Shown here: piece after piece, positions 1 through 64,000 of the stretch
How positions within the stretch are numbered: the stretch's first letter is position 1
How the letters are laid out: every line of letters begins with the position of its first letter
Assembly (NCBI GenBank): GCA_947626825.1
Contig: CANQTM010000006.1
Location: 6,757-70,756, forward strand
Length of the DNA stretch: 64,000 bases
Source of the DNA: an uncultured Bacilli bacterium
GTDB taxonomy: Bacteria; Bacillota_I; Bacilli_A; RFN20; CAG-631
Reading direction: 5' to 3'
The notes under the pieces: generated by a model
Databases searched by the model: none
Told to the model about the DNA's origin: nothing
What the model saw: only the letters and a program-made list of their open reading frames with translations
Made by a program: the position numbers and the translations under genes

Positions 1-1259
1 TTATTATCTAAAGCATTATTTATTTCTTGATCTAAAGTCTTAGAAATCATATAAGAAAATTCGCTAACTTCATTACGCATATTAGCTATATAAACAGGAG
101 GCAATTCTTGATTATTTGCTCGATGTCTAATATATACAATTTGATATACACCTTTCATTGCTCTTGCTTTAGTTTCAAAACTTGGAGTAGCACTTCCTAA
201 AACTACTTTGGCATTAAAAAAGTTAGCCCGATAAATAGCAATATCTCTAGCGTGATATGTTGGACTTTGATCTTGTTTATAACTTGTTGATTGTTCTTCA
301 TCTAATATAATTAATCCAATATTTTTTAAAGGAGCAAAAATGGCACTTCTAGCACCAATAACAATTTTTGCTTGACCATTTTTAATTTTATCATATTGAA
401 TCTGTTTTTCTTTAGAGCTTAATGAACCATGCAAAATGGCAATATCAGTAAATCTTTGTTTAAATCTTTGAATTATCATAGGAGTTAATGATATTTCTGG
501 GACTAAAACAATTACGCCTTTTCCTAATGAATGATAATATTCGCAAAGATTCAAATAAACTTCTGTTTTGCCACTTCCTGTAACGCCTTGTAATAAAAAA
601 ACTTGTTTGTTACTATCAATAATTGTTTGATAAGCTTTTTTTTGTTCGTCATTTAAATTATGGAAATTATCTTTTTTTTGATAATCTTTAAAATAATCAT
701 CAGTTACTTTTACAAGTTTAATGTTTACAAGATTATATTTAATTAAAGTATTAACTTGACCAATTGGTAAATCTTTTAATAAAATTCCATTATTATTTTT
801 AATTTTGTCAAGTAATTCAATTTGTTTTGGTTTTAAATTATCATAATTAATATTTTCGTTTATATAAACTTTTTTAAGTTGTTTATATTTGATTTCTTTT
901 AAAGATGTTTTTGCAGGTTTATAAGTTGGAGGTAAAATTGTCTGCAAACAACTAATTAATGGTGCTACATATTCTTTTGACATATATTTTGCCAAATTAA
1001 ATAATTCATTATCCAAAATAGGATTTTCATCTAAAACTTTATAAATGTATTTGTAATTTACATTATCTTTTTGACATAAATTTTCATAACTTAAATCACT
1101 ATGTCTTAGATCAATTACATAACCTACAATATTTTGATGTCCAAAAGGAACATAAACACGACAACCAATAGAAATAGATATATCATCATTGCAAATATAA
1201 AAATATAGATTGTCCATATTTGAAATATGATATTCAATTAATACGGTTAAAATTTTCAT
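1..1259 (-). CDS. priA: Primosomal protein N' (PriA), 5' part, runs off the window edge
   Basis: Not in the ORF track. Manual translation from ATG at 1259 gives MKILTVLIEY...GCRVYVPFGHQ..., Walker A GVTGSGKTEVY, LVPEISLTP, IVIGARSAIFAP, IILDEEQ. RBS GGGGG upstream; follows gmk. Confidence 0.95.
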   Translation of the reverse strand, partial: MKILTVLIEYHISNMDNLYFYICNDDISISIGCRVYVPFGHQNIVGYVIDLRHSDLSYENLCQKDNVNYKYIYKVLDENPILDNELFNLAKYMSKEYVAPLISCLQTILPPTYKPAKTSLKEIKYKQLKKVYINENINYDNLKPKQIELLDKIKNNNGILLKDLPIGQVNTLIKYNLVNIKLVKVTDDYFKDYQKKDNFHNLNDEQKKAYQTIIDSNKQVFLLQGVTGSGKTEVYLNLCEYYHSLGKGVIVLVPEISLTPMIIQRFKQRFTDIAILHGSLSSKEKQIQYDKIKNGQAKIVIGARSAIFAPLKNIGLIILDEEQSTSYKQDQSPTYHARDIAIYRANFFNAKVVLGSATPSFETKARAMKGVYQIVYIRHRANNQELPPVYIANMRNEVSEFSYMISKTLDQEINNALDN

Positions 1260-1287
1260 AATTTCCCCCAACGATAAAAAACGATAA

Positions 1288-1848
1288 TTATTTTGTCATT
1301 TTCAAAATAATATCATGAATAGCTTTACTAGCATTTTCAACAGTATCATTAACTACTAAAAAATTATAATTATCTTTCAAAGACATTTCTTTTTTAGCTT
1401 TTGATAGTCTTTGAGATACAACATCTTCGGATTCGGTTCTTCGACCACGAATTCTTTTTTCAAGTTCTTCAAATGATGGTGGAATCATAAAAATTGTTAT
1501 GGCTTCTGGACATTTTTCCATAACTTGTTTAGCTCCTTGAACTTCAATTTCTAAAAGAACATTTTTTCCTTCTTTTAGTAATTCTTCAACATGTTTTTTA
1601 GGAGTTCCATAGTAATGGCCAACAAATTTGGCATATTCTAAAAATTCATCATTTTTAATGGCCTTTTCAAAATAATCGTTATCAACAAAAAAGTAATGCA
1701 CACCATCAATTTCATTAGAGCGTGGTTTTCTAGTTGTCATAGAAATAGAATAAGTTAGATTTATATCATTATTTGCTAATAATTTTTCTCTAACAGTTCC
1801 TTTTCCAACACCACTTGGACCACTTAAAACAAATAACTTTCCAATCAT
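1288..1848 (-). CDS. gmk: Guanylate kinase
   Basis: GPSGVGKGT P-loop, SMTTRKPR, DGVHYFF, YYGT motifs. Confidence 0.97.
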   Translation of the reverse strand: MIGKLFVLSGPSGVGKGTVREKLLANNDINLTYSISMTTRKPRSNEIDGVHYFFVDNDYFEKAIKNDEFLEYAKFVGHYYGTPKKHVEELLKEGKNVLLEIEVQGAKQVMEKCPEAITIFMIPPSFEELEKRIRGRRTESEDVVSQRLSKAKKEMSLKDNYNFLVVNDTVENASKAIHDIILKMTK

Positions 1849-2041
1849 ATGAGTGCCTTTCTAAAAAAGTAAATATTTCCAATATTTACATTTTTAAATA
1901 TTATATCATTTCTCTGTAAAGATGTAAATTTAATGTAAAAAAATATTCTTTTTTAAATTTGCTATTATTGATAATATTTTCTAGTAAATAGAATTGAAAT
2001 TGTTTATAATAAATTTGATTTTAAATATTGGAGATTATTTT

Positions 2042-3631
2042 ATGGCTTTAGATTATTTAACTTTTCAAAGGATCATTACGTTATTAAAAGAAATATTAGA
2101 AAATGGTCGTATTGTAAAAATTAGTCAAGTTTCAAATGAAGAATTTTTATTTATAATTCGAAAAGAAAATCAAAATTATGATTTGCTTATTTCAACACAT
2201 CCCAATATGAGTTATATAAATATTTTATCAAACAAAATAGCAAGTAATCATATCAACAGCAATTTATTGATGATTTTTAGAAAATATTTAGACAATGGTA
2301 AAATAATTTCGTTTACTCAGCAAAATAATGATAGAATAGCTAAAGTTATAGTTCAAAATAAAGATGATTATTTTAAAAATACTATACATAAACTTTACAT
2401 TGAATTAATCGGAAGAGCTTCAAATATAATTTTAACTGATGAAAACGACATAATTATTGATTCATTGAAAAAAATACCTTTAGAATATAGTAATATAAGA
2501 ACAATTCAACCAGGTATTAAATATACCCTTCCAGATAAGCCAAACGAAGAAAGTTTACCATATGATCTTCAAAATGAAATAAATTATTTAAATTGCGATT
2601 ATAATGAAATTAAAGATAAAATCCTTGAATCTAACGACATTTATATTGTGACTAAAGATAATAAAAGCGATTTTCATTTTATCCCATTTACTTACTTGAA
2701 TGGTCATATAGAAAAATATCAATGGAATATTGGACTGGAAAAATATTATGAAAATGCACTAAGTCAAGAACGTCATCGTCAATTCACTTCACAACTAGTA
2801 AAAATTGCTAAAAATGAGATTAAAAGAAGCGAAAAGAAAATAAAAAAATTACAAGAAGAATTGCAAATATCAAAAGAATCAACTATCTATAAATATTATG
2901 GTGATTTACTTTTAACATATCTTCAAGGTCAAAATATTCATACAGATAAAGTTGAAATTTTTGATGAAGAAAAAAACACTAATGTTGTTATACCATATGA
3001 CATTCGTTATGATTTATATCACAATGCTAATTTATATTATAAAAAATATCAAAAATCAAAGGTTGCCATCTTAAAAATTCAAGAGCAAATTGATTTATGT
3101 CAAGATAATATTGAATATTTTAATGGTATCTTATATCAATTAGACAATGCTAATTATTTAATTGCTACTGAAATTCAAGAAGAACTAACAAATCTTGGAT
3201 ATATTAAATCAAAAAATAATTATAAAAATCATAAAAATAATTCAAAAAAAATAAAACCAAAAATTTACAAACCACTAACCATTAAATATAAAAACATTAT
3301 AATTTATGTTGGGCAAAATAATTTGCAAAATGAATATTTAACTTTTAAGATTGCCAAAAAAACTCACATGTTTTTTCACATTCAACAAGGTGCTGGATCC
3401 CATGTTGTTGTTTGTAGTGATGTAATTGATGATAATTTAAAATTATTTGCTGCAAATATTGCTGCTTACTATTCTACATATAAGATGTCATCAACAGTGG
3501 CAGTTAATTATACATTAATCAAAAACATAAAAAAAATACCTGGTGGAAAACCAGGAAAAGTAATTATTAACAATTATAAAACTATTTATGTTGATCCAAA
3601 TTATGATTTATTTAAAGATTATATAGTTTAA
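2042..3631 (+). CDS. rqcH: NFACT family ribosome quality-control protein RqcH (FbpA/PavA)
   Basis: MALDYL start after GGAG RBS (track starts at 1994); LYIELIGRASNIIL, YVGQNNLQNEYLT, FFHIQQGAGSHVV, KKIPGGKPGKV motifs. Confidence 0.9.
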   Translation: MALDYLTFQRIITLLKEILENGRIVKISQVSNEEFLFIIRKENQNYDLLISTHPNMSYINILSNKIASNHINSNLLMIFRKYLDNGKIISFTQQNNDRIAKVIVQNKDDYFKNTIHKLYIELIGRASNIILTDENDIIIDSLKKIPLEYSNIRTIQPGIKYTLPDKPNEESLPYDLQNEINYLNCDYNEIKDKILESNDIYIVTKDNKSDFHFIPFTYLNGHIEKYQWNIGLEKYYENALSQERHRQFTSQLVKIAKNEIKRSEKKIKKLQEELQISKESTIYKYYGDLLLTYLQGQNIHTDKVEIFDEEKNTNVVIPYDIRYDLYHNANLYYKKYQKSKVAILKIQEQIDLCQDNIEYFNGILYQLDNANYLIATEIQEELTNLGYIKSKNNYKNHKNNSKKIKPKIYKPLTIKYKNIIIYVGQNNLQNEYLTFKIAKKTHMFFHIQQGAGSHVVVCSDVIDDNLKLFAANIAAYYSTYKMSSTVAVNYTLIKNIKKIPGGKPGKVIINNYKTIYVDPNYDLFKDYIV

Positions 3632-3660
3632 AAATTCCAGAACAAAATCTGGAATTTTTT
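3631..3660. terminator. Bidirectional intrinsic terminator between rqcH and the convergent cotD-like gene
   Basis: AAAATTCCAGA-acaaaa-TCTGGAATTTT with A and T tracts on either side. Confidence 0.85.
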
Positions 3661-3672
3661 TGAAAATATGTT

Positions 3673-3912
3673 TTAACGTGTCATTGTTGAATTGTTTCCA
3701 TGGCAAATGTTTTCCATTGAAGTTGTTCTTGAAACTTGATATACATATCTTGGTACATAATGATTAACGATATGATTTCTTACTGGGATAATAACTGGTT
3801 GATTATAGCAATAAGTACAATGAGTACAAACAACTCTTTCAGGACAAACTATTGGAGTAACATTACATGGACAACCACAACCACTATTGGCATATGTTGT
3901 ATTATTATTCAT
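3673..3912 (-). CDS. Small Cys/His-rich spore coat protein, CotD-like
   Basis: PIVCPERVVCTH...PVIIPVRNHIVNHYVPRYVY resembles the CotD pattern; AAGGAGG RBS; next to yjcZ-like genes. Confidence 0.65.
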   Translation of the reverse strand: MNNNTTYANSGCGCPCNVTPIVCPERVVCTHCTYCYNQPVIIPVRNHIVNHYVPRYVYQVSRTTSMENICHGNNSTMTR

Positions 3913-3931
3913 AAAAACCTCCTTGAAAATG

Positions 3932-3965
3932 ATAAGGACTATAGTGGATTGCTATAGTCCCTTAT
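3932..3965. other. Strong intercistronic stem-loop in the sporulation mini-operon (mRNA stabiliser or partial terminator)
   Basis: ATAAGGACTATAG-tggattg-CTATAGTCCCTTAT, no long U tract. Confidence 0.55.
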
Positions 3966-3972
3966 ATTTATA

Positions 3973-4071
3973 TTAAACAGCCCACCAAGCACCGATGATT
4001 ACAAGTAAAATAAATAAAACTAGGAATAAAGCGAAACCGCCACCACCGCAATTACCATTTTGTAAAAACAT
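3973..4071 (-). CDS. YjcZ/SscA family small sporulation protein (32 aa)
   Basis: Missed by the ORF track. MFLQNGNCGGGGFALFLVLFILLVIIGAWWAV; GGGAGG RBS; family motif FALxxVLFILLVIIG. Confidence 0.9.
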   Translation of the reverse strand: MFLQNGNCGGGGFALFLVLFILLVIIGAWWAV

Positions 4072-4123
4072 GATTGTATCCTCCCTTCTTTTTAAAATTA
4101 AAAGACTATATAAGGAAATCTAT

Positions 4124-4267
4124 TTAGTATAGATAAATTGAACCGATAATAACGAGTAAAATAAATAAAACTAAGATTAGAACAAAACTTGTACTGAAAC
4201 TACCACTATTGCCATTGCAGCATGTTGGTGTTGGAGTAACAGTTTGACATCCACATTGGTTGTTCAT
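4124..4267 (-). CDS. YjcZ/SscA family small sporulation protein (47 aa)
   Basis: MNNQCGC...SFVLILVLFILLVIIGSIYLY; AAGGAGG RBS before ATG at 4267 (track start 4306 is upstream of the RBS). Confidence 0.85.
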   Translation of the reverse strand: MNNQCGCQTVTPTPTCCNGNSGSFSTSFVLILVLFILLVIIGSIYLY

Positions 4268-4288
4268 AATTTCCCTCCTTTTCAATAT

Positions 4289-4316
4289 TATATTATGAGA
4301 GAACAAAAAAAAGGTG
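4289..4316 (-). promoter_or_regulatory. Putative sigma-K (late mother-cell) promoter
   Basis: Minus strand reads CAC-16 nt-CATAATATA, matching the AC-N16/17-CATANNNTA consensus, upstream of the yjcZ/cotD-like genes. Confidence 0.55.
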
Positions 4317-4328
4317 CATATAGCACCT
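4305..4328 (-). terminator. Intrinsic terminator of the HU-like gene
   Basis: AGGTGC-tatat-GCACCT followed by a T run on the minus strand. Confidence 0.75.
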
Positions 4329-4348
4329 AATTTAACTTGATAACTTTA

Positions 4349-5008
4349 TTATCTTAAAATAATAAAATCAAATGTAGAATTTTCTTCTTTAACTTCACAA
4401 GTTGTTTTGCCGTTTTTTCTCATTGTATCTTTAACAACATCTAATGCTTTGTTAATGTCTACATCAGAAAAAGCAGTTCTTTGTCTTAAAAGTTGTTTAA
4501 TGTTGCTTGTTGAACATGTTTTACCTTCATATAACCATTTGAAATCATCATCAGTAACTTCTTCAGCAGGTTCTTCTTGTGTTTGTTCGCTAACTTCTTC
4601 AACTGGTTCTTCTTCAGCAACTGGAGTTTCATCAACAACTTCTTCTGTGGCTGTTTCTTCAGTAACTGTTTCTTCAGTAACTTCTTCAACAGTTGGAACA
4701 ATTTCTTCTTCTTCTGCCATTTCTACATCAATTGGTTCTGGTTTAGGATCAATTTCAAAATAAGGTTTAAAAGTTAGAACATTGTGTTCAGGAACGATTT
4801 CAGCTTGATGAGTAATAAGATTAATTTGTTCTTTTGCAGCTGTTTTTCTTAGTTTTAGAACACCAAAACCAGAAATTTTGATAGGTTCATCAACACTAAT
4901 TTGTTCTCTCATGTAGTCAAATGTGCAATCGTAGAAAATTTTAGCTTCTTTTCTTGAACAACCAGTTTTTGCAACAATAACGTCAATCCATTCTTTTTGC
5001 TTCAACAT
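4349..5008 (-). CDS. HU/IHF family DNA-binding protein with acidic linker and C-terminal extension
   Basis: N-terminal AKTGCSRKEA...IKISGFGVLKLR...LTFKP, then a Glu-rich linker of about 70 aa. Confidence 0.8.
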   Translation of the reverse strand: MLKQKEWIDVIVAKTGCSRKEAKIFYDCTFDYMREQISVDEPIKISGFGVLKLRKTAAKEQINLITHQAEIVPEHNVLTFKPYFEIDPKPEPIDVEMAEEEEIVPTVEEVTEETVTEETATEEVVDETPVAEEEPVEEVSEQTQEEPAEEVTDDDFKWLYEGKTCSTSNIKQLLRQRTAFSDVDINKALDVVKDTMRKNGKTTCEVKEENSTFDFIILR

Positions 5009-5277
5009 TAGAAATTTCCTCTCTTTTTTTAATTTTCTACCTCACTATAACACCTTTTTTTATTAAATGCAATACTTTTTACAACTTTTTTTCGAGTAAT
5101 GCAATACTTTTTTAAAAAATTAGTCTTTTGAAAACAAAAAACAGGGCAATAATTGATTTTGGAGGTATATAATAAATATTATATAAATGTGCTTTAAAAA
5201 ATATTTTTTTGTTGAAAAGAGATTATAACTGCGCTATAATATAAAACGCAATGTTAAAAAAGGAGGCTTTTCATTAT

Positions 5278-7299
5278 ATGAAAAAGAAACTGACAGTTGC
5301 AACAATGTTACTTGCTACATCCTTAATTGCTGCAGGATGTGATAGTTCATCTGTTGACTACAAAGAAAACGAAAATGGTCAGTCAATTATCTTCACATTA
5401 AAAGATGGTGACAAAGTTATTGAAGAATATACTGCTGATGATTTACTAAAAGAATTACAAGATAACTCTTCAGCTACATCTAGACTTTATAGTGAAATTT
5501 CAAGAAAAGTATTTGCTCAATATGCAAAAGACACTTTAGATGAAAATAAAATTGAAGACATTAGATCAGATGCTGAAGATGAAGTAGAAGATTTTAAAAA
5601 TGACTGTAGCACTAATGCTAAATCACAAGGGGTTGACTATGATACTTATCTTGAGCAACAACTTGCTAGTAGAGGTGTTGAAACATTAGAAGAACTTGAA
5701 GCTTTAGAATTTGATGAAGGTTTGAAAGAAGAAGTTCTTGAAGATTATGTCAAAAACGATGGCCACTATAACTATTTCTTACAAGAATATCTAAAAACAT
5801 ATACTCCATTTCAGGTTAAACATGTTTTAGTTGCAGCAAACACAGCAGATACAAAATTTAAAGATGGAACAATGACAACTGATAATGCTAGAAAATTATT
5901 AAATGTCATGAATCGTTTTAAAGATGGAGAATCATTTGCATCCGTAGCTGAACTTACTGATGATACATCAAGTAAAGATAATGGTGGTATTATGCCATTT
6001 AATCAAGCACAAGATTATGTTGCAGAATTTAGATTTGCAACTTATGCTCAAGAAATTTTTAAACTTGATGCAAGTAATGTAAACCTTTTAGATAGTTCAA
6101 ATGAAGCAGATCAAAAGAAACTATTTAACCAAAGATATAAAATTGCCAAAGATTTGCATATTGTAAATGTCGATGATGAAGTAGAAGAAGAAAAAAAGAA
6201 AGAAGAATTCAAAAAATCTGAATTATATTCTGTTTATGAAAATGGTATGACTGCTATTAATTTTTCAGACATTATGAAGTTAAATGACAAAGTTACTGAT
6301 ACTATGGCAGGAGCATACAATTATTTCACAGATGGTACTCCAAAAGGAAATGATATTCCTACAATTGCTGAACAACCATATGAAATGAATGTTAATAAAT
6401 ATAATGATGATGGTGAATTAAACCCTAAATATTATGAAGAATATGAACTTGAAAGAAATCAAATTTTCAACAAGACATTAAATTCTCATAAAGTTCAATA
6501 TATTAAACTTGATGATGCTGAATTGACTAAAAATGCTCATAGCACAGAAGTTTATATTGGTAAAGAGCCAACTAAAGTTTTAGCTGATGAAGATGGAAAT
6601 CCAATTTTCTTTGCATTAGCATCAACAGGTATTCATTTTATGGCAATGGTATGGAATAGTTATAATCCAACATCAGTTAGTTTAAAAAATGAAGTTAAAG
6701 AATCATTAGCTAATATTATTTTAGAAAACAATACTGAAATTACAAAACCTAGTACTGATGATGGAACTGGTGCAAACTTATATAACGCTGTTAAACAATA
6801 TTATGAAGACAAAGAAGACAAAGGTGAAAATGGACTTAAAGAATTTGATCAAGAACTAAATAATGCTTACTTTACTTTATATAACAATGATGATAAAGAT
6901 TTAGAAAAATACAAATATACATATATTGGTAGAAACAATGCTTACATTTCTAAATCATCAACACAAAGCAATAGTAATTCATTATTAAGTGACATTACAT
7001 CATATGCTTCATCATTAGAATATTATTTATTTAATGCAATTGTTTTCCCTGTTGATGTTGTTGATGGAAAAAATATATTCAATGATATTTTAGCATCAAA
7101 ACATTATGATATTTCATTCTATGATGCTTCATTAAAAGATGCAGTAAAAGATTATGTTCAAGATACAATATCTTCAACTGATGATTCATTTACATCATCT
7201 GTTGAATCAGCAGCAGAAACATATGGTTCTAAACTTGCCCGTGAACAAGAAGTCAAAGATTCAATGGAAAATTGGATGTTTGAAAATAAAAAAGCTTAA
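5278..7299 (+). CDS. Lipoprotein with parvulin-type PPIase domain (PrsA-like foldase), long form
   Basis: Lipobox IAAG-C; VKHVLVA...GESFASVAELTDDTSSKDNGG...YVAEF parvulin motif; GGAGG RBS. Confidence 0.7.
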   Translation: MKKKLTVATMLLATSLIAAGCDSSSVDYKENENGQSIIFTLKDGDKVIEEYTADDLLKELQDNSSATSRLYSEISRKVFAQYAKDTLDENKIEDIRSDAEDEVEDFKNDCSTNAKSQGVDYDTYLEQQLASRGVETLEELEALEFDEGLKEEVLEDYVKNDGHYNYFLQEYLKTYTPFQVKHVLVAANTADTKFKDGTMTTDNARKLLNVMNRFKDGESFASVAELTDDTSSKDNGGIMPFNQAQDYVAEFRFATYAQEIFKLDASNVNLLDSSNEADQKKLFNQRYKIAKDLHIVNVDDEVEEEKKKEEFKKSELYSVYENGMTAINFSDIMKLNDKVTDTMAGAYNYFTDGTPKGNDIPTIAEQPYEMNVNKYNDDGELNPKYYEEYELERNQIFNKTLNSHKVQYIKLDDAELTKNAHSTEVYIGKEPTKVLADEDGNPIFFALASTGIHFMAMVWNSYNPTSVSLKNEVKESLANIILENNTEITKPSTDDGTGANLYNAVKQYYEDKEDKGENGLKEFDQELNNAYFTLYNNDDKDLEKYKYTYIGRNNAYISKSSTQSNSNSLLSDITSYASSLEYYLFNAIVFPVDVVDGKNIFNDILASKHYDISFYDASLKDAVKDYVQDTISSTDDSFTSSVESAAETYGSKLAREQEVKDSMENWMFENKKA

Positions 7300-7311
7300 T
7301 TAAAGGAGGAA

Positions 7312-9189
7312 ATGAAAATGAAAAGAAATAAATTATTAATTTTATCTTTATTAGCATGTACTCTTTTAGTTGGCTGTAATGAAGGATCACATATTAAAGA
7401 TGGTTCAAATTTTGTTGGACAAGTTGGTAATGGTGATCAAACTATCGATACAGAATTAAATTTACAAAAATTTTATGAAACTTTAAAAACTTCATCAGGT
7501 GGTTCTGTTGCAGTACAAACATTATTAGAAAAACTTGCAAGTTATGAATATAGTGATGAATTCTTAGCAGCAACACATGATACATTTAATGTTAAAAATT
7601 ATCATACAACTGATACATTGAAAAAAGATATCGAAAAAGTATTTCAAGATATTGTTGATGGTACAACATATTTAGATGAAGATGGTAATTTTGATCCTGA
7701 TGCTTTTAGAGATTATGTTACTGAAACTTTAGATTATGAAGTATCAACAGAAACAAAAACTAGTTCTAATTATATTGGCGATTCTGAATTAAGAGATAAA
7801 TTAGTTTATAATTATGATGAATATATTGAAGATTCAATTAAACCAAGTGCATTAATTGATTATATTTATCAAGATTATGTTACTAGTTCAACAAAATATA
7901 AAAGCCAATTTACAAACCAATATGCTGTTAGACTTGAAGTATTAAAATTAGATTATGATACTACAAAATTAAATGGTTCTTGGAATGAAAAATTAATTAA
8001 AGATGTTAAAGCTATTACTAAAAATCAAGTTAGTGAATTTGGTACAGATTATTCATTTGTTACTTTCAATTCAGATAATCAAATGATAGTATTTACAACA
8101 ACTAGCGATAAATTATCTTATGAAGTTTATGATTTAGATGAAGCAAATGTTGAAAAATATGTTCCAGCTTATGAAACTTTAGATGGTGATAAAACTCAAT
8201 TTGATCAATGGGATATCACAGATCTTAATAGTGACGATGCTCAAACAGTTAATTCATTAAAAATTGCTGATAAGAAAGTCGCATCTAAATCTTGGGAAAT
8301 CACAACTAGTTCTACTTCTAATGGTGAATTCTATAAACATATTGAAGATGTTTTGATTGCTCGTAAATTATGGAAAATTGATTATGAAGTAATTCTTGCT
8401 AAAAATTATGACTTTAAAACAGCAAAATATAATGCTATGACTGAAACTGAAAAAACTGAAGCTCAAGGTTTCTCTAGCACATATTCAAGCTCTAATACTA
8501 AACCAATTAAAGAAGTAACAAAACAAAATAAAATAACTGCTCAACAAGCAAAATATTATAGTGAGCCAGATTATTATACTAGAAGTACTTATACAAATGT
8601 ATTACCTACAGCTTTATCTTCATTAAGAGGTACTTCTGCTAAAGATTTAATGTCTCATTTAGTAACATTTAAAGAAGGCGCTGCTGATAGTGGAGCAATC
8701 TATAATGAAAATGATTTAGAAGTTGCAACTTCTAGAGTTGATAATTATTTCTTATTACCAAATGGTGATTCTGCTACAGACCCTGTTTATTTGGATACAA
8801 GTTCTAATACTTATTATATTTGTGAAGTGTCTTCATGGTATGGGCTATATAGAACAAATGATCCATTAAAATCTAATGCTGCAACTAAAACAGTTTCTAA
8901 TTATCAAATCGAATCTTACCAAGCTGGTAAAATGGAAACTTGGAAATTAGATAATAATAGTTATGTTAAAGCTGGAGATGACATTCTTTATAGTAATAAT
9001 CCTGATTCAAGAGCTAAATTTGAAGATGTTATTGAATTAGTTCAATTATCTGCAGATAATATTCTAACTGATGCTATGAGAAAAGAAGCAGTTGTTGCTT
9101 TATTTGAAAAATATCAATTAGAAATTAATGATCAAGATATTTATGATTATGTATTAGATCAATATCCTGATTATTTTGGAGAAGATTAA
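7312..9189 (+). CDS. Uncharacterised acidic lipoprotein, co-transcribed with the PrsA-like gene
   Basis: Lipobox LLVG-C; AAGGAGG RBS; no catalytic motif recognised. Confidence 0.7.
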   Translation: MKMKRNKLLILSLLACTLLVGCNEGSHIKDGSNFVGQVGNGDQTIDTELNLQKFYETLKTSSGGSVAVQTLLEKLASYEYSDEFLAATHDTFNVKNYHTTDTLKKDIEKVFQDIVDGTTYLDEDGNFDPDAFRDYVTETLDYEVSTETKTSSNYIGDSELRDKLVYNYDEYIEDSIKPSALIDYIYQDYVTSSTKYKSQFTNQYAVRLEVLKLDYDTTKLNGSWNEKLIKDVKAITKNQVSEFGTDYSFVTFNSDNQMIVFTTTSDKLSYEVYDLDEANVEKYVPAYETLDGDKTQFDQWDITDLNSDDAQTVNSLKIADKKVASKSWEITTSSTSNGEFYKHIEDVLIARKLWKIDYEVILAKNYDFKTAKYNAMTETEKTEAQGFSSTYSSSNTKPIKEVTKQNKITAQQAKYYSEPDYYTRSTYTNVLPTALSSLRGTSAKDLMSHLVTFKEGAADSGAIYNENDLEVATSRVDNYFLLPNGDSATDPVYLDTSSNTYYICEVSSWYGLYRTNDPLKSNAATKTVSNYQIESYQAGKMETWKLDNNSYVKAGDDILYSNNPDSRAKFEDVIELVQLSADNILTDAMRKEAVVALFEKYQLEINDQDIYDYVLDQYPDYFGED

Positions 9190-9202
9190 TTTATTGTTTA
9201 TT

Positions 9203-9238
9203 AAAACATCAAAGTCATAACTGGCTTTGATGTTTTTT
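9203..9238 (+). terminator. Intrinsic terminator
   Basis: AAAACATCAAAGTCA-taac-TGGCTTTGATGTTTTTT. Confidence 0.85.
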
Positions 9239-9254
9239 AAAAGGAGAGAGACTC

Positions 9255-9815
9255 ATGGAAACAACAAATAGAAATAATGTAATTTTATTTTGGAATATTT
9301 TAATATCTATAATTGGTATTATTTTAGGTATTATATTTATTTTTGCTGATCCTGAAGATATTTTAAAAATTGCTGGTATTATCTTAGGTATTTATTTAAT
9401 TTTTAATGGAGTATTAATATTTTTATCTTCAACAATTCAAACTACTTTAATGGAAAAATATAATAATATGATAATATCTATTATATTATTCATATTAGGC
9501 ATATTGTTATTATTTGTTCATCATTATGTATTTTCAATTGTTGCTGGAATCTTTTTGATTATCATTCCAATTTATCGTATTATTGCTAATCATCAACATT
9601 TTGAAACATTTAAAAAAGAAATTGTTCATTTAGTATTAGGTGCAATTTTGATTTTCTGTGGCATTAATACTTTAACTAAAATTATTTTTTACATTTTAGG
9701 TGGTTTAGTTATCTTACTTAGTATTGTTTATTTAATTTTCTTTTTAATTAATTATTTTAAAGCAAAACATTTAATTAAGAAAAAAGAACAAGAAAATAGT
9801 GTCATAGATGTATAA
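9255..9815 (+). CDS. HdeD/DUF308 family multi-pass membrane protein
   Basis: About six TM helices with repeated G-I-x-x-I-x-x-G pattern. Confidence 0.65.
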   Translation: METTNRNNVILFWNILISIIGIILGIIFIFADPEDILKIAGIILGIYLIFNGVLIFLSSTIQTTLMEKYNNMIISIILFILGILLLFVHHYVFSIVAGIFLIIIPIYRIIANHQHFETFKKEIVHLVLGAILIFCGINTLTKIIFYILGGLVILLSIVYLIFFLINYFKAKHLIKKKEQENSVIDV

Positions 9816-9871
9816 TTTTATTGCTAAAAATTTTTAAACATATATAATTATATTGTAGTGGAGGAGAATTT

Positions 9872-10309
9872 ATGTCAAAGAAAGAAAAAAAGGGATTCGT
9901 AAAAGAATTTAAAGAATTCATTGCTCGTGGCAACATAGTTGATATGGCAGTTGGTGTAGTTGTAGGTGGTGCGTTTACAGCAATTGTTAATACTTTGGTT
10001 AGTGCTGTATTAACACCATTAATTAATTATGTTATTTATTTAATTTGTGGTGGTAATACTAAAGCATTTACAGGCCTTGATATTACTTTAATTCCTGCAA
10101 CTATAAATACTGAAACAGGTGCAATTGAAACTGAAGCTACTGTTTTAAGCTTTTCTAGTTTAATCACTGCTATTATAAACTTCCTTTTAATTGCTTTAAC
10201 TTTATTTTGTATTGTTCGTGTTATTAATAGAGTTAGAGAAGAAGCAGATGCAATGAAAGCAGAAAAAGAAAAAGAAAAAGCAGCTGCTGAAAATGTTAAT
10301 AATGAATAA
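9872..10309 (+). CDS. mscL: Large-conductance mechanosensitive channel
   Basis: EFKEFIARGNIVDMAVGVVVGGAFTAIV signature. Confidence 0.97.
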   Translation: MSKKEKKGFVKEFKEFIARGNIVDMAVGVVVGGAFTAIVNTLVSAVLTPLINYVIYLICGGNTKAFTGLDITLIPATINTETGAIETEATVLSFSSLITAIINFLLIALTLFCIVRVINRVREEADAMKAEKEKEKAAAENVNNE

Positions 10310-10396
10310 TTTTAACATTTAAAAACATAGTAAATATTAAAAAAGAAGTAAGTATGTAACATGCTTCTTTTTTTGTGATAAATTTTCTATAAAAAT

Positions 10397-10468
10397 AAAA
10401 AAAGAAGAGTTGACGAACTTATTAAATTTAATAAGAACTGGCAAATTGCAACTAGGACAACTCTTCGC
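10397..10468 (-). ncRNA. Candidate structured small RNA of about 70 nt, family unknown
   Basis: TTGACT-18-TATAAT promoter (10502-10473), closing stem GAAGAGTTG/CAACTCTTC, inner 18-nt palindrome, terminal T run; no ORF. Confidence 0.45.
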
Positions 10469-10647
10469 CAATATTATATGTCAATTGAAAATAAAAAGTC
10501 AATAATAAATTATTTGGTATAAATTGTTAATTAAGATGAATAAAAATGAAATTCTACATTAAATTTATCTTTTCAAGTTAATGTTTTTTTATGTACAATT
10601 ATTAATGGAAAACGAGCTATTAACTTGCTTCTTTTAATTTTTACAAT

Positions 10648-10676
10648 AAAAAAATAAGCCAATAAAAATTAGCTTA
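10648..10676 (-). terminator. Terminator of the mutS-mutL-miaA unit
   Basis: TAAGCTAAT-loop-ATTGGCTTA followed by a T run on the minus strand. Confidence 0.7.
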
Positions 10677-10694
10677 AATTATTTTAAAATAAGT

Positions 10695-11597
10695 TTATTT
10701 ACAAAACCATTTATCATTTATAATTTTTAATATTGTGTTCAAAGCATTTTCATCATTTTTAATCCAAATCATATCTGCAAATTGATTTTTAAAAAAAGTT
10801 TTTTGTCTTTTTGCATATTGATGAGTGTGAATTTTCATTAAAGAAATAGTTTCATCTAATGATAATTCATTTTTTAAATATTTTGAAATTTCTTGATATC
10901 CTATAGCTTTGCTTGCTGTTGAATCAGTAATATTATTCTTAACTTCTTCAATTACATTATTTTTAAACATTTCATCAATTCGTTTATCTATTTGTTGATT
11001 GATTTGTTCTTTATCAAGATATAAACCAATTATTAAAGCGTCATAAATTAATTCATGTTTTTGATTAGTTAATATTTCTGTTTTTGTTTGTCCTGTTTCT
11101 TTATAAATACTTAATGCCCTAATAACACGGCGACGATTATTTTTATGAATTTTAAGTGCTGCTTCTTTATCGATTTTAAGTAACATTTCATATAATTCAT
11201 CATTAGTTTTATCTTGATATAATTTTTCCATTTCAATATTGGAAATGTTTTCTTTCAAAAAAGTATAATCATATAGTGCAGCTTTAATATATAATCCAGT
11301 TCCACCAACAACAATTGGTATAATATTTTTTTGATTTAATTGTTTTATTATTTTTCTTATATTATGTTGATATTCATCAACATTATAATTTTCTTTGATA
11401 GATTTTATATTTAACAAATGATGAGGAATGTTTTCTTGTTTTTGATTAGTTATTTTATCAGTTAAAATATTAAATTCTTTATATACCTGCATGGCATCGC
11501 CATTGATAATTTCACTATTTAAAGCTTTAGCAAGTTTTATAGACATAGATGTTTTACCAACGGCAGTTTGTCCTAAAATAACAATTACTTTTTCCAT
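10695..11597 (-). CDS. miaA: tRNA dimethylallyltransferase
   Basis: GQTAVGKT, DAMQVY, VVGGTGLY, RRRVIRAL, YAKRQ motifs. Confidence 0.97.
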   Translation of the reverse strand: MEKVIVILGQTAVGKTSMSIKLAKALNSEIINGDAMQVYKEFNILTDKITNQKQENIPHHLLNIKSIKENYNVDEYQHNIRKIIKQLNQKNIIPIVVGGTGLYIKAALYDYTFLKENISNIEMEKLYQDKTNDELYEMLLKIDKEAALKIHKNNRRRVIRALSIYKETGQTKTEILTNQKHELIYDALIIGLYLDKEQINQQIDKRIDEMFKNNVIEEVKNNITDSTASKAIGYQEISKYLKNELSLDETISLMKIHTHQYAKRQKTFFKNQFADMIWIKNDENALNTILKIINDKWFCK

Positions 11598-11605
11598 AAT
11601 ATCAT

Positions 11606-13315
11606 CTATGCCCTTTTAAAGAATTTTTCTAATTCATATTTACTATATTTTATCATAGTGGGACGACCATGAGGGCAAGTATATGGATCTTCACATTTAA
11701 ATAAATCATTGATGATAACTTGCATGTCTTCTTTTGTCAAAAAAGTATTACCTTTTAAAGATGCTTTACATGCAGCAGTAGCAATAGCATAATCAATAAT
11801 TGTATCTTCATCAATTTTTTTATTAGTTATAATTTGATTAATAACATCATCAACATATATTTTTAAATCAACACGATTAAAATAATAAGGGATTGTAGTT
11901 ATTTTAATAGTTGAATTACCAAATTCTTGAGCATCAATATGAAGTTTATGTAGTAATGATATATTTTCCATTACTATTTGAAATTCATTTAATGGAAGTT
12001 TGATAATTAAAGGTACAAGCAAATTAGTAATGGCTGCAGGTTCTTTAAACAATTTTTTATATTTTTCATAGCGAACTCTTTCTTGAGCAGCATGTTGATC
12101 AACTAAAATAAAGCCATCAAATGATTGCGCAATAATATATGTACCATGAATTTGTCCTATTATTTCATAGTCATTATTTGTTTCTTTTTTATCATCAAAT
12201 TTAATAAAATCTTGATATGAACGATTATCATATGGTTCATCAGTTTCAGAAATAATATTTGAAAAATCAAAGAAGCCTTGTTGGTTTATTTCTTTTGATT
12301 TTTTTATTTCTTGATTAATTGTTTGATTATTACCTTTTAGTGTGGCTTTAATGACATTTTTAATAAGTTCTTTTAATTCTATTTCTTTAGATATTCTTAT
12401 TTCTTGTTTTGTAGGATGGACATTTACATCTAATAAAGTCGCATCAGTTTCAATATATAAAACAGTATAAGGATAACGATTGTCAAATAAAAATTCATGA
12501 TAACCTTCAATAATACAATCACTTAATATTTTATTTTTAACGCATCGTTTATTAGTAAAAGTAAAAATACCATATCTATTAGCTCTTGAAATAGATATAT
12601 TACTTGTATATCCATATATTTTAAAATCATTATTATCTATAGAAAAAGGTAACATATTTTTGGCAACATTTAAACCATAAATATTTCCTAAAATAGCAAT
12701 GATATCATTATTTCCAGCAGTTGAAAAAATAATTTTACCATTACTTGATAAAGTAAAGGCAATGTTTGGATTTGCTAATGCCAAACGATATACAACATCA
12801 GTTATGTAAGATAATTCACTATTGTCTGATTTTAAATATTTAAGTCTTGCAGGTGTATTATAAAAAAGTTCTTCAACTTTAATATCAGTTCCTTGATTAC
12901 AAGTACTATTAGATATTTCTTTAATTTCAGAATTAATGCAAAATAATTTAGTTGCAACATCATTTCCTTCTTCTTTAGTTAACAAAGTAAATTTACTAAC
13001 AGAAGAAATAGCACTTAATGCTTCACCACGAAATCCCATTGTTTTAATTGCAAATAAATCTTGATCAAAATGAATTTTACTTGTGGCATGTCTTTTAATT
13101 GATAAAGTAGCGTCATCTTTTGACATACCAATCCCATTATCTTTAACTTCTATTAAAGTACGTCCTCCATCAACAATAATAATATCAATTTTATTTGCTT
13201 TAGCATCTATTGAGTTTTCTACTAATTCTTTTACGACAGAACTTGGCCTTTCAACAACTTCTCCAGCTGCAATTTTATCGGCTAAAGAAGCATCTAAAAT
13301 ATTTATTCTATTCAT
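11606..13315 (-). CDS. mutL: DNA mismatch repair endonuclease MutL
   Basis: IAAGEVVERP, GFRGEAL, DQHAAQER, ACK, CPHGRP motifs. Confidence 0.98.
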   Translation of the reverse strand: MNRINILDASLADKIAAGEVVERPSSVVKELVENSIDAKANKIDIIIVDGGRTLIEVKDNGIGMSKDDATLSIKRHATSKIHFDQDLFAIKTMGFRGEALSAISSVSKFTLLTKEEGNDVATKLFCINSEIKEISNSTCNQGTDIKVEELFYNTPARLKYLKSDNSELSYITDVVYRLALANPNIAFTLSSNGKIIFSTAGNNDIIAILGNIYGLNVAKNMLPFSIDNNDFKIYGYTSNISISRANRYGIFTFTNKRCVKNKILSDCIIEGYHEFLFDNRYPYTVLYIETDATLLDVNVHPTKQEIRISKEIELKELIKNVIKATLKGNNQTINQEIKKSKEINQQGFFDFSNIISETDEPYDNRSYQDFIKFDDKKETNNDYEIIGQIHGTYIIAQSFDGFILVDQHAAQERVRYEKYKKLFKEPAAITNLLVPLIIKLPLNEFQIVMENISLLHKLHIDAQEFGNSTIKITTIPYYFNRVDLKIYVDDVINQIITNKKIDEDTIIDYAIATAACKASLKGNTFLTKEDMQVIINDLFKCEDPYTCPHGRPTMIKYSKYELEKFFKRA

Positions 13316-13317
13316 AA

Positions 13318-15861
13318 TTAGTGTCCTTCTTTGATTTTCTTTTGCAATTCAAATAAATAAGATAAAGCTTCAAGAGGAGTCATTTCTAAAGGCCTTAGAT
13401 TTTCAATTTCTTGAATATAACTTGGTTTTTCTTGTTTCTTTTCACTAGGTGCAACTATGTTACTTGTAACAATAATGTTACCATTACTTTCTTTTAATTT
13501 TAATATTTCTTTAGCACGATTTAACAAATCATCGGGCAAATGAGCAAGTCTTGCAACATTTATACCATATGATTTATTAGTGGCACCAGGGACCATTTTA
13601 TATAAAAAAGTTATTTTATCATTTTCTTCAATAACAGCAGCATGTAAATTAACTAAACTTTGTATGTTTTCTGCTAATGATGTTAATTCGTGATAATGAG
13701 TTGAAAATAAAGTAATACAATTTTTATTAGCACATAGATATTCAATTATAGCTTGTGCTAAAGCCATTCCATCAAATGTTGCAGTACCACGACCAACTTC
13801 ATCAAACAATATTAAAGATTTTTCACTGCTATATTGTAAAGCATAATTAACTTCGTTCATTTCTACCATAAATGTTGATTGTCCAGAAATTAGATCATCA
13901 CTAGCACCAATTCTAGTATAAATTCCATCAAATAATGGTAAATTAGCCTGACTTGCTGCTACAAAACAACCAATTTGGGCCATAATAGAAGTAATTGCAA
14001 CTTGTTTCATAAATGTGGATTTACCGCCCATATTTGGTCCTGAAATCAATACAAAATGCTGTTTTTGATTGATTTTGACATCGTTAGCAACATAATTGTC
14101 AAAACGATTGATAACTTCCATTATTGGATGGCGACCATTAACGACTTCAATTATACCTTCTTCATTAAATGTTGGTCTAACATAATGATTAGTAGTTGAA
14201 ACTTCAGCAAAAGCAACCATTACATCAATAAATGATATAACATCAGCTACTTCTTGAATCTTTTTAGTTAATGATTTAACATATTCTCGCAATTGATTAA
14301 ATAATTCATATTCTAAAGCTACAATTTTATCTTCAGCTGTTAAAATGTATTTTTCTTTTTCTTTTAATTCAGGAGTAATAAATCTTTCGGCATTTGTTGT
14401 TGTTTGTTTTCTAATATAATTATATTCATCTTTAATAAGTGGTAAAAATGAATTAGTAACTTCTATATAATATCCAAAAACTTTATTGAAACCAACTTTT
14501 AAATTTTTAATTCCTGTTTTTTCTCTTTCTTGATTTTCTAAATTAGCAATGAAACTTTTACCATCATTTGATGCAAATCTTAAATCATCAAGTTGTGAAT
14601 CATAACCATCTTTAATCATGCCACCTTCTTTTGTTGTTATTGGTGGATTTTCAACAATTGCTTTTTCGAGTTTTTTGGTCATTTCTTCTAAACAATCAAT
14701 TTTATCGGCTTGATTATTTAAATTTAAATCATTTAATGTTTTTTTGATTTGTGGCATTACTACAAAAGATTTTTTAAGTTGTAATAAATCTCTTGCATTA
14801 GCATTACCATAAGAAATTCTAGCAATTAAACGTTCAAGATCATATACTTCATCAAGTTTTGTTATTAATTCTTGTCTTGCAATATAATTGTTAGTAAAAA
14901 TTTCTACAGTATCAAGACGTTCATTTATTTGATTGATATCATATAATGGTTTTATAATATATTTTTTTAAAAGTCTTGCGCCCATAGCTGTTTTTGTTTT
15001 ATCTAAAAGCCAAAATAGTGAACCATAACGTTCATTACTTTTCACAGTACGTATAAGTTCAAGATTTAATGCAGAATTGCTATCAATTTTCATATATTGA
15101 TAGGTCTTTACTACATTAGCTATTTTCAAATATTCAATTGGTCTTTTTTGTGTTGTTGTTAAATAAAATATTAATTTTGAAATTGTTTCAACTTGGCGAA
15201 CATCTCTTATATTTGAAGTTATTTCAAATACTTCAAGTAAAATAGATGATTCTTCAGAAATAGTTAAAAATATTGGTGTTCTTTTTGAAATATAAGCACC
15301 ATATTTTTCTTTAAATTTATTTGTACAAACTAATTCTTTAATTTCTAAAGAAATTAGTTCATTAATCAATAAATCAATATCATTACTCACATTATAAACA
15401 TTTAATTCTCCAGTTGATAAATCACAATATGCTAAAGTGAAAAAATCAGAATAATCATCAACATAAGCTAAATAGTTATTGTCTTTTTCATTTAAACCAA
15501 CATCGATTAAAGTTCCTGGAGTAATAATTTGTACGACATCTCTTTTAACTAGTTTGTTTTTAGCTAATGCAGGGTCTTCAAGTTGTTCAACAATACCAAC
15601 TTTAAAACCATTTTTAATTAAAGTTTCTATATATTGATTGATGGCGTGATATGGAACTCCACACATTGGTATACGATCTTCCACGCCAGCATTTTTTCCA
15701 GTTAAAACCAACTCTAAAACTTTTGAAGCAATTTTAGCATCTTCAAAAAAAAGTTCATAAAAATCACCTAATCTAAAAAGTATTAAAGTATCAGGATATT
15801 GTTTTTTAATATCCAAATATTGCATCACCATTGGTGAATATTTTAATTCTTTTTCTTCCAT
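13318..15861 (-). CDS. mutS: DNA mismatch repair protein MutS
   Basis: FRLGDFYELF, GPNMGGKST, DEVGRGT, STHYHEL motifs. Confidence 0.98.
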   Translation of the reverse strand: MEEKELKYSPMVMQYLDIKKQYPDTLILFRLGDFYELFFEDAKIASKVLELVLTGKNAGVEDRIPMCGVPYHAINQYIETLIKNGFKVGIVEQLEDPALAKNKLVKRDVVQIITPGTLIDVGLNEKDNNYLAYVDDYSDFFTLAYCDLSTGELNVYNVSNDIDLLINELISLEIKELVCTNKFKEKYGAYISKRTPIFLTISEESSILLEVFEITSNIRDVRQVETISKLIFYLTTTQKRPIEYLKIANVVKTYQYMKIDSNSALNLELIRTVKSNERYGSLFWLLDKTKTAMGARLLKKYIIKPLYDINQINERLDTVEIFTNNYIARQELITKLDEVYDLERLIARISYGNANARDLLQLKKSFVVMPQIKKTLNDLNLNNQADKIDCLEEMTKKLEKAIVENPPITTKEGGMIKDGYDSQLDDLRFASNDGKSFIANLENQEREKTGIKNLKVGFNKVFGYYIEVTNSFLPLIKDEYNYIRKQTTTNAERFITPELKEKEKYILTAEDKIVALEYELFNQLREYVKSLTKKIQEVADVISFIDVMVAFAEVSTTNHYVRPTFNEEGIIEVVNGRHPIMEVINRFDNYVANDVKINQKQHFVLISGPNMGGKSTFMKQVAITSIMAQIGCFVAASQANLPLFDGIYTRIGASDDLISGQSTFMVEMNEVNYALQYSSEKSLILFDEVGRGTATFDGMALAQAIIEYLCANKNCITLFSTHYHELTSLAENIQSLVNLHAAVIEENDKITFLYKMVPGATNKSYGINVARLAHLPDDLLNRAKEILKLKESNGNIIVTSNIVAPSEKKQEKPSYIQEIENLRPLEMTPLEALSYLFELQKKIKEGH

Positions 15862-15997
15862 ACAATCACCTACAAACTAATAATAGTTTAGCATATATTG
15901 TTTTTAAAAAAAACAAAAAATTGGTTAATTTACTTATAAAATAACTTTAATAAATTGAAGTAAAGTGCTATTATTAAGAGTGCTTGGAGGACAAAAA

Positions 15998-16453
15998 ATG
16001 GTTTATCAAAGTAAAATGGTTTTAAATACTTATAATTTAGCTAAAAAATTGTCTAAATATTTAAAAGGCGGCGACATTGTTTTATTAAATGGCGATTTAG
16101 GTGCTGGAAAAACCACTTTTGTTAAAGGATTTGCTAAAGCTATAGGTATTAAAGATGTTGTTACTAGTCCTACTTTTACTTTATTAAAAACTTACAAAGC
16201 AAAATTATATAATTTAGTTCATATTGATGCATATCGATTAGTTGAAGATTCTTTTGCTGAAATATATGATTATTTAAATGATGAAAACGTAATTTTTATT
16301 GAATGGTCATCTTGCTTAACAAACAATGAAATATTTAAAGAATGTTTAGAAATAAATATTGAATATGTCAATGAGAACACTAGAAATTTTATATTTAATG
16401 CCAAAGGTGAAAGGTATTTAAAAATATTAAAGGAGTTTTTGAAAAATGATTAG
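15998..16453 (+). CDS. tsaE: t6A biosynthesis ATPase TsaE
   Basis: GDLGAGKT, VTSPTF, HIDAYRL, IEW; ATG at 15998 follows GGAGG (track start 15965). Confidence 0.95.
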   Translation: MVYQSKMVLNTYNLAKKLSKYLKGGDIVLLNGDLGAGKTTFVKGFAKAIGIKDVVTSPTFTLLKTYKAKLYNLVHIDAYRLVEDSFAEIYDYLNDENVIFIEWSSCLTNNEIFKECLEINIEYVNENTRNFIFNAKGERYLKILKEFLKND

Positions 16454-17030
16454 TTTATATCTTGATACTTCTTGTAAATATTTATGCATTGGCATAGCAA
16501 AAGATTATCAAATAATTTATAAATATCAACAAGAAAGTTTTAAAAAGCAATCAGAAATGACCATTCCAGAATTAAAAAAAGCTTTAGAATATTGCCATTT
16601 TACTTTAAAAGATATTGATGAAATTAATGTAACTATTGGTCCTGGATCATTTACTGGAATTCGTATTGGTATGACTATAGCTAAGGTTTTGGCAAGTATA
16701 AATAAAATACCATTAAAAACTATTTCTTCTTTAAACGCTTGTGCATCTATTGGTAAAAAAATAGTTATTTTAGATGCCAAAGCTAATAGAGTATATCTTG
16801 GAATATATAATAACAATCAAAAAATAATAGATGAATGTGTTGTAGAAATAGAAACATTAAAAGAAATGTTAAAACAATATTTAGATTATGATGTGGTTTT
16901 AGATAGTTATCTAATAAATAAAGAAAGTGATTCTATTGATATAATTGAAAATATGAATAGAATTTCTAAAACAATTAAACCAATAGATGATGTTGATAAT
17001 TTAATACCAATTTATTTAAAGGATCGCTAA
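16446..17030 (+). CDS. tsaB: t6A biosynthesis protein TsaB
   Basis: LYLDTS, GPGSFTGIRIG motifs. Confidence 0.95.
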   Translation: MISLYLDTSCKYLCIGIAKDYQIIYKYQQESFKKQSEMTIPELKKALEYCHFTLKDIDEINVTIGPGSFTGIRIGMTIAKVLASINKIPLKTISSLNACASIGKKIVILDAKANRVYLGIYNNNQKIIDECVVEIETLKEMLKQYLDYDVVLDSYLINKESDSIDIIENMNRISKTIKPIDDVDNLIPIYLKDR

Positions 17031-17031
17031 A

Positions 17032-17490
17032 ATGACTATTCAAATATTAAGTCTTAGAAAAAAAGATTTAGATAAAATTATTGAAATAGAAAATGAATCT
17101 TTTGTAAATTCATGGACTATTAATGATTATATAAATGAAATGACTCATAATCCATTTGCTTATTATCTAAAATTAATTGATAAAGATAGTCAAGAAATAA
17201 TGGGATTTGTAGGCTTTTATATAATGTTTGAACATGCAGAAATTTCTAAAATTGCTATTGCTAAAAAATATAGGGGCTATAAATTATCTAAATTATTATT
17301 AACAGATGTTATTAAAAGAATTAGTTTGGCAAATTGTGAAAATATCACTTTAGAAGTTCGTGTTTCTAATATTGTTGCCATTAATTTGTATCAAAAATTA
17401 GGCTTTGAAATAATAAATACTAGAAAAAAATATTATCCTGATGGGGAAGATGCCTATTTGATGAATAAAAACTTAAGAGAGGAAGATTAA
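17032..17490 (+). CDS. rimI: Ribosomal protein S18 alanine N-acetyltransferase
   Basis: LEVRVSN..AINLY..GF...RKKYY..GEDA; canonical tsaB-rimI-tsaD order. Confidence 0.93.
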   Translation: MTIQILSLRKKDLDKIIEIENESFVNSWTINDYINEMTHNPFAYYLKLIDKDSQEIMGFVGFYIMFEHAEISKIAIAKKYRGYKLSKLLLTDVIKRISLANCENITLEVRVSNIVAINLYQKLGFEIINTRKKYYPDGEDAYLMNKNLREED

Positions 17491-17492
17491 CT

Positions 17493-18509
17493 ATGATTAT
17501 ATTAGCTATAGAAAGTTCATGTGATGATACATGTGTTGCTATCTTAAAAGATAAAGAAATATTAGCTAACATAGTTTCTTCACAAATAGAATTTCATAAT
17601 AAATATGGTGGAGTTATGCCAGAACTTGCTTCACGTTTACATGTTGAGAAAATAACATATGTATTAAATGAAGCCCTTAATAAAGCAAATCTTGCTATAA
17701 AAGATATTGATTATATTGCTTTTACTGTAGGACCTGGACTTGTTGGTTCTTTACATGTAGGTATGCAAACTGTTAAAACTTTATCATTATTATTAGATAA
17801 ACCTTTAGTTCCTATTCATCATTTAGCTGGTCATATTTATGCTAATCGTTTTGTTAAAGATTTTGAATATCCTTTACTTGCTTTGGTTGTCAGTGGTGGT
17901 AATACAGAACTTGTATATATGGAAGATGAATTAAAATTTAAAATCATAGGTCAAACTTTAGATGATGCTGTTGGCGAAGCATATGATAAAGTTTCAAGAT
18001 TATTAGGTACTGGTTATCCAGGAGGACCTATTATTGATAAATTAGCTCACGAAGGACAAATAACATATAAATTACCATTACCTAAAAATGATGATTCTTT
18101 AGATTTTTCATATTCTGGTTTAAAATCAGCCGTTATTAATTTAATTCATAACTTAAATCAAAGAAAAGAAACATATAATGTTAATGATATTGCAGCTTCA
18201 TTTCAAGATGTTGCAACAACAATTTTAATTAATAAAGTTAAAATAGCATTAAAAAAATATCCAATGATTAAAACATTTGTTGCCGCAGGTGGTGTATCAG
18301 CTAATTTAACATTAAGAGATAAATTAACAAAATTATTAAGTGATTATCCTAACATTTCTTTAATATTGCCAAAACTTGCACTATGTGGTGATAATGCTGC
18401 AATGATTGGTATGTGTGCTTATTATAAAATAATAACTAATTCATATAATAATGATTTAACTATTTCAGCAGATGCGCAATATGATCTTGAAGAATTTTCA
18501 AATAAATAA
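17493..18509 (+). CDS. tsaD: t6A transferase TsaD
   Basis: ILAIESSCDDT, GGVMPELASRLH, HHLAGH, DDAVGEAYDK, DNAAMIG motifs. Confidence 0.97.
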   Translation: MIILAIESSCDDTCVAILKDKEILANIVSSQIEFHNKYGGVMPELASRLHVEKITYVLNEALNKANLAIKDIDYIAFTVGPGLVGSLHVGMQTVKTLSLLLDKPLVPIHHLAGHIYANRFVKDFEYPLLALVVSGGNTELVYMEDELKFKIIGQTLDDAVGEAYDKVSRLLGTGYPGGPIIDKLAHEGQITYKLPLPKNDDSLDFSYSGLKSAVINLIHNLNQRKETYNVNDIAASFQDVATTILINKVKIALKKYPMIKTFVAAGGVSANLTLRDKLTKLLSDYPNISLILPKLALCGDNAAMIGMCAYYKIITNSYNNDLTISADAQYDLEEFSNK

Positions 18510-18572
18510 AATTATATGAATAAATTTTCAAAAAAATGCCTAAAATCGTAATTTTTTAAACTAATATTATAC

Positions 18573-18606
18573 TTCGACAAAAATCGTTTCATGTCATGTC
18601 TATACT
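18573..18606 (+). promoter_or_regulatory. Spo0A box (TTCGACA) over a long-spacer sigma-A-like promoter
   Basis: TTCGACA at 18573-18579, 21 nt, then TATACT at 18601-18606. Confidence 0.4.
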
Positions 18607-18625
18607 ATATTTGGAGGTCAAAGAT

Positions 18626-20788
18626 ATGACAAGAAATAGATTTTTTATTTTGCTTTTTTTAATTTTTGCATTGCCTTATTTTCATATCGATAATAAATTA
18701 ATTGTTAACGCATTAGAAGATAAAATTGAACAACCAACTTTTATTCATTCTGCTGGACGAACATCATCATTACTATTATCAAAACAAGGTATTGTTTATG
18801 CATGGGGATTATGGGGAGAAAGTAATGATGTTACATTAAGTAAGAAGTTTGTAAACCCTACAGATATTAGTAGTAATTTAAATATTGATGAAGATGATTA
18901 TTTTGTTAATGTTTTTTCAGGGGAACAACATAGTTTTTTATTAACAAATAAAGGAAAAGTTTTTGCTATGGGTAGTGGTGAAAAAAAACAATTAGCTTAT
19001 AGTGATTATTTTTTTAAACCAACACCAGTTGATTTAACTAATATTTTTGATTTATCTAGTAGTGATAAAATAATTTATATTGGTTGTGGTGATGATTTTA
19101 ATATTGCTTTAACTTTAAAACATAAAGTTATTGCCTTTGGTAAAAATGAAGATGGACAATTAGGAATTAAAGATGGAACTTCAGATATGTTAACATATAA
19201 CATTACAGATAATTTTGTTATGCAAGATGGTGATTACATTAAAGATGTAAAATGTGGTGCTTCTCATGCTATTGCTTTAAGTAATAATGGCTATGTTTAT
19301 GTTTGGGGAGCAAATCAATTTGGTCAACTAGGCATCAAAGATGTTACTATTTTATCAACTCCAACAAGATTAGAAGAAATTACCGAAAGCGTTATACAAG
19401 TTGATTGTGGACGTTATAGTTCATATGTATTAACAAATCAAGGACAATTATATGGTTTTGGTAGTGATTCATATGGTCAACTTGCAACAAAAAAACCAAT
19501 TATTACATCAAATAAAAAAACAACGCCTTATTTGATGAATGGAAGTTTTCCTTTAGAAAGTGATGAATATATAAAAGAAATTAAAGCAGGATATTATTAT
19601 GCTTATATTAAAACTAATTTAAATAATTATTATTCTTTTGGTCAAAATAGTTCAGGTCAATTAGGAAACAATTCAACAATTTCAACAAGCTTTCCACAAA
19701 AATTAGAATATAAAACAATTTTAAATGGTAATGATGAAATTGTTAATATGTCATGTGGATTAGAACATTGTATTGCAGTTAGTAAACTTGGTCATATTTT
19801 GGCATGGGGTAGTAATTTGTATGGACAATTAGCAGAAGATTATAATGGTCCACAAACAAATTATAGTATTGTTGATATCACATATCAGTTTCCACCAATA
19901 ATTGTTATTTCAACTAATGCTAGTAGCAGTCCATATAAATCTTATATTTTAGATGTTGATGCTTATTATCTTGATAATCAAGAAATTGAGGACACATATT
20001 ATTGTTTGACTTCATCACCAACTCTTACTAATGAAAAATGGCAATCATTTAATAAACAAATTGTTGTTGAAGAAGGCGAAGGAAATGTGTATGTTCATTT
20101 AAAGATTGAATCAGAAAAAGAAACTTATTATCATGTATCGAAAGCTTATTTTTTAGATCACGTAGCACCAACAATAAGCGTTACAGATAAAAATAATAAA
20201 GAAATAACAGATAAATACTATAATTCGACAATTTTTGTAAATGCAATGGATAATAATAGTTATGTAGATATTGTTTATACCCATGATGGACAACAATATA
20301 CTACAAATACGAACACCTTAAGTTTAAGTTCAGATGGTATTTATCAAGTGTATGCAATGGATGTTGCTAAAAATACTTCGGCAACAATTGAGTTTACAAT
20401 CGATACAATTCTCCCAACAATAACTAAAATCGACAATAATTTTATTAAGCAAACATCCTATATGACACGAGAACGCGAAATTACTATTCAAGGAAGCGAG
20501 GCATTAAGCTGCTTTCAATTAGCCTATAAAGGTGAAAAAGTAGATTCGTATACTGCTTTAAATGAAAACGAAGATACTTTTACGGTAAAACTTAAGAAAG
20601 GTGTCAACACCCTTATTATATTAGATCTTGCGGGTAACGAATCCCTTACCTATGAAATAACCTATTCCCCAAGATTCTTTCAAGACACTCAATTGTTGCT
20701 TTTAGTTTTTGGTAGTATTGCTGCAGTCTTTGTAGTTATAATAGTCATTGTTTATACAATTAGAAATAAAAAGAAATTAGCAAAATAA
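18626..20788 (+). CDS. Surface protein with RCC1/BLIP-II beta-propeller repeats, Ig-like repeats and a C-terminal TM anchor
   Basis: Repeated CGxxHxxAL...VYxWGxNxxGQLG; DxxAPTI...DxAGN Ig-like motifs; N-terminal signal; C-terminal hydrophobic helix plus RNKKK; ATG at 18626 after GGAGG. Confidence 0.85.
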   Translation: MTRNRFFILLFLIFALPYFHIDNKLIVNALEDKIEQPTFIHSAGRTSSLLLSKQGIVYAWGLWGESNDVTLSKKFVNPTDISSNLNIDEDDYFVNVFSGEQHSFLLTNKGKVFAMGSGEKKQLAYSDYFFKPTPVDLTNIFDLSSSDKIIYIGCGDDFNIALTLKHKVIAFGKNEDGQLGIKDGTSDMLTYNITDNFVMQDGDYIKDVKCGASHAIALSNNGYVYVWGANQFGQLGIKDVTILSTPTRLEEITESVIQVDCGRYSSYVLTNQGQLYGFGSDSYGQLATKKPIITSNKKTTPYLMNGSFPLESDEYIKEIKAGYYYAYIKTNLNNYYSFGQNSSGQLGNNSTISTSFPQKLEYKTILNGNDEIVNMSCGLEHCIAVSKLGHILAWGSNLYGQLAEDYNGPQTNYSIVDITYQFPPIIVISTNASSSPYKSYILDVDAYYLDNQEIEDTYYCLTSSPTLTNEKWQSFNKQIVVEEGEGNVYVHLKIESEKETYYHVSKAYFLDHVAPTISVTDKNNKEITDKYYNSTIFVNAMDNNSYVDIVYTHDGQQYTTNTNTLSLSSDGIYQVYAMDVAKNTSATIEFTIDTILPTITKIDNNFIKQTSYMTREREITIQGSEALSCFQLAYKGEKVDSYTALNENEDTFTVKLKKGVNTLIILDLAGNESLTYEITYSPRFFQDTQLLLLVFGSIAAVFVVIIVIVYTIRNKKKLAK

Positions 20789-20794
20789 TATTTT

Positions 20795-20818
20795 AGGAGC
20801 TCATAACTGAGCTCTTTT
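20795..20818 (+). terminator. Intrinsic terminator
   Basis: AGGAGCTCA-taac-TGAGCTCTTTT. Confidence 0.85.
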
Positions 20819-20824
20819 ACTTTG

Positions 20825-20935
20825 TCGCAATTGTGGAAAAACACACTTGAAAATATCTCGCAATTGTGGTAACATATGATTGAAAATCCTTCGCAATTGT
20901 GGGAAAATGAGTTTAAAACCATATCGCAATTGTGA
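20825..20935 (+). repeat. Four direct repeats of TCGCAATTGTG at an exact 33-bp period, overlapping a promoter
   Basis: Copies start at 20825, 20858, 20891 and 20924; TTGAAA-17-TAACAT with extended TG brackets copy 2. Confidence 0.9.
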
Positions 20936-30303: not shown

Positions 30304-32862
30304 ATGAATATCAAAAGTAAATTATATATAAGTTGTCTTTTAATTTTAACTTTATTTTGTTCAACTATTTTTTCAGCATGTAGTGTAATAACAAGTGAAA
30401 ATTTATCATCAAGTAACGAAAACTTAAGTAATTCTAGTTCAAATAATTCAATAACAAATACATCATCTAATAATAATGATAGTTCACAACATAGTGAAAG
30501 TAGCACTACAAGTAATTCTAACACTTCAACTAATAGTTCATCTTCTAATAGTGATGTTAGTAATACAAGTACACCAAGTAGTGATAGTTCATCAAGTACA
30601 CCAAGTATTGATAATTCTTCAACAAGTACACCTAGTAGTGAACCAATAAAGAAAGTCACAATTACCTTTAATAGTAATGGTGGTACTAATTGTGATTCTA
30701 TTACTCAAGAAGTAGGATCTGCATTAACATTACCTCAACCAACAAAAACAGATTATGATTTTGTTGGTTGGTATACACAAAATGAAATAAATGAAAATTA
30801 TTTATTTGATTCTAAAGTAATGCCTAATGAAGATATAACTTTGTATGCAGGATGGGAACTTCAAGATAATATTTATATGAATGATTATTTATCAGCTAAG
30901 AATTTTGAAGAATGGAAATCTACTAGTACATATGATGTTGATGATTATATAGTTATTCGTTATTTTAGTGATGAAGTTGATGTAACTAGTAAAAGTCAAT
31001 ATAACCTAAATACAGGAATCAATGTACTTCAAGATGGCTATATTCTAAATTGGTATAAAGATAAAGATTTCAAAGATAATCTTGCAACGCAAAAAGATTA
31101 TTTAAAATATGGTGATAATGTTTATTTTGCAACAATAACAACATCATCTGGTCAATTTGTTAGTGCCTATGCAGTAAATATTTATGTTTATCATGATTAC
31201 ACATATACATATTATGAGTATCAACCAGGATATAAATTTGCAAGTCAAATGGGAATGTATTCTACTCAAGCGGTTTCAGAGTCAAAAATAATAGAACCAT
31301 TAACAATTTCAAATGGATATACATTCAAAGAATGGGTAACATCAGATAATGAACCATTTGATTTTAGTAAACCAATTGGTCTTACTGGTAATTTAAAATT
31401 ATATGCTACTTATGAAGATGTAGAATTAAATATTGCTGGTGATAAGATAACATATAGTCCTTATTTGACAACTAATTTACCAATAAAAGAATCAACTGAA
31501 GGTCATTTCTTTGATGGATACTATAGTAATGGAGTTCAATATTTTGATGAAAATGGAAATGCTATAACACCATTACCATTTGAAGCTACTAAAACTATTG
31601 AATATGGTTATAGTGAATATACACAAGAAAAATATTTTGAATTTAGTAAAGTTGAAGGAGGATATTCATTATCATTAAAAGAAATGCCATCATACACAAC
31701 AACTATATTAATACCAAAAGAATATAATAATGAACCGATTATTGCTATTGATGAATTTGCATTTTCAAATTTTTACGAAATAACAAAAATAATAATTCAA
31801 AATAGTGTTACAAGTATGGGAAAAGAAGCATTCAGAAATTGCAGTTCATTAACAACAGTAACAATAGATAAAGAAAATCAATTACAAAGTATAGGAGAAC
31901 GTGCATTCCAAGGTTGTAGTTCATTAGAAAATATAACAATACCAACTAGTGTCACAAGTATAGGAGAATCTGCATTCAATGGATGTAGTTCATTAGAAAG
32001 TATTACAATACCATTTGTAGGAGCAAAATTAAATGGAAGTAGTAATACACATTTTGGATATATATTTGGAGCAAGTAGTTATAGTGAAAATTCAACATAT
32101 GTACCAACAACATTAAAGGAAGTAATAATCACTGGTGGAAATAGTATAGGTAAAGAGGCATTTGCATATTGTAGTTCATTAGAAAGTATAGTTATACCAG
32201 CTAGTGTTACAAGTATAGGAGAACGTGCATTCGCATATTGTAGTTCATTAGTAATTTATTGTGAAGCAAGCAGTAAACCAAGCGGATGGAGTAGTGATTG
32301 GAACTATAGTAATAGACCAGTATATTGGGGCATAAATGAAAATAATTATAAAGAAGAGAATGGATTACGATATGTAATACAAGATGGTAATACAATATTA
32401 ACAAGATATGTAGGAAATGAAACAACAATAGAAATACCAAATACAGTACAAATAAATGGAACAATATATAATGTCACAAGTATAGGAGATTATGCATTCT
32501 ATGGTTGTTATTCATTAGAAAGAATAGTTATACCAAATAGTGTTAAAAGTATTGGAGAATGTGCATTCCAATATTGTTATTCATTAGAAAGAATAGAAAT
32601 ACCAGCTAGTGTAACAAGTATAGGAGATCGTGCATTTTCAGGATGTAGTTCATTAGAAAGTATAGTTATACCAAATAGTGTTACAAGTATAGGAGCATAT
32701 GCATTCTCAGGATGTAGTTCATTAATAATATATTGTGAAGCAAATAGTCAACCAAGTGGTTGGACAAGTGGTTGGACGAGTTATTGGAATTCAAGTAATA
32801 GACCAGTATATTGGGAAGGCCAATGGCATTATGATGAAAATGGTAATCCAGTACGAAATTAA
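30304..32862 (+). CDS. Surface lipoprotein with Ser-rich linker, InlB B-repeat (Flg_new) domains and BspA leucine-rich repeats
   Basis: Lipobox FSA-C; ITFNSNGG...PTKTDYDFVGWY...ITLYAGW; many IPxSVTSIGxxAFxxCSSL repeats; ATG at 30304 after GAAAGGA. Confidence 0.9.
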   Translation: MNIKSKLYISCLLILTLFCSTIFSACSVITSENLSSSNENLSNSSSNNSITNTSSNNNDSSQHSESSTTSNSNTSTNSSSSNSDVSNTSTPSSDSSSSTPSIDNSSTSTPSSEPIKKVTITFNSNGGTNCDSITQEVGSALTLPQPTKTDYDFVGWYTQNEINENYLFDSKVMPNEDITLYAGWELQDNIYMNDYLSAKNFEEWKSTSTYDVDDYIVIRYFSDEVDVTSKSQYNLNTGINVLQDGYILNWYKDKDFKDNLATQKDYLKYGDNVYFATITTSSGQFVSAYAVNIYVYHDYTYTYYEYQPGYKFASQMGMYSTQAVSESKIIEPLTISNGYTFKEWVTSDNEPFDFSKPIGLTGNLKLYATYEDVELNIAGDKITYSPYLTTNLPIKESTEGHFFDGYYSNGVQYFDENGNAITPLPFEATKTIEYGYSEYTQEKYFEFSKVEGGYSLSLKEMPSYTTTILIPKEYNNEPIIAIDEFAFSNFYEITKIIIQNSVTSMGKEAFRNCSSLTTVTIDKENQLQSIGERAFQGCSSLENITIPTSVTSIGESAFNGCSSLESITIPFVGAKLNGSSNTHFGYIFGASSYSENSTYVPTTLKEVIITGGNSIGKEAFAYCSSLESIVIPASVTSIGERAFAYCSSLVIYCEASSKPSGWSSDWNYSNRPVYWGINENNYKEENGLRYVIQDGNTILTRYVGNETTIEIPNTVQINGTIYNVTSIGDYAFYGCYSLERIVIPNSVKSIGECAFQYCYSLERIEIPASVTSIGDRAFSGCSSLESIVIPNSVTSIGAYAFSGCSSLIIYCEANSQPSGWTSGWTSYWNSSNRPVYWEGQWHYDENGNPVRN
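30647..31217 (+). repeat. About 570-bp direct repeat, copy 1
   Basis: Appears identical by eye to 34687-35257 (offset 4040). Confidence 0.9.
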
Positions 32863-33130
32863 TCAATAAAAAAATATTGAGTTATCTTAAGTTATAAAAT
32901 TTTATTAGTGGTAAGAATTTTTCATACGAATAAAATTCGTTATCCAATTATTAAAGAAATTTATTATTATGCCACCATGTAAAAAAATCATAAAACTTTT
33001 AAAAGTTGGGTTATAGCATCTTAATGATAAGATGATATAAAAGTTATGTTGTACTCATAACTATAAACAAAATTTTAAGGAAAGGAAAATTGCTAATCAT
33101 AAGTACAATATGGTTTTATTGGATAAAAAA

Positions 33131-34388
33131 ATGAAAAAACAATTCAAAACTTAAATTCTTATTATTTGCTTTATTTGCTTGTTGTTTATTTGTATCGTGT
33201 AATGGAATAACAACAACAGTTGAACCAAAAGATTATATTGCTCCATTAAAAGCAGCACCTAGAGCTGTATCACATGCTGAAAATGAAATTGATGAAGTTG
33301 AAATCTTAGATTCAAATACTGATGGTGGATACAACTATTATTTGCTATATGTTGGTTATATTGAAGATTTATATTTGTCAACTTTGGCAGCAGTTGAATA
33401 TACAGGTGTTCCTCTTTCTTACACTAAACAAATCACACATGAAACTTCATGTGTTGAGTCATTAACAACTAGTGTCTCAAATTGCATTACTGTTTCAGAT
33501 TCTCAAAGTCATAAGGTTGGGATAGGAGCTGGCTGGAAAAAATGGTTTCCTTTTGCTGGTGAATTTTCTATTTCTGCAAATTATGAATGGAATGGAGTAT
33601 GGTCAAAATCTGAAACTAATGAAATGTCAACATCAAATACTAGTACTACATCTAAAAGATTTGCCGAAACACAAACTTTATCTTTTGAATTTAAAAAAGA
33701 TGATGGAAATCCTATCGGCAAATATCGTTATGCATTATATTCTACTTGCGATGTATATTTTGTAATACAAACAAGTTTAAATAACCAAGATTTATTACAA
33801 TGGTCAACACAAGCATGTTCACGTGAAAAAGATTATTTTGTTCGTATGGAATCAGTTGAAAGTGGAGGTCATTTTGAAAATACGTCTGTTGATCAAATTA
33901 ACATTAGTGAAGATTATTATAAAAAATTACCAATTCCTTCTCAAAAAAAGCCTGATATACAGATAGTTGAGCCTGTAAAGTACACAGCAACTATTAGAAC
34001 TGGCACAACAACTATTTATAATAGAAACAATCATGTTACTGATAATGTGCAATTTGGATTCAATATGTCTATGGATGAAATAAATGCAAAAAATTATACA
34101 AAAATGTCAATTGAATTATTTGTTGATATTAAAGAATATCGTACATCTTCTGACTTATATAATGGAATTTGTATTAAAGATAAAAGTGGTAAAGAAGTAA
34201 AAAAATGGGAATATAAAAGACATAGAGGAGATTGGAGTACATATTCAATTGAAGCAAAAGATTTAAATATATCAGACTTTTATATTGGAAATAACATTTT
34301 TAAACTAATTGTTGAATATTATTGTAAAAATAGTAATTTTCAAGATTGGTATCTTGGAACTGTTAAAACAGAAATTACAATTTCGTAA
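33131..34388 (+). pseudogene. Frameshifted lipoprotein with an aerolysin/ETX-MTX2-like Ser/Thr-rich beta-hairpin segment
   Basis: ATG at 33131 is followed by A6; removing one A gives MKNNSKLKFLLFALFACCLFVS-C in frame with ORF 33342-34388. Contains SHKVGIGAGWKKWFPFAGEFSISANYEW flanked by S/T-rich strands. Confidence 0.65.
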
Positions 34389-34445
34389 TATTAACTATAT
34401 TATAAGATTAAGTTAAAAAAAATAAATGAAAGGAAGAATTCAATC

Positions 34446-37385
34446 ATGAAAAAAATAAGTAATATTTTTATAAGTTTTCTTTCTGTTTTGTTTTTATTTG
34501 TTTTTACTTTTGTTACTGGATGCAGTGTAGAAAAATTTTCTGAAAATAATGATTTATCAAACGAAGAATCATCAAATAATGTAAATAACAACTCTAATTC
34601 AAACAATAGTTCATCTAATGACGTTAGTAATACAAATACACCTAGTAGTGATAACTCTTCGTCAAGTACACCTAGTAGTGAACCAGTAAAGAAAGTCACA
34701 ATTACCTTTAATAGTAATGGTGGTACTAATTGTGATTCTATTACTCAAGAAGTAGGATCTGCATTAACATTACCTCAACCAACAAAAACAGATTATGATT
34801 TTGTTGGTTGGTATACACAAAATGAAATAAATGAAAATTATTTATTTGATTCTAAAGTAATGCCTAATGAAGATATAACTTTGTATGCAGGATGGGAACT
34901 TCAAGATAATATTTATATGAATGATTATTTATCAGCTAAGAATTTTGAAGAATGGAAATCTACTAGTACATATGATGTTGATGATTATATAGTTATTCGT
35001 TATTTTAGTGATGAAGTTGATGTAACTAGTAAAAGTCAATATAACCTAAATACAGGAATCAATGTACTTCAAGATGGCTATATTCTAAATTGGTATAAAG
35101 ATAAAGATTTCAAAGATAATCTTGCAACGCAAAAAGATTATTTAAAATATGGTGATAATGTTTATTTTGCAACAATAACAACATCATCTGGTCAATTTGT
35201 TAGTGCCTATGCAGTAAATATTTATGTTTATCATGATTACACATATACATATTATGAATACCAACCAGGATATAAATTAGCTAGTAAAATGAAAGCCTAT
35301 GGTACTCAAAAAGTTTCAGAAACTAAGATAGTAGAACCATTAACACTTTCAAATGGATATCCTTTCAAAGAATGGGTAACATTAGATAATGAACCATTTG
35401 ATTTTAGTAAACCAGTAGTTGGTGGTTTAAAATTATATGCTACTTATGAAGATATTGAATTAGATATAGAAGATAAAAAAGTAACATATAGTCCTTATTT
35501 AACAGAACAATTACCAACAAAAGAAAATTCTTTAGAAAATCATTATTTTAGTGGTTATAGTAGTAATGGAGTTCAATATTTTGATGAATTAGGAGAAGCT
35601 ATTAATCCTATGCCATATGAAGCATTAGAAAATCTTGAATATTATTGGATTGATAATCCACCAGCAAAATATTATACAGAAGAAAAATATTTTGAATTTA
35701 GTAAAGTTAATAGAGGATATTCAGTATCACTAAAAGAAATGCCATTATATACAACAACTATATCAATACCAAAAGAATATGATAATGAACCAATTATTGC
35801 TATTGATGAAAATGCATTTAAAAATTTTAATGAAATAACAAAAATAATAATGCCAAATAGTGTTACAAGCATAGGAAAGGATGCATTTTTAGGATGTAAT
35901 TTGTTAGAAAGTTTAACTTTATCGTGCACAAATATTACATATTTAGGATATTATTTTGGAGCAAGCAGTTATAGTGATAACTCAACATATGTACCAACAA
36001 CATTAAAAGAAGTAATAATCACTGGTGGTAGTAGTATAGAAAATAGCGCATTCTCAGGATGTAGTTCATTAAAAAGCATCATAATTCCAAAAAGTGTTAC
36101 AAGTATAGGAGAACGTGCATTCAAAGATTGTAGTTCATTAGAAAGTATCGATATACCAAATAGTGTCACAAGTATAGGAAGTTCTGCATTCTCAGGATGT
36201 AGTTCATTAATAATTTATTGTGAAGCAAGTAGTAAACCAAGTGGCTGGCAAAATCAAGCAAAGGACTCATTTGGCTCTACTATTTATAGTTGGAATTCAA
36301 GTAATAGGCCAGTATATTGGGGAATAAATGACAAAACATATAAAGAAGAAAATGGATTACGATATGTAATACAAAATGGTAAAGCGGTAATAACAAAATG
36401 TGTTGGTAATGTAGTTGAGGTACCAGATACAATACAAATAAATGGAAAAACATATAGTGTAGCGAGTATAGGTGCAGATGCATTCAGTAATTGTAATTCA
36501 TTATCAAGAGTAATTTATAAAGGAACTATATCGCAATGGGTAAGTAAAGATTTTGGTAATGAATATTCAAATCCATTATCAATGAATAAATTATATATAA
36601 ATGGAATGTTATATCAAAAGAAAAATATAGTTTTAGAAGAAATTAGTAAAATAGGTTCATCTGCATTTAATAATTATCGTTTACTTGAAAGTATTACCAT
36701 CCCAACAAGTGTAACAAGTATAGGAAATTCTGCATTCAAAAATTGTAGTTCATTACAATGTACTATCACAATTTCAAATGGTGTCACAAGTATAGAAGAT
36801 TATACATTTTATAATTGTAATTCATTAAAAGTAACTTTTGCAGCAGATAGTAAATTAAAAAGTATAGGAAATTACGCATTCTATAGCTGTGATGCATTAG
36901 AAAGTATAATTATACCCCAAAGTACCACAAGTATAGGGGAATATGCATTTGCTTATATTCGTCTGTCCAATGTATATCTAAATCTTACATTTGAAAAAAA
37001 CAGTCAATTACGAAGTATAGGGGCATACGCGTTCTGTTGCACTAAGTTAGAATATTTTAAAATACCAACAAGTGTAACAAGTATAGGAGAATGTGCATTC
37101 TTAGATTCTGATTTTGTACAAGAAATAGAAAGATATGGATATAATCAATCACAATCGAGAAGGCGTACCTATATCATAATGCCAAAAAGTGTCACAAGTA
37201 TAGGGGTACATGCATTTGGTAACGTACCAGGCCAAGCCATTTATTGTGAAGCAAGTAGTAGACCAAGTGGTTGGTTTTATGATTCATATAGTAACATTTA
37301 TTGGTATATCACCTCTTATGTCACTGTTTATTTTAAAGGAAAATGGGATTATAATTCAAATGGTTACCCATATCCGATAAGGTAG
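34446..37385 (+). CDS. Surface lipoprotein with InlB B-repeats and BspA leucine-rich repeats, paralog of 30304-32862
   Basis: Lipobox VTG-C; identical N-terminal module; diverged and longer LRR region. Confidence 0.9.
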   Translation: MKKISNIFISFLSVLFLFVFTFVTGCSVEKFSENNDLSNEESSNNVNNNSNSNNSSSNDVSNTNTPSSDNSSSSTPSSEPVKKVTITFNSNGGTNCDSITQEVGSALTLPQPTKTDYDFVGWYTQNEINENYLFDSKVMPNEDITLYAGWELQDNIYMNDYLSAKNFEEWKSTSTYDVDDYIVIRYFSDEVDVTSKSQYNLNTGINVLQDGYILNWYKDKDFKDNLATQKDYLKYGDNVYFATITTSSGQFVSAYAVNIYVYHDYTYTYYEYQPGYKLASKMKAYGTQKVSETKIVEPLTLSNGYPFKEWVTLDNEPFDFSKPVVGGLKLYATYEDIELDIEDKKVTYSPYLTEQLPTKENSLENHYFSGYSSNGVQYFDELGEAINPMPYEALENLEYYWIDNPPAKYYTEEKYFEFSKVNRGYSVSLKEMPLYTTTISIPKEYDNEPIIAIDENAFKNFNEITKIIMPNSVTSIGKDAFLGCNLLESLTLSCTNITYLGYYFGASSYSDNSTYVPTTLKEVIITGGSSIENSAFSGCSSLKSIIIPKSVTSIGERAFKDCSSLESIDIPNSVTSIGSSAFSGCSSLIIYCEASSKPSGWQNQAKDSFGSTIYSWNSSNRPVYWGINDKTYKEENGLRYVIQNGKAVITKCVGNVVEVPDTIQINGKTYSVASIGADAFSNCNSLSRVIYKGTISQWVSKDFGNEYSNPLSMNKLYINGMLYQKKNIVLEEISKIGSSAFNNYRLLESITIPTSVTSIGNSAFKNCSSLQCTITISNGVTSIEDYTFYNCNSLKVTFAADSKLKSIGNYAFYSCDALESIIIPQSTTSIGEYAFAYIRLSNVYLNLTFEKNSQLRSIGAYAFCCTKLEYFKIPTSVTSIGECAFLDSDFVQEIERYGYNQSQSRRRTYIIMPKSVTSIGVHAFGNVPGQAIYCEASSRPSGWFYDSYSNIYWYITSYVTVYFKGKWDYNSNGYPYPIR
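34687..35257 (+). repeat. About 570-bp direct repeat, copy 2
   Basis: Appears identical by eye to 30647-31217. Confidence 0.9.
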
Positions 37386-37453
37386 TGTTGAAATTTTTAA
37401 ATAAAGCCGTCTTAAAACATGTTTATTATTTTACAATCAAAAACTTCATAAAT

Positions 37454-37498
37454 AAAAAGTTCCGAAATAACTATAAATCAGTTTTTTCGGACTTTTTT
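37454..37498 (+). terminator. Terminator after the lipoprotein cluster
   Basis: AAAAAGTTCCGAAA...TTTCGGACTTTTTT. Confidence 0.75.
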
Positions 37499-37883
37499 GG
37501 TGTGTGTAATTGAAACCAACAACAGTATTTTTTATCACCAAGTAAGGCAAATCACAAATCGTTAATAGTAAATTTGTAATGAAATTATTCATTACCTATG
37601 CCCCTGTACGACGAACTATTATTGTTTGTACACCTTAACTCGTCAGAAGTATGATACACAACAAGTTCAATCTCAAAAGTCTTTCCGTCAGTTATTTTTA
37701 TAATATAGTTTGCAACTTTCTCTATATTGTTGGTCGCAGAAACATCAGTGGCAAGAACATCTACCGATGTCATTAATAAATATGCTGCCACAGCAAGCAG
37801 CAAGTCCAATAGAAATTATTATTAATTTTTTTTCAAATCTTTAAACCAAATCGTGGCGGCTTAAGTTTTTGCTTTTTTATATG

Positions 37884-38082
37884 TTATGTAAATAACAATG
37901 ATAATAATTTTTTTGTAACTAAATATAAATCAGTGCATTTATATTTTTCATTTTCCATAAAAATAAATAAATTAATATAATCTTGTAACTCTTCTTTCAA
38001 AAAACCGCTAAGCTTATTTATAAAAAATTTAAAGCGATTACATAATTGATCAATTGGTTCTAGTATTTTATATACTTCTTTT
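37884..38082 (-). mobile_element. IS1595-like transposase C-terminal remnant
   Basis: LEPIDQLCNRFKFFINKLSGFLKEELQDYINLFIF resembles the IS1595-type C-terminus; cut at 38083 by an IS66-like end. Confidence 0.55.
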
Positions 38083-38415
38083 GTAAGCGGTAATTCCACT
38101 ATATATAAATAAAAGAAGCCTTCTTGTAGAATAAAAGCAGGAGGGTTTTTAATTATGAATGCATATAATGAAGAATTTAAAGCAGAAGTTGTAGAAGAAT
38201 ATCAAAAAACAAAAAGCATAAAAAAAACATGTGAAAAATATCAAATAGCTAAGTCAACAGTGTACAAGTGGCAGAAAGAATTAAGATCAATAGAAGAAGG
38301 ATTGGTAAATATAAATAATTACCAATCAATAACTATGCAAACAGAAAGAAAAGAAGAAAAGATAGAGATAGAAATAAATGGGTATCAAATAAAAAATCTT
38401 AAAGGAAGCAAGTAA
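38083..38415 (+). mobile_element. IS66-like left end with truncated TnpA HTH (38155-38415)
   Basis: Begins GTAAGCGG; GGAGG RBS; YNEEFKAEVV...CEKYQIAKSTVYKW HTH and IEIEING motif; no tnpB/tnpC follows. Confidence 0.6.
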
Positions 38416-38434
38416 ACTAAACTTGCTTCTTTTT
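38401..38434 (+). terminator. Intrinsic terminator
   Basis: AAAGGAAGCAAGT-aaactaa-ACTTGCTTCTTTTT. Confidence 0.75.
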
Positions 38435-38627
38435 GTATGTCAGACATTAATGCTAATCTAGTTGGAATCAACGGGTATTTATCGTCAAGTGTAGTACAAG
38501 TTGTTAGCAGTAATACTATGGGTAAAAGAAGTGAAAATGTGAAACGAAACAAGTAAATCAAAAGGCAACGAAAATTTAGTAATTAAAGTTTTCCCTAGTG
38601 AAACCTTAACACATTAAGAAATATTAA

Positions 38628-38701
38628 AACATAAAAGCAAAATGATGAATAAAGTGGGAAAATTGTTGATTGAAAATGAAAATACTGGTCAAATTTTCTA
38701 A
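38628..38701 (+). pseudogene. 3' stub of a second tyrosine recombinase gene
   Basis: 38628-38664 is identical to 27348-27384 (HKSKMMNKVGK), then TTG TTG versus TTA TTA (both Leu-Leu); stop at 38699-38701. Confidence 0.8.
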
Positions 38702-38709
38702 TAAAAAAA

Positions 38710-38900
38710 TTGTGCATTTATTAATCAAATAAATGCACTTTTTTATGAATTTATTCTATCATACTCGTGCTTTTTCGACAATATTTTTTTGATGTCTGTA
38801 ATTGTTTCTTTAAAAATATTTTTTAATTAAATTAAAATTTTAAAAAAAATTTATGCATATTTTTTAAAAATGTACATTTATTTGATTAATAAATGCACAA
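38710..38900. promoter_or_regulatory. Invertible promoter switch 2 (26-bp perfect, 33/35-bp extended inverted repeats)
   Basis: TTGTGCATTTATTAATCAAATAAATG (38710-38735) and its reverse complement (38875-38900); internal minus-strand promoter TTGTCG-17-TAGAAT with extended TG (38781-38753). Confidence 0.85.
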
Positions 38901-38964
38901 GAAAAGTTTAAAAAAATTTTATTATTTGCAAAAAAAAGTTTAATGGGGGAGGGTTCTTTTTGCT

Positions 38965-40986
38965 ATGAATTATGTTGATTTAAATCTTTCTATAGATTTG
39001 GGTAGTGATTCATTGAAAATCGCTTATGCATATAAAATATATTCTCAAGTTTATTATGGAAAACTAACATTATCATCTGATTCAAAAAAAATAAATTCAA
39101 TAATACCCGCAATTGCTTTATATAATACTGCTTCTTCATCATGGATATTTGCAAATGATGCCGAAGAAAATAGTAGTAGCGATTTTTCTTTTATTGTTAA
39201 AATCAAAGATTTATTAGCATTATTACAATTTAATGAAGATACTAATATTTATTCTTCAAACATGAAATATTATAAATATGCAACTATTTTTCCAAAATTT
39301 TATTTTCCTAATCCACCAAAAATTAGTGAAAAAAATCTTTTGGATTTTTCATATAAAGAAAAAAATGATATGACTTTTGATGGCAAAATAACTCCTCAAA
39401 CTTTATGCGAAAATTTTTTCAAATATATTGCTCAAATTGTTTTAGAAAAAATTAATATTATGGGCCATGCTCAAGATATTGAATTTGATAATATAAAAAT
39501 TGTGCAGATATTCTCTCCTAATGATACTGAACCATACATTGAAGAAATAAGCAGATTAATAACTTTATCTTTTGGTAAAAGTCCATTAAAAAAACTTAAT
39601 TCAACTAGAGCATTATGTGTCCTTGCTGATTATCAAAAGAAATTACCAGATGGTGAAGATATATTAGTTTTTGATATGGGAGAAAAAAAGATATCATCAA
39701 GTACTACAAGAGCAGGTAGCAGTGGTTCAAAAAGAATCATTGTTGATGGTGTAGATGGTCACCATGAGCCATTACCAAATGGAGGTAGTGACTTTGATTT
39801 AATTGTTGCTCAAAAATTAATTGAAACTATAAATAATGTTGAAACAACAGGTTACCCATCAAGAGGAAAAGAAGGTTTTAAAAGCAATTCAGTTTTGCAT
39901 TCAAAAGAATATTTGCTTTTACAAAATATAAAAACTACAAAGATGATTTTTAGTATGGCCAAAGATGAATATAATTATTACAATACATTGCCAATATCAA
40001 TTGAAAGAGAAACACATATTCAAACTATGATTTCTTTAGATATGTTCCAATCATGGATAGGTATAAAAGGAAACAATGGTGTTGCAAGAAATATAGTTGA
40101 TTACATTTATGATGAATTGTCACGAAAAATTAATAAAAAGGTTAATACTGTTTTTCTAGCTGGTGGACTTATTGAAACAATTGGTTTGCTAGATTATATT
40201 AACACTCAAATAAATAAAAAAATGAATAGAAGAATTTCTTTTCGCACTTTTGATCTTAGTTTTTCACAAAATAATATAAACTATTATCCAATTGAAGAAT
40301 TTGAAGATTCAACATATTCTATTGCTTTAGGTGGAGCAATATTTTTACTTGAAAATTATAAAATTGATGTTTGTTTACCATTAACTTATGGAACATGGGC
40401 TGGTGGTAGTAGCGTTCCAAAACTTTTAAGAGTTTTTAAAGATGAAAATGGTAAAGAAATGTATAAAGGCGATATTATTCCACAAACAAATAAGTTATTG
40501 GAACTTGGTGTATTTGAATTTAATATAGATGCTCCTGAATGTATTGAAGGAGAAGAATTTTATTCTTTAAATATTACTGAAAAAGAATTGGCTAATAGAT
40601 TTGGAAGAAGCACAATGTATTTTAACAATCAATATTTGATTGTTGGTGAACCAAAAAGTAAAGAAAGAACAGCAGTTGAAGAATTTTTTGATATTAAAAC
40701 TGTATCAGGAAACACTAATGACATTAATAGAAGTTCAAAAATAGTTTATTTTTATAACAATAGGCAAATCAAATTTTTAGATGAACTAACTATATTTTTT
40801 GATGAAGGTGTTACTTTAGATAAAAATGGTAAAATGACACCATTTATTAGAAATAATAAATATAAAAATCAATTTAAATATGCAAGATGTATTTATGTAA
40901 ATTATAGCGGCAGTGCCTTTAATATTGAATTAAGTGAAGTGGAATTTCGTTTTGAAAATATGAATTCATTTGAAATAAAACGTTAA
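38965..40986 (+). CDS. Divergent Hsp70/actin-fold protein
   Basis: SIDLGSDS (phosphate-1), IPAIALY, ILVFDMGEKK (degenerate phosphate-2), GGSDFD, VFLAGG. Confidence 0.75.
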   Translation: MNYVDLNLSIDLGSDSLKIAYAYKIYSQVYYGKLTLSSDSKKINSIIPAIALYNTASSSWIFANDAEENSSSDFSFIVKIKDLLALLQFNEDTNIYSSNMKYYKYATIFPKFYFPNPPKISEKNLLDFSYKEKNDMTFDGKITPQTLCENFFKYIAQIVLEKINIMGHAQDIEFDNIKIVQIFSPNDTEPYIEEISRLITLSFGKSPLKKLNSTRALCVLADYQKKLPDGEDILVFDMGEKKISSSTTRAGSSGSKRIIVDGVDGHHEPLPNGGSDFDLIVAQKLIETINNVETTGYPSRGKEGFKSNSVLHSKEYLLLQNIKTTKMIFSMAKDEYNYYNTLPISIERETHIQTMISLDMFQSWIGIKGNNGVARNIVDYIYDELSRKINKKVNTVFLAGGLIETIGLLDYINTQINKKMNRRISFRTFDLSFSQNNINYYPIEEFEDSTYSIALGGAIFLLENYKIDVCLPLTYGTWAGGSSVPKLLRVFKDENGKEMYKGDIIPQTNKLLELGVFEFNIDAPECIEGEEFYSLNITEKELANRFGRSTMYFNNQYLIVGEPKSKERTAVEEFFDIKTVSGNTNDINRSSKIVYFYNNRQIKFLDELTIFFDEGVTLDKNGKMTPFIRNNKYKNQFKYARCIYVNYSGSAFNIELSEVEFRFENMNSFEIKR

Positions 40987-41022
40987 AAAAATGTAATTTA
41001 TTAGGAAGGATGAAATATATTT

Positions 41023-43998
41023 ATGAGTGGTAAAAAAGTTAATATTAAATTTGAAGAAAACTCATTTTCTTTAGAAGCAGAAAGACAAAATATTTCTAAT
41101 GTTAAAATTCCATATAACAATGATATTAAATCAATGGAAAAAGAAATGGAAACATTAGATAGTTTTGATGATTTTGAAAATTTAATAATTGATTCTAGTG
41201 AATATGAACAAAAGCCTAATTCAAAATATGGTATCAAATATAATCACGAAATGCATGGTGGTGATGAATTTGAACATAATGTTTTAAGAGAACATGAATT
41301 AAAAGCTGCAAAACAATTTTTAAGAGATTTAAGAGGCTTTGGCTTGCTTTCTGATATTGTTGGTAGCGGAAAAACTTATGAAGCTTGTATTGTATTAAGT
41401 GAATTGGCTGCAAGAAATAAATTAAAATCACTTTTATTAATCGTTCCTTCTCAATTAATTAATTCATGGAAATATGTTTTAGAAAAAGATTTTGGACTAG
41501 GTGAAGATGTTTTATATATTTGTTCTAAAGCCGATTCATCTTTACAATCTGTTATACATGAATGTGGAACAACAAAAATAGATAATGTAATTATTCCTAA
41601 AAGGCCCATTTTAACTACTCCAGAAGTTTTTTCAAAATGGAATTTAAGTGGAAATGAAAAATTGTTTTTTAATGCTGTTGTTGTTGATGAGGCTCACCAT
41701 TTATGTGATGAAGAAGATAAATATTCTGAAACATTAAAATTGTTGTCAGAATTAGTAAAATCTAAAGATCGTGAAAACCATACATATTGTTTATTGCTTT
41801 CAGCAACACCTCATTCTGGCAATTTAAAAAAGATGTTTAGATTATGGTATTTTATCACTCAAAATGGTGGTAATCCAAACGATTTTAATAAAAATACAAC
41901 AATTCACTCATCTGATTATGAAAAATCAAAAAGAGATTATGAAGAAATAGTATGTCATGGTGCTACTACTATTATGCAATTTAAAGATCGAGTTCAATTG
42001 ATAAGAGTCAAAAATAAATATAAAGAAGAATTTGAAAGATTTCTTTCAACTAAACAAGAATATTATTCATCTATTCCATCAACTTTAAGAAATATGAATA
42101 ATGATGAAAAAAATGAAATTGAAAAAATTTATGTTCAAGAATTTTTAGATAACAACGAAAAAATTAAAGACGAAGTTACTAAATATGTTGCAAGTGCTTA
42201 TCATAATGCATTGTTAAGGAAAATTATGATTAGAAATCCTCATAATTCTATAAGCCTTTTACACAAAAAGAACATTGTTAACTATTTTTTATTACCAACA
42301 AAACAAAAAATAGAAACTAAAGAAATCAATGGATTAGATTTAGATAGTAACAATAAAATTGTTATTAACTTCAATAAAATAGATACGTCTGAAGCAATAT
42401 ATAATCCAACACAAAATAGACATTATAGTATTTATGAATATATGACAACATGTCATCATGAACAAAGATATAGTTATAGCGAAGATTATTGTAAGATATT
42501 TTTTGATTCAATATTTGACAATAGTTTTTTGTCTGATGAAATTAATACAAATAACTTATTTACAAAAAAGGGTTCTCGAAAATATTATATTGAAAGATTT
42601 ATGAAATCATCTTTTAATACAGAAGGCATTAAAAATTATATTGTTCCAGTATTTACAGATATAAGCGTTTTTGAATATAAAGTTTCAAAAATAAAAGAAA
42701 TTTGCCAAAAACATGAAAATGATAGAGTTATCATTTTCTTAGATTATGATGAAGCAAAAAGAGATTTTAGTATTATTAATGAAACTGAAAAAGCATTAAA
42801 GAAAGATACTAAAATTAACAAACGTTTAATAATTGGCAATAATGTTGATAAAGATAAGGTTATTGAAAAATTTACAAATACAAGTAATGCCGTATTGCTA
42901 GTTGAAGATGAAAGTTATACAGAAGGTGCTAATTTACAAAAATGTAATATTATCATTAATTTCCAAGTAACTCCAAATCCATTAGCTATGGATCAATGTA
43001 TTGGTAGAATTTTTAGAATGGGACAAGAAAATGATGTCACAATATATTCTTTAGCTGACATGACAAAATTAGAAGGATACATTCTAGCTTATTATACAGA
43101 TATACAATTATTATCAAGTAGAGGTGATGATATCACAATTATTGCTGGCAGTAATAATGATGATAGAATTGCCATTAGATGTCCATCATGTGGTAGAGTA
43201 AAATTATTTGATAAACTATATTATAGAAAACTCAAAGAAAGCAACAATCGTTTAGAATTGATGTGTAGTGGTAGTCAATTAAGACCACATGATTCAATAG
43301 AAATGACAGAAATGGGAATTTATAATTTCGAATGTGGCAATAAAAAAGAAAATAAAAATCAATTTTATGTAGAAAAATGTATGAGTTGTCGTGGAAAAAT
43401 TGAATTGTCAGAAGAAGAACAACAATATGTGTGCTTAGCTTCTAATAGATCAAATGGTGGTATTTATGCAAGAAGTCTAAATTCAAAAGATCACTATTGT
43501 CAAAAAATATGTGTTTTAAGACATTGTAATACATTTTTAGAACATATTAACGCAAAAGGTGGATGCCCAATACTTGAAACAAATAATTTAAGCGAATCAG
43601 AATTAATTAAAACATGTGTAAAATGTAACAAATGTACCGACGAATTAGCAAAATGTAGATATAGTTTAAGTAATGGGCAAGGTAAAGATGCCATTGCACA
43701 ATGTTTGAAATGTAGCCTTGGTTTTTACAATGATTTTTCTTGTGGTTTAGGTGCTCATGTTGTGGCTTTTGAAGAAAATGTAGAAACAGGAGAATGGGAA
43801 GCAAATTGTCCATTTAGTTCAAAATGCAAAAAATGTATTAAAGAAGTTAAAAGTTCAACATTTGCAAGTTATATAAGAAATTCTTGGGATTTCAGATTAG
43901 ATAATGGCGATTCATTTTGTACTTCTTTAGGAAAAGAAGCAAATAGTGTTTCACAAATCAAAGCAATTCTTTCACAAGATGAAATGGAAGAAAAATAA
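41023..43998 (+). CDS. SF2 SNF2/RapA-like helicase with Cys-rich C-terminal zinc-binding region
   Basis: LLSDIVGSGKT, VVVDEAHH, LLSATP, EGANLQ, QCIGRIFRMGQ; many CxxC pairs in the last ~280 aa. Confidence 0.9.
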   Translation: MSGKKVNIKFEENSFSLEAERQNISNVKIPYNNDIKSMEKEMETLDSFDDFENLIIDSSEYEQKPNSKYGIKYNHEMHGGDEFEHNVLREHELKAAKQFLRDLRGFGLLSDIVGSGKTYEACIVLSELAARNKLKSLLLIVPSQLINSWKYVLEKDFGLGEDVLYICSKADSSLQSVIHECGTTKIDNVIIPKRPILTTPEVFSKWNLSGNEKLFFNAVVVDEAHHLCDEEDKYSETLKLLSELVKSKDRENHTYCLLLSATPHSGNLKKMFRLWYFITQNGGNPNDFNKNTTIHSSDYEKSKRDYEEIVCHGATTIMQFKDRVQLIRVKNKYKEEFERFLSTKQEYYSSIPSTLRNMNNDEKNEIEKIYVQEFLDNNEKIKDEVTKYVASAYHNALLRKIMIRNPHNSISLLHKKNIVNYFLLPTKQKIETKEINGLDLDSNNKIVINFNKIDTSEAIYNPTQNRHYSIYEYMTTCHHEQRYSYSEDYCKIFFDSIFDNSFLSDEINTNNLFTKKGSRKYYIERFMKSSFNTEGIKNYIVPVFTDISVFEYKVSKIKEICQKHENDRVIIFLDYDEAKRDFSIINETEKALKKDTKINKRLIIGNNVDKDKVIEKFTNTSNAVLLVEDESYTEGANLQKCNIIINFQVTPNPLAMDQCIGRIFRMGQENDVTIYSLADMTKLEGYILAYYTDIQLLSSRGDDITIIAGSNNDDRIAIRCPSCGRVKLFDKLYYRKLKESNNRLELMCSGSQLRPHDSIEMTEMGIYNFECGNKKENKNQFYVEKCMSCRGKIELSEEEQQYVCLASNRSNGGIYARSLNSKDHYCQKICVLRHCNTFLEHINAKGGCPILETNNLSESELIKTCVKCNKCTDELAKCRYSLSNGQGKDAIAQCLKCSLGFYNDFSCGLGAHVVAFEENVETGEWEANCPFSSKCKKCIKEVKSSTFASYIRNSWDFRLDNGDSFCTSLGKEANSVSQIKAILSQDEMEEK

Positions 43999-44018
43999 TA
44001 AGGAAGGGGAGAACTTAT

Positions 44019-45701
44019 ATGAATAGATATTCAATTGGCCAAAATTACGAAAAAACATTCAAGGCAGTTTGTTCGATAATTGAAAATGGTGAACAATCTT
44101 TTATACAAAATTTAGGCCTTTCTTATGATAGAGAAAGAAACATTATAAGATACAATGAAAATGAATTTGTTTATGAAATGAATTCACATAATGAAGTTAA
44201 TTATCAAACGTTGAATTTAAATGAAACTGATGATGGTGCTTCATGGTTTAATTTTCTTCGTAATCCAGACAATGCTTCAACAAATGATTCTCAAGTAAAA
44301 TGGAAAAATTTACTTGAATTAATTGCTCGCAATTATCATAAAAAATATTCATTTACTGAATATGTTCAAGATGATAATTCATTAAATATTTCAGATGAAT
44401 TGAAAGCCAACTATGAACAAAAAACAAATGAAATTATTTCTAAATTTTTTGATAATATTGCAAGTCCTGAAATAAAAATAATTGAAAAACTAGATGAAAT
44501 AAAACCTATAGACATTTATGGTGTTTCATTAAAATTAAGCATTAGTTCAGGTGGCGAATCAAAAACATTATTAGGTAAAATTTATTTCACTAAATTAGAT
44601 GAAAATAATCTTCAACTAATGTCTTCAGAATATGGCAAAAGTATAGAAAGTAATCTTGAAATTAATAATCAAGAAAATGATAATAATATTGATTATGAAG
44701 ATGTTAATAAGGATGAAATAGATACAGAAATTAGAAAGGTATTAATAGCAACTGAAAGTCAATTTATTAATATGTCAGAAACTAATGATTTAATGAAAAT
44801 TATGACTATTAATGAAGAAGGACAAGATGTATTAAATGATTTAGTTCGTGATGATAATTTTGATGTTTTAAATATTTCATGTGACAAAATCACAGTTTTA
44901 GGAATTTTCCATGTTTCTTGGAGAAACTGTACAATCAAAGTTAGTTCAAAAGGCTATGACTTATTAGAATTTTCATTTGATTTAAATAATACAGTAACAA
45001 TTAAATGTAAAAATTGTAATGAATGTTTAGTTTCTAATAACATTATTATGGGAACATCATTAGATATAAATAAAGTTGCTTCTAAAGAAGATGTGAGAGG
45101 AACATGTCTTGATAATAAACATTTTATAAAAACTGAATGTAATTCAGCTTGTAGTGAAGTTTGTTTCAAAAAATTTAAATGTTATTGTGATGTTGAACAA
45201 GTTGAATATTGTAATTTAAGAACACGTGAAGATTTATCAACATTAAGATGTAAAAATTGTCACATTCCTGAATCAGTATATGTTTCTTTAAAACGTGAAC
45301 ATAATATTCCAAATGGTTTATATTTTGATAGAAACGAAAATTCCTTAGAAGTTTATAAAATTCAAGATATAGGAAAATGTGCATGTTGTGGCACTTTGTT
45401 TAATAAAAATAAAGAAGATGGTAATCATACATATTGTAAATTATGTTCTTCTATTTTTAATAAAAGTCTTGATGATCAAGATGAAAATAAAATATGTAAA
45501 TCTAATTATAAAATGATTAGACAAATTTTACCATTACATACGAGATTTTTGAATCTATTTAAAAAGAAATATGCAATTATGATTCCAAATGATACAAGAA
45601 TTTTACTTTGTTTGGGCAAACAAAAATATCTATATGATTTATTAGATTTAAATACCAATGGACATTATTTGCCAAAACCAAAAAAATTAAAAATTAGATA
45701 A
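44019..45701 (+). CDS. Hypothetical protein with Cys-rich (multi-CxxC) C-terminal half
   Basis: CKNC, CNSAC..VC, CYC, CKNC, CACC, CKLC; GGGGAG RBS; follows the SNF2 helicase. Confidence 0.75.
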   Translation: MNRYSIGQNYEKTFKAVCSIIENGEQSFIQNLGLSYDRERNIIRYNENEFVYEMNSHNEVNYQTLNLNETDDGASWFNFLRNPDNASTNDSQVKWKNLLELIARNYHKKYSFTEYVQDDNSLNISDELKANYEQKTNEIISKFFDNIASPEIKIIEKLDEIKPIDIYGVSLKLSISSGGESKTLLGKIYFTKLDENNLQLMSSEYGKSIESNLEINNQENDNNIDYEDVNKDEIDTEIRKVLIATESQFINMSETNDLMKIMTINEEGQDVLNDLVRDDNFDVLNISCDKITVLGIFHVSWRNCTIKVSSKGYDLLEFSFDLNNTVTIKCKNCNECLVSNNIIMGTSLDINKVASKEDVRGTCLDNKHFIKTECNSACSEVCFKKFKCYCDVEQVEYCNLRTREDLSTLRCKNCHIPESVYVSLKREHNIPNGLYFDRNENSLEVYKIQDIGKCACCGTLFNKNKEDGNHTYCKLCSSIFNKSLDDQDENKICKSNYKMIRQILPLHTRFLNLFKKKYAIMIPNDTRILLCLGKQKYLYDLLDLNTNGHYLPKPKKLKIR

Positions 45702-45720
45702 TTAATGGGGGTATAGTAAT

Positions 45721-48700
45721 ATGAATAATCAAACATTCAATAAAATTAGCAATACCATATTACCAAAAGAGATGAAAAGTCTAAAAATATTTTTATGGCT
45801 AGGCATTATTTTATCTATAATTATTGATTCATGGTCACTTGCTTTTATTATTCAAGATGGATATAGTTCTATATATTATATTTATCCAATTGTTTTAATT
45901 GTTTTTGATGTTTTGTTTCTTATTTATTCTTTATTTGCAAATCAAAGATTTAAATATTCTTTATTTACTTTAATTTTTTATTTTCTATTTATAATTGTTA
46001 GCAGTTTGGCCTTATTAGTCTTTTATATAACATATCAAGAAAAGGTAATTGTAACTTTAATTGCTATGATTATATGGACAGCTATTCACTTATTTATCGG
46101 TATAAATACACTTATAACTTATATTTTTGCTTCATCACGTATTAAGAAAAAACAAATTATTATTTCAACATTATTTTTAATTTTTATGGGTTTATTTACT
46201 GGTGGCTTTGGTTATTACACTCAACAAAATGGCGTTTTTGGCCAAGGAAGAGTCGAAGTGGCTAAAACATTAGAATATAGCTATAATAATGACTTAAATG
46301 GTTATGAAGTTGTAAATACAATGAGTTCAAAAGGCAATACAATTATTGTTCCTGAAAAATTTAATAACATAAATGTTGTGGCTGTTGATAGTACAATTTT
46401 TACAGATAAAACTGTTAAATATGTAAGATTTGAAAAAACAGATAATGAAATAACATTTATTAATAGCGATATTGATAATGGACAAATTAATAATGATATT
46501 TCTATTTATGCAGAAGAAGAAAATTATATTCAAATAAAAAAAGCATTTGATGATTTGACATTAAATAATGACGCTTTTTTACAAATAAATAATAATTTTT
46601 ATCCAGAAATAGCTGATGATGAAGTTATGGTTTCATTTAGTTATGATGAACAAAGTTTTAATGATGCAAATCAAAGTTTACTTGGTGTATGGATTGGTAA
46701 AAAAGGTACTACATTTAATATTGAAAATGCTACAATTGTTCCAGAATATGCTAAACATATTGTTCATACAAATAAAAATGATTTAACTTGGAATTATAAT
46801 AACAATAATAAAAAAATATTATCTAATTTAGATTTAAATAAGAAAAGTATAACTAAAAATTATATTGGAAAAGACAGCATTCAAATAAAATTTGATGATA
46901 TTTATTCTATTAAAATTAATTCTGATAATGATGAAAAATATGAATTATCAGATAATGATCGTTTTACAAATAAAACTTTAAATTTAAAGTTAGCTACAGA
47001 AGAAAATATTAATAATTTATTTAATGTTTCTCAAAGAGATGGATTTGATTTAGAATGGTTTTCAAATTCAAATTATGATGTAGCAAGTAAAATTAATAAT
47101 TACACTGATTTTGTTTTAAAATCAAAATATGATATTGATGTGTATCCAAAATGGACATTACATACTCCAAAAATAAATAATATTACTACAAATTTATCAG
47201 CAGATAATGAAGTAATTTATGGTAATCAACTTATTTTAAAAAGTCAAATTCCTGATAAAATTGCAACTGGAATCAATTATAGATATACATGGATGCATAA
47301 TAATAATCAATATTCACCAACAAATGTTAATGATACAGTTAATTATCAAATTAATAGTGTTGTTTTAGAAGATGCTGGAAATTATATTTTGCAAATTGAG
47401 GCTTATTCAAATAACATTACATCATTAGTTTCATCATCATCAACACAAATAAATATTCAAGTTGCTAAAAGAAAATTGGATTTTTCTTGGAGTATTCCAA
47501 GTGAATTGATTTATAATGGTGAAAATCAATTTGATAAAATAAAGTGTACATATAATACAAATGATGTTGTTCATAATGATCAAATTACATTTTCATATAC
47601 TTCACAAACATTTATTAATCATGGAGATTATACATTAAATATATATTTAACTGGAGATACTTATAATAAATATTACATTGCTAGTGGCAAAGAAAAAACT
47701 AATTTTGAAATAAAACAAAGAGCCATTTCATTAATTTGGGATAGCAATACAACTTTTACTTATGATGGAGATTTTAAAGATGTTAAAGTAATCAATATAA
47801 CAGGACATGTTTTATCTGAAAGAGATGCTATTCTTTCAAGTATTATCTATTCTGGCAAACAAATAGATGCTGGTCATCATGAAATGACAGCCACTGTTCC
47901 AAGCGATTCAAATTATGTAGTAACTGCAAATAATTCATGTAATTTCGAAATTTCTAAAAGAGATTTATTAATTACTTTTAAACCTACTACAAAAACATAT
48001 GATGGTATTATTCCTCAATCATTTGATTACAATGTTCAAGAAAATGATATTGCTCCAACAGATACATTAAATAATATTTTAACATTACGTTACACAGGAG
48101 ATGCTGTTAAAAATGTTGATGTTGGAGTTTATGATTATGGAGCAGGATATGTTGCAAATTCTCTTGCAAAAAATTATAACATTACAATAATTGATAATAA
48201 ATTAACTATTATTCAACGTGATTTGAATATTACTTTTAATGAAAAAAATAAAACATATGATGGTAAAGCTTTAGATAAAAAAGATTTTACATATCGAATT
48301 GATAGTTTAGCCTCAAAAGATTCATTAGAACAAGTTATTACATTAAATATAAATGATGAATGTTTACAAGCAATCGATGCTGATACATATACTATTGATG
48401 CTACATATGAAGCAAAAGAATTAGCTAAAAATTATAATATTTCTATTGTTTCAAATAAATTAAATATTACTAAAAGAAATTTAAATATTACATTTAATAG
48501 CCAAAACAAAACATATGATGGCAAAATTTTTGATAATGAATTTACATATAATATTAATAGTTTAGCTTCAACAGATTCTTTAGAAAATGTTTTAACTTTA
48601 ACTTTAACTGGAACTGCTTTAACAGCTATTGATTCTGGAAAATATGAAATTAATGCTACATATGAAGAAAATGAATTAGCTAAGAATTATAATATTACAG

Positions 48701-50370
48701 TAATTCGTAATGAATTAACAATTAATAAAAGAAATCTAACAATTACACTTGATAGCCAAGAAAAAGTTTATGATGGCAAAGTATTTGATGGTGAATTTAC
48801 ATATAATTATGATAATTTAGCTGATACTGATAATTTAAATGAAGTATTATCTTTAGATTTTTCTAAAGCTAAAGAAATCATAAATTCTGGAGAACATTTA
48901 ATTAATCCAGAATGCAATGGTAATAGCAAATATGATAATTATAATGTAAATATTGTTGATAATTATTTAACTATAAATCTAAGAACTTTAACAATTAACT
49001 TAAATAATCAAGAAAAGATTTATGATGGTAAATTGTTTACAGAAGATAATGAATTTGATTATGAAGTAGTTAATTTGGCATCTACTGATAGATTAGAAGA
49101 AGTTTTAGAATTAACAATTCAAGGAAATGCTATAACTGCCATAAATCAAGGATCATATGAAATCGATGCACAATATGTACCAAAAAATAAAAGTAACAAT
49201 TATGATATTACTATAAATGGAGCAACTTATACTATTAAAAAGCGTCAAATTACGGCTAAATGGGACGATACTAATTCATTTATATATAATGGTACAATTC
49301 CTTCATATAAAATTGCTACATTAAATGGCGTGGTTGCTGGTGAAGAAAGTAACACACTTAATTCCATTCAATATAATATTTCAGATGGTAATGATGGAAA
49401 ATATGTTGGTGAACATATTGTTATTGCTTCATTACGTGCAGATAGCAATTATGAATTTGAAAATTCACAAGTACAAACACAATCAACATATTATGTTACA
49501 AAATGTGAATTACAAATTACATTTGAAATGCAAAATAAAACATATGATGGACAAATGATGAAAGAAAATGAATTTACTTATGAAGTTAATGGTTTAGCAA
49601 GAACTGATCAATTGAATCAAGTTTTAACATTAACTGTTACAGGATCTGCTTTAACTGCAATAAATAAAGGACAATATTCAATTAATGCTACATATAGAGA
49701 AAATACACTTGCCAAAAATTATAATATTAAAATTATCGGTAATACTTTAACAATTAATCCAAAAGAAATTAATTTAGTTTGGTCCCTTCCAGAATCAAAT
49801 TATATTTATAATGGCGAAAATCAATACCCTACAGTTACAAGAATTGTTAACGCTGTTGTAGGAGAAGAAGAAGATATTAAATCCGCCCTTGTATATCAAA
49901 ATTATGGAAAAGATGCTGGAGAATATGATGTTAGTGTTACATTAAATAATAATAATTATGTCATTATTTCAAATAATGACACATGCCATTATACAATTGT
50001 TAAAAGAGATTTAACTATAACATTTAGAGACCAAGAAAAAGTATATGATGGTAATAAATTTGATGAAGAAGAATTTACTTATGATGTTGTTGGTTTGGCC
50101 TCAACAGATCAATTAGATGAAATTTTAACATTAACACTTTCAGGAACAGCAATTGATGCAACAAGCGAAGGTAATGATTATATAATTAATGCTACTTATG
50201 AATTAACTTCTAAAGGTGAAAAAAATTATAATGTTACAATTGTTGCAGGTAAATTAATCATTAAAAGTAGTGATGAAGATTCTGATGAACCTGTTGAAAG
50301 TGAAATGTTAGATGAAATTAAATTATCAGATTTATTTGTAAATAAGGATGTGATTAAATTATGGGAATAA
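45721..50370 (+). CDS. Membrane-anchored surface protein: five N-terminal TM helices, Ig-like domain and tandem MBG-type repeats
   Basis: Five hydrophobic segments with RIKKK before the fifth; repeated KRxLxITFxxxxKxYDG...LASTDxLxxVL...NYNI units of about 85 aa. Confidence 0.85.
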   Translation: MNNQTFNKISNTILPKEMKSLKIFLWLGIILSIIIDSWSLAFIIQDGYSSIYYIYPIVLIVFDVLFLIYSLFANQRFKYSLFTLIFYFLFIIVSSLALLVFYITYQEKVIVTLIAMIIWTAIHLFIGINTLITYIFASSRIKKKQIIISTLFLIFMGLFTGGFGYYTQQNGVFGQGRVEVAKTLEYSYNNDLNGYEVVNTMSSKGNTIIVPEKFNNINVVAVDSTIFTDKTVKYVRFEKTDNEITFINSDIDNGQINNDISIYAEEENYIQIKKAFDDLTLNNDAFLQINNNFYPEIADDEVMVSFSYDEQSFNDANQSLLGVWIGKKGTTFNIENATIVPEYAKHIVHTNKNDLTWNYNNNNKKILSNLDLNKKSITKNYIGKDSIQIKFDDIYSIKINSDNDEKYELSDNDRFTNKTLNLKLATEENINNLFNVSQRDGFDLEWFSNSNYDVASKINNYTDFVLKSKYDIDVYPKWTLHTPKINNITTNLSADNEVIYGNQLILKSQIPDKIATGINYRYTWMHNNNQYSPTNVNDTVNYQINSVVLEDAGNYILQIEAYSNNITSLVSSSSTQINIQVAKRKLDFSWSIPSELIYNGENQFDKIKCTYNTNDVVHNDQITFSYTSQTFINHGDYTLNIYLTGDTYNKYYIASGKEKTNFEIKQRAISLIWDSNTTFTYDGDFKDVKVINITGHVLSERDAILSSIIYSGKQIDAGHHEMTATVPSDSNYVVTANNSCNFEISKRDLLITFKPTTKTYDGIIPQSFDYNVQENDIAPTDTLNNILTLRYTGDAVKNVDVGVYDYGAGYVANSLAKNYNITIIDNKLTIIQRDLNITFNEKNKTYDGKALDKKDFTYRIDSLASKDSLEQVITLNINDECLQAIDADTYTIDATYEAKELAKNYNISIVSNKLNITKRNLNITFNSQNKTYDGKIFDNEFTYNINSLASTDSLENVLTLTLTGTALTAIDSGKYEINATYEENELAKNYNITVIRNELTINKRNLTITLDSQEKVYDGKVFDGEFTYNYDNLADTDNLNEVLSLDFSKAKEIINSGEHLINPECNGNSKYDNYNVNIVDNYLTINLRTLTINLNNQEKIYDGKLFTEDNEFDYEVVNLASTDRLEEVLELTIQGNAITAINQGSYEIDAQYVPKNKSNNYDITINGATYTIKKRQITAKWDDTNSFIYNGTIPSYKIATLNGVVAGEESNTLNSIQYNISDGNDGKYVGEHIVIASLRADSNYEFENSQVQTQSTYYVTKCELQITFEMQNKTYDGQMMKENEFTYEVNGLARTDQLNQVLTLTVTGSALTAINKGQYSINATYRENTLAKNYNIKIIGNTLTINPKEINLVWSLPESNYIYNGENQYPTVTRIVNAVVGEEEDIKSALVYQNYGKDAGEYDVSVTLNNNNYVIISNNDTCHYTIVKRDLTITFRDQEKVYDGNKFDEEEFTYDVVGLASTDQLDEILTLTLSGTAIDATSEGNDYIINATYELTSKGEKNYNVTIVAGKLIIKSSDEDSDEPVESEMLDEIKLSDLFVNKDVIKLWE

Positions 50371-51518
50371 AATGTTCTGCTTGTCATTTTGAAATTGAAG
50401 AACCATTAATATTATTTAATGGAGATTGGGTATGCCCACATTGTAAAAAAAATATTTTAGACAAAATGGAAAATGTCAAATTTGAGATTACTGATGAAAA
50501 TGAATTTTTATTTAATTTATCTGAATCTTATTATTGTCAGGCAATTAAGGCAGAAAGTAAAAAACTAAAAGATTCATATATTGTTCAAGCAATCAAATAT
50601 TGTCAACAAGCCATGGATAAGAAACATCCTTATGCTTATTTTAGAATGGGCTATTATTTTGATAAAGATTATTTAGAAAACAAATGGGATGAAAATCGCA
50701 GATGTCAAATTGCTTATTCATATTATGTTGCTGTTTTGGAAGGAAAAATTGATGAAAGCAACAAAAAAAGACTAGAAGAAATTCAAGAAACAACAAAAGA
50801 ATTTTTATACACAATGTTATATTATTGGCCAGAGGCTCATGTTAATGATTCTAAATATTTTATTTCAAATAATGTAAAAAAATATGATTTAAAAGAATTT
50901 GAAAAGAAACAACAAAATACAATTATTTCTAATTTAGAAAGATTCAAAAATTCTTTACTTTCTTTAAATCAAGATAATGGAACAACATTGTGTGGTGTTT
51001 TTAAATTCGATAAAGAAAGTTTTGAACAATTTTTAAAAGATTATCGTAAAGATATAGAAAAGCCTTTAAAAGATCGAAAATGGTATAACATTTTAAAAAA
51101 TTCATCCAAGGTTATATTTTATTATAGTTCAAGCCAAGCAGCAATCAAAAAAGAAGCCGAATTATATTTCAATTGTTTTGCCGAAAATCAAAATAATTCA
51201 AATAATATAAGAAACGCATTGGTTAGTGAACAAGGTCGTGGTGATGATTTATTAGGATGTTTAGATGCCAAAGTAATATATGCATGTTTTATTAGTCAAA
51301 AGAAAAAACATAAATATTTTTCAACTTCACAAGTTTCTAAAATTAATAAATTTCTAATTGAAGATGATGAAAACAATCGAGAAAGCATATTAGGACATTT
51401 AGAAACTAAAGGAAATAGAAATTGGATTATTATTTATGATGATGATATTTATGCTCAAGAAGGCCGTAATATTAAAAATAAAGTTTATCAATTCGTAGAA
51501 GAATTATTGAAAAATTAA
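50361..51518 (+). CDS. Zn-ribbon plus Sel1/TPR-like protein
   Basis: N-terminal CSAC...CPHC; AIKYCQQAMDKKHPYAYFRMGYYF Sel1-like; start overlaps the previous gene. Confidence 0.65.
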   Translation: MGIKCSACHFEIEEPLILFNGDWVCPHCKKNILDKMENVKFEITDENEFLFNLSESYYCQAIKAESKKLKDSYIVQAIKYCQQAMDKKHPYAYFRMGYYFDKDYLENKWDENRRCQIAYSYYVAVLEGKIDESNKKRLEEIQETTKEFLYTMLYYWPEAHVNDSKYFISNNVKKYDLKEFEKKQQNTIISNLERFKNSLLSLNQDNGTTLCGVFKFDKESFEQFLKDYRKDIEKPLKDRKWYNILKNSSKVIFYYSSSQAAIKKEAELYFNCFAENQNNSNNIRNALVSEQGRGDDLLGCLDAKVIYACFISQKKKHKYFSTSQVSKINKFLIEDDENNRESILGHLETKGNRNWIIIYDDDIYAQEGRNIKNKVYQFVEELLKN

Positions 51519-51546
51519 ATTATAGACTTTAAGGAGATGCTATTAA

Positions 51547-53091
51547 ATGTTTGAAACAAAAATAAATAATATTAATAAAATATATTCACCTTATGGGCTA
51601 TCAATTAATTTTAAATTATCAAATTTAGATTCATATCAAGTAACAGCTTCTGAAAAATTGTTATTTATCATAGAAACTATAGGCTCAGAACAATTTAAAT
51701 GGTTACTGGTTCAAGAAAACACAAAAGAAGATTCTATTAAATTAATAAAAGATTGCATTAGTGAATTAAAAAAAATAAAAAGCTATAAATTTAAAGATTT
51801 AAATAAAATTAAAAAATTTGAAGAAAGGTATCAAACAATAATGGAAGGACAAAACAATTTAAATTTAAAAAATGTCGTTTTAGATTGGAATAATAAAGTT
51901 AAAAAAATAATAAGTGAAGAAGTTGCTAAACCTGAATATGCAAATAGTCCCGCAACTTTAAGATCTATGAATGTTGCTTTAAATATAATTAAAAATATCG
52001 AAAATGAAATTCAAATGGTAACTGATGAAAGTTCTGATTTTGCAAAATATAGTGCTTTAAACGCATGTAAGGCATTATATAATTGTTTAGATTATTTATA
52101 TAAAAATAATGGACAAGCAGAAGGCGAAAAAGGTGCATTTAGAAAAAATTGTGATATTGTTTTATCATATGTTAAACAATGGGCTGAAAATAAAATAGAT
52201 GCAAATCAAGATTATTCTACATATTTTCCTATTATTACATTAGAAGATTTTGTAAATGGTACTACAAAAATTGAATATCAAGTAAACAAAAAAATTTCAA
52301 AAAACGAATTTGAATCTTTAGTTCAAAAACATCAAAAAATTGCGCAAGTCTTTTTGAATTTTATAAATAGAGACTTATATTTAAACGCATTTGATATCAT
52401 TTTAGAAGCAGCTGAAAGATTAAATAATGATTTTGAAAAACCAAGAGAAACTTTAAATGAAATACAAGAACTTGAAGATAAAATTAAACAAAAAGAAAAG
52501 AAAATTAAAGACTATAAAGCACAAGTTCGACTTGGAAAAATTGCTGAAAATGATCCTAAAGTTTATGCTGAATGTCAAACTTTACTTGCCCAAATCAATG
52601 TAGATAAAAAGACATTAAACAACATTATGAAAATTAATAAAGCAGATATTCAAATGTATAAAAATATAATTGAAGTTACAACACTTGTTAATACAATTAT
52701 TGCAGAATTAAAAACTATTAAAAATAGAGAAATATTTCCAAAATTGATTTCTAAAATAGATGTAGGAATTTTTAATAAAATTAAATTAGGATATGATTTA
52801 TCATCAAAAGATATAGATACGTTAAAAGAAGTACATAATTATGTTCAAGAAATGATAGAAAATTATGTCAATAATCATGATAAAGATCGTTATAGTTTGG
52901 ATGAAATAGATATTAAAGAAGATAAATATGATTTAGAAGAAGATAAAACAAATGTTTATGAAAATGAAAATATATCTATTTTGGATATAGACGTTGGCGA
53001 TGAAGATGAAGATGTTGAAATAACAAATGAAGAAAACGAAAATACAGAAGAAGAAAAAATATCACTAAAAGATTTATTTGATGAAAACTAA
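51547..53091 (+). CDS. Hypothetical helical/coiled-coil protein with acidic C-terminal tail
   Basis: Heptad segment LNEIQELEDKIKQKEKKIKDYK; D/E-rich last 70 aa; AAGGAG RBS. Confidence 0.7.
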   Translation: MFETKINNINKIYSPYGLSINFKLSNLDSYQVTASEKLLFIIETIGSEQFKWLLVQENTKEDSIKLIKDCISELKKIKSYKFKDLNKIKKFEERYQTIMEGQNNLNLKNVVLDWNNKVKKIISEEVAKPEYANSPATLRSMNVALNIIKNIENEIQMVTDESSDFAKYSALNACKALYNCLDYLYKNNGQAEGEKGAFRKNCDIVLSYVKQWAENKIDANQDYSTYFPIITLEDFVNGTTKIEYQVNKKISKNEFESLVQKHQKIAQVFLNFINRDLYLNAFDIILEAAERLNNDFEKPRETLNEIQELEDKIKQKEKKIKDYKAQVRLGKIAENDPKVYAECQTLLAQINVDKKTLNNIMKINKADIQMYKNIIEVTTLVNTIIAELKTIKNREIFPKLISKIDVGIFNKIKLGYDLSSKDIDTLKEVHNYVQEMIENYVNNHDKDRYSLDEIDIKEDKYDLEEDKTNVYENENISILDIDVGDEDEDVEITNEENENTEEEKISLKDLFDEN

Positions 53092-53106
53092 AGGCGGTAA
53101 ATAAAT

Positions 53107-55095
53107 ATGGCTATCCAAACAGTTCCTATTTTAATTAAAATTTCAAAAGAAATTTTCTTAAATTGTGTTGATGAAGCACAAATTTTTGAAGCGGAAACAA
53201 ATATTAAAAACTATCAACGAAAATATAGTTATGTCTTTGAAAGTGAAGATTCGCTAAAAGTAAAAGAAGAATTAGATGGTTGGATAATTAAATTACATTT
53301 GAAATTTTTATATATAAATTATGTTAATAATTTTTCAAAAGAAAATGAATTTTTAGATTATTTAAATAATACAATTCAACAAGCTCAAGAAAAAGGCTAT
53401 AAAACTATTTTAAAAATCAGCAATGCTTTTAAACAATTTGTAGAAGCATTTCATCCAATTTTTGAGCAATATCAACAACTAGCAAGTAAAATTAATAATC
53501 TTGATTATAATTATAATACACAAGAATGTGAAATCATAAATCAGCAAATAGATAATTATATTGAAAAATTTAATAATGTAAAAAAAATATTAGATGATGT
53601 TTTTGGTAATGAGCAAGATGGTGTCATTGTAAAATTACCTAATAACATTGCTAAAATAAAAGAGAATTTAGAAAATTATAAGAAAAAACTTACAAATCGT
53701 GTTAATGAAATAAGATTTGAAAAATATTCTAAATATATCAGAAAATTAGAGCAAATATATCCTGATAATCCTTTATATTATCCAGAACTTGGTTATGGTG
53801 AAAGCAATATTGCCTCAATCGTTGTAGTAAATTCACCAATTCGTGATGAAGTTTTATTATCAATAAAAGGTTATTGCTTAAATAAAAAAATTAATATGTT
53901 GGTTTTAGATATTGTGGATCTACTTGTTGATATTAATGAAAAAGATATTGAAGAATTATTCTTATATATTTCAACTTGTTTTGATTGTGAGGGCCTATTT
54001 ATTGAAAACTTAAATGAATTACATACAATAAATTTGGTTAATAAATTATTTGAAGAAATATTAAGTTATGCTAGTAATCATATTGTATTTTTGAGTTATG
54101 AAAAAAGTGATGGCAAATTATATGATGAACTTTTTAACTATATAATGGACACTCAAAAATCTTCAACTAATTTAATAAGAAATTTTTATCTTTCAATGCC
54201 AGATTATGGCCAATTTATTCAAGAATTAGAAAAAAATGGAATTATAGATTTTGATAATATTACTGAAAAAGAAACTATTAAAAGAAATATGCCATTTACA
54301 GGTTTTGTTGGTTTAAATGAAATAATTAGAAATAAAAATAATTGGTTTGAAATTGGTAAAAACATTTCTTCTTCTCGTGATAATTTAATTGTTAGAAATT
54401 ATATTAAAAAGCTTAATAATCAAAGATTATTTATTAATAATGAATGGGGAAGTTTTAGTGAAAATGAATTTATAAAAACAGATAATCGTGGTAATTATGA
54501 TTATGATTCAATTTCAACTCCAATAAGAGATAATATTAAAAAAATTATAAATTGTCCTTGTGATTTCTTTTCAAAAGTTGGTATGGCAGTTCAATATTGT
54601 TTAACAGCTGGTCAAGATATCTCAATTTGGACACAAATATCTCTTGAAGAAAAAGAAAAAAGAACAACAGAAGCTACAAATTTAGTTTATTTGCTTTTAG
54701 GAATTTCTTTTAAACCTGAAATAAAATTTTTGGAAACATTAGAAGAAAAAAACACTCTTGGATTATGTTGCAATGAAGGAAGAGAAATTCATTATAAAAG
54801 CGGTCTGGTTAAAACTAATGTTATAGATTTAATGGATACAATTTTACATGAATCTTACCATGCTTTTCAACATCATGCCATTTCTAATAAATATTATGAA
54901 TACTATTTTACTGATTTAGGCGTTACTCATAGCCGAATAAATACATGGAATGAAAATTTCAAAAAATATATTTCACCTGACAAAAATAAATATGATTATT
55001 ATAGTGTTCAAATTGTTGAAAGTGATGCACGAGCTTTTGCACAAGATTGTATTGATGCTTGCCAAAGTGCTTGGAGTACGATTGATTTTGATTAA
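53107..55095 (+). CDS. Coiled-coil plus degenerate AAA-like domain plus C-terminal zincin metallopeptidase
   Basis: TILHESYHAFQH...VESDAR; central IVVVNSP...MLVLD...LFIENLNEL looks like a P-loop fold lacking the Walker A Lys. Confidence 0.7.
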   Translation: MAIQTVPILIKISKEIFLNCVDEAQIFEAETNIKNYQRKYSYVFESEDSLKVKEELDGWIIKLHLKFLYINYVNNFSKENEFLDYLNNTIQQAQEKGYKTILKISNAFKQFVEAFHPIFEQYQQLASKINNLDYNYNTQECEIINQQIDNYIEKFNNVKKILDDVFGNEQDGVIVKLPNNIAKIKENLENYKKKLTNRVNEIRFEKYSKYIRKLEQIYPDNPLYYPELGYGESNIASIVVVNSPIRDEVLLSIKGYCLNKKINMLVLDIVDLLVDINEKDIEELFLYISTCFDCEGLFIENLNELHTINLVNKLFEEILSYASNHIVFLSYEKSDGKLYDELFNYIMDTQKSSTNLIRNFYLSMPDYGQFIQELEKNGIIDFDNITEKETIKRNMPFTGFVGLNEIIRNKNNWFEIGKNISSSRDNLIVRNYIKKLNNQRLFINNEWGSFSENEFIKTDNRGNYDYDSISTPIRDNIKKIINCPCDFFSKVGMAVQYCLTAGQDISIWTQISLEEKEKRTTEATNLVYLLLGISFKPEIKFLETLEEKNTLGLCCNEGREIHYKSGLVKTNVIDLMDTILHESYHAFQHHAISNKYYEYYFTDLGVTHSRINTWNENFKKYISPDKNKYDYYSVQIVESDARAFAQDCIDACQSAWSTIDFD

Positions 55096-55115
55096 AAAAG
55101 GAGGGCCTTTCATAT

Positions 55116-58100
55116 ATGGAAGAAAAATTACAAAATATGGTTTCTGATTTACTGCATATTGATGAAGGAACGACCAATAAATTATTAGATTTATATGCTA
55201 ATAATGGTGTGGATACATATTTTTTATCAAATGATAATGTTGATAATATTGGAACATACACATTAAATGTTGTCAAAAACCATATTGGTAAAATTGCCAA
55301 TACAGCATTACGAAAAAGTGCCAAAATTGTTGAAAAAGAACAATTTATTAGTAATGCAACTAATCTAAATTATTTTGATTGGAAATGTTCAGATGGTACT
55401 GCTGATTCACAAAAACTCGATAAATTTATTACTGATGCTTATTCGAATACTATAAATAAAGGATTTAACCCATTATTTTTAAGTGTTGGTGCTTTAAAAT
55501 GGAAAGTAAAAATCGGAAAAGATGGTATTCAAGATGTTTTTAAAGATGTTTACACTCCATTAATTTTATTTCCAATACAATTAATTAGAGGCGGTTCTTT
55601 AACTGCACCAGTTAGTATTGGTTTTGTAAATACTGATATTTATTTAAATCCTGTTTTATATTATCGAATAAAAAATGATTTAACTAATGGTGAAGAAATT
55701 GCCAAAAGAATGCCTCATCCAAATTATATAAAATCAAATATCAATCAAAATTTATTTGATGAAAATAAATATATTAATGAACCTATTAATATTGATATTT
55801 TAGGAGATGGTAAAGAATATTTTGATGAAGTAAAAAGATATATTAATGAATATAAGCATGATGATGCTGTTTTTGAATTTGATGAAAATATAGTGGCATT
55901 TTTTAAATACAATCATGGTGAATTGTGCATGTATTATGATATCAAGAATCATGAAGATTTAATACTTGAACATCCATTAGTTAAAAAAATGTTCAATAAA
56001 CAAACTAAAAAAGAAATTTCTAATGAAAATATCAAAGCAACTGCTAAAAATGTTTTAGAAATGGATTCTATTCAAAATCAAATGATTAGTGATGTTATCA
56101 ATGGTGAATCAATGATCATTAAAGGGCCACCTGGAACAGGAAAAACTCAAACAATTACAAACATGATTGTTTCATTACTTGAACATAATAAAAAAGTTTT
56201 AGTTTCTTCTAAAAAGTTAGCTGCTTTATCAGAAGTTTATGCAAAAGTTCCAGAAAACATTAGACATTTCTTATTATTACTTGATTCTGAAAGTGAAACA
56301 GAGGCATCAAAAAAAGATCCTAAAGAAATAAAAGATCAATTAGAAAATATTATTAATAAAAGTAAAAAATACCAACCAATGGCAAATCTTGATCAAGATA
56401 TGGTGGCTGCCTTAAAACAAAAAGATCAAATTGAAAAAGAAATTAATAATTATATTAATCTTTCTTCCATGCCAAAATATGCTAATAAATCATATTATGA
56501 TGTGATTAATGAATATTTATCTTTTAAAGAAATAGATGAAAATATTCCTAATGAGGTTTTTATTAATAAAATAAAGAAAATTGATGCTTTAGAATATAAA
56601 GAAACAAGATATTTAGTAGAAAAATTAAATAATTATTTTGTTAAGTTAACAAATAACTATGAACATGCAGCTAAATATTGTCCTTGGCTTTATATTTCTA
56701 ATAAACATAATTTAAATGATATAGCAAATGTTTATCAAAAAATAAATAATATTTTTAATGAATTATTAGAAAATATTAATAAATTATCTTTAAATGATGT
56801 TCAAAAAGGAATTATAGATAATTTATCATTGTATGCAATTTATTTTTTAGGTTTTAAAAATGTTTCTTTAGAAATTATTGAAAATGTTTATAATAATTTT
56901 GATGAAAAAACATTTACACAATTAAAAAGTTGTTTCAAAGAACTATTAGATGTTAATAAATTATCAATGTTGATTAATCAAATTGATGATTATTCTAAAA
57001 ATATTTCATTAGATAATTTTGATTTTAATGAAATAATTCGAAAACTAAAATCATTCAATTTAGATGAAAATTTGACTAATTCATTTATTAGAGAATTAAA
57101 AATCACTCAACAATTAATTGATAGTATTTTAATAACAAAAGATTTTGATCAAATTTTATTTATTCATAGAGTTAAAGGATATTTTGAAAAATCACAATTA
57201 TTAACAAAATTACAAAATGAATGTATTGAAATATTTAAAGATAATTTATCATTAGATGATACAAACAAAATAATATCAGCTAATAAACATTTACATAAAT
57301 ATTTAAATAATTCCAAAAATAAAATATCCCTTTTTGATATTTCAGCCAAAAAGGCTTTAAAACAAATTCGAAATTTATTTAAAAATCCTAATCTAGATGT
57401 TTTACATATTGTATATGGCTGTGATTTATTTAATCAATTCATAGAAGCCAAAAATGAAATTGAAAATTTATATAAAGAATTACAAGAAGGAATTTTTTAT
57501 AAATATAACGAAAACGAATTTGCATTATTAAATAAACAACTTAAATATTTTGATTATGATGTAAAATCATTAGCTAATTTAAAAAACATTTTGAATGTTA
57601 CTGATGAATATTTAAATATTCTTAATCAATTAGATAATAAAAATATTGAAACAGTAAAAAATGTTATAGAATGTTATAAGAATTTAGCAATTATAAAAAA
57701 TATTAAAAATTTAATTGAGCCATATTATAAAGAAAATTGTTATAAATATAAAGAATATTTAATGTTTGCTTTAAAATTTATGTCAATTTATGATATCAAA
57801 TTATCAAATAATATGTCAGTTTCAAATTCTTATTTCAAAGACGTTGTAGATTTAGTTAGTAAAATTGAATATTTGAATAATCAAATTAAACTTGATGATA
57901 TTATAAAATATGTTGAAAGTTTCCAAAAAGAACTTATAGATAATGATTTATTTAATTATTATTCAAAAACTGAAGTTGGTTATTTCAAAATTAAAACAAT
58001 TAAAATATTGCAAAATGAATTTGAAAGAACTGATTTGATAGATGCAGCAAAAGATTATCAAATAAATATTAATAATTATGAATATAAAGATAATCTACCA

Positions 58101-59750
58101 ATAAATGATTTATTTGAATATTTAATTAATTCAAAAGAACATTTTGAAAAAGAATTTAATATTTTAAATCTTTTTGAACATCTAATTTATAAAAAACTTA
58201 TTAAGATGTATCAAAATGATATGAATCTTAATTTTGCTCATTCAGTAAGTTTCAAATTAAATAATTTGTACAATCAATATGAAAATATTGAAAGCGAAAT
58301 AAGATTATTAAATCAAAAATATATTGAAAGAAGTCTATATAATAATATTAATAAAGATATTTATCTACATTGTCGAAGTAATGACAATATAAGACAATTA
58401 TTTAATAATAATGCCAATGCAATCATGGCATTAAAGAAATGTTTGATTTTATCTCCAGCTACTGCTAGCTTATTGTTTACTAAGTCAGATATCTATAATA
58501 ATTTTGATGTTGTTATTGTTGATGAAGCTAGCCAATTAGAACCTGTTGAAATATTGCCTATATTATTTAGGGCAAAACAATGTGTTATTGTTGGTGATGA
58601 ATGGCAAATGCCACCAATTGAACATTTTAAAACTAAAAGAGTAGCCTTAATTGAAGATTATGATGCAGAATTGGTTCCTGATTCATCAGTTTTATCACAA
58701 TTTTTAAATAATAATGCTTTCAAAATATATGAATTAGAATGTCATTATCGAAGTAGAACAGAATCATTAATCCGTTTCTCACAACATCTATTTTATCCAA
58801 AATTGAAAACATTTCCAGCCCCAGAACCTAAAAAAGATGGCCTTGGTTTTGTAGATAAATATATCGCAAATGGTTTTTCAAATGATGGTAGAAATTTGCA
58901 AGAAGCTGAAGAAGTTGTTAATTGCATAAAGAAACATTTTGATAAATATTTTCAAAACAACGAACTTTTAGAATCTTTAGGAATAGTTGCCTTTGGTGAA
59001 AAGCAAATTGCCCTAATTAATGAAAAAGTTGAAAAAGATGTTGAACTTAATAAAAAAATAAAACTAGCTATAGAAAATAGAAAGAAAAATGTTGTTCCTG
59101 AAAAAGTCATATTTTTCAAAACAATTGAAGATGTTCAAGGCCAAGAAGCAGATCATTTAATATTATCTTTAACATATGGTAAAAATAAAGATGGTAAAAC
59201 ACAATTAACTTTTGGTCAATTGAATAGAGATAAACTTGGAAAATGTATTTTCAATGTCGCAGTAACAAGGGCTAGAAGTTCTATAACAGTTATCCATTCA
59301 ATCAAACCAAATGAGATTGATGCAACTTCATCTAAAATAGGATATATTAAAGATTATCTTGAAATTGTTGAAAAATTTGCTCAGGAAGAAAATCAATTTG
59401 TTTGCAGTGAACCCAATAATTTTGTTAAAGATGTAGGTAATTATATTCTTTCTTTAGGATATTTTCTAAAAGATCGATTAGTTTATAATTATGGTGTTAC
59501 AGATGGCTCAATCCGCATACCAATTGCTATTTTATCAAAAGATAAAACAAAAGCAGTGTTGGGAATTTTCTGTGAAAGAGAAAAAGATTTAAAATACAAT
59601 TATATTGATTATAATATTAGGTATTTTAATATTCTTAAAGATCATTGTGGCTGGAACATTCATAGAGTTTTTGCAAGCGATTGGGTTAATGATAAAGAAA
59701 ATGTTTGTAAAGAATTAAAAAATATAATTTTAAAATATTTGAATTTATAA
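55116..59750 (+). CDS. DUF4011-like N-terminus plus SF1 (UPF1/DNA2-like) helicase with large insert plus degenerate Vsr/MTES_1575-like domain
   Basis: NPLFLSVGALKW...TPLILFPIQL; KGPPGTGKTQTITN; FDVVIVDEASQ; VGDEWQMPP; HYRSR; VQGQEAD; NVAVTRAR; GWNIHRVFASDW. Confidence 0.9.
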   Translation: MEEKLQNMVSDLLHIDEGTTNKLLDLYANNGVDTYFLSNDNVDNIGTYTLNVVKNHIGKIANTALRKSAKIVEKEQFISNATNLNYFDWKCSDGTADSQKLDKFITDAYSNTINKGFNPLFLSVGALKWKVKIGKDGIQDVFKDVYTPLILFPIQLIRGGSLTAPVSIGFVNTDIYLNPVLYYRIKNDLTNGEEIAKRMPHPNYIKSNINQNLFDENKYINEPINIDILGDGKEYFDEVKRYINEYKHDDAVFEFDENIVAFFKYNHGELCMYYDIKNHEDLILEHPLVKKMFNKQTKKEISNENIKATAKNVLEMDSIQNQMISDVINGESMIIKGPPGTGKTQTITNMIVSLLEHNKKVLVSSKKLAALSEVYAKVPENIRHFLLLLDSESETEASKKDPKEIKDQLENIINKSKKYQPMANLDQDMVAALKQKDQIEKEINNYINLSSMPKYANKSYYDVINEYLSFKEIDENIPNEVFINKIKKIDALEYKETRYLVEKLNNYFVKLTNNYEHAAKYCPWLYISNKHNLNDIANVYQKINNIFNELLENINKLSLNDVQKGIIDNLSLYAIYFLGFKNVSLEIIENVYNNFDEKTFTQLKSCFKELLDVNKLSMLINQIDDYSKNISLDNFDFNEIIRKLKSFNLDENLTNSFIRELKITQQLIDSILITKDFDQILFIHRVKGYFEKSQLLTKLQNECIEIFKDNLSLDDTNKIISANKHLHKYLNNSKNKISLFDISAKKALKQIRNLFKNPNLDVLHIVYGCDLFNQFIEAKNEIENLYKELQEGIFYKYNENEFALLNKQLKYFDYDVKSLANLKNILNVTDEYLNILNQLDNKNIETVKNVIECYKNLAIIKNIKNLIEPYYKENCYKYKEYLMFALKFMSIYDIKLSNNMSVSNSYFKDVVDLVSKIEYLNNQIKLDDIIKYVESFQKELIDNDLFNYYSKTEVGYFKIKTIKILQNEFERTDLIDAAKDYQININNYEYKDNLPINDLFEYLINSKEHFEKEFNILNLFEHLIYKKLIKMYQNDMNLNFAHSVSFKLNNLYNQYENIESEIRLLNQKYIERSLYNNINKDIYLHCRSNDNIRQLFNNNANAIMALKKCLILSPATASLLFTKSDIYNNFDVVIVDEASQLEPVEILPILFRAKQCVIVGDEWQMPPIEHFKTKRVALIEDYDAELVPDSSVLSQFLNNNAFKIYELECHYRSRTESLIRFSQHLFYPKLKTFPAPEPKKDGLGFVDKYIANGFSNDGRNLQEAEEVVNCIKKHFDKYFQNNELLESLGIVAFGEKQIALINEKVEKDVELNKKIKLAIENRKKNVVPEKVIFFKTIEDVQGQEADHLILSLTYGKNKDGKTQLTFGQLNRDKLGKCIFNVAVTRARSSITVIHSIKPNEIDATSSKIGYIKDYLEIVEKFAQEENQFVCSEPNNFVKDVGNYILSLGYFLKDRLVYNYGVTDGSIRIPIAILSKDKTKAVLGIFCEREKDLKYNYIDYNIRYFNILKDHCGWNIHRVFASDWVNDKENVCKELKNIILKYLNL

Positions 59751-59774
59751 AAATTTAATGGAGGACAAGTACAA

Positions 59775-60524
59775 ATGGAAGAAGTTAAAGTTAATGAAAT
59801 GGAATTAAATGAAGATGAACAAGAAATAGAAAGAATCCATAAAAGAAATGAAATGAAAAGGGCTATTAACAAAAAAAGAAAGCTATTACAAGATAATAAA
59901 GCTAATTTACTTGAAACAGCCTCAAAATATTTAGAAATTTATGGAGAAGATTCTCAAATTGTTCAAGTTTTTGCTACTTTAATAGAAATTATTAGTTCAA
60001 TTGAATCAGTTATTGATGTTATTGTTGGAGTTCAAACTGTAGAATTGTTTATGCAAGATGCTATAGGCGTAATTGATGATTGTTTAAATTTATCTAATTT
60101 AATTTTTGCAAATGAAAGTCAAGAACAAACTGTAAAGAAATCTTTCTTTAAGAGATTAAAAGAAAAAAGAGAAATTAAACGTCGTGCTAAAAATATTAAA
60201 AGAAATCTAATTAACAAAGTAGAAGAGATTCGATTTAATTTATCTGTAAGTAGTTCTGCAATGAGTGGTATTATGGGTGTCTTTAATAAATTCCCAAATA
60301 TGGTAAATAAAAGTTTTGGTAAAAGCATGAACACATTTACTAGTGCTAATTCTAAAAAGAAAAAGAAAAAAGGTAATACTGGTCCTTCAAGTGGCATATT
60401 ACAAATTAAAAAATATGTTGAAGAAAAAAATCAAGAAGGAAGCACTAACAACGATTTTGATAAACCATCTAATGAAAAACCATCAAGTGGTACTCCAAAA
60501 AACACTGGTGTTGGTGGTTTATAA
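59775..60524 (+). CDS. Hypothetical all-helical coiled-coil protein with disordered C-terminus (ESCRT-III/PspA-like candidate)
   Basis: 249 aa with long amphipathic helices and a low-complexity tail; immediately upstream of the MIT-like AAA ATPase. Confidence 0.6.
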   Translation: MEEVKVNEMELNEDEQEIERIHKRNEMKRAINKKRKLLQDNKANLLETASKYLEIYGEDSQIVQVFATLIEIISSIESVIDVIVGVQTVELFMQDAIGVIDDCLNLSNLIFANESQEQTVKKSFFKRLKEKREIKRRAKNIKRNLINKVEEIRFNLSVSSSAMSGIMGVFNKFPNMVNKSFGKSMNTFTSANSKKKKKKGNTGPSSGILQIKKYVEEKNQEGSTNNDFDKPSNEKPSSGTPKNTGVGGL

Positions 60525-60543
60525 TTAAGGAAAGTGTACATTT

Positions 60544-61743
60544 ATGGCAACAATTGCAAAAGTTGAAAATAGTTCTTCAAACAATAACAATAAGTCAAAT
60601 AATGTCAAAAAAAATGTTTCAATTGATACCATTCAAGCAGAATATGAAAGCACTAAATCACAAATTAGAAAAATTTTAGGAAAAACTAAAGATAAAAGTG
60701 ATTTAAAGGATGAAGATAAAAATTCATTAAGAAGTTTATATCTAAAAGCTGCACAATATGCCAAGACACTTAGCGAACGTGTAACTGATGAAAAAGAACA
60801 AGTTACATATAAAGACGAGTGGAAATTTTTAACTGAACGTGCAGCAGGATATGGTAGCACTATTAACAACACAATTCCTAGTACAACATTTGATGATGTA
60901 AAAGGGTTAGAGTCAGTTAAAAAAATTGTTAAAAGTTTTATGTTTATGTTACAACATGATGATATTATAAAACATTATAAAATGGAAAGTGGCTTTGGAA
61001 TGTTGATGTATGGCGCTCCAGGAACTGGAAAAACAATGTTTGCTGAAGCTTTAGCAAATGCTATGAATTTACCTTTATTTATTGTTACTCCAGCAGATAT
61101 TTTTAAATCATATGTTGGCGAATCAGAACAAGCAGTTAAAAGAATTTTTGAAGAAATTGATGCTTGTGATGATGGTGCAATTTTATTTGTAGATGAATGT
61201 GAAAGCATTTTCAGTAAAAGAACAAATGATACTAAAGATTATAAAGCTGCAGTAACTACAGAATTACTTCAAAGAATAAATGGTTTTGGTGTAAATGGCT
61301 CTAAAAGAGTTCTTGTAGCTGCAACAAATAGGCCAGATGTTATTGACCCTGCTTATTTACGTTATAAAAGATTTTCTCATTTAGTACATGTAACACCTCC
61401 AGACAAAGAAGCAGCCACAGCCATCATTTATGGAAAAGTTAGTCAAGAAATGTTAGAGCCAGGATTTAATGTTTCTGAAATTCCTAATATGATTATTAAA
61501 GATAAAGTTGTTGATGGTATTACAATTCCTTATGAAAAAGGAGATAGATATTCAGCAGCTGATTTGTGTGGCATTGTTGAAGAAGCTTGTCGCTTTGCTA
61601 TTGAAAAGATTCAAGAAATGGGATTAAATCATCCAATTCCATTGACTAGAGAAATGTTTCAAAATGCAATAGCTAAAATACCACCAAGTATTACTGTTGA
61701 AACTTTAGAATTATATAATAATTTTAGAAAAAATATTGATTAA
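60544..61743 (+). CDS. Single-ring classic AAA+ ATPase with N-terminal three-helix MIT-like domain (Vps4-like architecture)
   Basis: TFDDVKGL, MYGAPGTGKT, KSYVGESE, ILFVDECE, AATNRPDVID..LRYKRF, YSAADL, C-terminal PPSIT...YNNF; N-terminal LYLKAAQY...LTERAA. Confidence 0.85.
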   Translation: MATIAKVENSSSNNNNKSNNVKKNVSIDTIQAEYESTKSQIRKILGKTKDKSDLKDEDKNSLRSLYLKAAQYAKTLSERVTDEKEQVTYKDEWKFLTERAAGYGSTINNTIPSTTFDDVKGLESVKKIVKSFMFMLQHDDIIKHYKMESGFGMLMYGAPGTGKTMFAEALANAMNLPLFIVTPADIFKSYVGESEQAVKRIFEEIDACDDGAILFVDECESIFSKRTNDTKDYKAAVTTELLQRINGFGVNGSKRVLVAATNRPDVIDPAYLRYKRFSHLVHVTPPDKEAATAIIYGKVSQEMLEPGFNVSEIPNMIIKDKVVDGITIPYEKGDRYSAADLCGIVEEACRFAIEKIQEMGLNHPIPLTREMFQNAIAKIPPSITVETLELYNNFRKNID

Positions 61744-61766
61744 AAAAAGAAAGGGGAGATAGTTTT

Positions 61767-62975
61767 ATGCCAAAGTTAGATGACAAAATTGAAAATAACA
61801 ATCAATCAACGATTGAAGATGAAGATATCAATTTTGTTTTGCCAGATGGCTATGATGGAATAGAATGTCTTCGCGAATATATAAAAAATAAAGAAGACGA
61901 ATCTCAATCCATTGTCTCTCTTTCTAATCAATTACTATCTCAAAAATTAAAATATCAAAAAACAAAAAAGACATTAAAAAAGCATGAATTTTATGCTTTG
62001 GAAGCAAAAGATAACGTAAAAGCTCAATATTGGCATCAAAAATTAGATGAAATAGATATTAAAATCAAAGATTGTGAAGAAAAAATTTTTGATTATACAT
62101 TTAAAATTGATGCAATTAACAAACAAATTTATAAATATAAATATCAACTAGCAATATATTATGAAAAAGAAATATATAATACATTATCAAAATATCCATT
62201 TCATAATTCCTGTTATCAGGTAACTCTAAAAGATTTTGATAAAAAATTTTCAGATTTTAAAGATAATGATGAATCAAATGCGTTAATCATGACTCAACCT
62301 ATTCATAGTGGGAGTGCTCCAGTTTCTAAGAAAAAGGTGAATCTAGATCAAATAAAAACTTTAACTGGTTATTTTCTAAATCTTGAAATAGATATTGATA
62401 GTTTATTAAAAATAAAATCAATACCTAAAACTCCTTTAAAGAAAATGAGTTCATCTAATTATAAACAAGGTGAATTACCAAATGATACACTTTATGAACA
62501 TAAAACCATTAGTATAATTTGTTTAGTCATAGAATGTTTAATGCAAATTAAATGTAAAGATGAAGATTATAATGAAATAATGGAACATGCAAATAATCGA
62601 ATTAGCAAATTTTTTAAATTATCACATTATGAATATACTGGTAATAATAAATATATTAGAGAAACATTACTTGATGATTGTATTTTAAATGATTTTATAT
62701 TTAAAATTGATCATCGTAAAAGTTTAGTTGAATATGTATATAATCAAAAAGATGAAAATAAAATATATGATTATATAAATGAATGCATAATTTTGTATAA
62801 TAGCTTAATTTATGATAATCGTTTAAAAAATACGAAAGCAATTTTACGTAGTCAAGATGCTAAAAAAGAATATTTTAACTTTACTAAAAAAATATCTTTG
62901 GAAAACAAATTAACATTTAATGAATTTAAAAATACAATTGATAAATTACAAGAATTAAATTATAAAACAACATAA
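61767..62975 (+). CDS. Hypothetical protein with N-terminal coiled-coil, last gene of the operon
   Basis: GGGGAG RBS; heptads KLDEIDIKIKDCEEKI...; no motif recognised. Confidence 0.7.
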   Translation: MPKLDDKIENNNQSTIEDEDINFVLPDGYDGIECLREYIKNKEDESQSIVSLSNQLLSQKLKYQKTKKTLKKHEFYALEAKDNVKAQYWHQKLDEIDIKIKDCEEKIFDYTFKIDAINKQIYKYKYQLAIYYEKEIYNTLSKYPFHNSCYQVTLKDFDKKFSDFKDNDESNALIMTQPIHSGSAPVSKKKVNLDQIKTLTGYFLNLEIDIDSLLKIKSIPKTPLKKMSSSNYKQGELPNDTLYEHKTISIICLVIECLMQIKCKDEDYNEIMEHANNRISKFFKLSHYEYTGNNKYIRETLLDDCILNDFIFKIDHRKSLVEYVYNQKDENKIYDYINECIILYNSLIYDNRLKNTKAILRSQDAKKEYFNFTKKISLENKLTFNEFKNTIDKLQELNYKTT

Positions 62976-63082
62976 TTTTATAAATCTAAAATTGATAATC
63001 AAAAAAATGTTTAAAACTAAATGAATTGTCAAAAGATTATATTATAAATATTTAAAATTGTGTAAATATTGTTATGTTAAAT

Positions 63083-63138
63083 AAAAATAAAAGATTGATA
63101 CGAAAATGAATTATTATTAAATCAATCTTTTTATTTTT
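63083..63138. terminator. Inverted repeat after the operon, probable terminator
   Basis: AAAAATAAAAGATTGAT-21 nt-ATCAATCTTTTTATTTTT. Confidence 0.55.
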
Positions 63139-63633
63139 GCCATTTTTTTTAACATTTGAAAAAAGTAAATTGTACAAAAAAATAAAATTTGTAAATTTTA
63201 TCTTAATAACGCATAATAACGCAATTTTTATTAAAAAAAGTTTTTTAAAAAACTATTTACATTAAAATGCACTAATGCTAAACTGAAAATAAGCAATTTA
63301 GATATATTTTAAATTATTCTATATTGTGAATAACATTTAAATTTATAACTTATTAAAAAAATGTTTAATAAGTAAGATTTTATAATATAAAAACTTGGCT
63401 TTCGACAAAATAATACAATTTTGTTGATAAGAAAATTTTCAAAATTAAAAGGTGTCAAAATTGCGATTAGAGACCTTATTTTTCCTTATAAATATAATAT
63501 ATAATTAGGCTGTAAAGAAATATATATTTTTTTACAAATTATTATTAGTTATATCTATTTATATGATAGATATTCAAAAAAAAGATTAAATTTTTTTAAC
63601 AAAGTTTAGTCTAGAAAGGAGAAATATGATACT

Positions 63634-64000
63634 ATGACCAAAAAGCCACCATTTGCATCTGATACACTAAAATCTAAATGTTCTAGTAGAACTAAATTGC
63701 TTTTTCAAAATGCTTTTGTCTATATGGTTGTTGATGAAGGAATTTCTTTATCAAAAATAAAAATCACTCAATTGGCAAGTCATGCTAATAGAGATCGTAA
63801 AGTTTTTTATAATTACTATTCTAGTGTTAAAGGAATTTATAATGAAATCAAAAATCATTTTCTATATGATTTAAGATTACAAATTTCCAAAGATCTTACT
63901 AATATTAATGAAAAAGAAATTATTAATTGTCATTTTAATATAATGATGTGCATTGTTACACACACAAACATTGTTAAATTATTATCTAAAGCACCATATA
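63634..64000 (+). CDS. TetR/AcrR family transcriptional regulator, 5' part
   Basis: Not in the ORF track. MTKKPPF...RTKLLFQNAF...SKIKITQLASHANRDRKVFYNYYSSV HTH; AAAGGAG RBS; open to the window end. Confidence 0.75.
   Translation, partial: MTKKPPFASDTLKSKCSSRTKLLFQNAFVYMVVDEGISLSKIKITQLASHANRDRKVFYNYYSSVKGIYNEIKNHFLYDLRLQISKDLTNINEKEIINCHFNIMMCIVTHTNIVKLLSKAPY

What the first reader, a model, noticed from the sequence alone, without database searches (positions are those of the whole stretch)
38710..38900. Invertible promoter in OFF orientation directly upstream of the 11-gene operon
Seen: 26-bp perfect inverted repeats (33/35 when extended). The left repeat is a dyad, GTGCATTTATT-aatca-AATAAATGCAC (11-bp arms, asymmetric 5-bp core); the right one is the same with one arm mismatch and the core inverted. 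Inside is an extended -10 sigma-A promoter, TTGTCG-17-(TGn)TAGAAT, pointing away from the operon. Known: this is the geometry of tyrosine-recombinase inversion switches, which usually control surface structures. Inference: inversion turns on the whole operon, which would be unusual for a helicase/ATPase-rich locus.
Basis: partly seen in the sequence, partly recalled or inferred. Interest (0 to 1): 0.85.

Follow-up and report, generated by a model that had tools for sequence, protein, structure and literature searches.

The report
Orphaned invertible promoter before gene island
A short DNA segment carrying a promoter and bracketed by two recombinase target sites sits before a 24-kb gene row, built like a flip-switch, but the gene for the enzyme that would flip it has been almost wholly deleted, so the switch may be stuck.

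Summary
Two 27-bp dyads (38712-38738 and 38872-38898) differ at one base and have inverted 5-bp centres. They form the best inverted-repeat pair in the 1.84-Mb genome: 26 bp perfect, against 16-20 bp at most in simulated genomes. They occur nowhere else in the genome. An extended -10 promoter between them points away from the 11-gene row.

New here: the last ~27 codons of a tyrosine recombinase gene end 9 bp before the left dyad. The rest has been replaced by IS66-type and other repeat fragments. An intact paralogue 11 kb upstream (26489-27406) has its own dyad-containing repeat pair and a homologous promoter. Relatives carry the same recombinase-plus-switch module before varied cargo. In two relatives the flanks align directly and the interior aligns only in reverse complement, so this switch family does invert.

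Verdict: a tyrosine-recombinase inverton, a new member of a known kind, probably locked or flipped only in trans. The OFF call rests on a conserved promoter motif alone. The cargo is a conserved, uncharacterised Hsp70-like/SNF2/membrane-repeat cassette plus defence-like helicase and AAA modules.

The parts
38712..38738 (.). Left recombination site (IRL): dyad with 11-bp arms and asymmetric centre AATCA. It also forms a bidirectional terminator-like hairpin.
   Evidence: The hairpin folds at -14.6 and -14.5 kcal/mol on the two strands (z -4.8 and -4.9), with a T-run after it on both strands.
38872..38898 (.). Right recombination site (IRR): the same dyad with one arm mismatch and the centre inverted (TGATT). 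No T-run follows it on the + strand.
   Evidence: The + strand hairpin is only -6.9 kcal/mol (z -1.5) and is not called a terminator.
38739..38871 (.). 133-bp segment between the two sites, the presumed invertible part.
   Evidence: Its part next to IRL is 30/38 identical, by my count on the alignment, to the same part of the paralogous switch at 27519-27585.
38753..38781 (-). Extended -10 sigma-A-type promoter TTGTCG-17-TGATAGAAT, firing leftwards into IRL. After inversion it would lie at about 38829-38857 on the + strand, about 100 nt before the ATG at 38965.
   Evidence: A homologous TTGTGG-17-TGATAAAAT lies in the paralogous switch and TTGAAA-17-TGTTATTAT in G009:C1. The mirrored position is my arithmetic.
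38618..38702 (+). 3' stub of a tyrosine recombinase gene (...LKHKSKMMNKVGKLLIENENTGQIF*), with its stop codon 9 bp before IRL.
   Evidence: DNA is 95% identical over 43 bp to the 3' end of the recombinase gene at 26489-27406. tblastn E 1.4e-5. hmmsearch with a 4-sequence profile gives i-E 1.6e-5 for profile positions 292-311 only; nothing else in 37300-38710 matches.
38083..38394 (+). Truncated IS66-family element: left end plus orf1. The 86-aa HTH ORF at 38155-38415 is its orf1 running into foreign sequence.
   Evidence: 94-98% identical copies lie in contigs C40, C85, C54, C8 and C22. The C40 copy continues into an IS66 Orf2 (PF05717, E 2.8e-17), whereas the window copy diverges at 38395. 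HTH_28 and HTH_Tnp_1 hits.
37826..38084 (.). Second repeat fragment, abutting the IS66 fragment.
   Evidence: 94% identical to C66:4538-4793.
38965..40986 (+). Gene 1, 673 aa, divergent Hsp70-like ATPase. First gene of a conserved cassette.
   Evidence: 83 homologues, most about 30-38% identical, mostly in Clostridia MAGs. One source names a homologue an Hsp70 family protein and one carries PF00012. No homologue in 40 relatives. RBS GGGGGAGGG lies before the ATG.
41023..43998 (+). Gene 2, 991 aa, SNF2-type helicase.
   Evidence: Pfam SNF2-rel_dom, Helicase_C and ResIII. PADLOC BrxH, DrmD and DpdE models at E 1e-24 to 1e-27. All NCBIfam hits are far below their cut-offs.
44019..45701 (+). Gene 3, 560 aa, cysteine-rich (zinc-ribbon-like), no family.
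   Evidence: No Pfam, PADLOC or NCBIfam hit. 11 invariant Cys in 15 homologues. No PDB relative by profile.
45721..50370 (+). Gene 4, 1549 aa, about five N-terminal membrane helices followed by MBG/YDG-type repeats.
   Evidence: Hydropathy analysis. Among 11 aligned members, MBG_3 matches 3, YDG 2 and MBG_2 2. The window protein itself has only a weak YDG hit, E 0.0018. Atlas lead at 0.76 to a YDG/LRR_5 cluster.
50361..51518 (+). Gene 5, 385 aa, N-terminal zinc ribbon, no family.
51547..53091 (+). Gene 6, 514 aa, no family, not conserved with the cassette.
   Evidence: Found in 0 of 5 cassette-bearing genomes.
53107..55095 (+). Gene 7, 662 aa, no family, found with the cassette elsewhere.
   Evidence: Found in 3 of 5 cassette-bearing genomes, on the same contig as the cassette.
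55116..59750 (+). Gene 8, 1544 aa, SF1 helicase with a C-terminal REase_MTES_1575-like domain, related to the anti-phage ProA/Hhe/PDC-S37 families.
   Evidence: Pfam AAA_11, AAA_12 and DUF4011. PADLOC PDC-S37 E 9.9e-126 and Hhe 4e-57. NCBIfam ProA 1.3e-122, but 411 bits against a cut-off of 1500.
59775..60524 (+). Gene 9, 249 aa, no family.
60544..61743 (+). Gene 10, 399 aa, AAA+ ATPase, IetA/IteA-like.
   Evidence: Pfam AAA 4e-31. PADLOC IetA 8e-31. NCBIfam IteA 3.9e-27, below its cut-off.
61767..62975 (+). Gene 11, 402 aa, no family. Last gene of the row; a 659-bp gap follows.
26489..27406 (+). Intact paralogous tyrosine recombinase, 305 aa, with R..HxxR..H..Y motifs visible.
   Evidence: Pfam Phage_integrase 3.2e-28 plus Phage_int_SAM_3. 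Sequence. Nearest solved structure is the Tn1549 Int (6en0), E 9e-18.
27493..27711 (.). Paralogous switch: repeat arms 27493-27518 and 27686-27711 (26 nt, 96% complementary, 167 nt apart). Each arm holds the dyad TCTATCA-AGA-TGATAGA. It has a leftward promoter and is followed by MACPF and BspA-LRR genes.
   Evidence: Fourth-best repeat pair in the genome. Promoter. Cargo.

Best explanation
This is a tyrosine-recombinase inverton.

Anatomy. Two complete recombination sites lie in inverted orientation 133 bp apart. Each has 11-bp inverted arms around an asymmetric centre, which can also be read as 10-7-10, the layout of lox/FRT/dif-type sites. They bracket a sigma-A extended -10 promoter.

Inferred mechanism. 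Recombinase dimers bind each site, pair the sites and exchange strands in the centre, turning the roughly 160-bp piece round.
- In the assembled orientation the promoter fires leftwards. After about 8 nt it runs into the left site, which is also a hairpin plus U-run terminator. Only a transcript of about 45 nt would be made, and the 11-gene row would be silent.
- In the other orientation the promoter would fire through the right site, which has no U-run, into gene 1 with a leader of about 100 nt.

Present state. The recombinase gene that once ended 9 bp before the left site has been destroyed. Only its last ~27 codons remain, behind a truncated IS66 element and other repeat fragments. The switch is therefore now either locked in this orientation (my estimate 55-60%) or flipped only by a paralogue acting in trans (35-40%).

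Shown and inferred. Shown: the sites, their uniqueness and significance, the stub, the paralogous and orthologous modules, and an evolutionary inversion in the family. Inferred: promoter function, the OFF state, termination at the left site, co-transcription of the 11 genes, and present inability to flip.
For: 1. The repeats are real and far beyond chance.
2. The recombinase 3' stub directly abuts the left site.
3. The same window holds an intact paralogue. It has its own dyad-containing repeat pair starting about 86 bp after its stop codon (27493-27518) and a promoter block 30/38 identical in the same position and orientation.
4. Of the 14 places with a recombinase homologue in the 12 genomes of the family, 7 have a repeat pair of 18 or more matched bases within 100 bp of the gene. 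Gaps between arms are 74-167 nt, and most arms are dyads. Two more such modules appear in the 91-genome order sample, in G077 and G050.
5. G009:C1 has sites that are 22/27 identical (my count) to those of the window. Its recombinase ends ...LIEHKSKMMNKIGKLL, like the stub.
6. At homologous loci in G008:C16 and G009:C2 the flanks align directly (134/200 and 164/200). The interior aligns only in reverse complement: 60/86, score 35.5, against -1.0 for the direct alignment, and 0 of 500 shuffles reach 35.5. This is an inversion bounded by the repeats.
7. The left site is terminator-like on both strands and the right site is not.
8. Loss of the recombinase gene locks such switches in Clostridioides difficile recV mutants (PMC7446863, abstract seen in the listing).
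Against: - No inverted read, contig or allele was seen for this locus.
- The metagenome scan gave only two unrelated single palindromes.
- No within-species second genome is held.
- Promoter-like matches are at chance density in this DNA, and a weak + strand match (TTTAAA-18-TAAAAT, 38809-38838) lies inside the segment. The present orientation could therefore be ON.
- The best promoter points towards the recombinase gene in 3 of 3 downstream-type modules tested by pattern (window switch 1, window switch 2, G009:C1). By eye the G007 module does the same. This is a little odd for freely flipping switches.
- All 11 ORFs are intact, up to 1549 codons in a 25% G+C genome. That fits a recent loss or continued expression better than long silence.
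- The assembly is a MAG of 87 contigs, 95% complete, and the region is full of IS fragments. A misjoin or an unassembled recombinase copy cannot be excluded.
Confidence: 0.6

Rival explanations
1. The switch is live. One of the paralogous tyrosine recombinases of the genome (window 26489-27406, or the C47, C72 or C42 copies) flips it in trans. The assembly merely shows the majority OFF state.
For: The repeats are still 34/36 identical and the 24-kb row is fully open. The stub DNA is 95% identical over 43 bp to the 3' end of the intact paralogue. In C. difficile one recombinase, RecV, serves the flagellar switch from a distance (PMC7446863 abstract). That RecV also serves several switches with dissimilar repeats is recalled, not read here.
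Against: The paralogues have quite different site sequences: TCTATCA-AGA-TGATAGA at 27493, and AACATCTAA-TATGTAC-TTAGATGTT in C47. They are only 42-50% identical to the G009:C1 enzyme, whose sites resemble these. Each module in relatives carries its own recombinase next to its own sites.
Confidence: 0.25
2. The element is an inverton, but the assembled orientation is ON. Either a + strand promoter in or after the segment drives the row, or the segment acts through orientation-dependent termination rather than promoter direction, as with the cwpV/flgB-type leaders of C. difficile.
For: A + strand match TTTAAA-18-TAAAAT lies at 38809-38838. Promoter scans cannot discriminate in this DNA. The ORFs are intact. 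The flgB switch of C. difficile works after transcription initiation, through Rho (PMC7446863, title and abstract).
Against: The block conserved between the two window switches covers the minus-strand extended -10 promoter, not the + strand match. The left site would terminate any transcription entering from upstream in either orientation, so the promoter must lie inside or to the right of the segment. No good hexamer pair lies between the right site and the ATG.
Confidence: 0.15
3. There is no recombination. The two dyads are operators for a dimeric DNA-binding protein, which represses by looping.
For: Perfect 11-bp inverted arms are also what dimeric HTH regulators bind. For a palindrome with an asymmetric centre, either relative orientation of two copies is about equally likely. 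An HTH ORF lies 300 bp upstream.
Against: The HTH ORF is orf1 of a multi-copy IS66-type element, whereas the dyad is unique to this locus. The recombinase stub abuts the site. Homologous modules always pair such sites with a recombinase, and one pair has inverted.
Confidence: 0.05
4. The left hairpin is only the intrinsic terminator of the former upstream gene and the right one is a chance or duplicated hairpin. Alternatively, the 187-bp unit is a small foldback or MITE-like mobile element.
For: The left site scores as a terminator on both strands.
Against: The two stems agree at 21 of 22 positions and the loops are reverse complements of each other. The right site has no U-run. No third copy exists in this genome. 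No pair was found in 400 other genomes of the order, only 11 single 3-mismatch hits against a similar number of hits for the backwards control pattern.
Confidence: 0.03

Closest known systems
Bacteroides Tsr-type tyrosine recombinases with an invertible promoter next to the recombinase gene (Tsr15 and Tsr16 loci of B. fragilis; passages of PMC13139388 read)
   Same: The recombinase gene is directly followed by a short invertible promoter region, which gates a co-oriented downstream operon. Several such modules occur per genome, with varied cargo.
   Different: The phylum differs: this is a low-G+C genome whose nearest structural relative for the recombinase is the Tn1549 Int. No sequence comparison with the Tsr proteins was possible here. 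Each repeat here is a complete dyad site. At this locus the recombinase gene is a stub.
Clostridioides difficile RecV-dependent switches (flgB, cmrRST, pdcB; abstracts of PMC7446863, PMC8844915 and PMC9286219 in the listing)
   Same: A gut Bacillota organism with tyrosine-recombinase inversion of a short segment before an operon. Loss of the recombinase gives phase-locked cells.
   Different: RecV acts from a distant gene on several switches. The flgB switch acts after initiation, through Rho, and not by promoter direction. Here each module has, or had, its own adjacent recombinase and appears to carry the promoter.
E. coli fimS with FimB/FimE (recalled, not read here)
   Same: Invertible promoter, adjacent tyrosine recombinase genes, ON/OFF control of an operon.
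   Different: fimS has 9-bp repeats, a 314-bp segment and needs IHF and Lrp. Here the sites are 27-bp dyads around 133 bp. NCBIfam's tyrosine-type DNA invertase model matches the G009:C1 enzyme only at E 6e-6 (26 bits against a cut-off of 221) and is not listed at E <= 1e-5 for the window paralogue.
Cre/loxP and FLP/FRT site geometry (recalled)
   Same: Two inverted binding arms lie around a short asymmetric crossover region. Two sites in inverted orientation give inversion without accessory sites.
   Different: The arms and centre are 11-5-11 (or 10-7-10) rather than 13-8-13. The cleavage positions are unknown. No sequence relation was tested.
Phase-variable defence genes: hsdS invertons of Type I R-M systems (PMC7672463, abstract) and gene-altering inversions that include BREX genes (PMC9881135, abstract and term counts)
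   Same: Site-specific inversion creates heterogeneity in loci related to phage defence.
   Different: Those inversions swap coding segments. Here a promoter would gate a whole 24-kb row, and the defence role of the row is only partly supported.

Membership tests
Tyrosine-recombinase invertible promoter (inverton) | Pair of inverted repeats bracketing a short (under 1 kb) intergenic segment | tested here: met
   26 bp perfect and 34/36 extended, 133 bp between the dyads. Top-ranked pair of the genome and beyond 5 simulated genomes.
Tyrosine-recombinase invertible promoter (inverton) | An intact site-specific recombinase able to act on the repeats, usually encoded beside them | tested here: not met
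   Only a stub of about 27 codons remains at 38618-38702. No other copy of that type is in the assembly. Paralogues at 42-50% identity exist, with different sites. Intact in the paralogous module and in relatives.
Tyrosine-recombinase invertible promoter (inverton) | Promoter inside the invertible segment | tested here: inconclusive
   An extended -10 match lies in a block conserved with the paralogous switch. However, consensus matches are at chance density, and no RNA run is listed.
Tyrosine-recombinase invertible promoter (inverton) | Both orientations found in a population or among strains | not testable with these tools
The metagenome scan was uninformative. Only one genome per species is held. 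For the switch family the feature is met: G008:C16 and G009:C2 differ by an inversion.
Tyrosine-recombinase invertible promoter (inverton) | Expression of the downstream genes depends on orientation | not testable with these tools
   No RNA holder is listed. This needs RNA-seq or a reporter.
Simple tyrosine-recombinase core site (lox/FRT/dif type) | Two inverted binding arms around a short asymmetric central region, with site orientation defined by that region | tested here: met
   11-bp arms with centre AATCA at the left and TGATT at the right. The same layout occurs in 6 or more related modules. Cleavage points are not testable.
Intrinsic terminator | G+C-containing hairpin followed by a U-run | tested here: met
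   Met for the left site on both strands. Not met for the right site on the + strand.
MITE or other repeated mobile element | Several copies per genome | tested here: not met
   The dyad is found only at these two places. The interior has no other match in the genome.
IS66 family (for 38083-38394) | orf1 (HTH) followed by IS66 Orf2 and a transposase, in multiple copies | tested here: met
   Met for the family assignment: copies lie in 5 other contigs, and the C40 copy has PF05717 directly after orf1. The window copy is truncated before orf2.
DISARM / BREX / Dpd defence systems (for the gene row) | SNF2 helicase together with the system's other signature genes (DrmA/B/MII; PglX/PglZ/BrxC; DpdA etc.), with proteins above the curated cut-offs | tested here: not met
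   Gene 2 scores 107 bits against a cut-off of 610 (DrmD) and 84 against 500 (DpdE). Genes 1, 3-7, 9 and 11 hit no PADLOC or NCBIfam model.
Hhe / ProA anti-phage helicase-nucleases (gene 8) and IetA/IteA ATPase (gene 10) | Score above the curated family cut-off | tested here: not met
   ProA 411 bits against 1500, Hhe 280 against 2000, IteA 95 against 510. These genes are related to the families but are not members by the curated test. PADLOC PDC-S37 scores E 9.9e-126.

The most novel reading that the evidence does not exclude
The recombinase-plus-switch unit is a portable phase-variation cassette in this uncultured low-G+C gut lineage. It has been grafted repeatedly in front of horizontally acquired surface and conflict operons. 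Here it gates an entire 24-kb island: an uncharacterised, widely conserved Hsp70-like/SNF2/zinc-ribbon/membrane-repeat system, plus ProA/Hhe-like and IetA-like modules. Several putative defence systems would then be switched on and off together as a bet-hedge. Loss of the recombinase to IS activity would freeze the island silent while its coding capacity stays intact.
Probability: 0.2. Interest if true: 0.7.

Novelty: new member of a known kind. Interest (0 to 1): 0.45.

Why it matters
Invertible promoters are a well-known bet-hedging device, best studied in Bacteroides, E. coli and C. difficile. This locus matters in three ways.

1. It documents a family of recombinase-linked switches with complete lox-like sites in an uncultured small-genome gut lineage. 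Comparative evidence shows that the family inverts.
2. The same module stands before very different cargo, which suggests modular recruitment. The cargo includes BspA-LRR surface proteins, MACPF, TIR-TPR, VWA plus kinase, genes whose N-terminus looks like a DNA-methyltransferase/restriction protein (by eye only), and here a 24-kb row with defence-like helicases.
3. It gives a natural example of a switch orphaned by IS-mediated loss of its recombinase, the natural counterpart of laboratory phase-locked mutants.

If the row is shown to be anti-phage and orientation-dependent, it would be a case of a whole multi-system island under one flip-switch. The conserved gene 1-5 (+7) cassette is itself an uncharacterised system and worth a test.

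Tried and rejected
- Read-level test. The look-up of sequencing runs listed 12 DNA runs, all kept as Logan contigs, from 3 studies, labelled rabbit gut or gut metagenome.
- Metagenome scan with the degenerate dyad pattern gave 2 contigs, each with a single palindrome, at 35% and 46% G+C and in unrelated context. I treat them as chance hits.
- Order-wide pattern scan of 401 genomes at up to 3 mismatches. Only G000 has a pair. 11 other genomes have one 3-mismatch hit each, and a similar number of genomes have a hit to the backwards control pattern.
- The DNA of 38100-39500 has no informative match in 40 relatives.
- Gene 1 has no homologue in 40 relatives.
- The search for related loci with gene 1 alone found nothing. 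With a closer 9-sequence alignment it gave 22 loci. None has a recombinase homologue within 10 kb upstream, so the switch is not part of the cassette elsewhere.
- I looked for more of the lost recombinase in 37300-38710 with a profile over six frames, with stops read as X. Only the last 20 codons are significant. Short hits such as CLYTLTR are not significant.
- Global alignment of switch interiors across modules is not above shuffles, except for the G008/G009:C2 pair.
- Profile searches of genes 3 and 5 against PDB sequences gave 0 hits. The Atlas search for gene 4 gave a 0.76 lead only.
- The CoCoNuT paper (PMC11090510, passages read) describes Hsp70-like proteins in McrBC-type systems. No McrB homologue is present here, so I do not file the row there.
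- Supplementary files of papers were not consulted. The supplements of PMC9881135 and of the inverton surveys might list similar loci.
Full report
OBSERVATION

The left site is GTGCATTTATT-AATCA-AATAAATGCAC at 38712-38738. The right site is GTACATTTATT-TGATT-AATAAATGCAC at 38872-38898. It has one arm mismatch, and its 5-bp centre is the reverse complement of the left one. As an inverted repeat, 26 bp are perfect (38710-38735 against 38875-38900) and 34 of 36 match when extended. The pattern scan finds TTGTCG-17-TAGAAT with a TG extension on the minus strand (38781 to 38753), pointing away from the gene row.

Is it more than chance?
- In a PhaseFinder-like scan of the whole 1.84-Mb assembly (87 contigs, 95% complete), this pair ranks first of 396 seeded pairs.
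- Perfect inverted repeats 30-800 bp apart reach 28, 26, 26 and 23 bp in the real genome. Five first-order Markov genomes of the same size reach only 16-20 bp.
- The dyad at up to 3 mismatches occurs only at these two places in the genome, and the backwards control gives none.
- The promoter match alone is weak evidence. Such matches are at or below shuffle expectation in this 25% G+C DNA: 8 against 10.8, 100 against 115, and 112 against 113.

WHAT LIES BESIDE IT

The decisive new observation is upstream. Positions 38618-38702 encode ...LKHKSKMMNKVGKLLIENENTGQIF*, and the stop codon lies 9 bp before the left site.
- This matches the C-terminus of a 305-aa tyrosine recombinase encoded at 26489-27406 in the same window (Pfam Phage_integrase 3.2e-28).
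- The DNA is 95% identical over 43 bp. tblastn gives E 1.4e-5.
- A profile of four recombinases matches only its positions 292-311 (i-E 1.6e-5). Nothing else in 37300-38710 matches in any frame.

The rest of the gene has been replaced.
- 38083-38394 is the left end and orf1 of an IS66-family element. It has 94-98% identical copies in five other contigs.
- The copy in C40 runs on into an IS66 Orf2 (PF05717, 2.8e-17). The window copy diverges at 38395.
- 37826-38084 is a fragment of another repeat, 94% identical to a stretch of C66.

The 86-aa HTH ORF at 38155-38415 is therefore a transposon remnant and not a regulator of the locus. No other copy of a recombinase of this type exists in the assembly. 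tblastn at E <= 0.01 finds only the window paralogue, three more paralogues (C47, C72, C42; 34-46% identical to the G009:C1 enzyme) and three distant ones.

THE SWITCH BELONGS TO A FAMILY

The intact paralogue at 26489-27406 is followed, about 86 bp after its stop codon, by its own repeat pair: 27493-27518 and 27686-27711, 26 nt, 96% complementary, 167 nt apart. It is the fourth-best pair in the genome. Each arm holds a dyad, TCTATCA-AGA-TGATAGA. Next to its left arm lies TTGTGG-17-TGATAAAAT on the minus strand. This sits in a block that is 30/38 identical, by my count on the alignment, to the promoter block of the finding. Its cargo is a MACPF protein and BspA-type LRR proteins.

In the 12 genomes of the same family, 14 places encode a homologue at E <= 1e-30.
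- Seven of these have an inverted-repeat pair of 18 or more matched bases within 100 bp of the gene, with 74-167 nt between arms. Most arms are dyads.
- Seven do not. They include fragments at contig ends and two that look like integrases of a mobile element.
- A 91-genome sample of the order adds two more modules, in G077 and G050.
- G009:C1 has sites GTACACTTATT-AATCT-AATATATGTA(C), 22/27 identical to the window sites by my count. Its recombinase ends LIEHKSKMMNKIGKLL. It is the best candidate orthologue of the lost enzyme.

Cargo differs from module to module.
- VWA, Ser/Thr kinase and MACPF in G009:C1. Its MACPF is 46% identical to the window MACPF.
- SPFH/zinc-ribbon and TIR-TPR in G007.
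- BspA-LRR in G008.
- In G077 and G035, a gene whose N-terminus (..GEVFTNEREVNAMLDLV..) looks to me like a DNA-methyltransferase/restriction protein. This is by eye only.

The module thus appears portable.

DOES THE FAMILY INVERT?

Yes, at least over evolutionary time. G008:C16 and G009:C2 carry homologous switches between a recombinase gene and a divergent gene row.
- The 200 bp on each side align directly: 134/200 and 164/200, with reverse-complement scores near zero.
- The 80-86-bp interior aligns only as reverse complement: 60/86, score 35.5, against -1.0 for the direct alignment. None of 500 shuffles reaches 35.5, and the best shuffle scores 7.
- The interior holds a strong promoter, TAGACA-17-(TG)TATAAT in one and TGGACA-17-TATAAT in the other, on opposite strands. 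I read this by eye.

For the window's own switch no such comparison is possible.

MECHANISM

Each repeat is a complete site of the lox/FRT/dif kind: two inverted arms around a short asymmetric centre, 11-5-11 or equally 10-7-10. The centres define opposite site orientations, which for a simple tyrosine recombinase gives inversion. This rests on established knowledge of the family, recalled rather than read here.

Present orientation (inferred):
- The promoter would start transcription about 8 nt before the left site.
- That site folds at -14.5 kcal/mol (z -4.9) and is followed by a U-run on that strand. It is also terminator-like on the + strand, where it would end the recombinase transcript.
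- Only a short RNA of about 45 nt would be made.

After inversion (inferred):
- The -35 and -10 elements would lie at about 38829-38857 on the + strand (my arithmetic).
- Transcription would pass the right site, which has no U-run and folds at -6.9 kcal/mol, z -1.5.
- It would reach the ATG at 38965 behind a good ribosome-binding site.

The 11 genes are co-oriented, with gaps of 16-37 nt or an overlap, and no terminator-like site lies in any gap. This is consistent with one transcript but does not show it.

PRESENT STATE

With its own recombinase gone, the switch is either frozen or depends on a paralogue.
- For frozen: the site sequences of the paralogues are quite different. Each module in relatives keeps its own enzyme. 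C. difficile recV mutants are phase-locked (PMC7446863, abstract).
- For trans-flipping or a very recent loss: the repeats are still 34/36 identical, the IS fragment is 98% identical to another copy, and all 11 ORFs are open.
- G003, of the same genus, also has a switch beside a recombinase reduced to a 126-aa C-terminal ORF. Loss of the enzyme may therefore be recurrent.

My estimates: inverton, now or recently, 0.85; the promoter reading and OFF in the assembled orientation, 0.65; still able to flip in this strain, 0.35-0.4.

THE CARGO

- Gene 1 is a divergent Hsp70-like ATPase. It has 83 homologues, most about 30-38% identical, mostly in Clostridia MAGs. It has none in 40 relatives of this genome.
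- In 22 loci from other genomes, genes 1-4 are syntenic in 19 of the 22. The other three are missing gene 3, or genes 3 and 4, or gene 4, on short contigs. Gene 5 follows in 13.
- Gene 7 lies in the same locus in 3 of 5 genomes tested, and gene 6 in 0 of 5.
- None of the 22 loci has a recombinase homologue in the 10 kb upstream. The switch is therefore a lineage-specific addition.
- Gene 2 is an SNF2 helicase related to BrxH, DrmD and DpdE, but far below the curated cut-offs.
- Genes 3 and 5 are cysteine-rich.
- Gene 4 has about five N-terminal membrane helices followed by MBG/YDG-type repeats. The row therefore does encode a large envelope protein.
- Gene 8 is related to the ProA/Hhe/PDC-S37 anti-phage helicase-nucleases, and gene 10 to the IetA/IteA ATPase. 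Both score below the curated cut-offs.

I read the row as a horizontally acquired island of one uncharacterised seven-gene system plus two defence-like modules. Its function is not established.

COMPARISON AND NOVELTY

The closest known arrangements are:
- the Bacteroides Tsr recombinases with an invertible promoter directly downstream of the recombinase gene (PMC13139388, passages);
- the RecV switches of C. difficile (abstracts);
- fimS of E. coli (recalled).

Phase variation of defence genes by inversion is known for hsdS and some BREX genes (PMC7672463 and PMC9881135, abstracts). My three literature searches on invertible promoters and defence systems listed no paper that describes a promoter inverton before a multi-system non-R-M island in Bacillota. 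Only listings and abstracts were read, and supplements were closed.

I rate the finding a new member of a known kind. It is of moderate interest for three reasons: the portable module family, the orphaned state, and the unknown cargo.

Noticed in passing
window 26489-27711 and 28054-37385: A second, intact recombinase-plus-switch module stands before a MACPF gene and two paralogous BspA-type LRR genes. The two LRR genes share a 1265-bp stretch at 89% identity (30593-31832 against 34633-35887). This is the natural positive control for any read-based test.
   Followed up: partly
G000:C3:66510-66677 (own genome, outside the window): A third candidate inverton: a repeat pair of 24/29 with 110 bp between the arms, beside a small serine resolvase/invertase (Pfam Resolvase 2e-28). 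By eye, TTGAGA-17-TAGAAT faces an 83-aa ORF.
   Followed up: partly
window 38965-55095; loci L045-L066: A conserved, uncharacterised cassette: Hsp70-like ATPase, SNF2 helicase, Cys-rich protein, multi-pass membrane protein with MBG/YDG repeats, zinc-ribbon protein, and often gene 7. It occurs in 22 loci of Clostridia and Bacilli MAGs and matches no PADLOC or NCBIfam system.
   Followed up: partly
G000:C47:1-240 (own genome): Another recombinase paralogue has a dyad, AACATCTAA-TATGTAC-TTAGATGTT, 10 bp after its stop codon. The contig ends about 200 bp further on. This could be an assembly break at a switch present in both orientations.
   Followed up: no
G003:C74:9533-9916 (L069) and its switch (L020): In a species of the same genus, a switch (repeat CTAATGATATATTAGATGAACAA, 128 bp between arms) lies beside a recombinase reduced to a 126-aa C-terminal ORF. 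By eye, its promoter-like TTGACA-17-TAAACT faces the cargo. This may be a second, independently orphaned switch.
   Followed up: partly
G073:C39 (L071) and G004:C18 (L017): Nearly identical DNA of about 250 bp lies downstream of recombinase homologues in genomes of two different families. It is followed by an ORF starting LKDNKIYN.ALYCRLSLDDG, which looks like a large serine recombinase. It is probably a shared mobile element, not a switch.
   Followed up: no
window 38401-38433: A terminator-like hairpin (AAAGGAAGCAAGT..ACTTGCTTCTTTT) lies directly after the point where the IS66 fragment breaks off. The origin of 38395-38617 is unknown.
   Followed up: no

Follow-up and report, generated by a model that had tools for sequence, protein, structure and literature searches.

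The window, as we call the whole stretch of 64,000 nucleotides analysed here, comes from an uncultured Bacilli bacterium. On its forward strand it carries a cassette of ten genes, which is closed by the gene for a 249-aa helical protein and the gene for a 399-aa AAA+ ATPase.

38965..51518, + strand: upstream module of five genes (neighbour annotation)
51547..53091, + strand: p514, a helical protein with an acidic disordered tail (open reading frame; positional counterparts in the long loci)
53107..59750, + strand: optional module, consisting of a 662-aa HExxH protein and a 1544-aa protein with DUF4011, SF1 helicase and REase_MTES_1575 domains (domain searches, locus comparison)
59775..60524, + strand: small helical partner, 249 aa (list of open reading frames; family search; AlphaFold model with pLDDT 78.4 and pTM 0.70)
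60544..61743, + strand: single-domain classic-clade AAA+ ATPase, 399 aa (open reading frame, Pfam, PDB, relatives, alignment)

The last two open reading frames lie where the preliminary description placed them. They are separated by 19 nt, and GGAGG is found 9 nt 5' of the first ATG of the 249-aa gene. The strings quoted from the ATPase are all present (LYLKAAQY at residues 65–72, LTERAA at 96–101, LRYKRF at 272–277 and PPSITVETLELYNNF at 380–394). Both genes are more than chance open reading frames, because the partner family is large and the ATPase has full-length relatives, at 60–65% identity among at least 120 relatives listed. In five of five loci, namely the window, the genomes G008, G335 and G367, and the metagenome contig L022, the gene for the small protein immediately precedes the ATPase gene. 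Of the 399 genomes of the class that were scored, the same three were matched by the ATPase search and, independently, by the small-protein profile. The pair is co-inherited and appears to be obligate. The pair is not a stand-alone unit, but forms the last module of the larger cassette.

Other searches returned little. The metagenome scan with the ATPase alignment relied on generic Walker patterns, and one of the 80 loci kept (L022) contains members of the family. The viral scan gave no match above 39% identity in the 80 loci kept, and none over the whole length; tblastn against plasmids and phages gave no match at E ≤ 1e-40; and the single-protein scan of genome contigs returned only an unrelated AAA protein at 23% identity. 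Counts in the promoter and terminator scan equalled those of shuffled sequences, with no + strand terminator found within the cassette.

The five genes of the upstream module encode a 673-aa weakly Hsp70-like protein, a 991-aa SNF2 helicase with a Cys-rich C-terminus, a 560-aa Cys-rich protein, a 1549-aa membrane protein with repeats, and a 385-aa zinc-ribbon protein. The composition of the cassette is not identical in all genomes. The module of HExxH protein and DUF4011 helicase is also present in G008 and G335. In G367 it does not lie between the gene for a 1282-aa membrane protein and the ATPase gene; the stretches fetched from this genome hold no counterpart of the 662-aa protein, and the only kin of the DUF4011 helicase is a 996-aa partial relative, located upstream. 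No SNF2 module was found in the stretches fetched from G008.

The cassette has the appearance of a defence or conflict system that is patchily distributed and mobile. It occurs in one of 60 relatives and in two of 398 other genomes of the class, and the region upstream of it holds an integrase gene and a tRNA-Gln gene. No second copy of the 3' end of this tRNA gene is present in the window, so that no att site was found. The DUF4011 helicase matches the PADLOC models PDC-S37 (9.9e-126) and Hhe (4.3e-57) and the NCBIfam model for anti-phage ProA (1.3e-122, under the cut-off of the model), while the SNF2 helicase resembles BrxH, DrmD, DpdE and ZorD. None of the genes in the cassette reaches the curated cut-off for any named system in PADLOC or NCBIfam. 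The case for a defence role consists of the resemblance of the neighbouring genes to defence genes together with the patchy distribution. With its combination of two helicases and a surface-exposed membrane protein, the cassette is a candidate for a new anti-phage or anti-plasmid system. As a whole it is reminiscent of Zorya type I, in which a membrane component and an SNF2-type helicase likewise occur together and which is also island-borne and patchy in its distribution, but the other accessory genes differ and no ZorA or ZorB homologue was found in the cassette, the only ZorA match in PADLOC being one of 0.0048 on the 662-aa protein. The part of the CoCoNuT paper used here concerns McrBC systems (PMC11090510), which are not present in this cassette. 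In the portions of the literature that were searched, no description of either the pair or the cassette was found.

The features of the ATPase are as follows.

60622..60849, + strand: MIT-like three-helix N-domain, residues 27–102 (model, VIA search, language-model lead, alignment)
61012..61035, + strand: Walker A, GAPGTGKT (invariant in 38/38 sequences except A158, which is conserved in at least 90%)
61105..61128, + strand: pore loop 1, KSYVGESE (Y190, V191 and G192 invariant in 38/38)
61180..61206, + strand: Walker B, ILFVDECES (D217 and E218 invariant in the 38-sequence alignment)
61357..61374, + strand: arginine fingers with R-x-x-R spacing, LRYKRF (invariant in 38/38, with R273 and R276; aligns with RAGRF of VAT D2)
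61585..61731, + strand: end of the lid and C-terminal helix, matching Pfam Vps4_C (E 0.005; 17.2 bits, short of the cut-off of 21.3)

Pfam identifies a single AAA domain (PF00004, residues 153–283, E 4.1e-31) and no fused peptidase domain. N262 is invariant in all 38 sequences. Among PDB sequences the ATPase matches VAT and Cdc48 best (whole-sequence E 1.4e-62), and of the two stretches of these proteins that align, D2 is the better, at 119.5 bits. The ATPase shares with the D2 of Cdc48, VAT and p97 the highest sequence similarity, the same SRH pattern and a similar PSxS...Y..F segment near the C-terminus. It differs from Cdc48 and VAT in having one AAA domain instead of two in tandem, no CDC48_N double-psi barrel and no CDC48_2 match, whereas true Cdc48 proteins in the fetched loci show both CDC48_N and CDC48_2.

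In the SRH of the meiotic-clade proteins Vps4 and CdvC the arginine fingers are adjacent, of the RRRF type. This arrangement is absent from the ATPase, where R273 and R276 are spaced R-x-x-R throughout the family, as in Cdc48 and FtsH; the preliminary description had raised the same point as a caveat, and it stands. The NCBIfam model for CdvC (NF041006) gives scores of 107.7 and 105.2 bits, far below its cut-off of 650, and the genome's own FtsH scores higher on this model, at 129.3 bits. IetA, TRIP13, SpoVK and CbbX were also considered as identities and rejected, the match in each case being limited to the AAA core with scores far below the cut-offs. What the ATPase has in common with IetA of the IetAS system is the classic AAA core and the defence-like surroundings (PADLOC IetA 8e-31), but only the core matches, the NCBIfam IteA score is 95.3 bits against a cut-off of 510, and no IetS-like subtilase partner was found among the neighbours scanned.

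The regions on either side of the AAA core seem more like Vps4. The single-sequence AlphaFold model has three confident helices at the N-terminus, 27–45, 56–79 and 83–102 (pLDDT 72–94), the remainder of the model being below 50. The nearest named language-model clusters to this N-domain carry the MIT domain PF04212, with values of 0.78 and 0.76 that are below the level at which the tools are conclusive. Foldseek with the poor model of the whole ATPase returned only Cdc48/p97 rows (TM < 0.2) and is silent on the N-domain. The domain is strongly conserved across the 38 aligned sequences, and a stretch of about 10 residues connects it to the AAA module. It is a plausible docking domain.

At the other end of the protein, Vps4_C is matched at E ≤ 0.01 in 34 of the 38 family members, with a best value of 1.4e-6, again below the conclusive level. 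A PDB sequence search with the last 115 residues gave six chains, all from the meiotic clade (E 0.047–0.57), including CdvC 4lcb (E 0.047), fidgetin-like 1 and Metallosphaera Vps4. By comparison, none of 30 AAA proteins from the fetched loci (Cdc48, PAN, FtsH and unlabelled) has MIT or Vps4_C at E ≤ 1e-6. The earlier proposal of a Vps4-like ATPase, with an MIT-like N-terminal region and a Vps4-style terminal helix, is thus upheld at the level of architecture, with every individual match short of the conclusive level.

The small partner has the following features.

59778..60272, + strand: three long antiparallel helices (H1–H3), residues 2–56, 61–117 and 124–166 (AlphaFold model, charge count)
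60141..60206, + strand: conserved aromatic-basic motif in the H2–H3 turn and the start of H3, YGFFxRxKxKR...RNN (family consensus)
60354..60371, + strand: lysine patch, KKKKKK (K195 and K196 invariant in the four-locus alignment)
60390..60449, + strand: conserved short amphipathic helix, residues 206–225 (pLDDT 81–93; S-x-A-x-x-hydrophobic-hydrophobic ... G)
60450..60521, + strand: disordered Ser/Gly/Pro/Ala-rich linker and C-terminal tip (tails of 108 members)

Its family comprises at least 179 clusters: with the profile, 179 cluster representatives are matched at E ≤ 1e-3, of which 145 are at ≤ 1e-10, and nearly all members are about 200–270 aa long, with a few shorter fragments. The ESM Atlas gave no usable match for the small protein, and a word-index search with it found only the protein itself. 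The AlphaFold model, built from 108 sequences, has in addition to the three long helices shorter ones at 174–180 and 206–225. Together with the disordered tail, this bears out the view that the protein is helical with a flexible tail. Conserved surface loops are found at either end of the bundle, YGE(D/E) at one and YGFFxRxK at the other. The charge distribution is very uneven, the H1–H2 hairpin being net negative in 105/108 members (median −9) and H3 with the lysine patch net positive in 108/108 (median +15).

The linker is 30–60 residues long. Most members of the family end in DISDIL or IDDIL, and the pattern hydrophobic-[SDGEN]-[DG]-hydrophobic is present within the last 8 residues of 80 of the 108; the protein in the window ends in TGVGGL, which does not have the acidic residues of the majority motif. 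In the column profile the G of the short helix (column 222) is found in 86 of 105 sequences. A folded core, a linker, a tip conserved at the C-terminus and a conserved short helix are the anatomy of a tethered client, as far as the predicted structure can be taken as a guide. The short helix could also pack on the partner's own core instead of binding the motor.

The partner had been assigned to Snf7/PspA from its size, helicity and position. Neither Pfam, profile–profile comparison nor fold searches bear this out. The protein in the window matches no Pfam family at E ≤ 0.1, and Snf7 and PspA (PspA_IM30) are absent among the 25 of 39 Pfam families listed for the 108 members at E ≤ 0.01. Comparison of the 108-sequence profile with four bacterial PspA sequences using hhalign gave a probability of 0.2% over 13 columns, the PspA profile being a shallow one. 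In a profile search of the PDB with the partner, no match was better than E 0.013 and none was an ESCRT-III chain. Chains of ESCRT-III and PspA were likewise absent from the best 50 matches of either of two VIA fold searches with the partner model, and the only ESCRT-III row in Foldseek is CHMP2A-CHMP3, at rank 34 with E 3.7. The whole-length fold matches are weak and BAR-like (BAR, I-BAR and Pil1-Lsp1). The model itself is a long hairpin with a third long helix, compared with the long hairpin and shorter packed helices of ESCRT-III. ESCRT-III proteins have a basic N-terminal core and an acidic C-terminal half, which is the opposite of the order seen here, and the tip and the short helix both fall outside the MIM1 and MIM2 consensus. 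There is no sign that the partner is an ESCRT-III protein.

On the basis of these observations we hypothesise, with somewhat better than even confidence, that the motor docks on the tail of the partner and remodels it, the two forming the last module of a mobile defence-like cassette. The 399-aa protein would be an active, ring-forming classic-clade AAA+ unfoldase, since Walker A, Walker B, the pore loop, sensor 1 and both arginine fingers are intact. Its MIT-like three-helix N-domain would sit close to the ring. The partner is predicted to be a three-helix coiled coil in which the acidic hairpin packs against the very basic third helix. The N-domains of the ring would dock on the C-terminal tip, the short helix or both, and the linker would then enter the pore. 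ATP hydrolysis would unfold or disassemble the partner, or an assembly of the partner held on DNA or membrane by the basic helix, and in this way the pair may act as a switch or reset for the upstream helicase and membrane modules. Remodelling is favoured over degradation because the ATPase has no fused peptidase and one of the four long loci, in the stretches fetched, yielded no HExxH protein.

The best reading, by analogy, is that the pair would follow the logic of Vps4 and ESCRT-III (dock, thread, disassemble), family membership not being in evidence. The pair resembles the Vps4/CdvC and ESCRT-III systems (CdvB, Snf7, CHMPs) in its single AAA domain behind a three-helix N-domain, its Vps4_C-matching C-terminal helix, the partner gene directly upstream, and a partner whose helical core is followed by a flexible linker and a conserved element at the C-terminus. 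It differs in the spacing of the fingers, the very short linker between N-domain and AAA module and the low CdvC score, in a partner that has three long helices, reversed charge and a tip off the MIM consensus and that neither sequence nor profile links to Snf7 or PspA, and in its location inside a helicase-rich cassette.

An alternative that we consider unlikely, but that deserves some weight, is that the partner is a tethering adaptor of the SspB kind, with its tip on the N-domain of the motor and its core presenting another protein of the cassette, such as a p514-type protein or a helicase, for unfolding. SspB is a tethered adaptor of ClpX, in which a terminal peptide docks on the N-domain of the unfoldase. 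Known tethering adaptors have a folded domain that a long disordered linker joins to a terminal docking peptide, and the partner shows the same layout; its two conserved surface loops could fit such a role, and a p514-type protein with an acidic disordered tail is present by position in all four long loci (counterparts of 473–495 aa). ClpX, however, belongs to another AAA clade, the sequences are unrelated, and our pair has no ClpP-type protease. The four p514-type proteins are only weakly homologous to one another (a single BLASTP match, of 1.5e-4; 18–23% identity), and their tails are not conserved in sequence. A word-index search with p514 found only itself, and hhalign of the p514-type alignment gave probabilities of 0.1% against PspA and 0.5% against the small-protein family.

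It is rather improbable, in our estimation, that the pair represents Vps4/ESCRT-III's functional counterpart in bacteria, either convergent or too diverged to recognise, in which a polymeric or dimeric partner forms a BAR-like or ESCRT-III-like scaffold that the motor strips. The basic helix of the partner would in that case hold it to DNA or to the inner side of the membrane, with the MIT-like motor docked on its tail, and a cassette with a giant membrane protein and two helicases would gain an ATP-driven on/off switch.

We give slightly less credence still to the idea that the tail is a hub, whose tip might recruit the cassette helicases or a host protein while the ATPase acts elsewhere. The C-terminal peptides of SSB and FtsZ are recruiting tails of this type. 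An acidic-hydrophobic tip behind a low-complexity linker, a very basic helix with the potential to bind nucleic acid, and two helicases in the cassette are all consistent with such a role, but neither helicase is in every locus (G008 being without the SNF2 module in the stretches fetched, and G367 without the DUF4011 helicase inside the cassette), whereas the ATPase, unlike the helicases, adjoins the partner in every one of the five.

True homology with ESCRT-III/Vps4, that is, common ancestry with archaeal CdvB/CdvC and a role in membrane remodelling, seems to us highly improbable: the MIT-like N-domain, Vps4_C, the purely meiotic-clade matches of the C-terminus and a gene order like that of archaeal loci, where the partner gene is likewise upstream of the ATPase gene in the part of Makarova et al. 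(2024, PMC10936438) used here, are outweighed by the non-adjacent arginine fingers, the CdvC score below that of FtsH, and a partner with reversed charge and no Pfam, profile or fold link to ESCRT-III or PspA.

If docking and threading are correct, bacteria would have in this pair a AAA+ remodeller that combines the domain layout of Vps4 with the catalytic signature of Cdc48. An intermediate of such a kind has been proposed for the origin of Vps4, in the same part of that paper (Makarova et al. 2024, PMC10936438). The pair would also be the switch of a large and so far unstudied cassette that gut Firmicutes carry. Should the model prove wrong, what is left is a further uncharacterised AAA+ ATPase and its accessory protein. 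The partner itself represents an orphan fold family with a clear short linear motif.

Both genes of the pair are real and lie where the preliminary description placed them, and all the strings that it quoted were found at the positions claimed. Its interpretation as a bacterial ESCRT-III/Vps4-like pair survives in part: the ATPase has a Vps4-like layout, but nothing found in the small helical partner supports kinship with ESCRT-III or PspA. We read the pair as an AAA+ remodeller whose partner carries a docking tag. Literature searches turned up no description of the pair or of the gene cassette that it closes. The features of the pair and cassette in the window, and the ORF that follows them, are listed here.

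38965-40986, first cassette gene, 673-aa protein, Hsp70-like lead
SNF2 helicase, 991 aa
Cys-rich protein, 560 aa
45721-50370, giant membrane protein, 1549 aa, N-terminal membrane helices and repeats
Zinc-ribbon protein, 385 aa
51547-53091, helical protein with an acidic disordered tail (p514), between the 385-aa zinc-ribbon and 662-aa HExxH genes
53107-55095, HExxH protein, 662 aa, HESYH near the C-terminus
DUF4011 / SF1 helicase / REase protein, 1544 aa
59775-60524, + strand, partner, 249 aa
60544-61743, + strand, ATPase, 399 aa
61767-62975, 402-aa ORF after the ATPase, without a family match

The pair ends a run of same-strand genes that overlap or have tiny gaps, in a window that is AT-rich (G+C about 25%). 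The gap between partner and ATPase is 19 nt, and GGAGG lies 9 nt 5' of the partner start codon. Sequence searches show that both genes are conserved. The partner profile matches 179 cluster representatives at E<=1e-3, 145 of them at <=1e-10; almost all measure about 200-270 aa, and a few are shorter fragments. In gut Clostridia MAGs the ATPase has at least 120 relatives, many of them full-length and 60-65% identical to it, with source names including Candidatus Coproplasma, Borkfalkia and Roseburia.

The ATPase contains one AAA domain (Pfam, residues 153-283, E 4.1e-31). Walker A, Walker B (DECES), the pore loop (KSYVGESE), sensor-1 N262 and both arginines of LRYKRF are invariant across the 38-sequence ATPase alignment, and the AAA motor is therefore intact. 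The spacing within LRYKRF is of the Cdc48, PAN and FtsH type, as had been suspected. The best PDB sequence matches are VAT, Cdc48 and p97, at a whole-sequence E of 1.4e-62, which is a sum over two aligned stretches, the D2 domain being the better at 119.5 bits. NCBIfam scores are 176.7 bits for CDC48, 124 for PAN, 107.7 for CdvC and 104.7 for FtsH, all far under the cut-offs. The FtsH encoded by the same genome fits the CdvC model better (129.3 bits) than the ATPase does (105.2 bits).

The features that hint at Vps4 are at the two ends of the protein. Residues 27-102 form three helices (pLDDT 72-94, AlphaFold without an alignment), and this helical N-domain is conserved on the motor. In a language-model search with residues 20-110 the first and third hits were MIT clusters (0.78 and 0.76), values below 0.9 counting as leads only. 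At the C-terminus, residues 348-396 match Pfam Vps4_C at E 0.005 (17.2 bits, cut-off 21.3), and 34 of the 38 family members reach E<=0.01 against it, with a lowest value of 1.4e-6. The last 115 residues match only six PDB sequences (E 0.047-0.57), all of the meiotic clade: CdvC, two of fidgetin-like 1 and three of Metallosphaera Vps4. The Vps4-like proposal holds for the ATPase at the level of layout, the MIT leads and Vps4_C matches all being weaker than the tools treat as conclusive. We read the ATPase as a Cdc48-like engine with a Vps4-like layout, which falls outside the present definition of the Vps4/CdvC family.

In the partner a folded core is followed by a linker and then by a conserved tip. 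In its AlphaFold model from a 108-sequence alignment (pLDDT 78.4, pTM 0.70), residues 2-56, 61-117 and 124-166 are helical, as are a short segment at 174-180 and a confident one at 206-225; disorder follows. Net charge is negative for the hairpin in 105 of 108 members (median -9) and positive for the third helix plus lysine patch in all 108 (median +15). After the basic helix come the lysine patch, a short amphipathic helix with the pattern S-x-A-x-x-hydrophobic-hydrophobic ... G, a Ser/Gly/Pro/Ala-rich linker and, at the extreme C-terminus, a tip such as DISDIL or IDDIL. The pattern hydrophobic-[SDGEN]-[DG]-hydrophobic occurs within the last 8 residues of 80 of the 108 tails; the window partner has the less common variant TGVGGL.

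We hypothesise that the N-domain of the ATPase docks on the partner tip and/or short helix, that the linker enters the ATPase pore, and that the partner, or an assembly built through its basic helix, would be unfolded or disassembled, which would reset or trigger the remaining cassette. Taken as a whole, including its effect on the cassette, this mechanism seems to us somewhat probable. By analogy the partner could be an SspB-like adaptor, which we consider unlikely, and we give still less credence to the tip being a hub tail that recruits helicases.

The least probable reading is that the pair are true ESCRT homologues: the layout of the ATPase is Vps4-like, but the Snf7/PspA assignment of the partner gained no support from the comparisons made. 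No family of Pfam, NCBIfam or PHROG matches the window partner, and its sole PADLOC row is a chance-level match (0.019) to a cyclase model. Pfam gives 39 families for the 108 members; the 25 of them shown include neither Snf7 nor PspA, and no Pfam family is matched by more than two members. In the PDB the profile retrieves no ESCRT-III chain, and its lowest E is 0.013. Foldseek gave no PDB match to the model with E<=0.001; I-BAR, Pil1/Lsp1 and SNX-BAR head the list (E 0.29-0.8), with CHMP2A-CHMP3 at rank 34 (E 3.7). PF04012 has no match in the window's own genome, and hhalign of the partner family against a PspA alignment of four genes from genomes of the same class gave a probability of 0.2%. 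The charge pattern of ESCRT-III is moreover the reverse of the acidic hairpin and basic helix found here.

The cassette was compared by BLASTP with three other genomes, and its gene content shows a modular build. One (G335) has the entire set. In another (G367) the pair is accompanied by the upstream module and a p514-type protein. The stretches fetched from it contain no 662-aa protein, and its cassette lacks the DUF4011 helicase. The third (G008) has only five of the cassette genes.

9283-19757 of G008:C1 (locus L007), reduced cassette: p514-type, HExxH, DUF4011 helicase, partner, ATPase

The SNF2 and membrane module is missing from the stretches fetched there. Partner and ATPase genes are adjacent in all four genomes; in the window, G008 and G335 the 662-aa protein occurs together with the DUF4011 helicase. 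All four also have, upstream, a helical protein of the p514 type whose tail is acidic, with weak homology among the four (one BLASTP match, 1.5e-4). In a metagenome contig (L022) housekeeping genes come after the ATPase, so the 402-aa ORF, which has no counterpart after the ATPase in this contig or the three genomes, is probably not part of the unit.

For the 673-aa protein, a three-sequence profile matched 34 PDB sequences (E 0.048-0.83), 33 of them Hsp70/DnaK nucleotide-binding domains, and one of the three members matches Pfam HSP70 (E 0.095); this points, as a weak lead, to a possible and highly diverged ATPase of the actin/Hsp70 fold. The HExxH protein has a weak SprT-like match (E 0.069). 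The DUF4011 protein matches PADLOC PDC-S37 (9.9e-126) and Hhe (4.3e-57), and NCBIfam ProA at 1.3e-122, below the model cut-off. The acidic tails of the giant membrane protein and p514 carry L-x-D-L-F (…IKLSDLFVNK… and …ISLKDLFDEN), and may serve as additional docking peptides. In G367 the end of the p514-type protein reads …LNLFEN.

The ATPase family is rare among the host's kin, being found in 1 of 60 relatives and, within the class, in 2 of 398 further genomes; at phylum level the same 3 of 399 genomes have it. The partner profile matches exactly these three, the partner being strictly co-inherited with the ATPase. With the window the cassette is recorded in a low-G+C lineage that seldom carries it. 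The ATPase family has no match at E<=1e-40 in plasmid or phage collections, and viral contigs gave nothing beyond generic AAA similarity. Upstream of the island-like region are the following.

22819-22893, tRNA-Gln
25267-26193, DUF1848 protein
26489-27406, tyrosine integrase

Some 12-16 kb separate the tRNA-Gln and integrase from the cassette, and the tRNA-Gln 3' end has no second copy in the window that would mark an att repeat. Just 5' of the cassette is a small ORF (38155-38415, 86 aa), whose N-terminus we take to resemble a transposase helix-turn-helix. Elsewhere in the window are a 635-aa MACPF/perforin-domain protein (28054-29961, E 2.1e-10) adjoining BspA-type leucine-rich-repeat surface proteins (30262-32862 and 34446-37385), a 427-aa protein with BspA-type LRR and Sel1 repeats (23967-25250) and a 730-aa RCC1-repeat protein (18596-20788, E 4.7e-102). 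At least three studies have gut metagenome runs, some of them from rabbit, with DNA near-identical to 55116-62975, five runs containing at least half of the sampled words.
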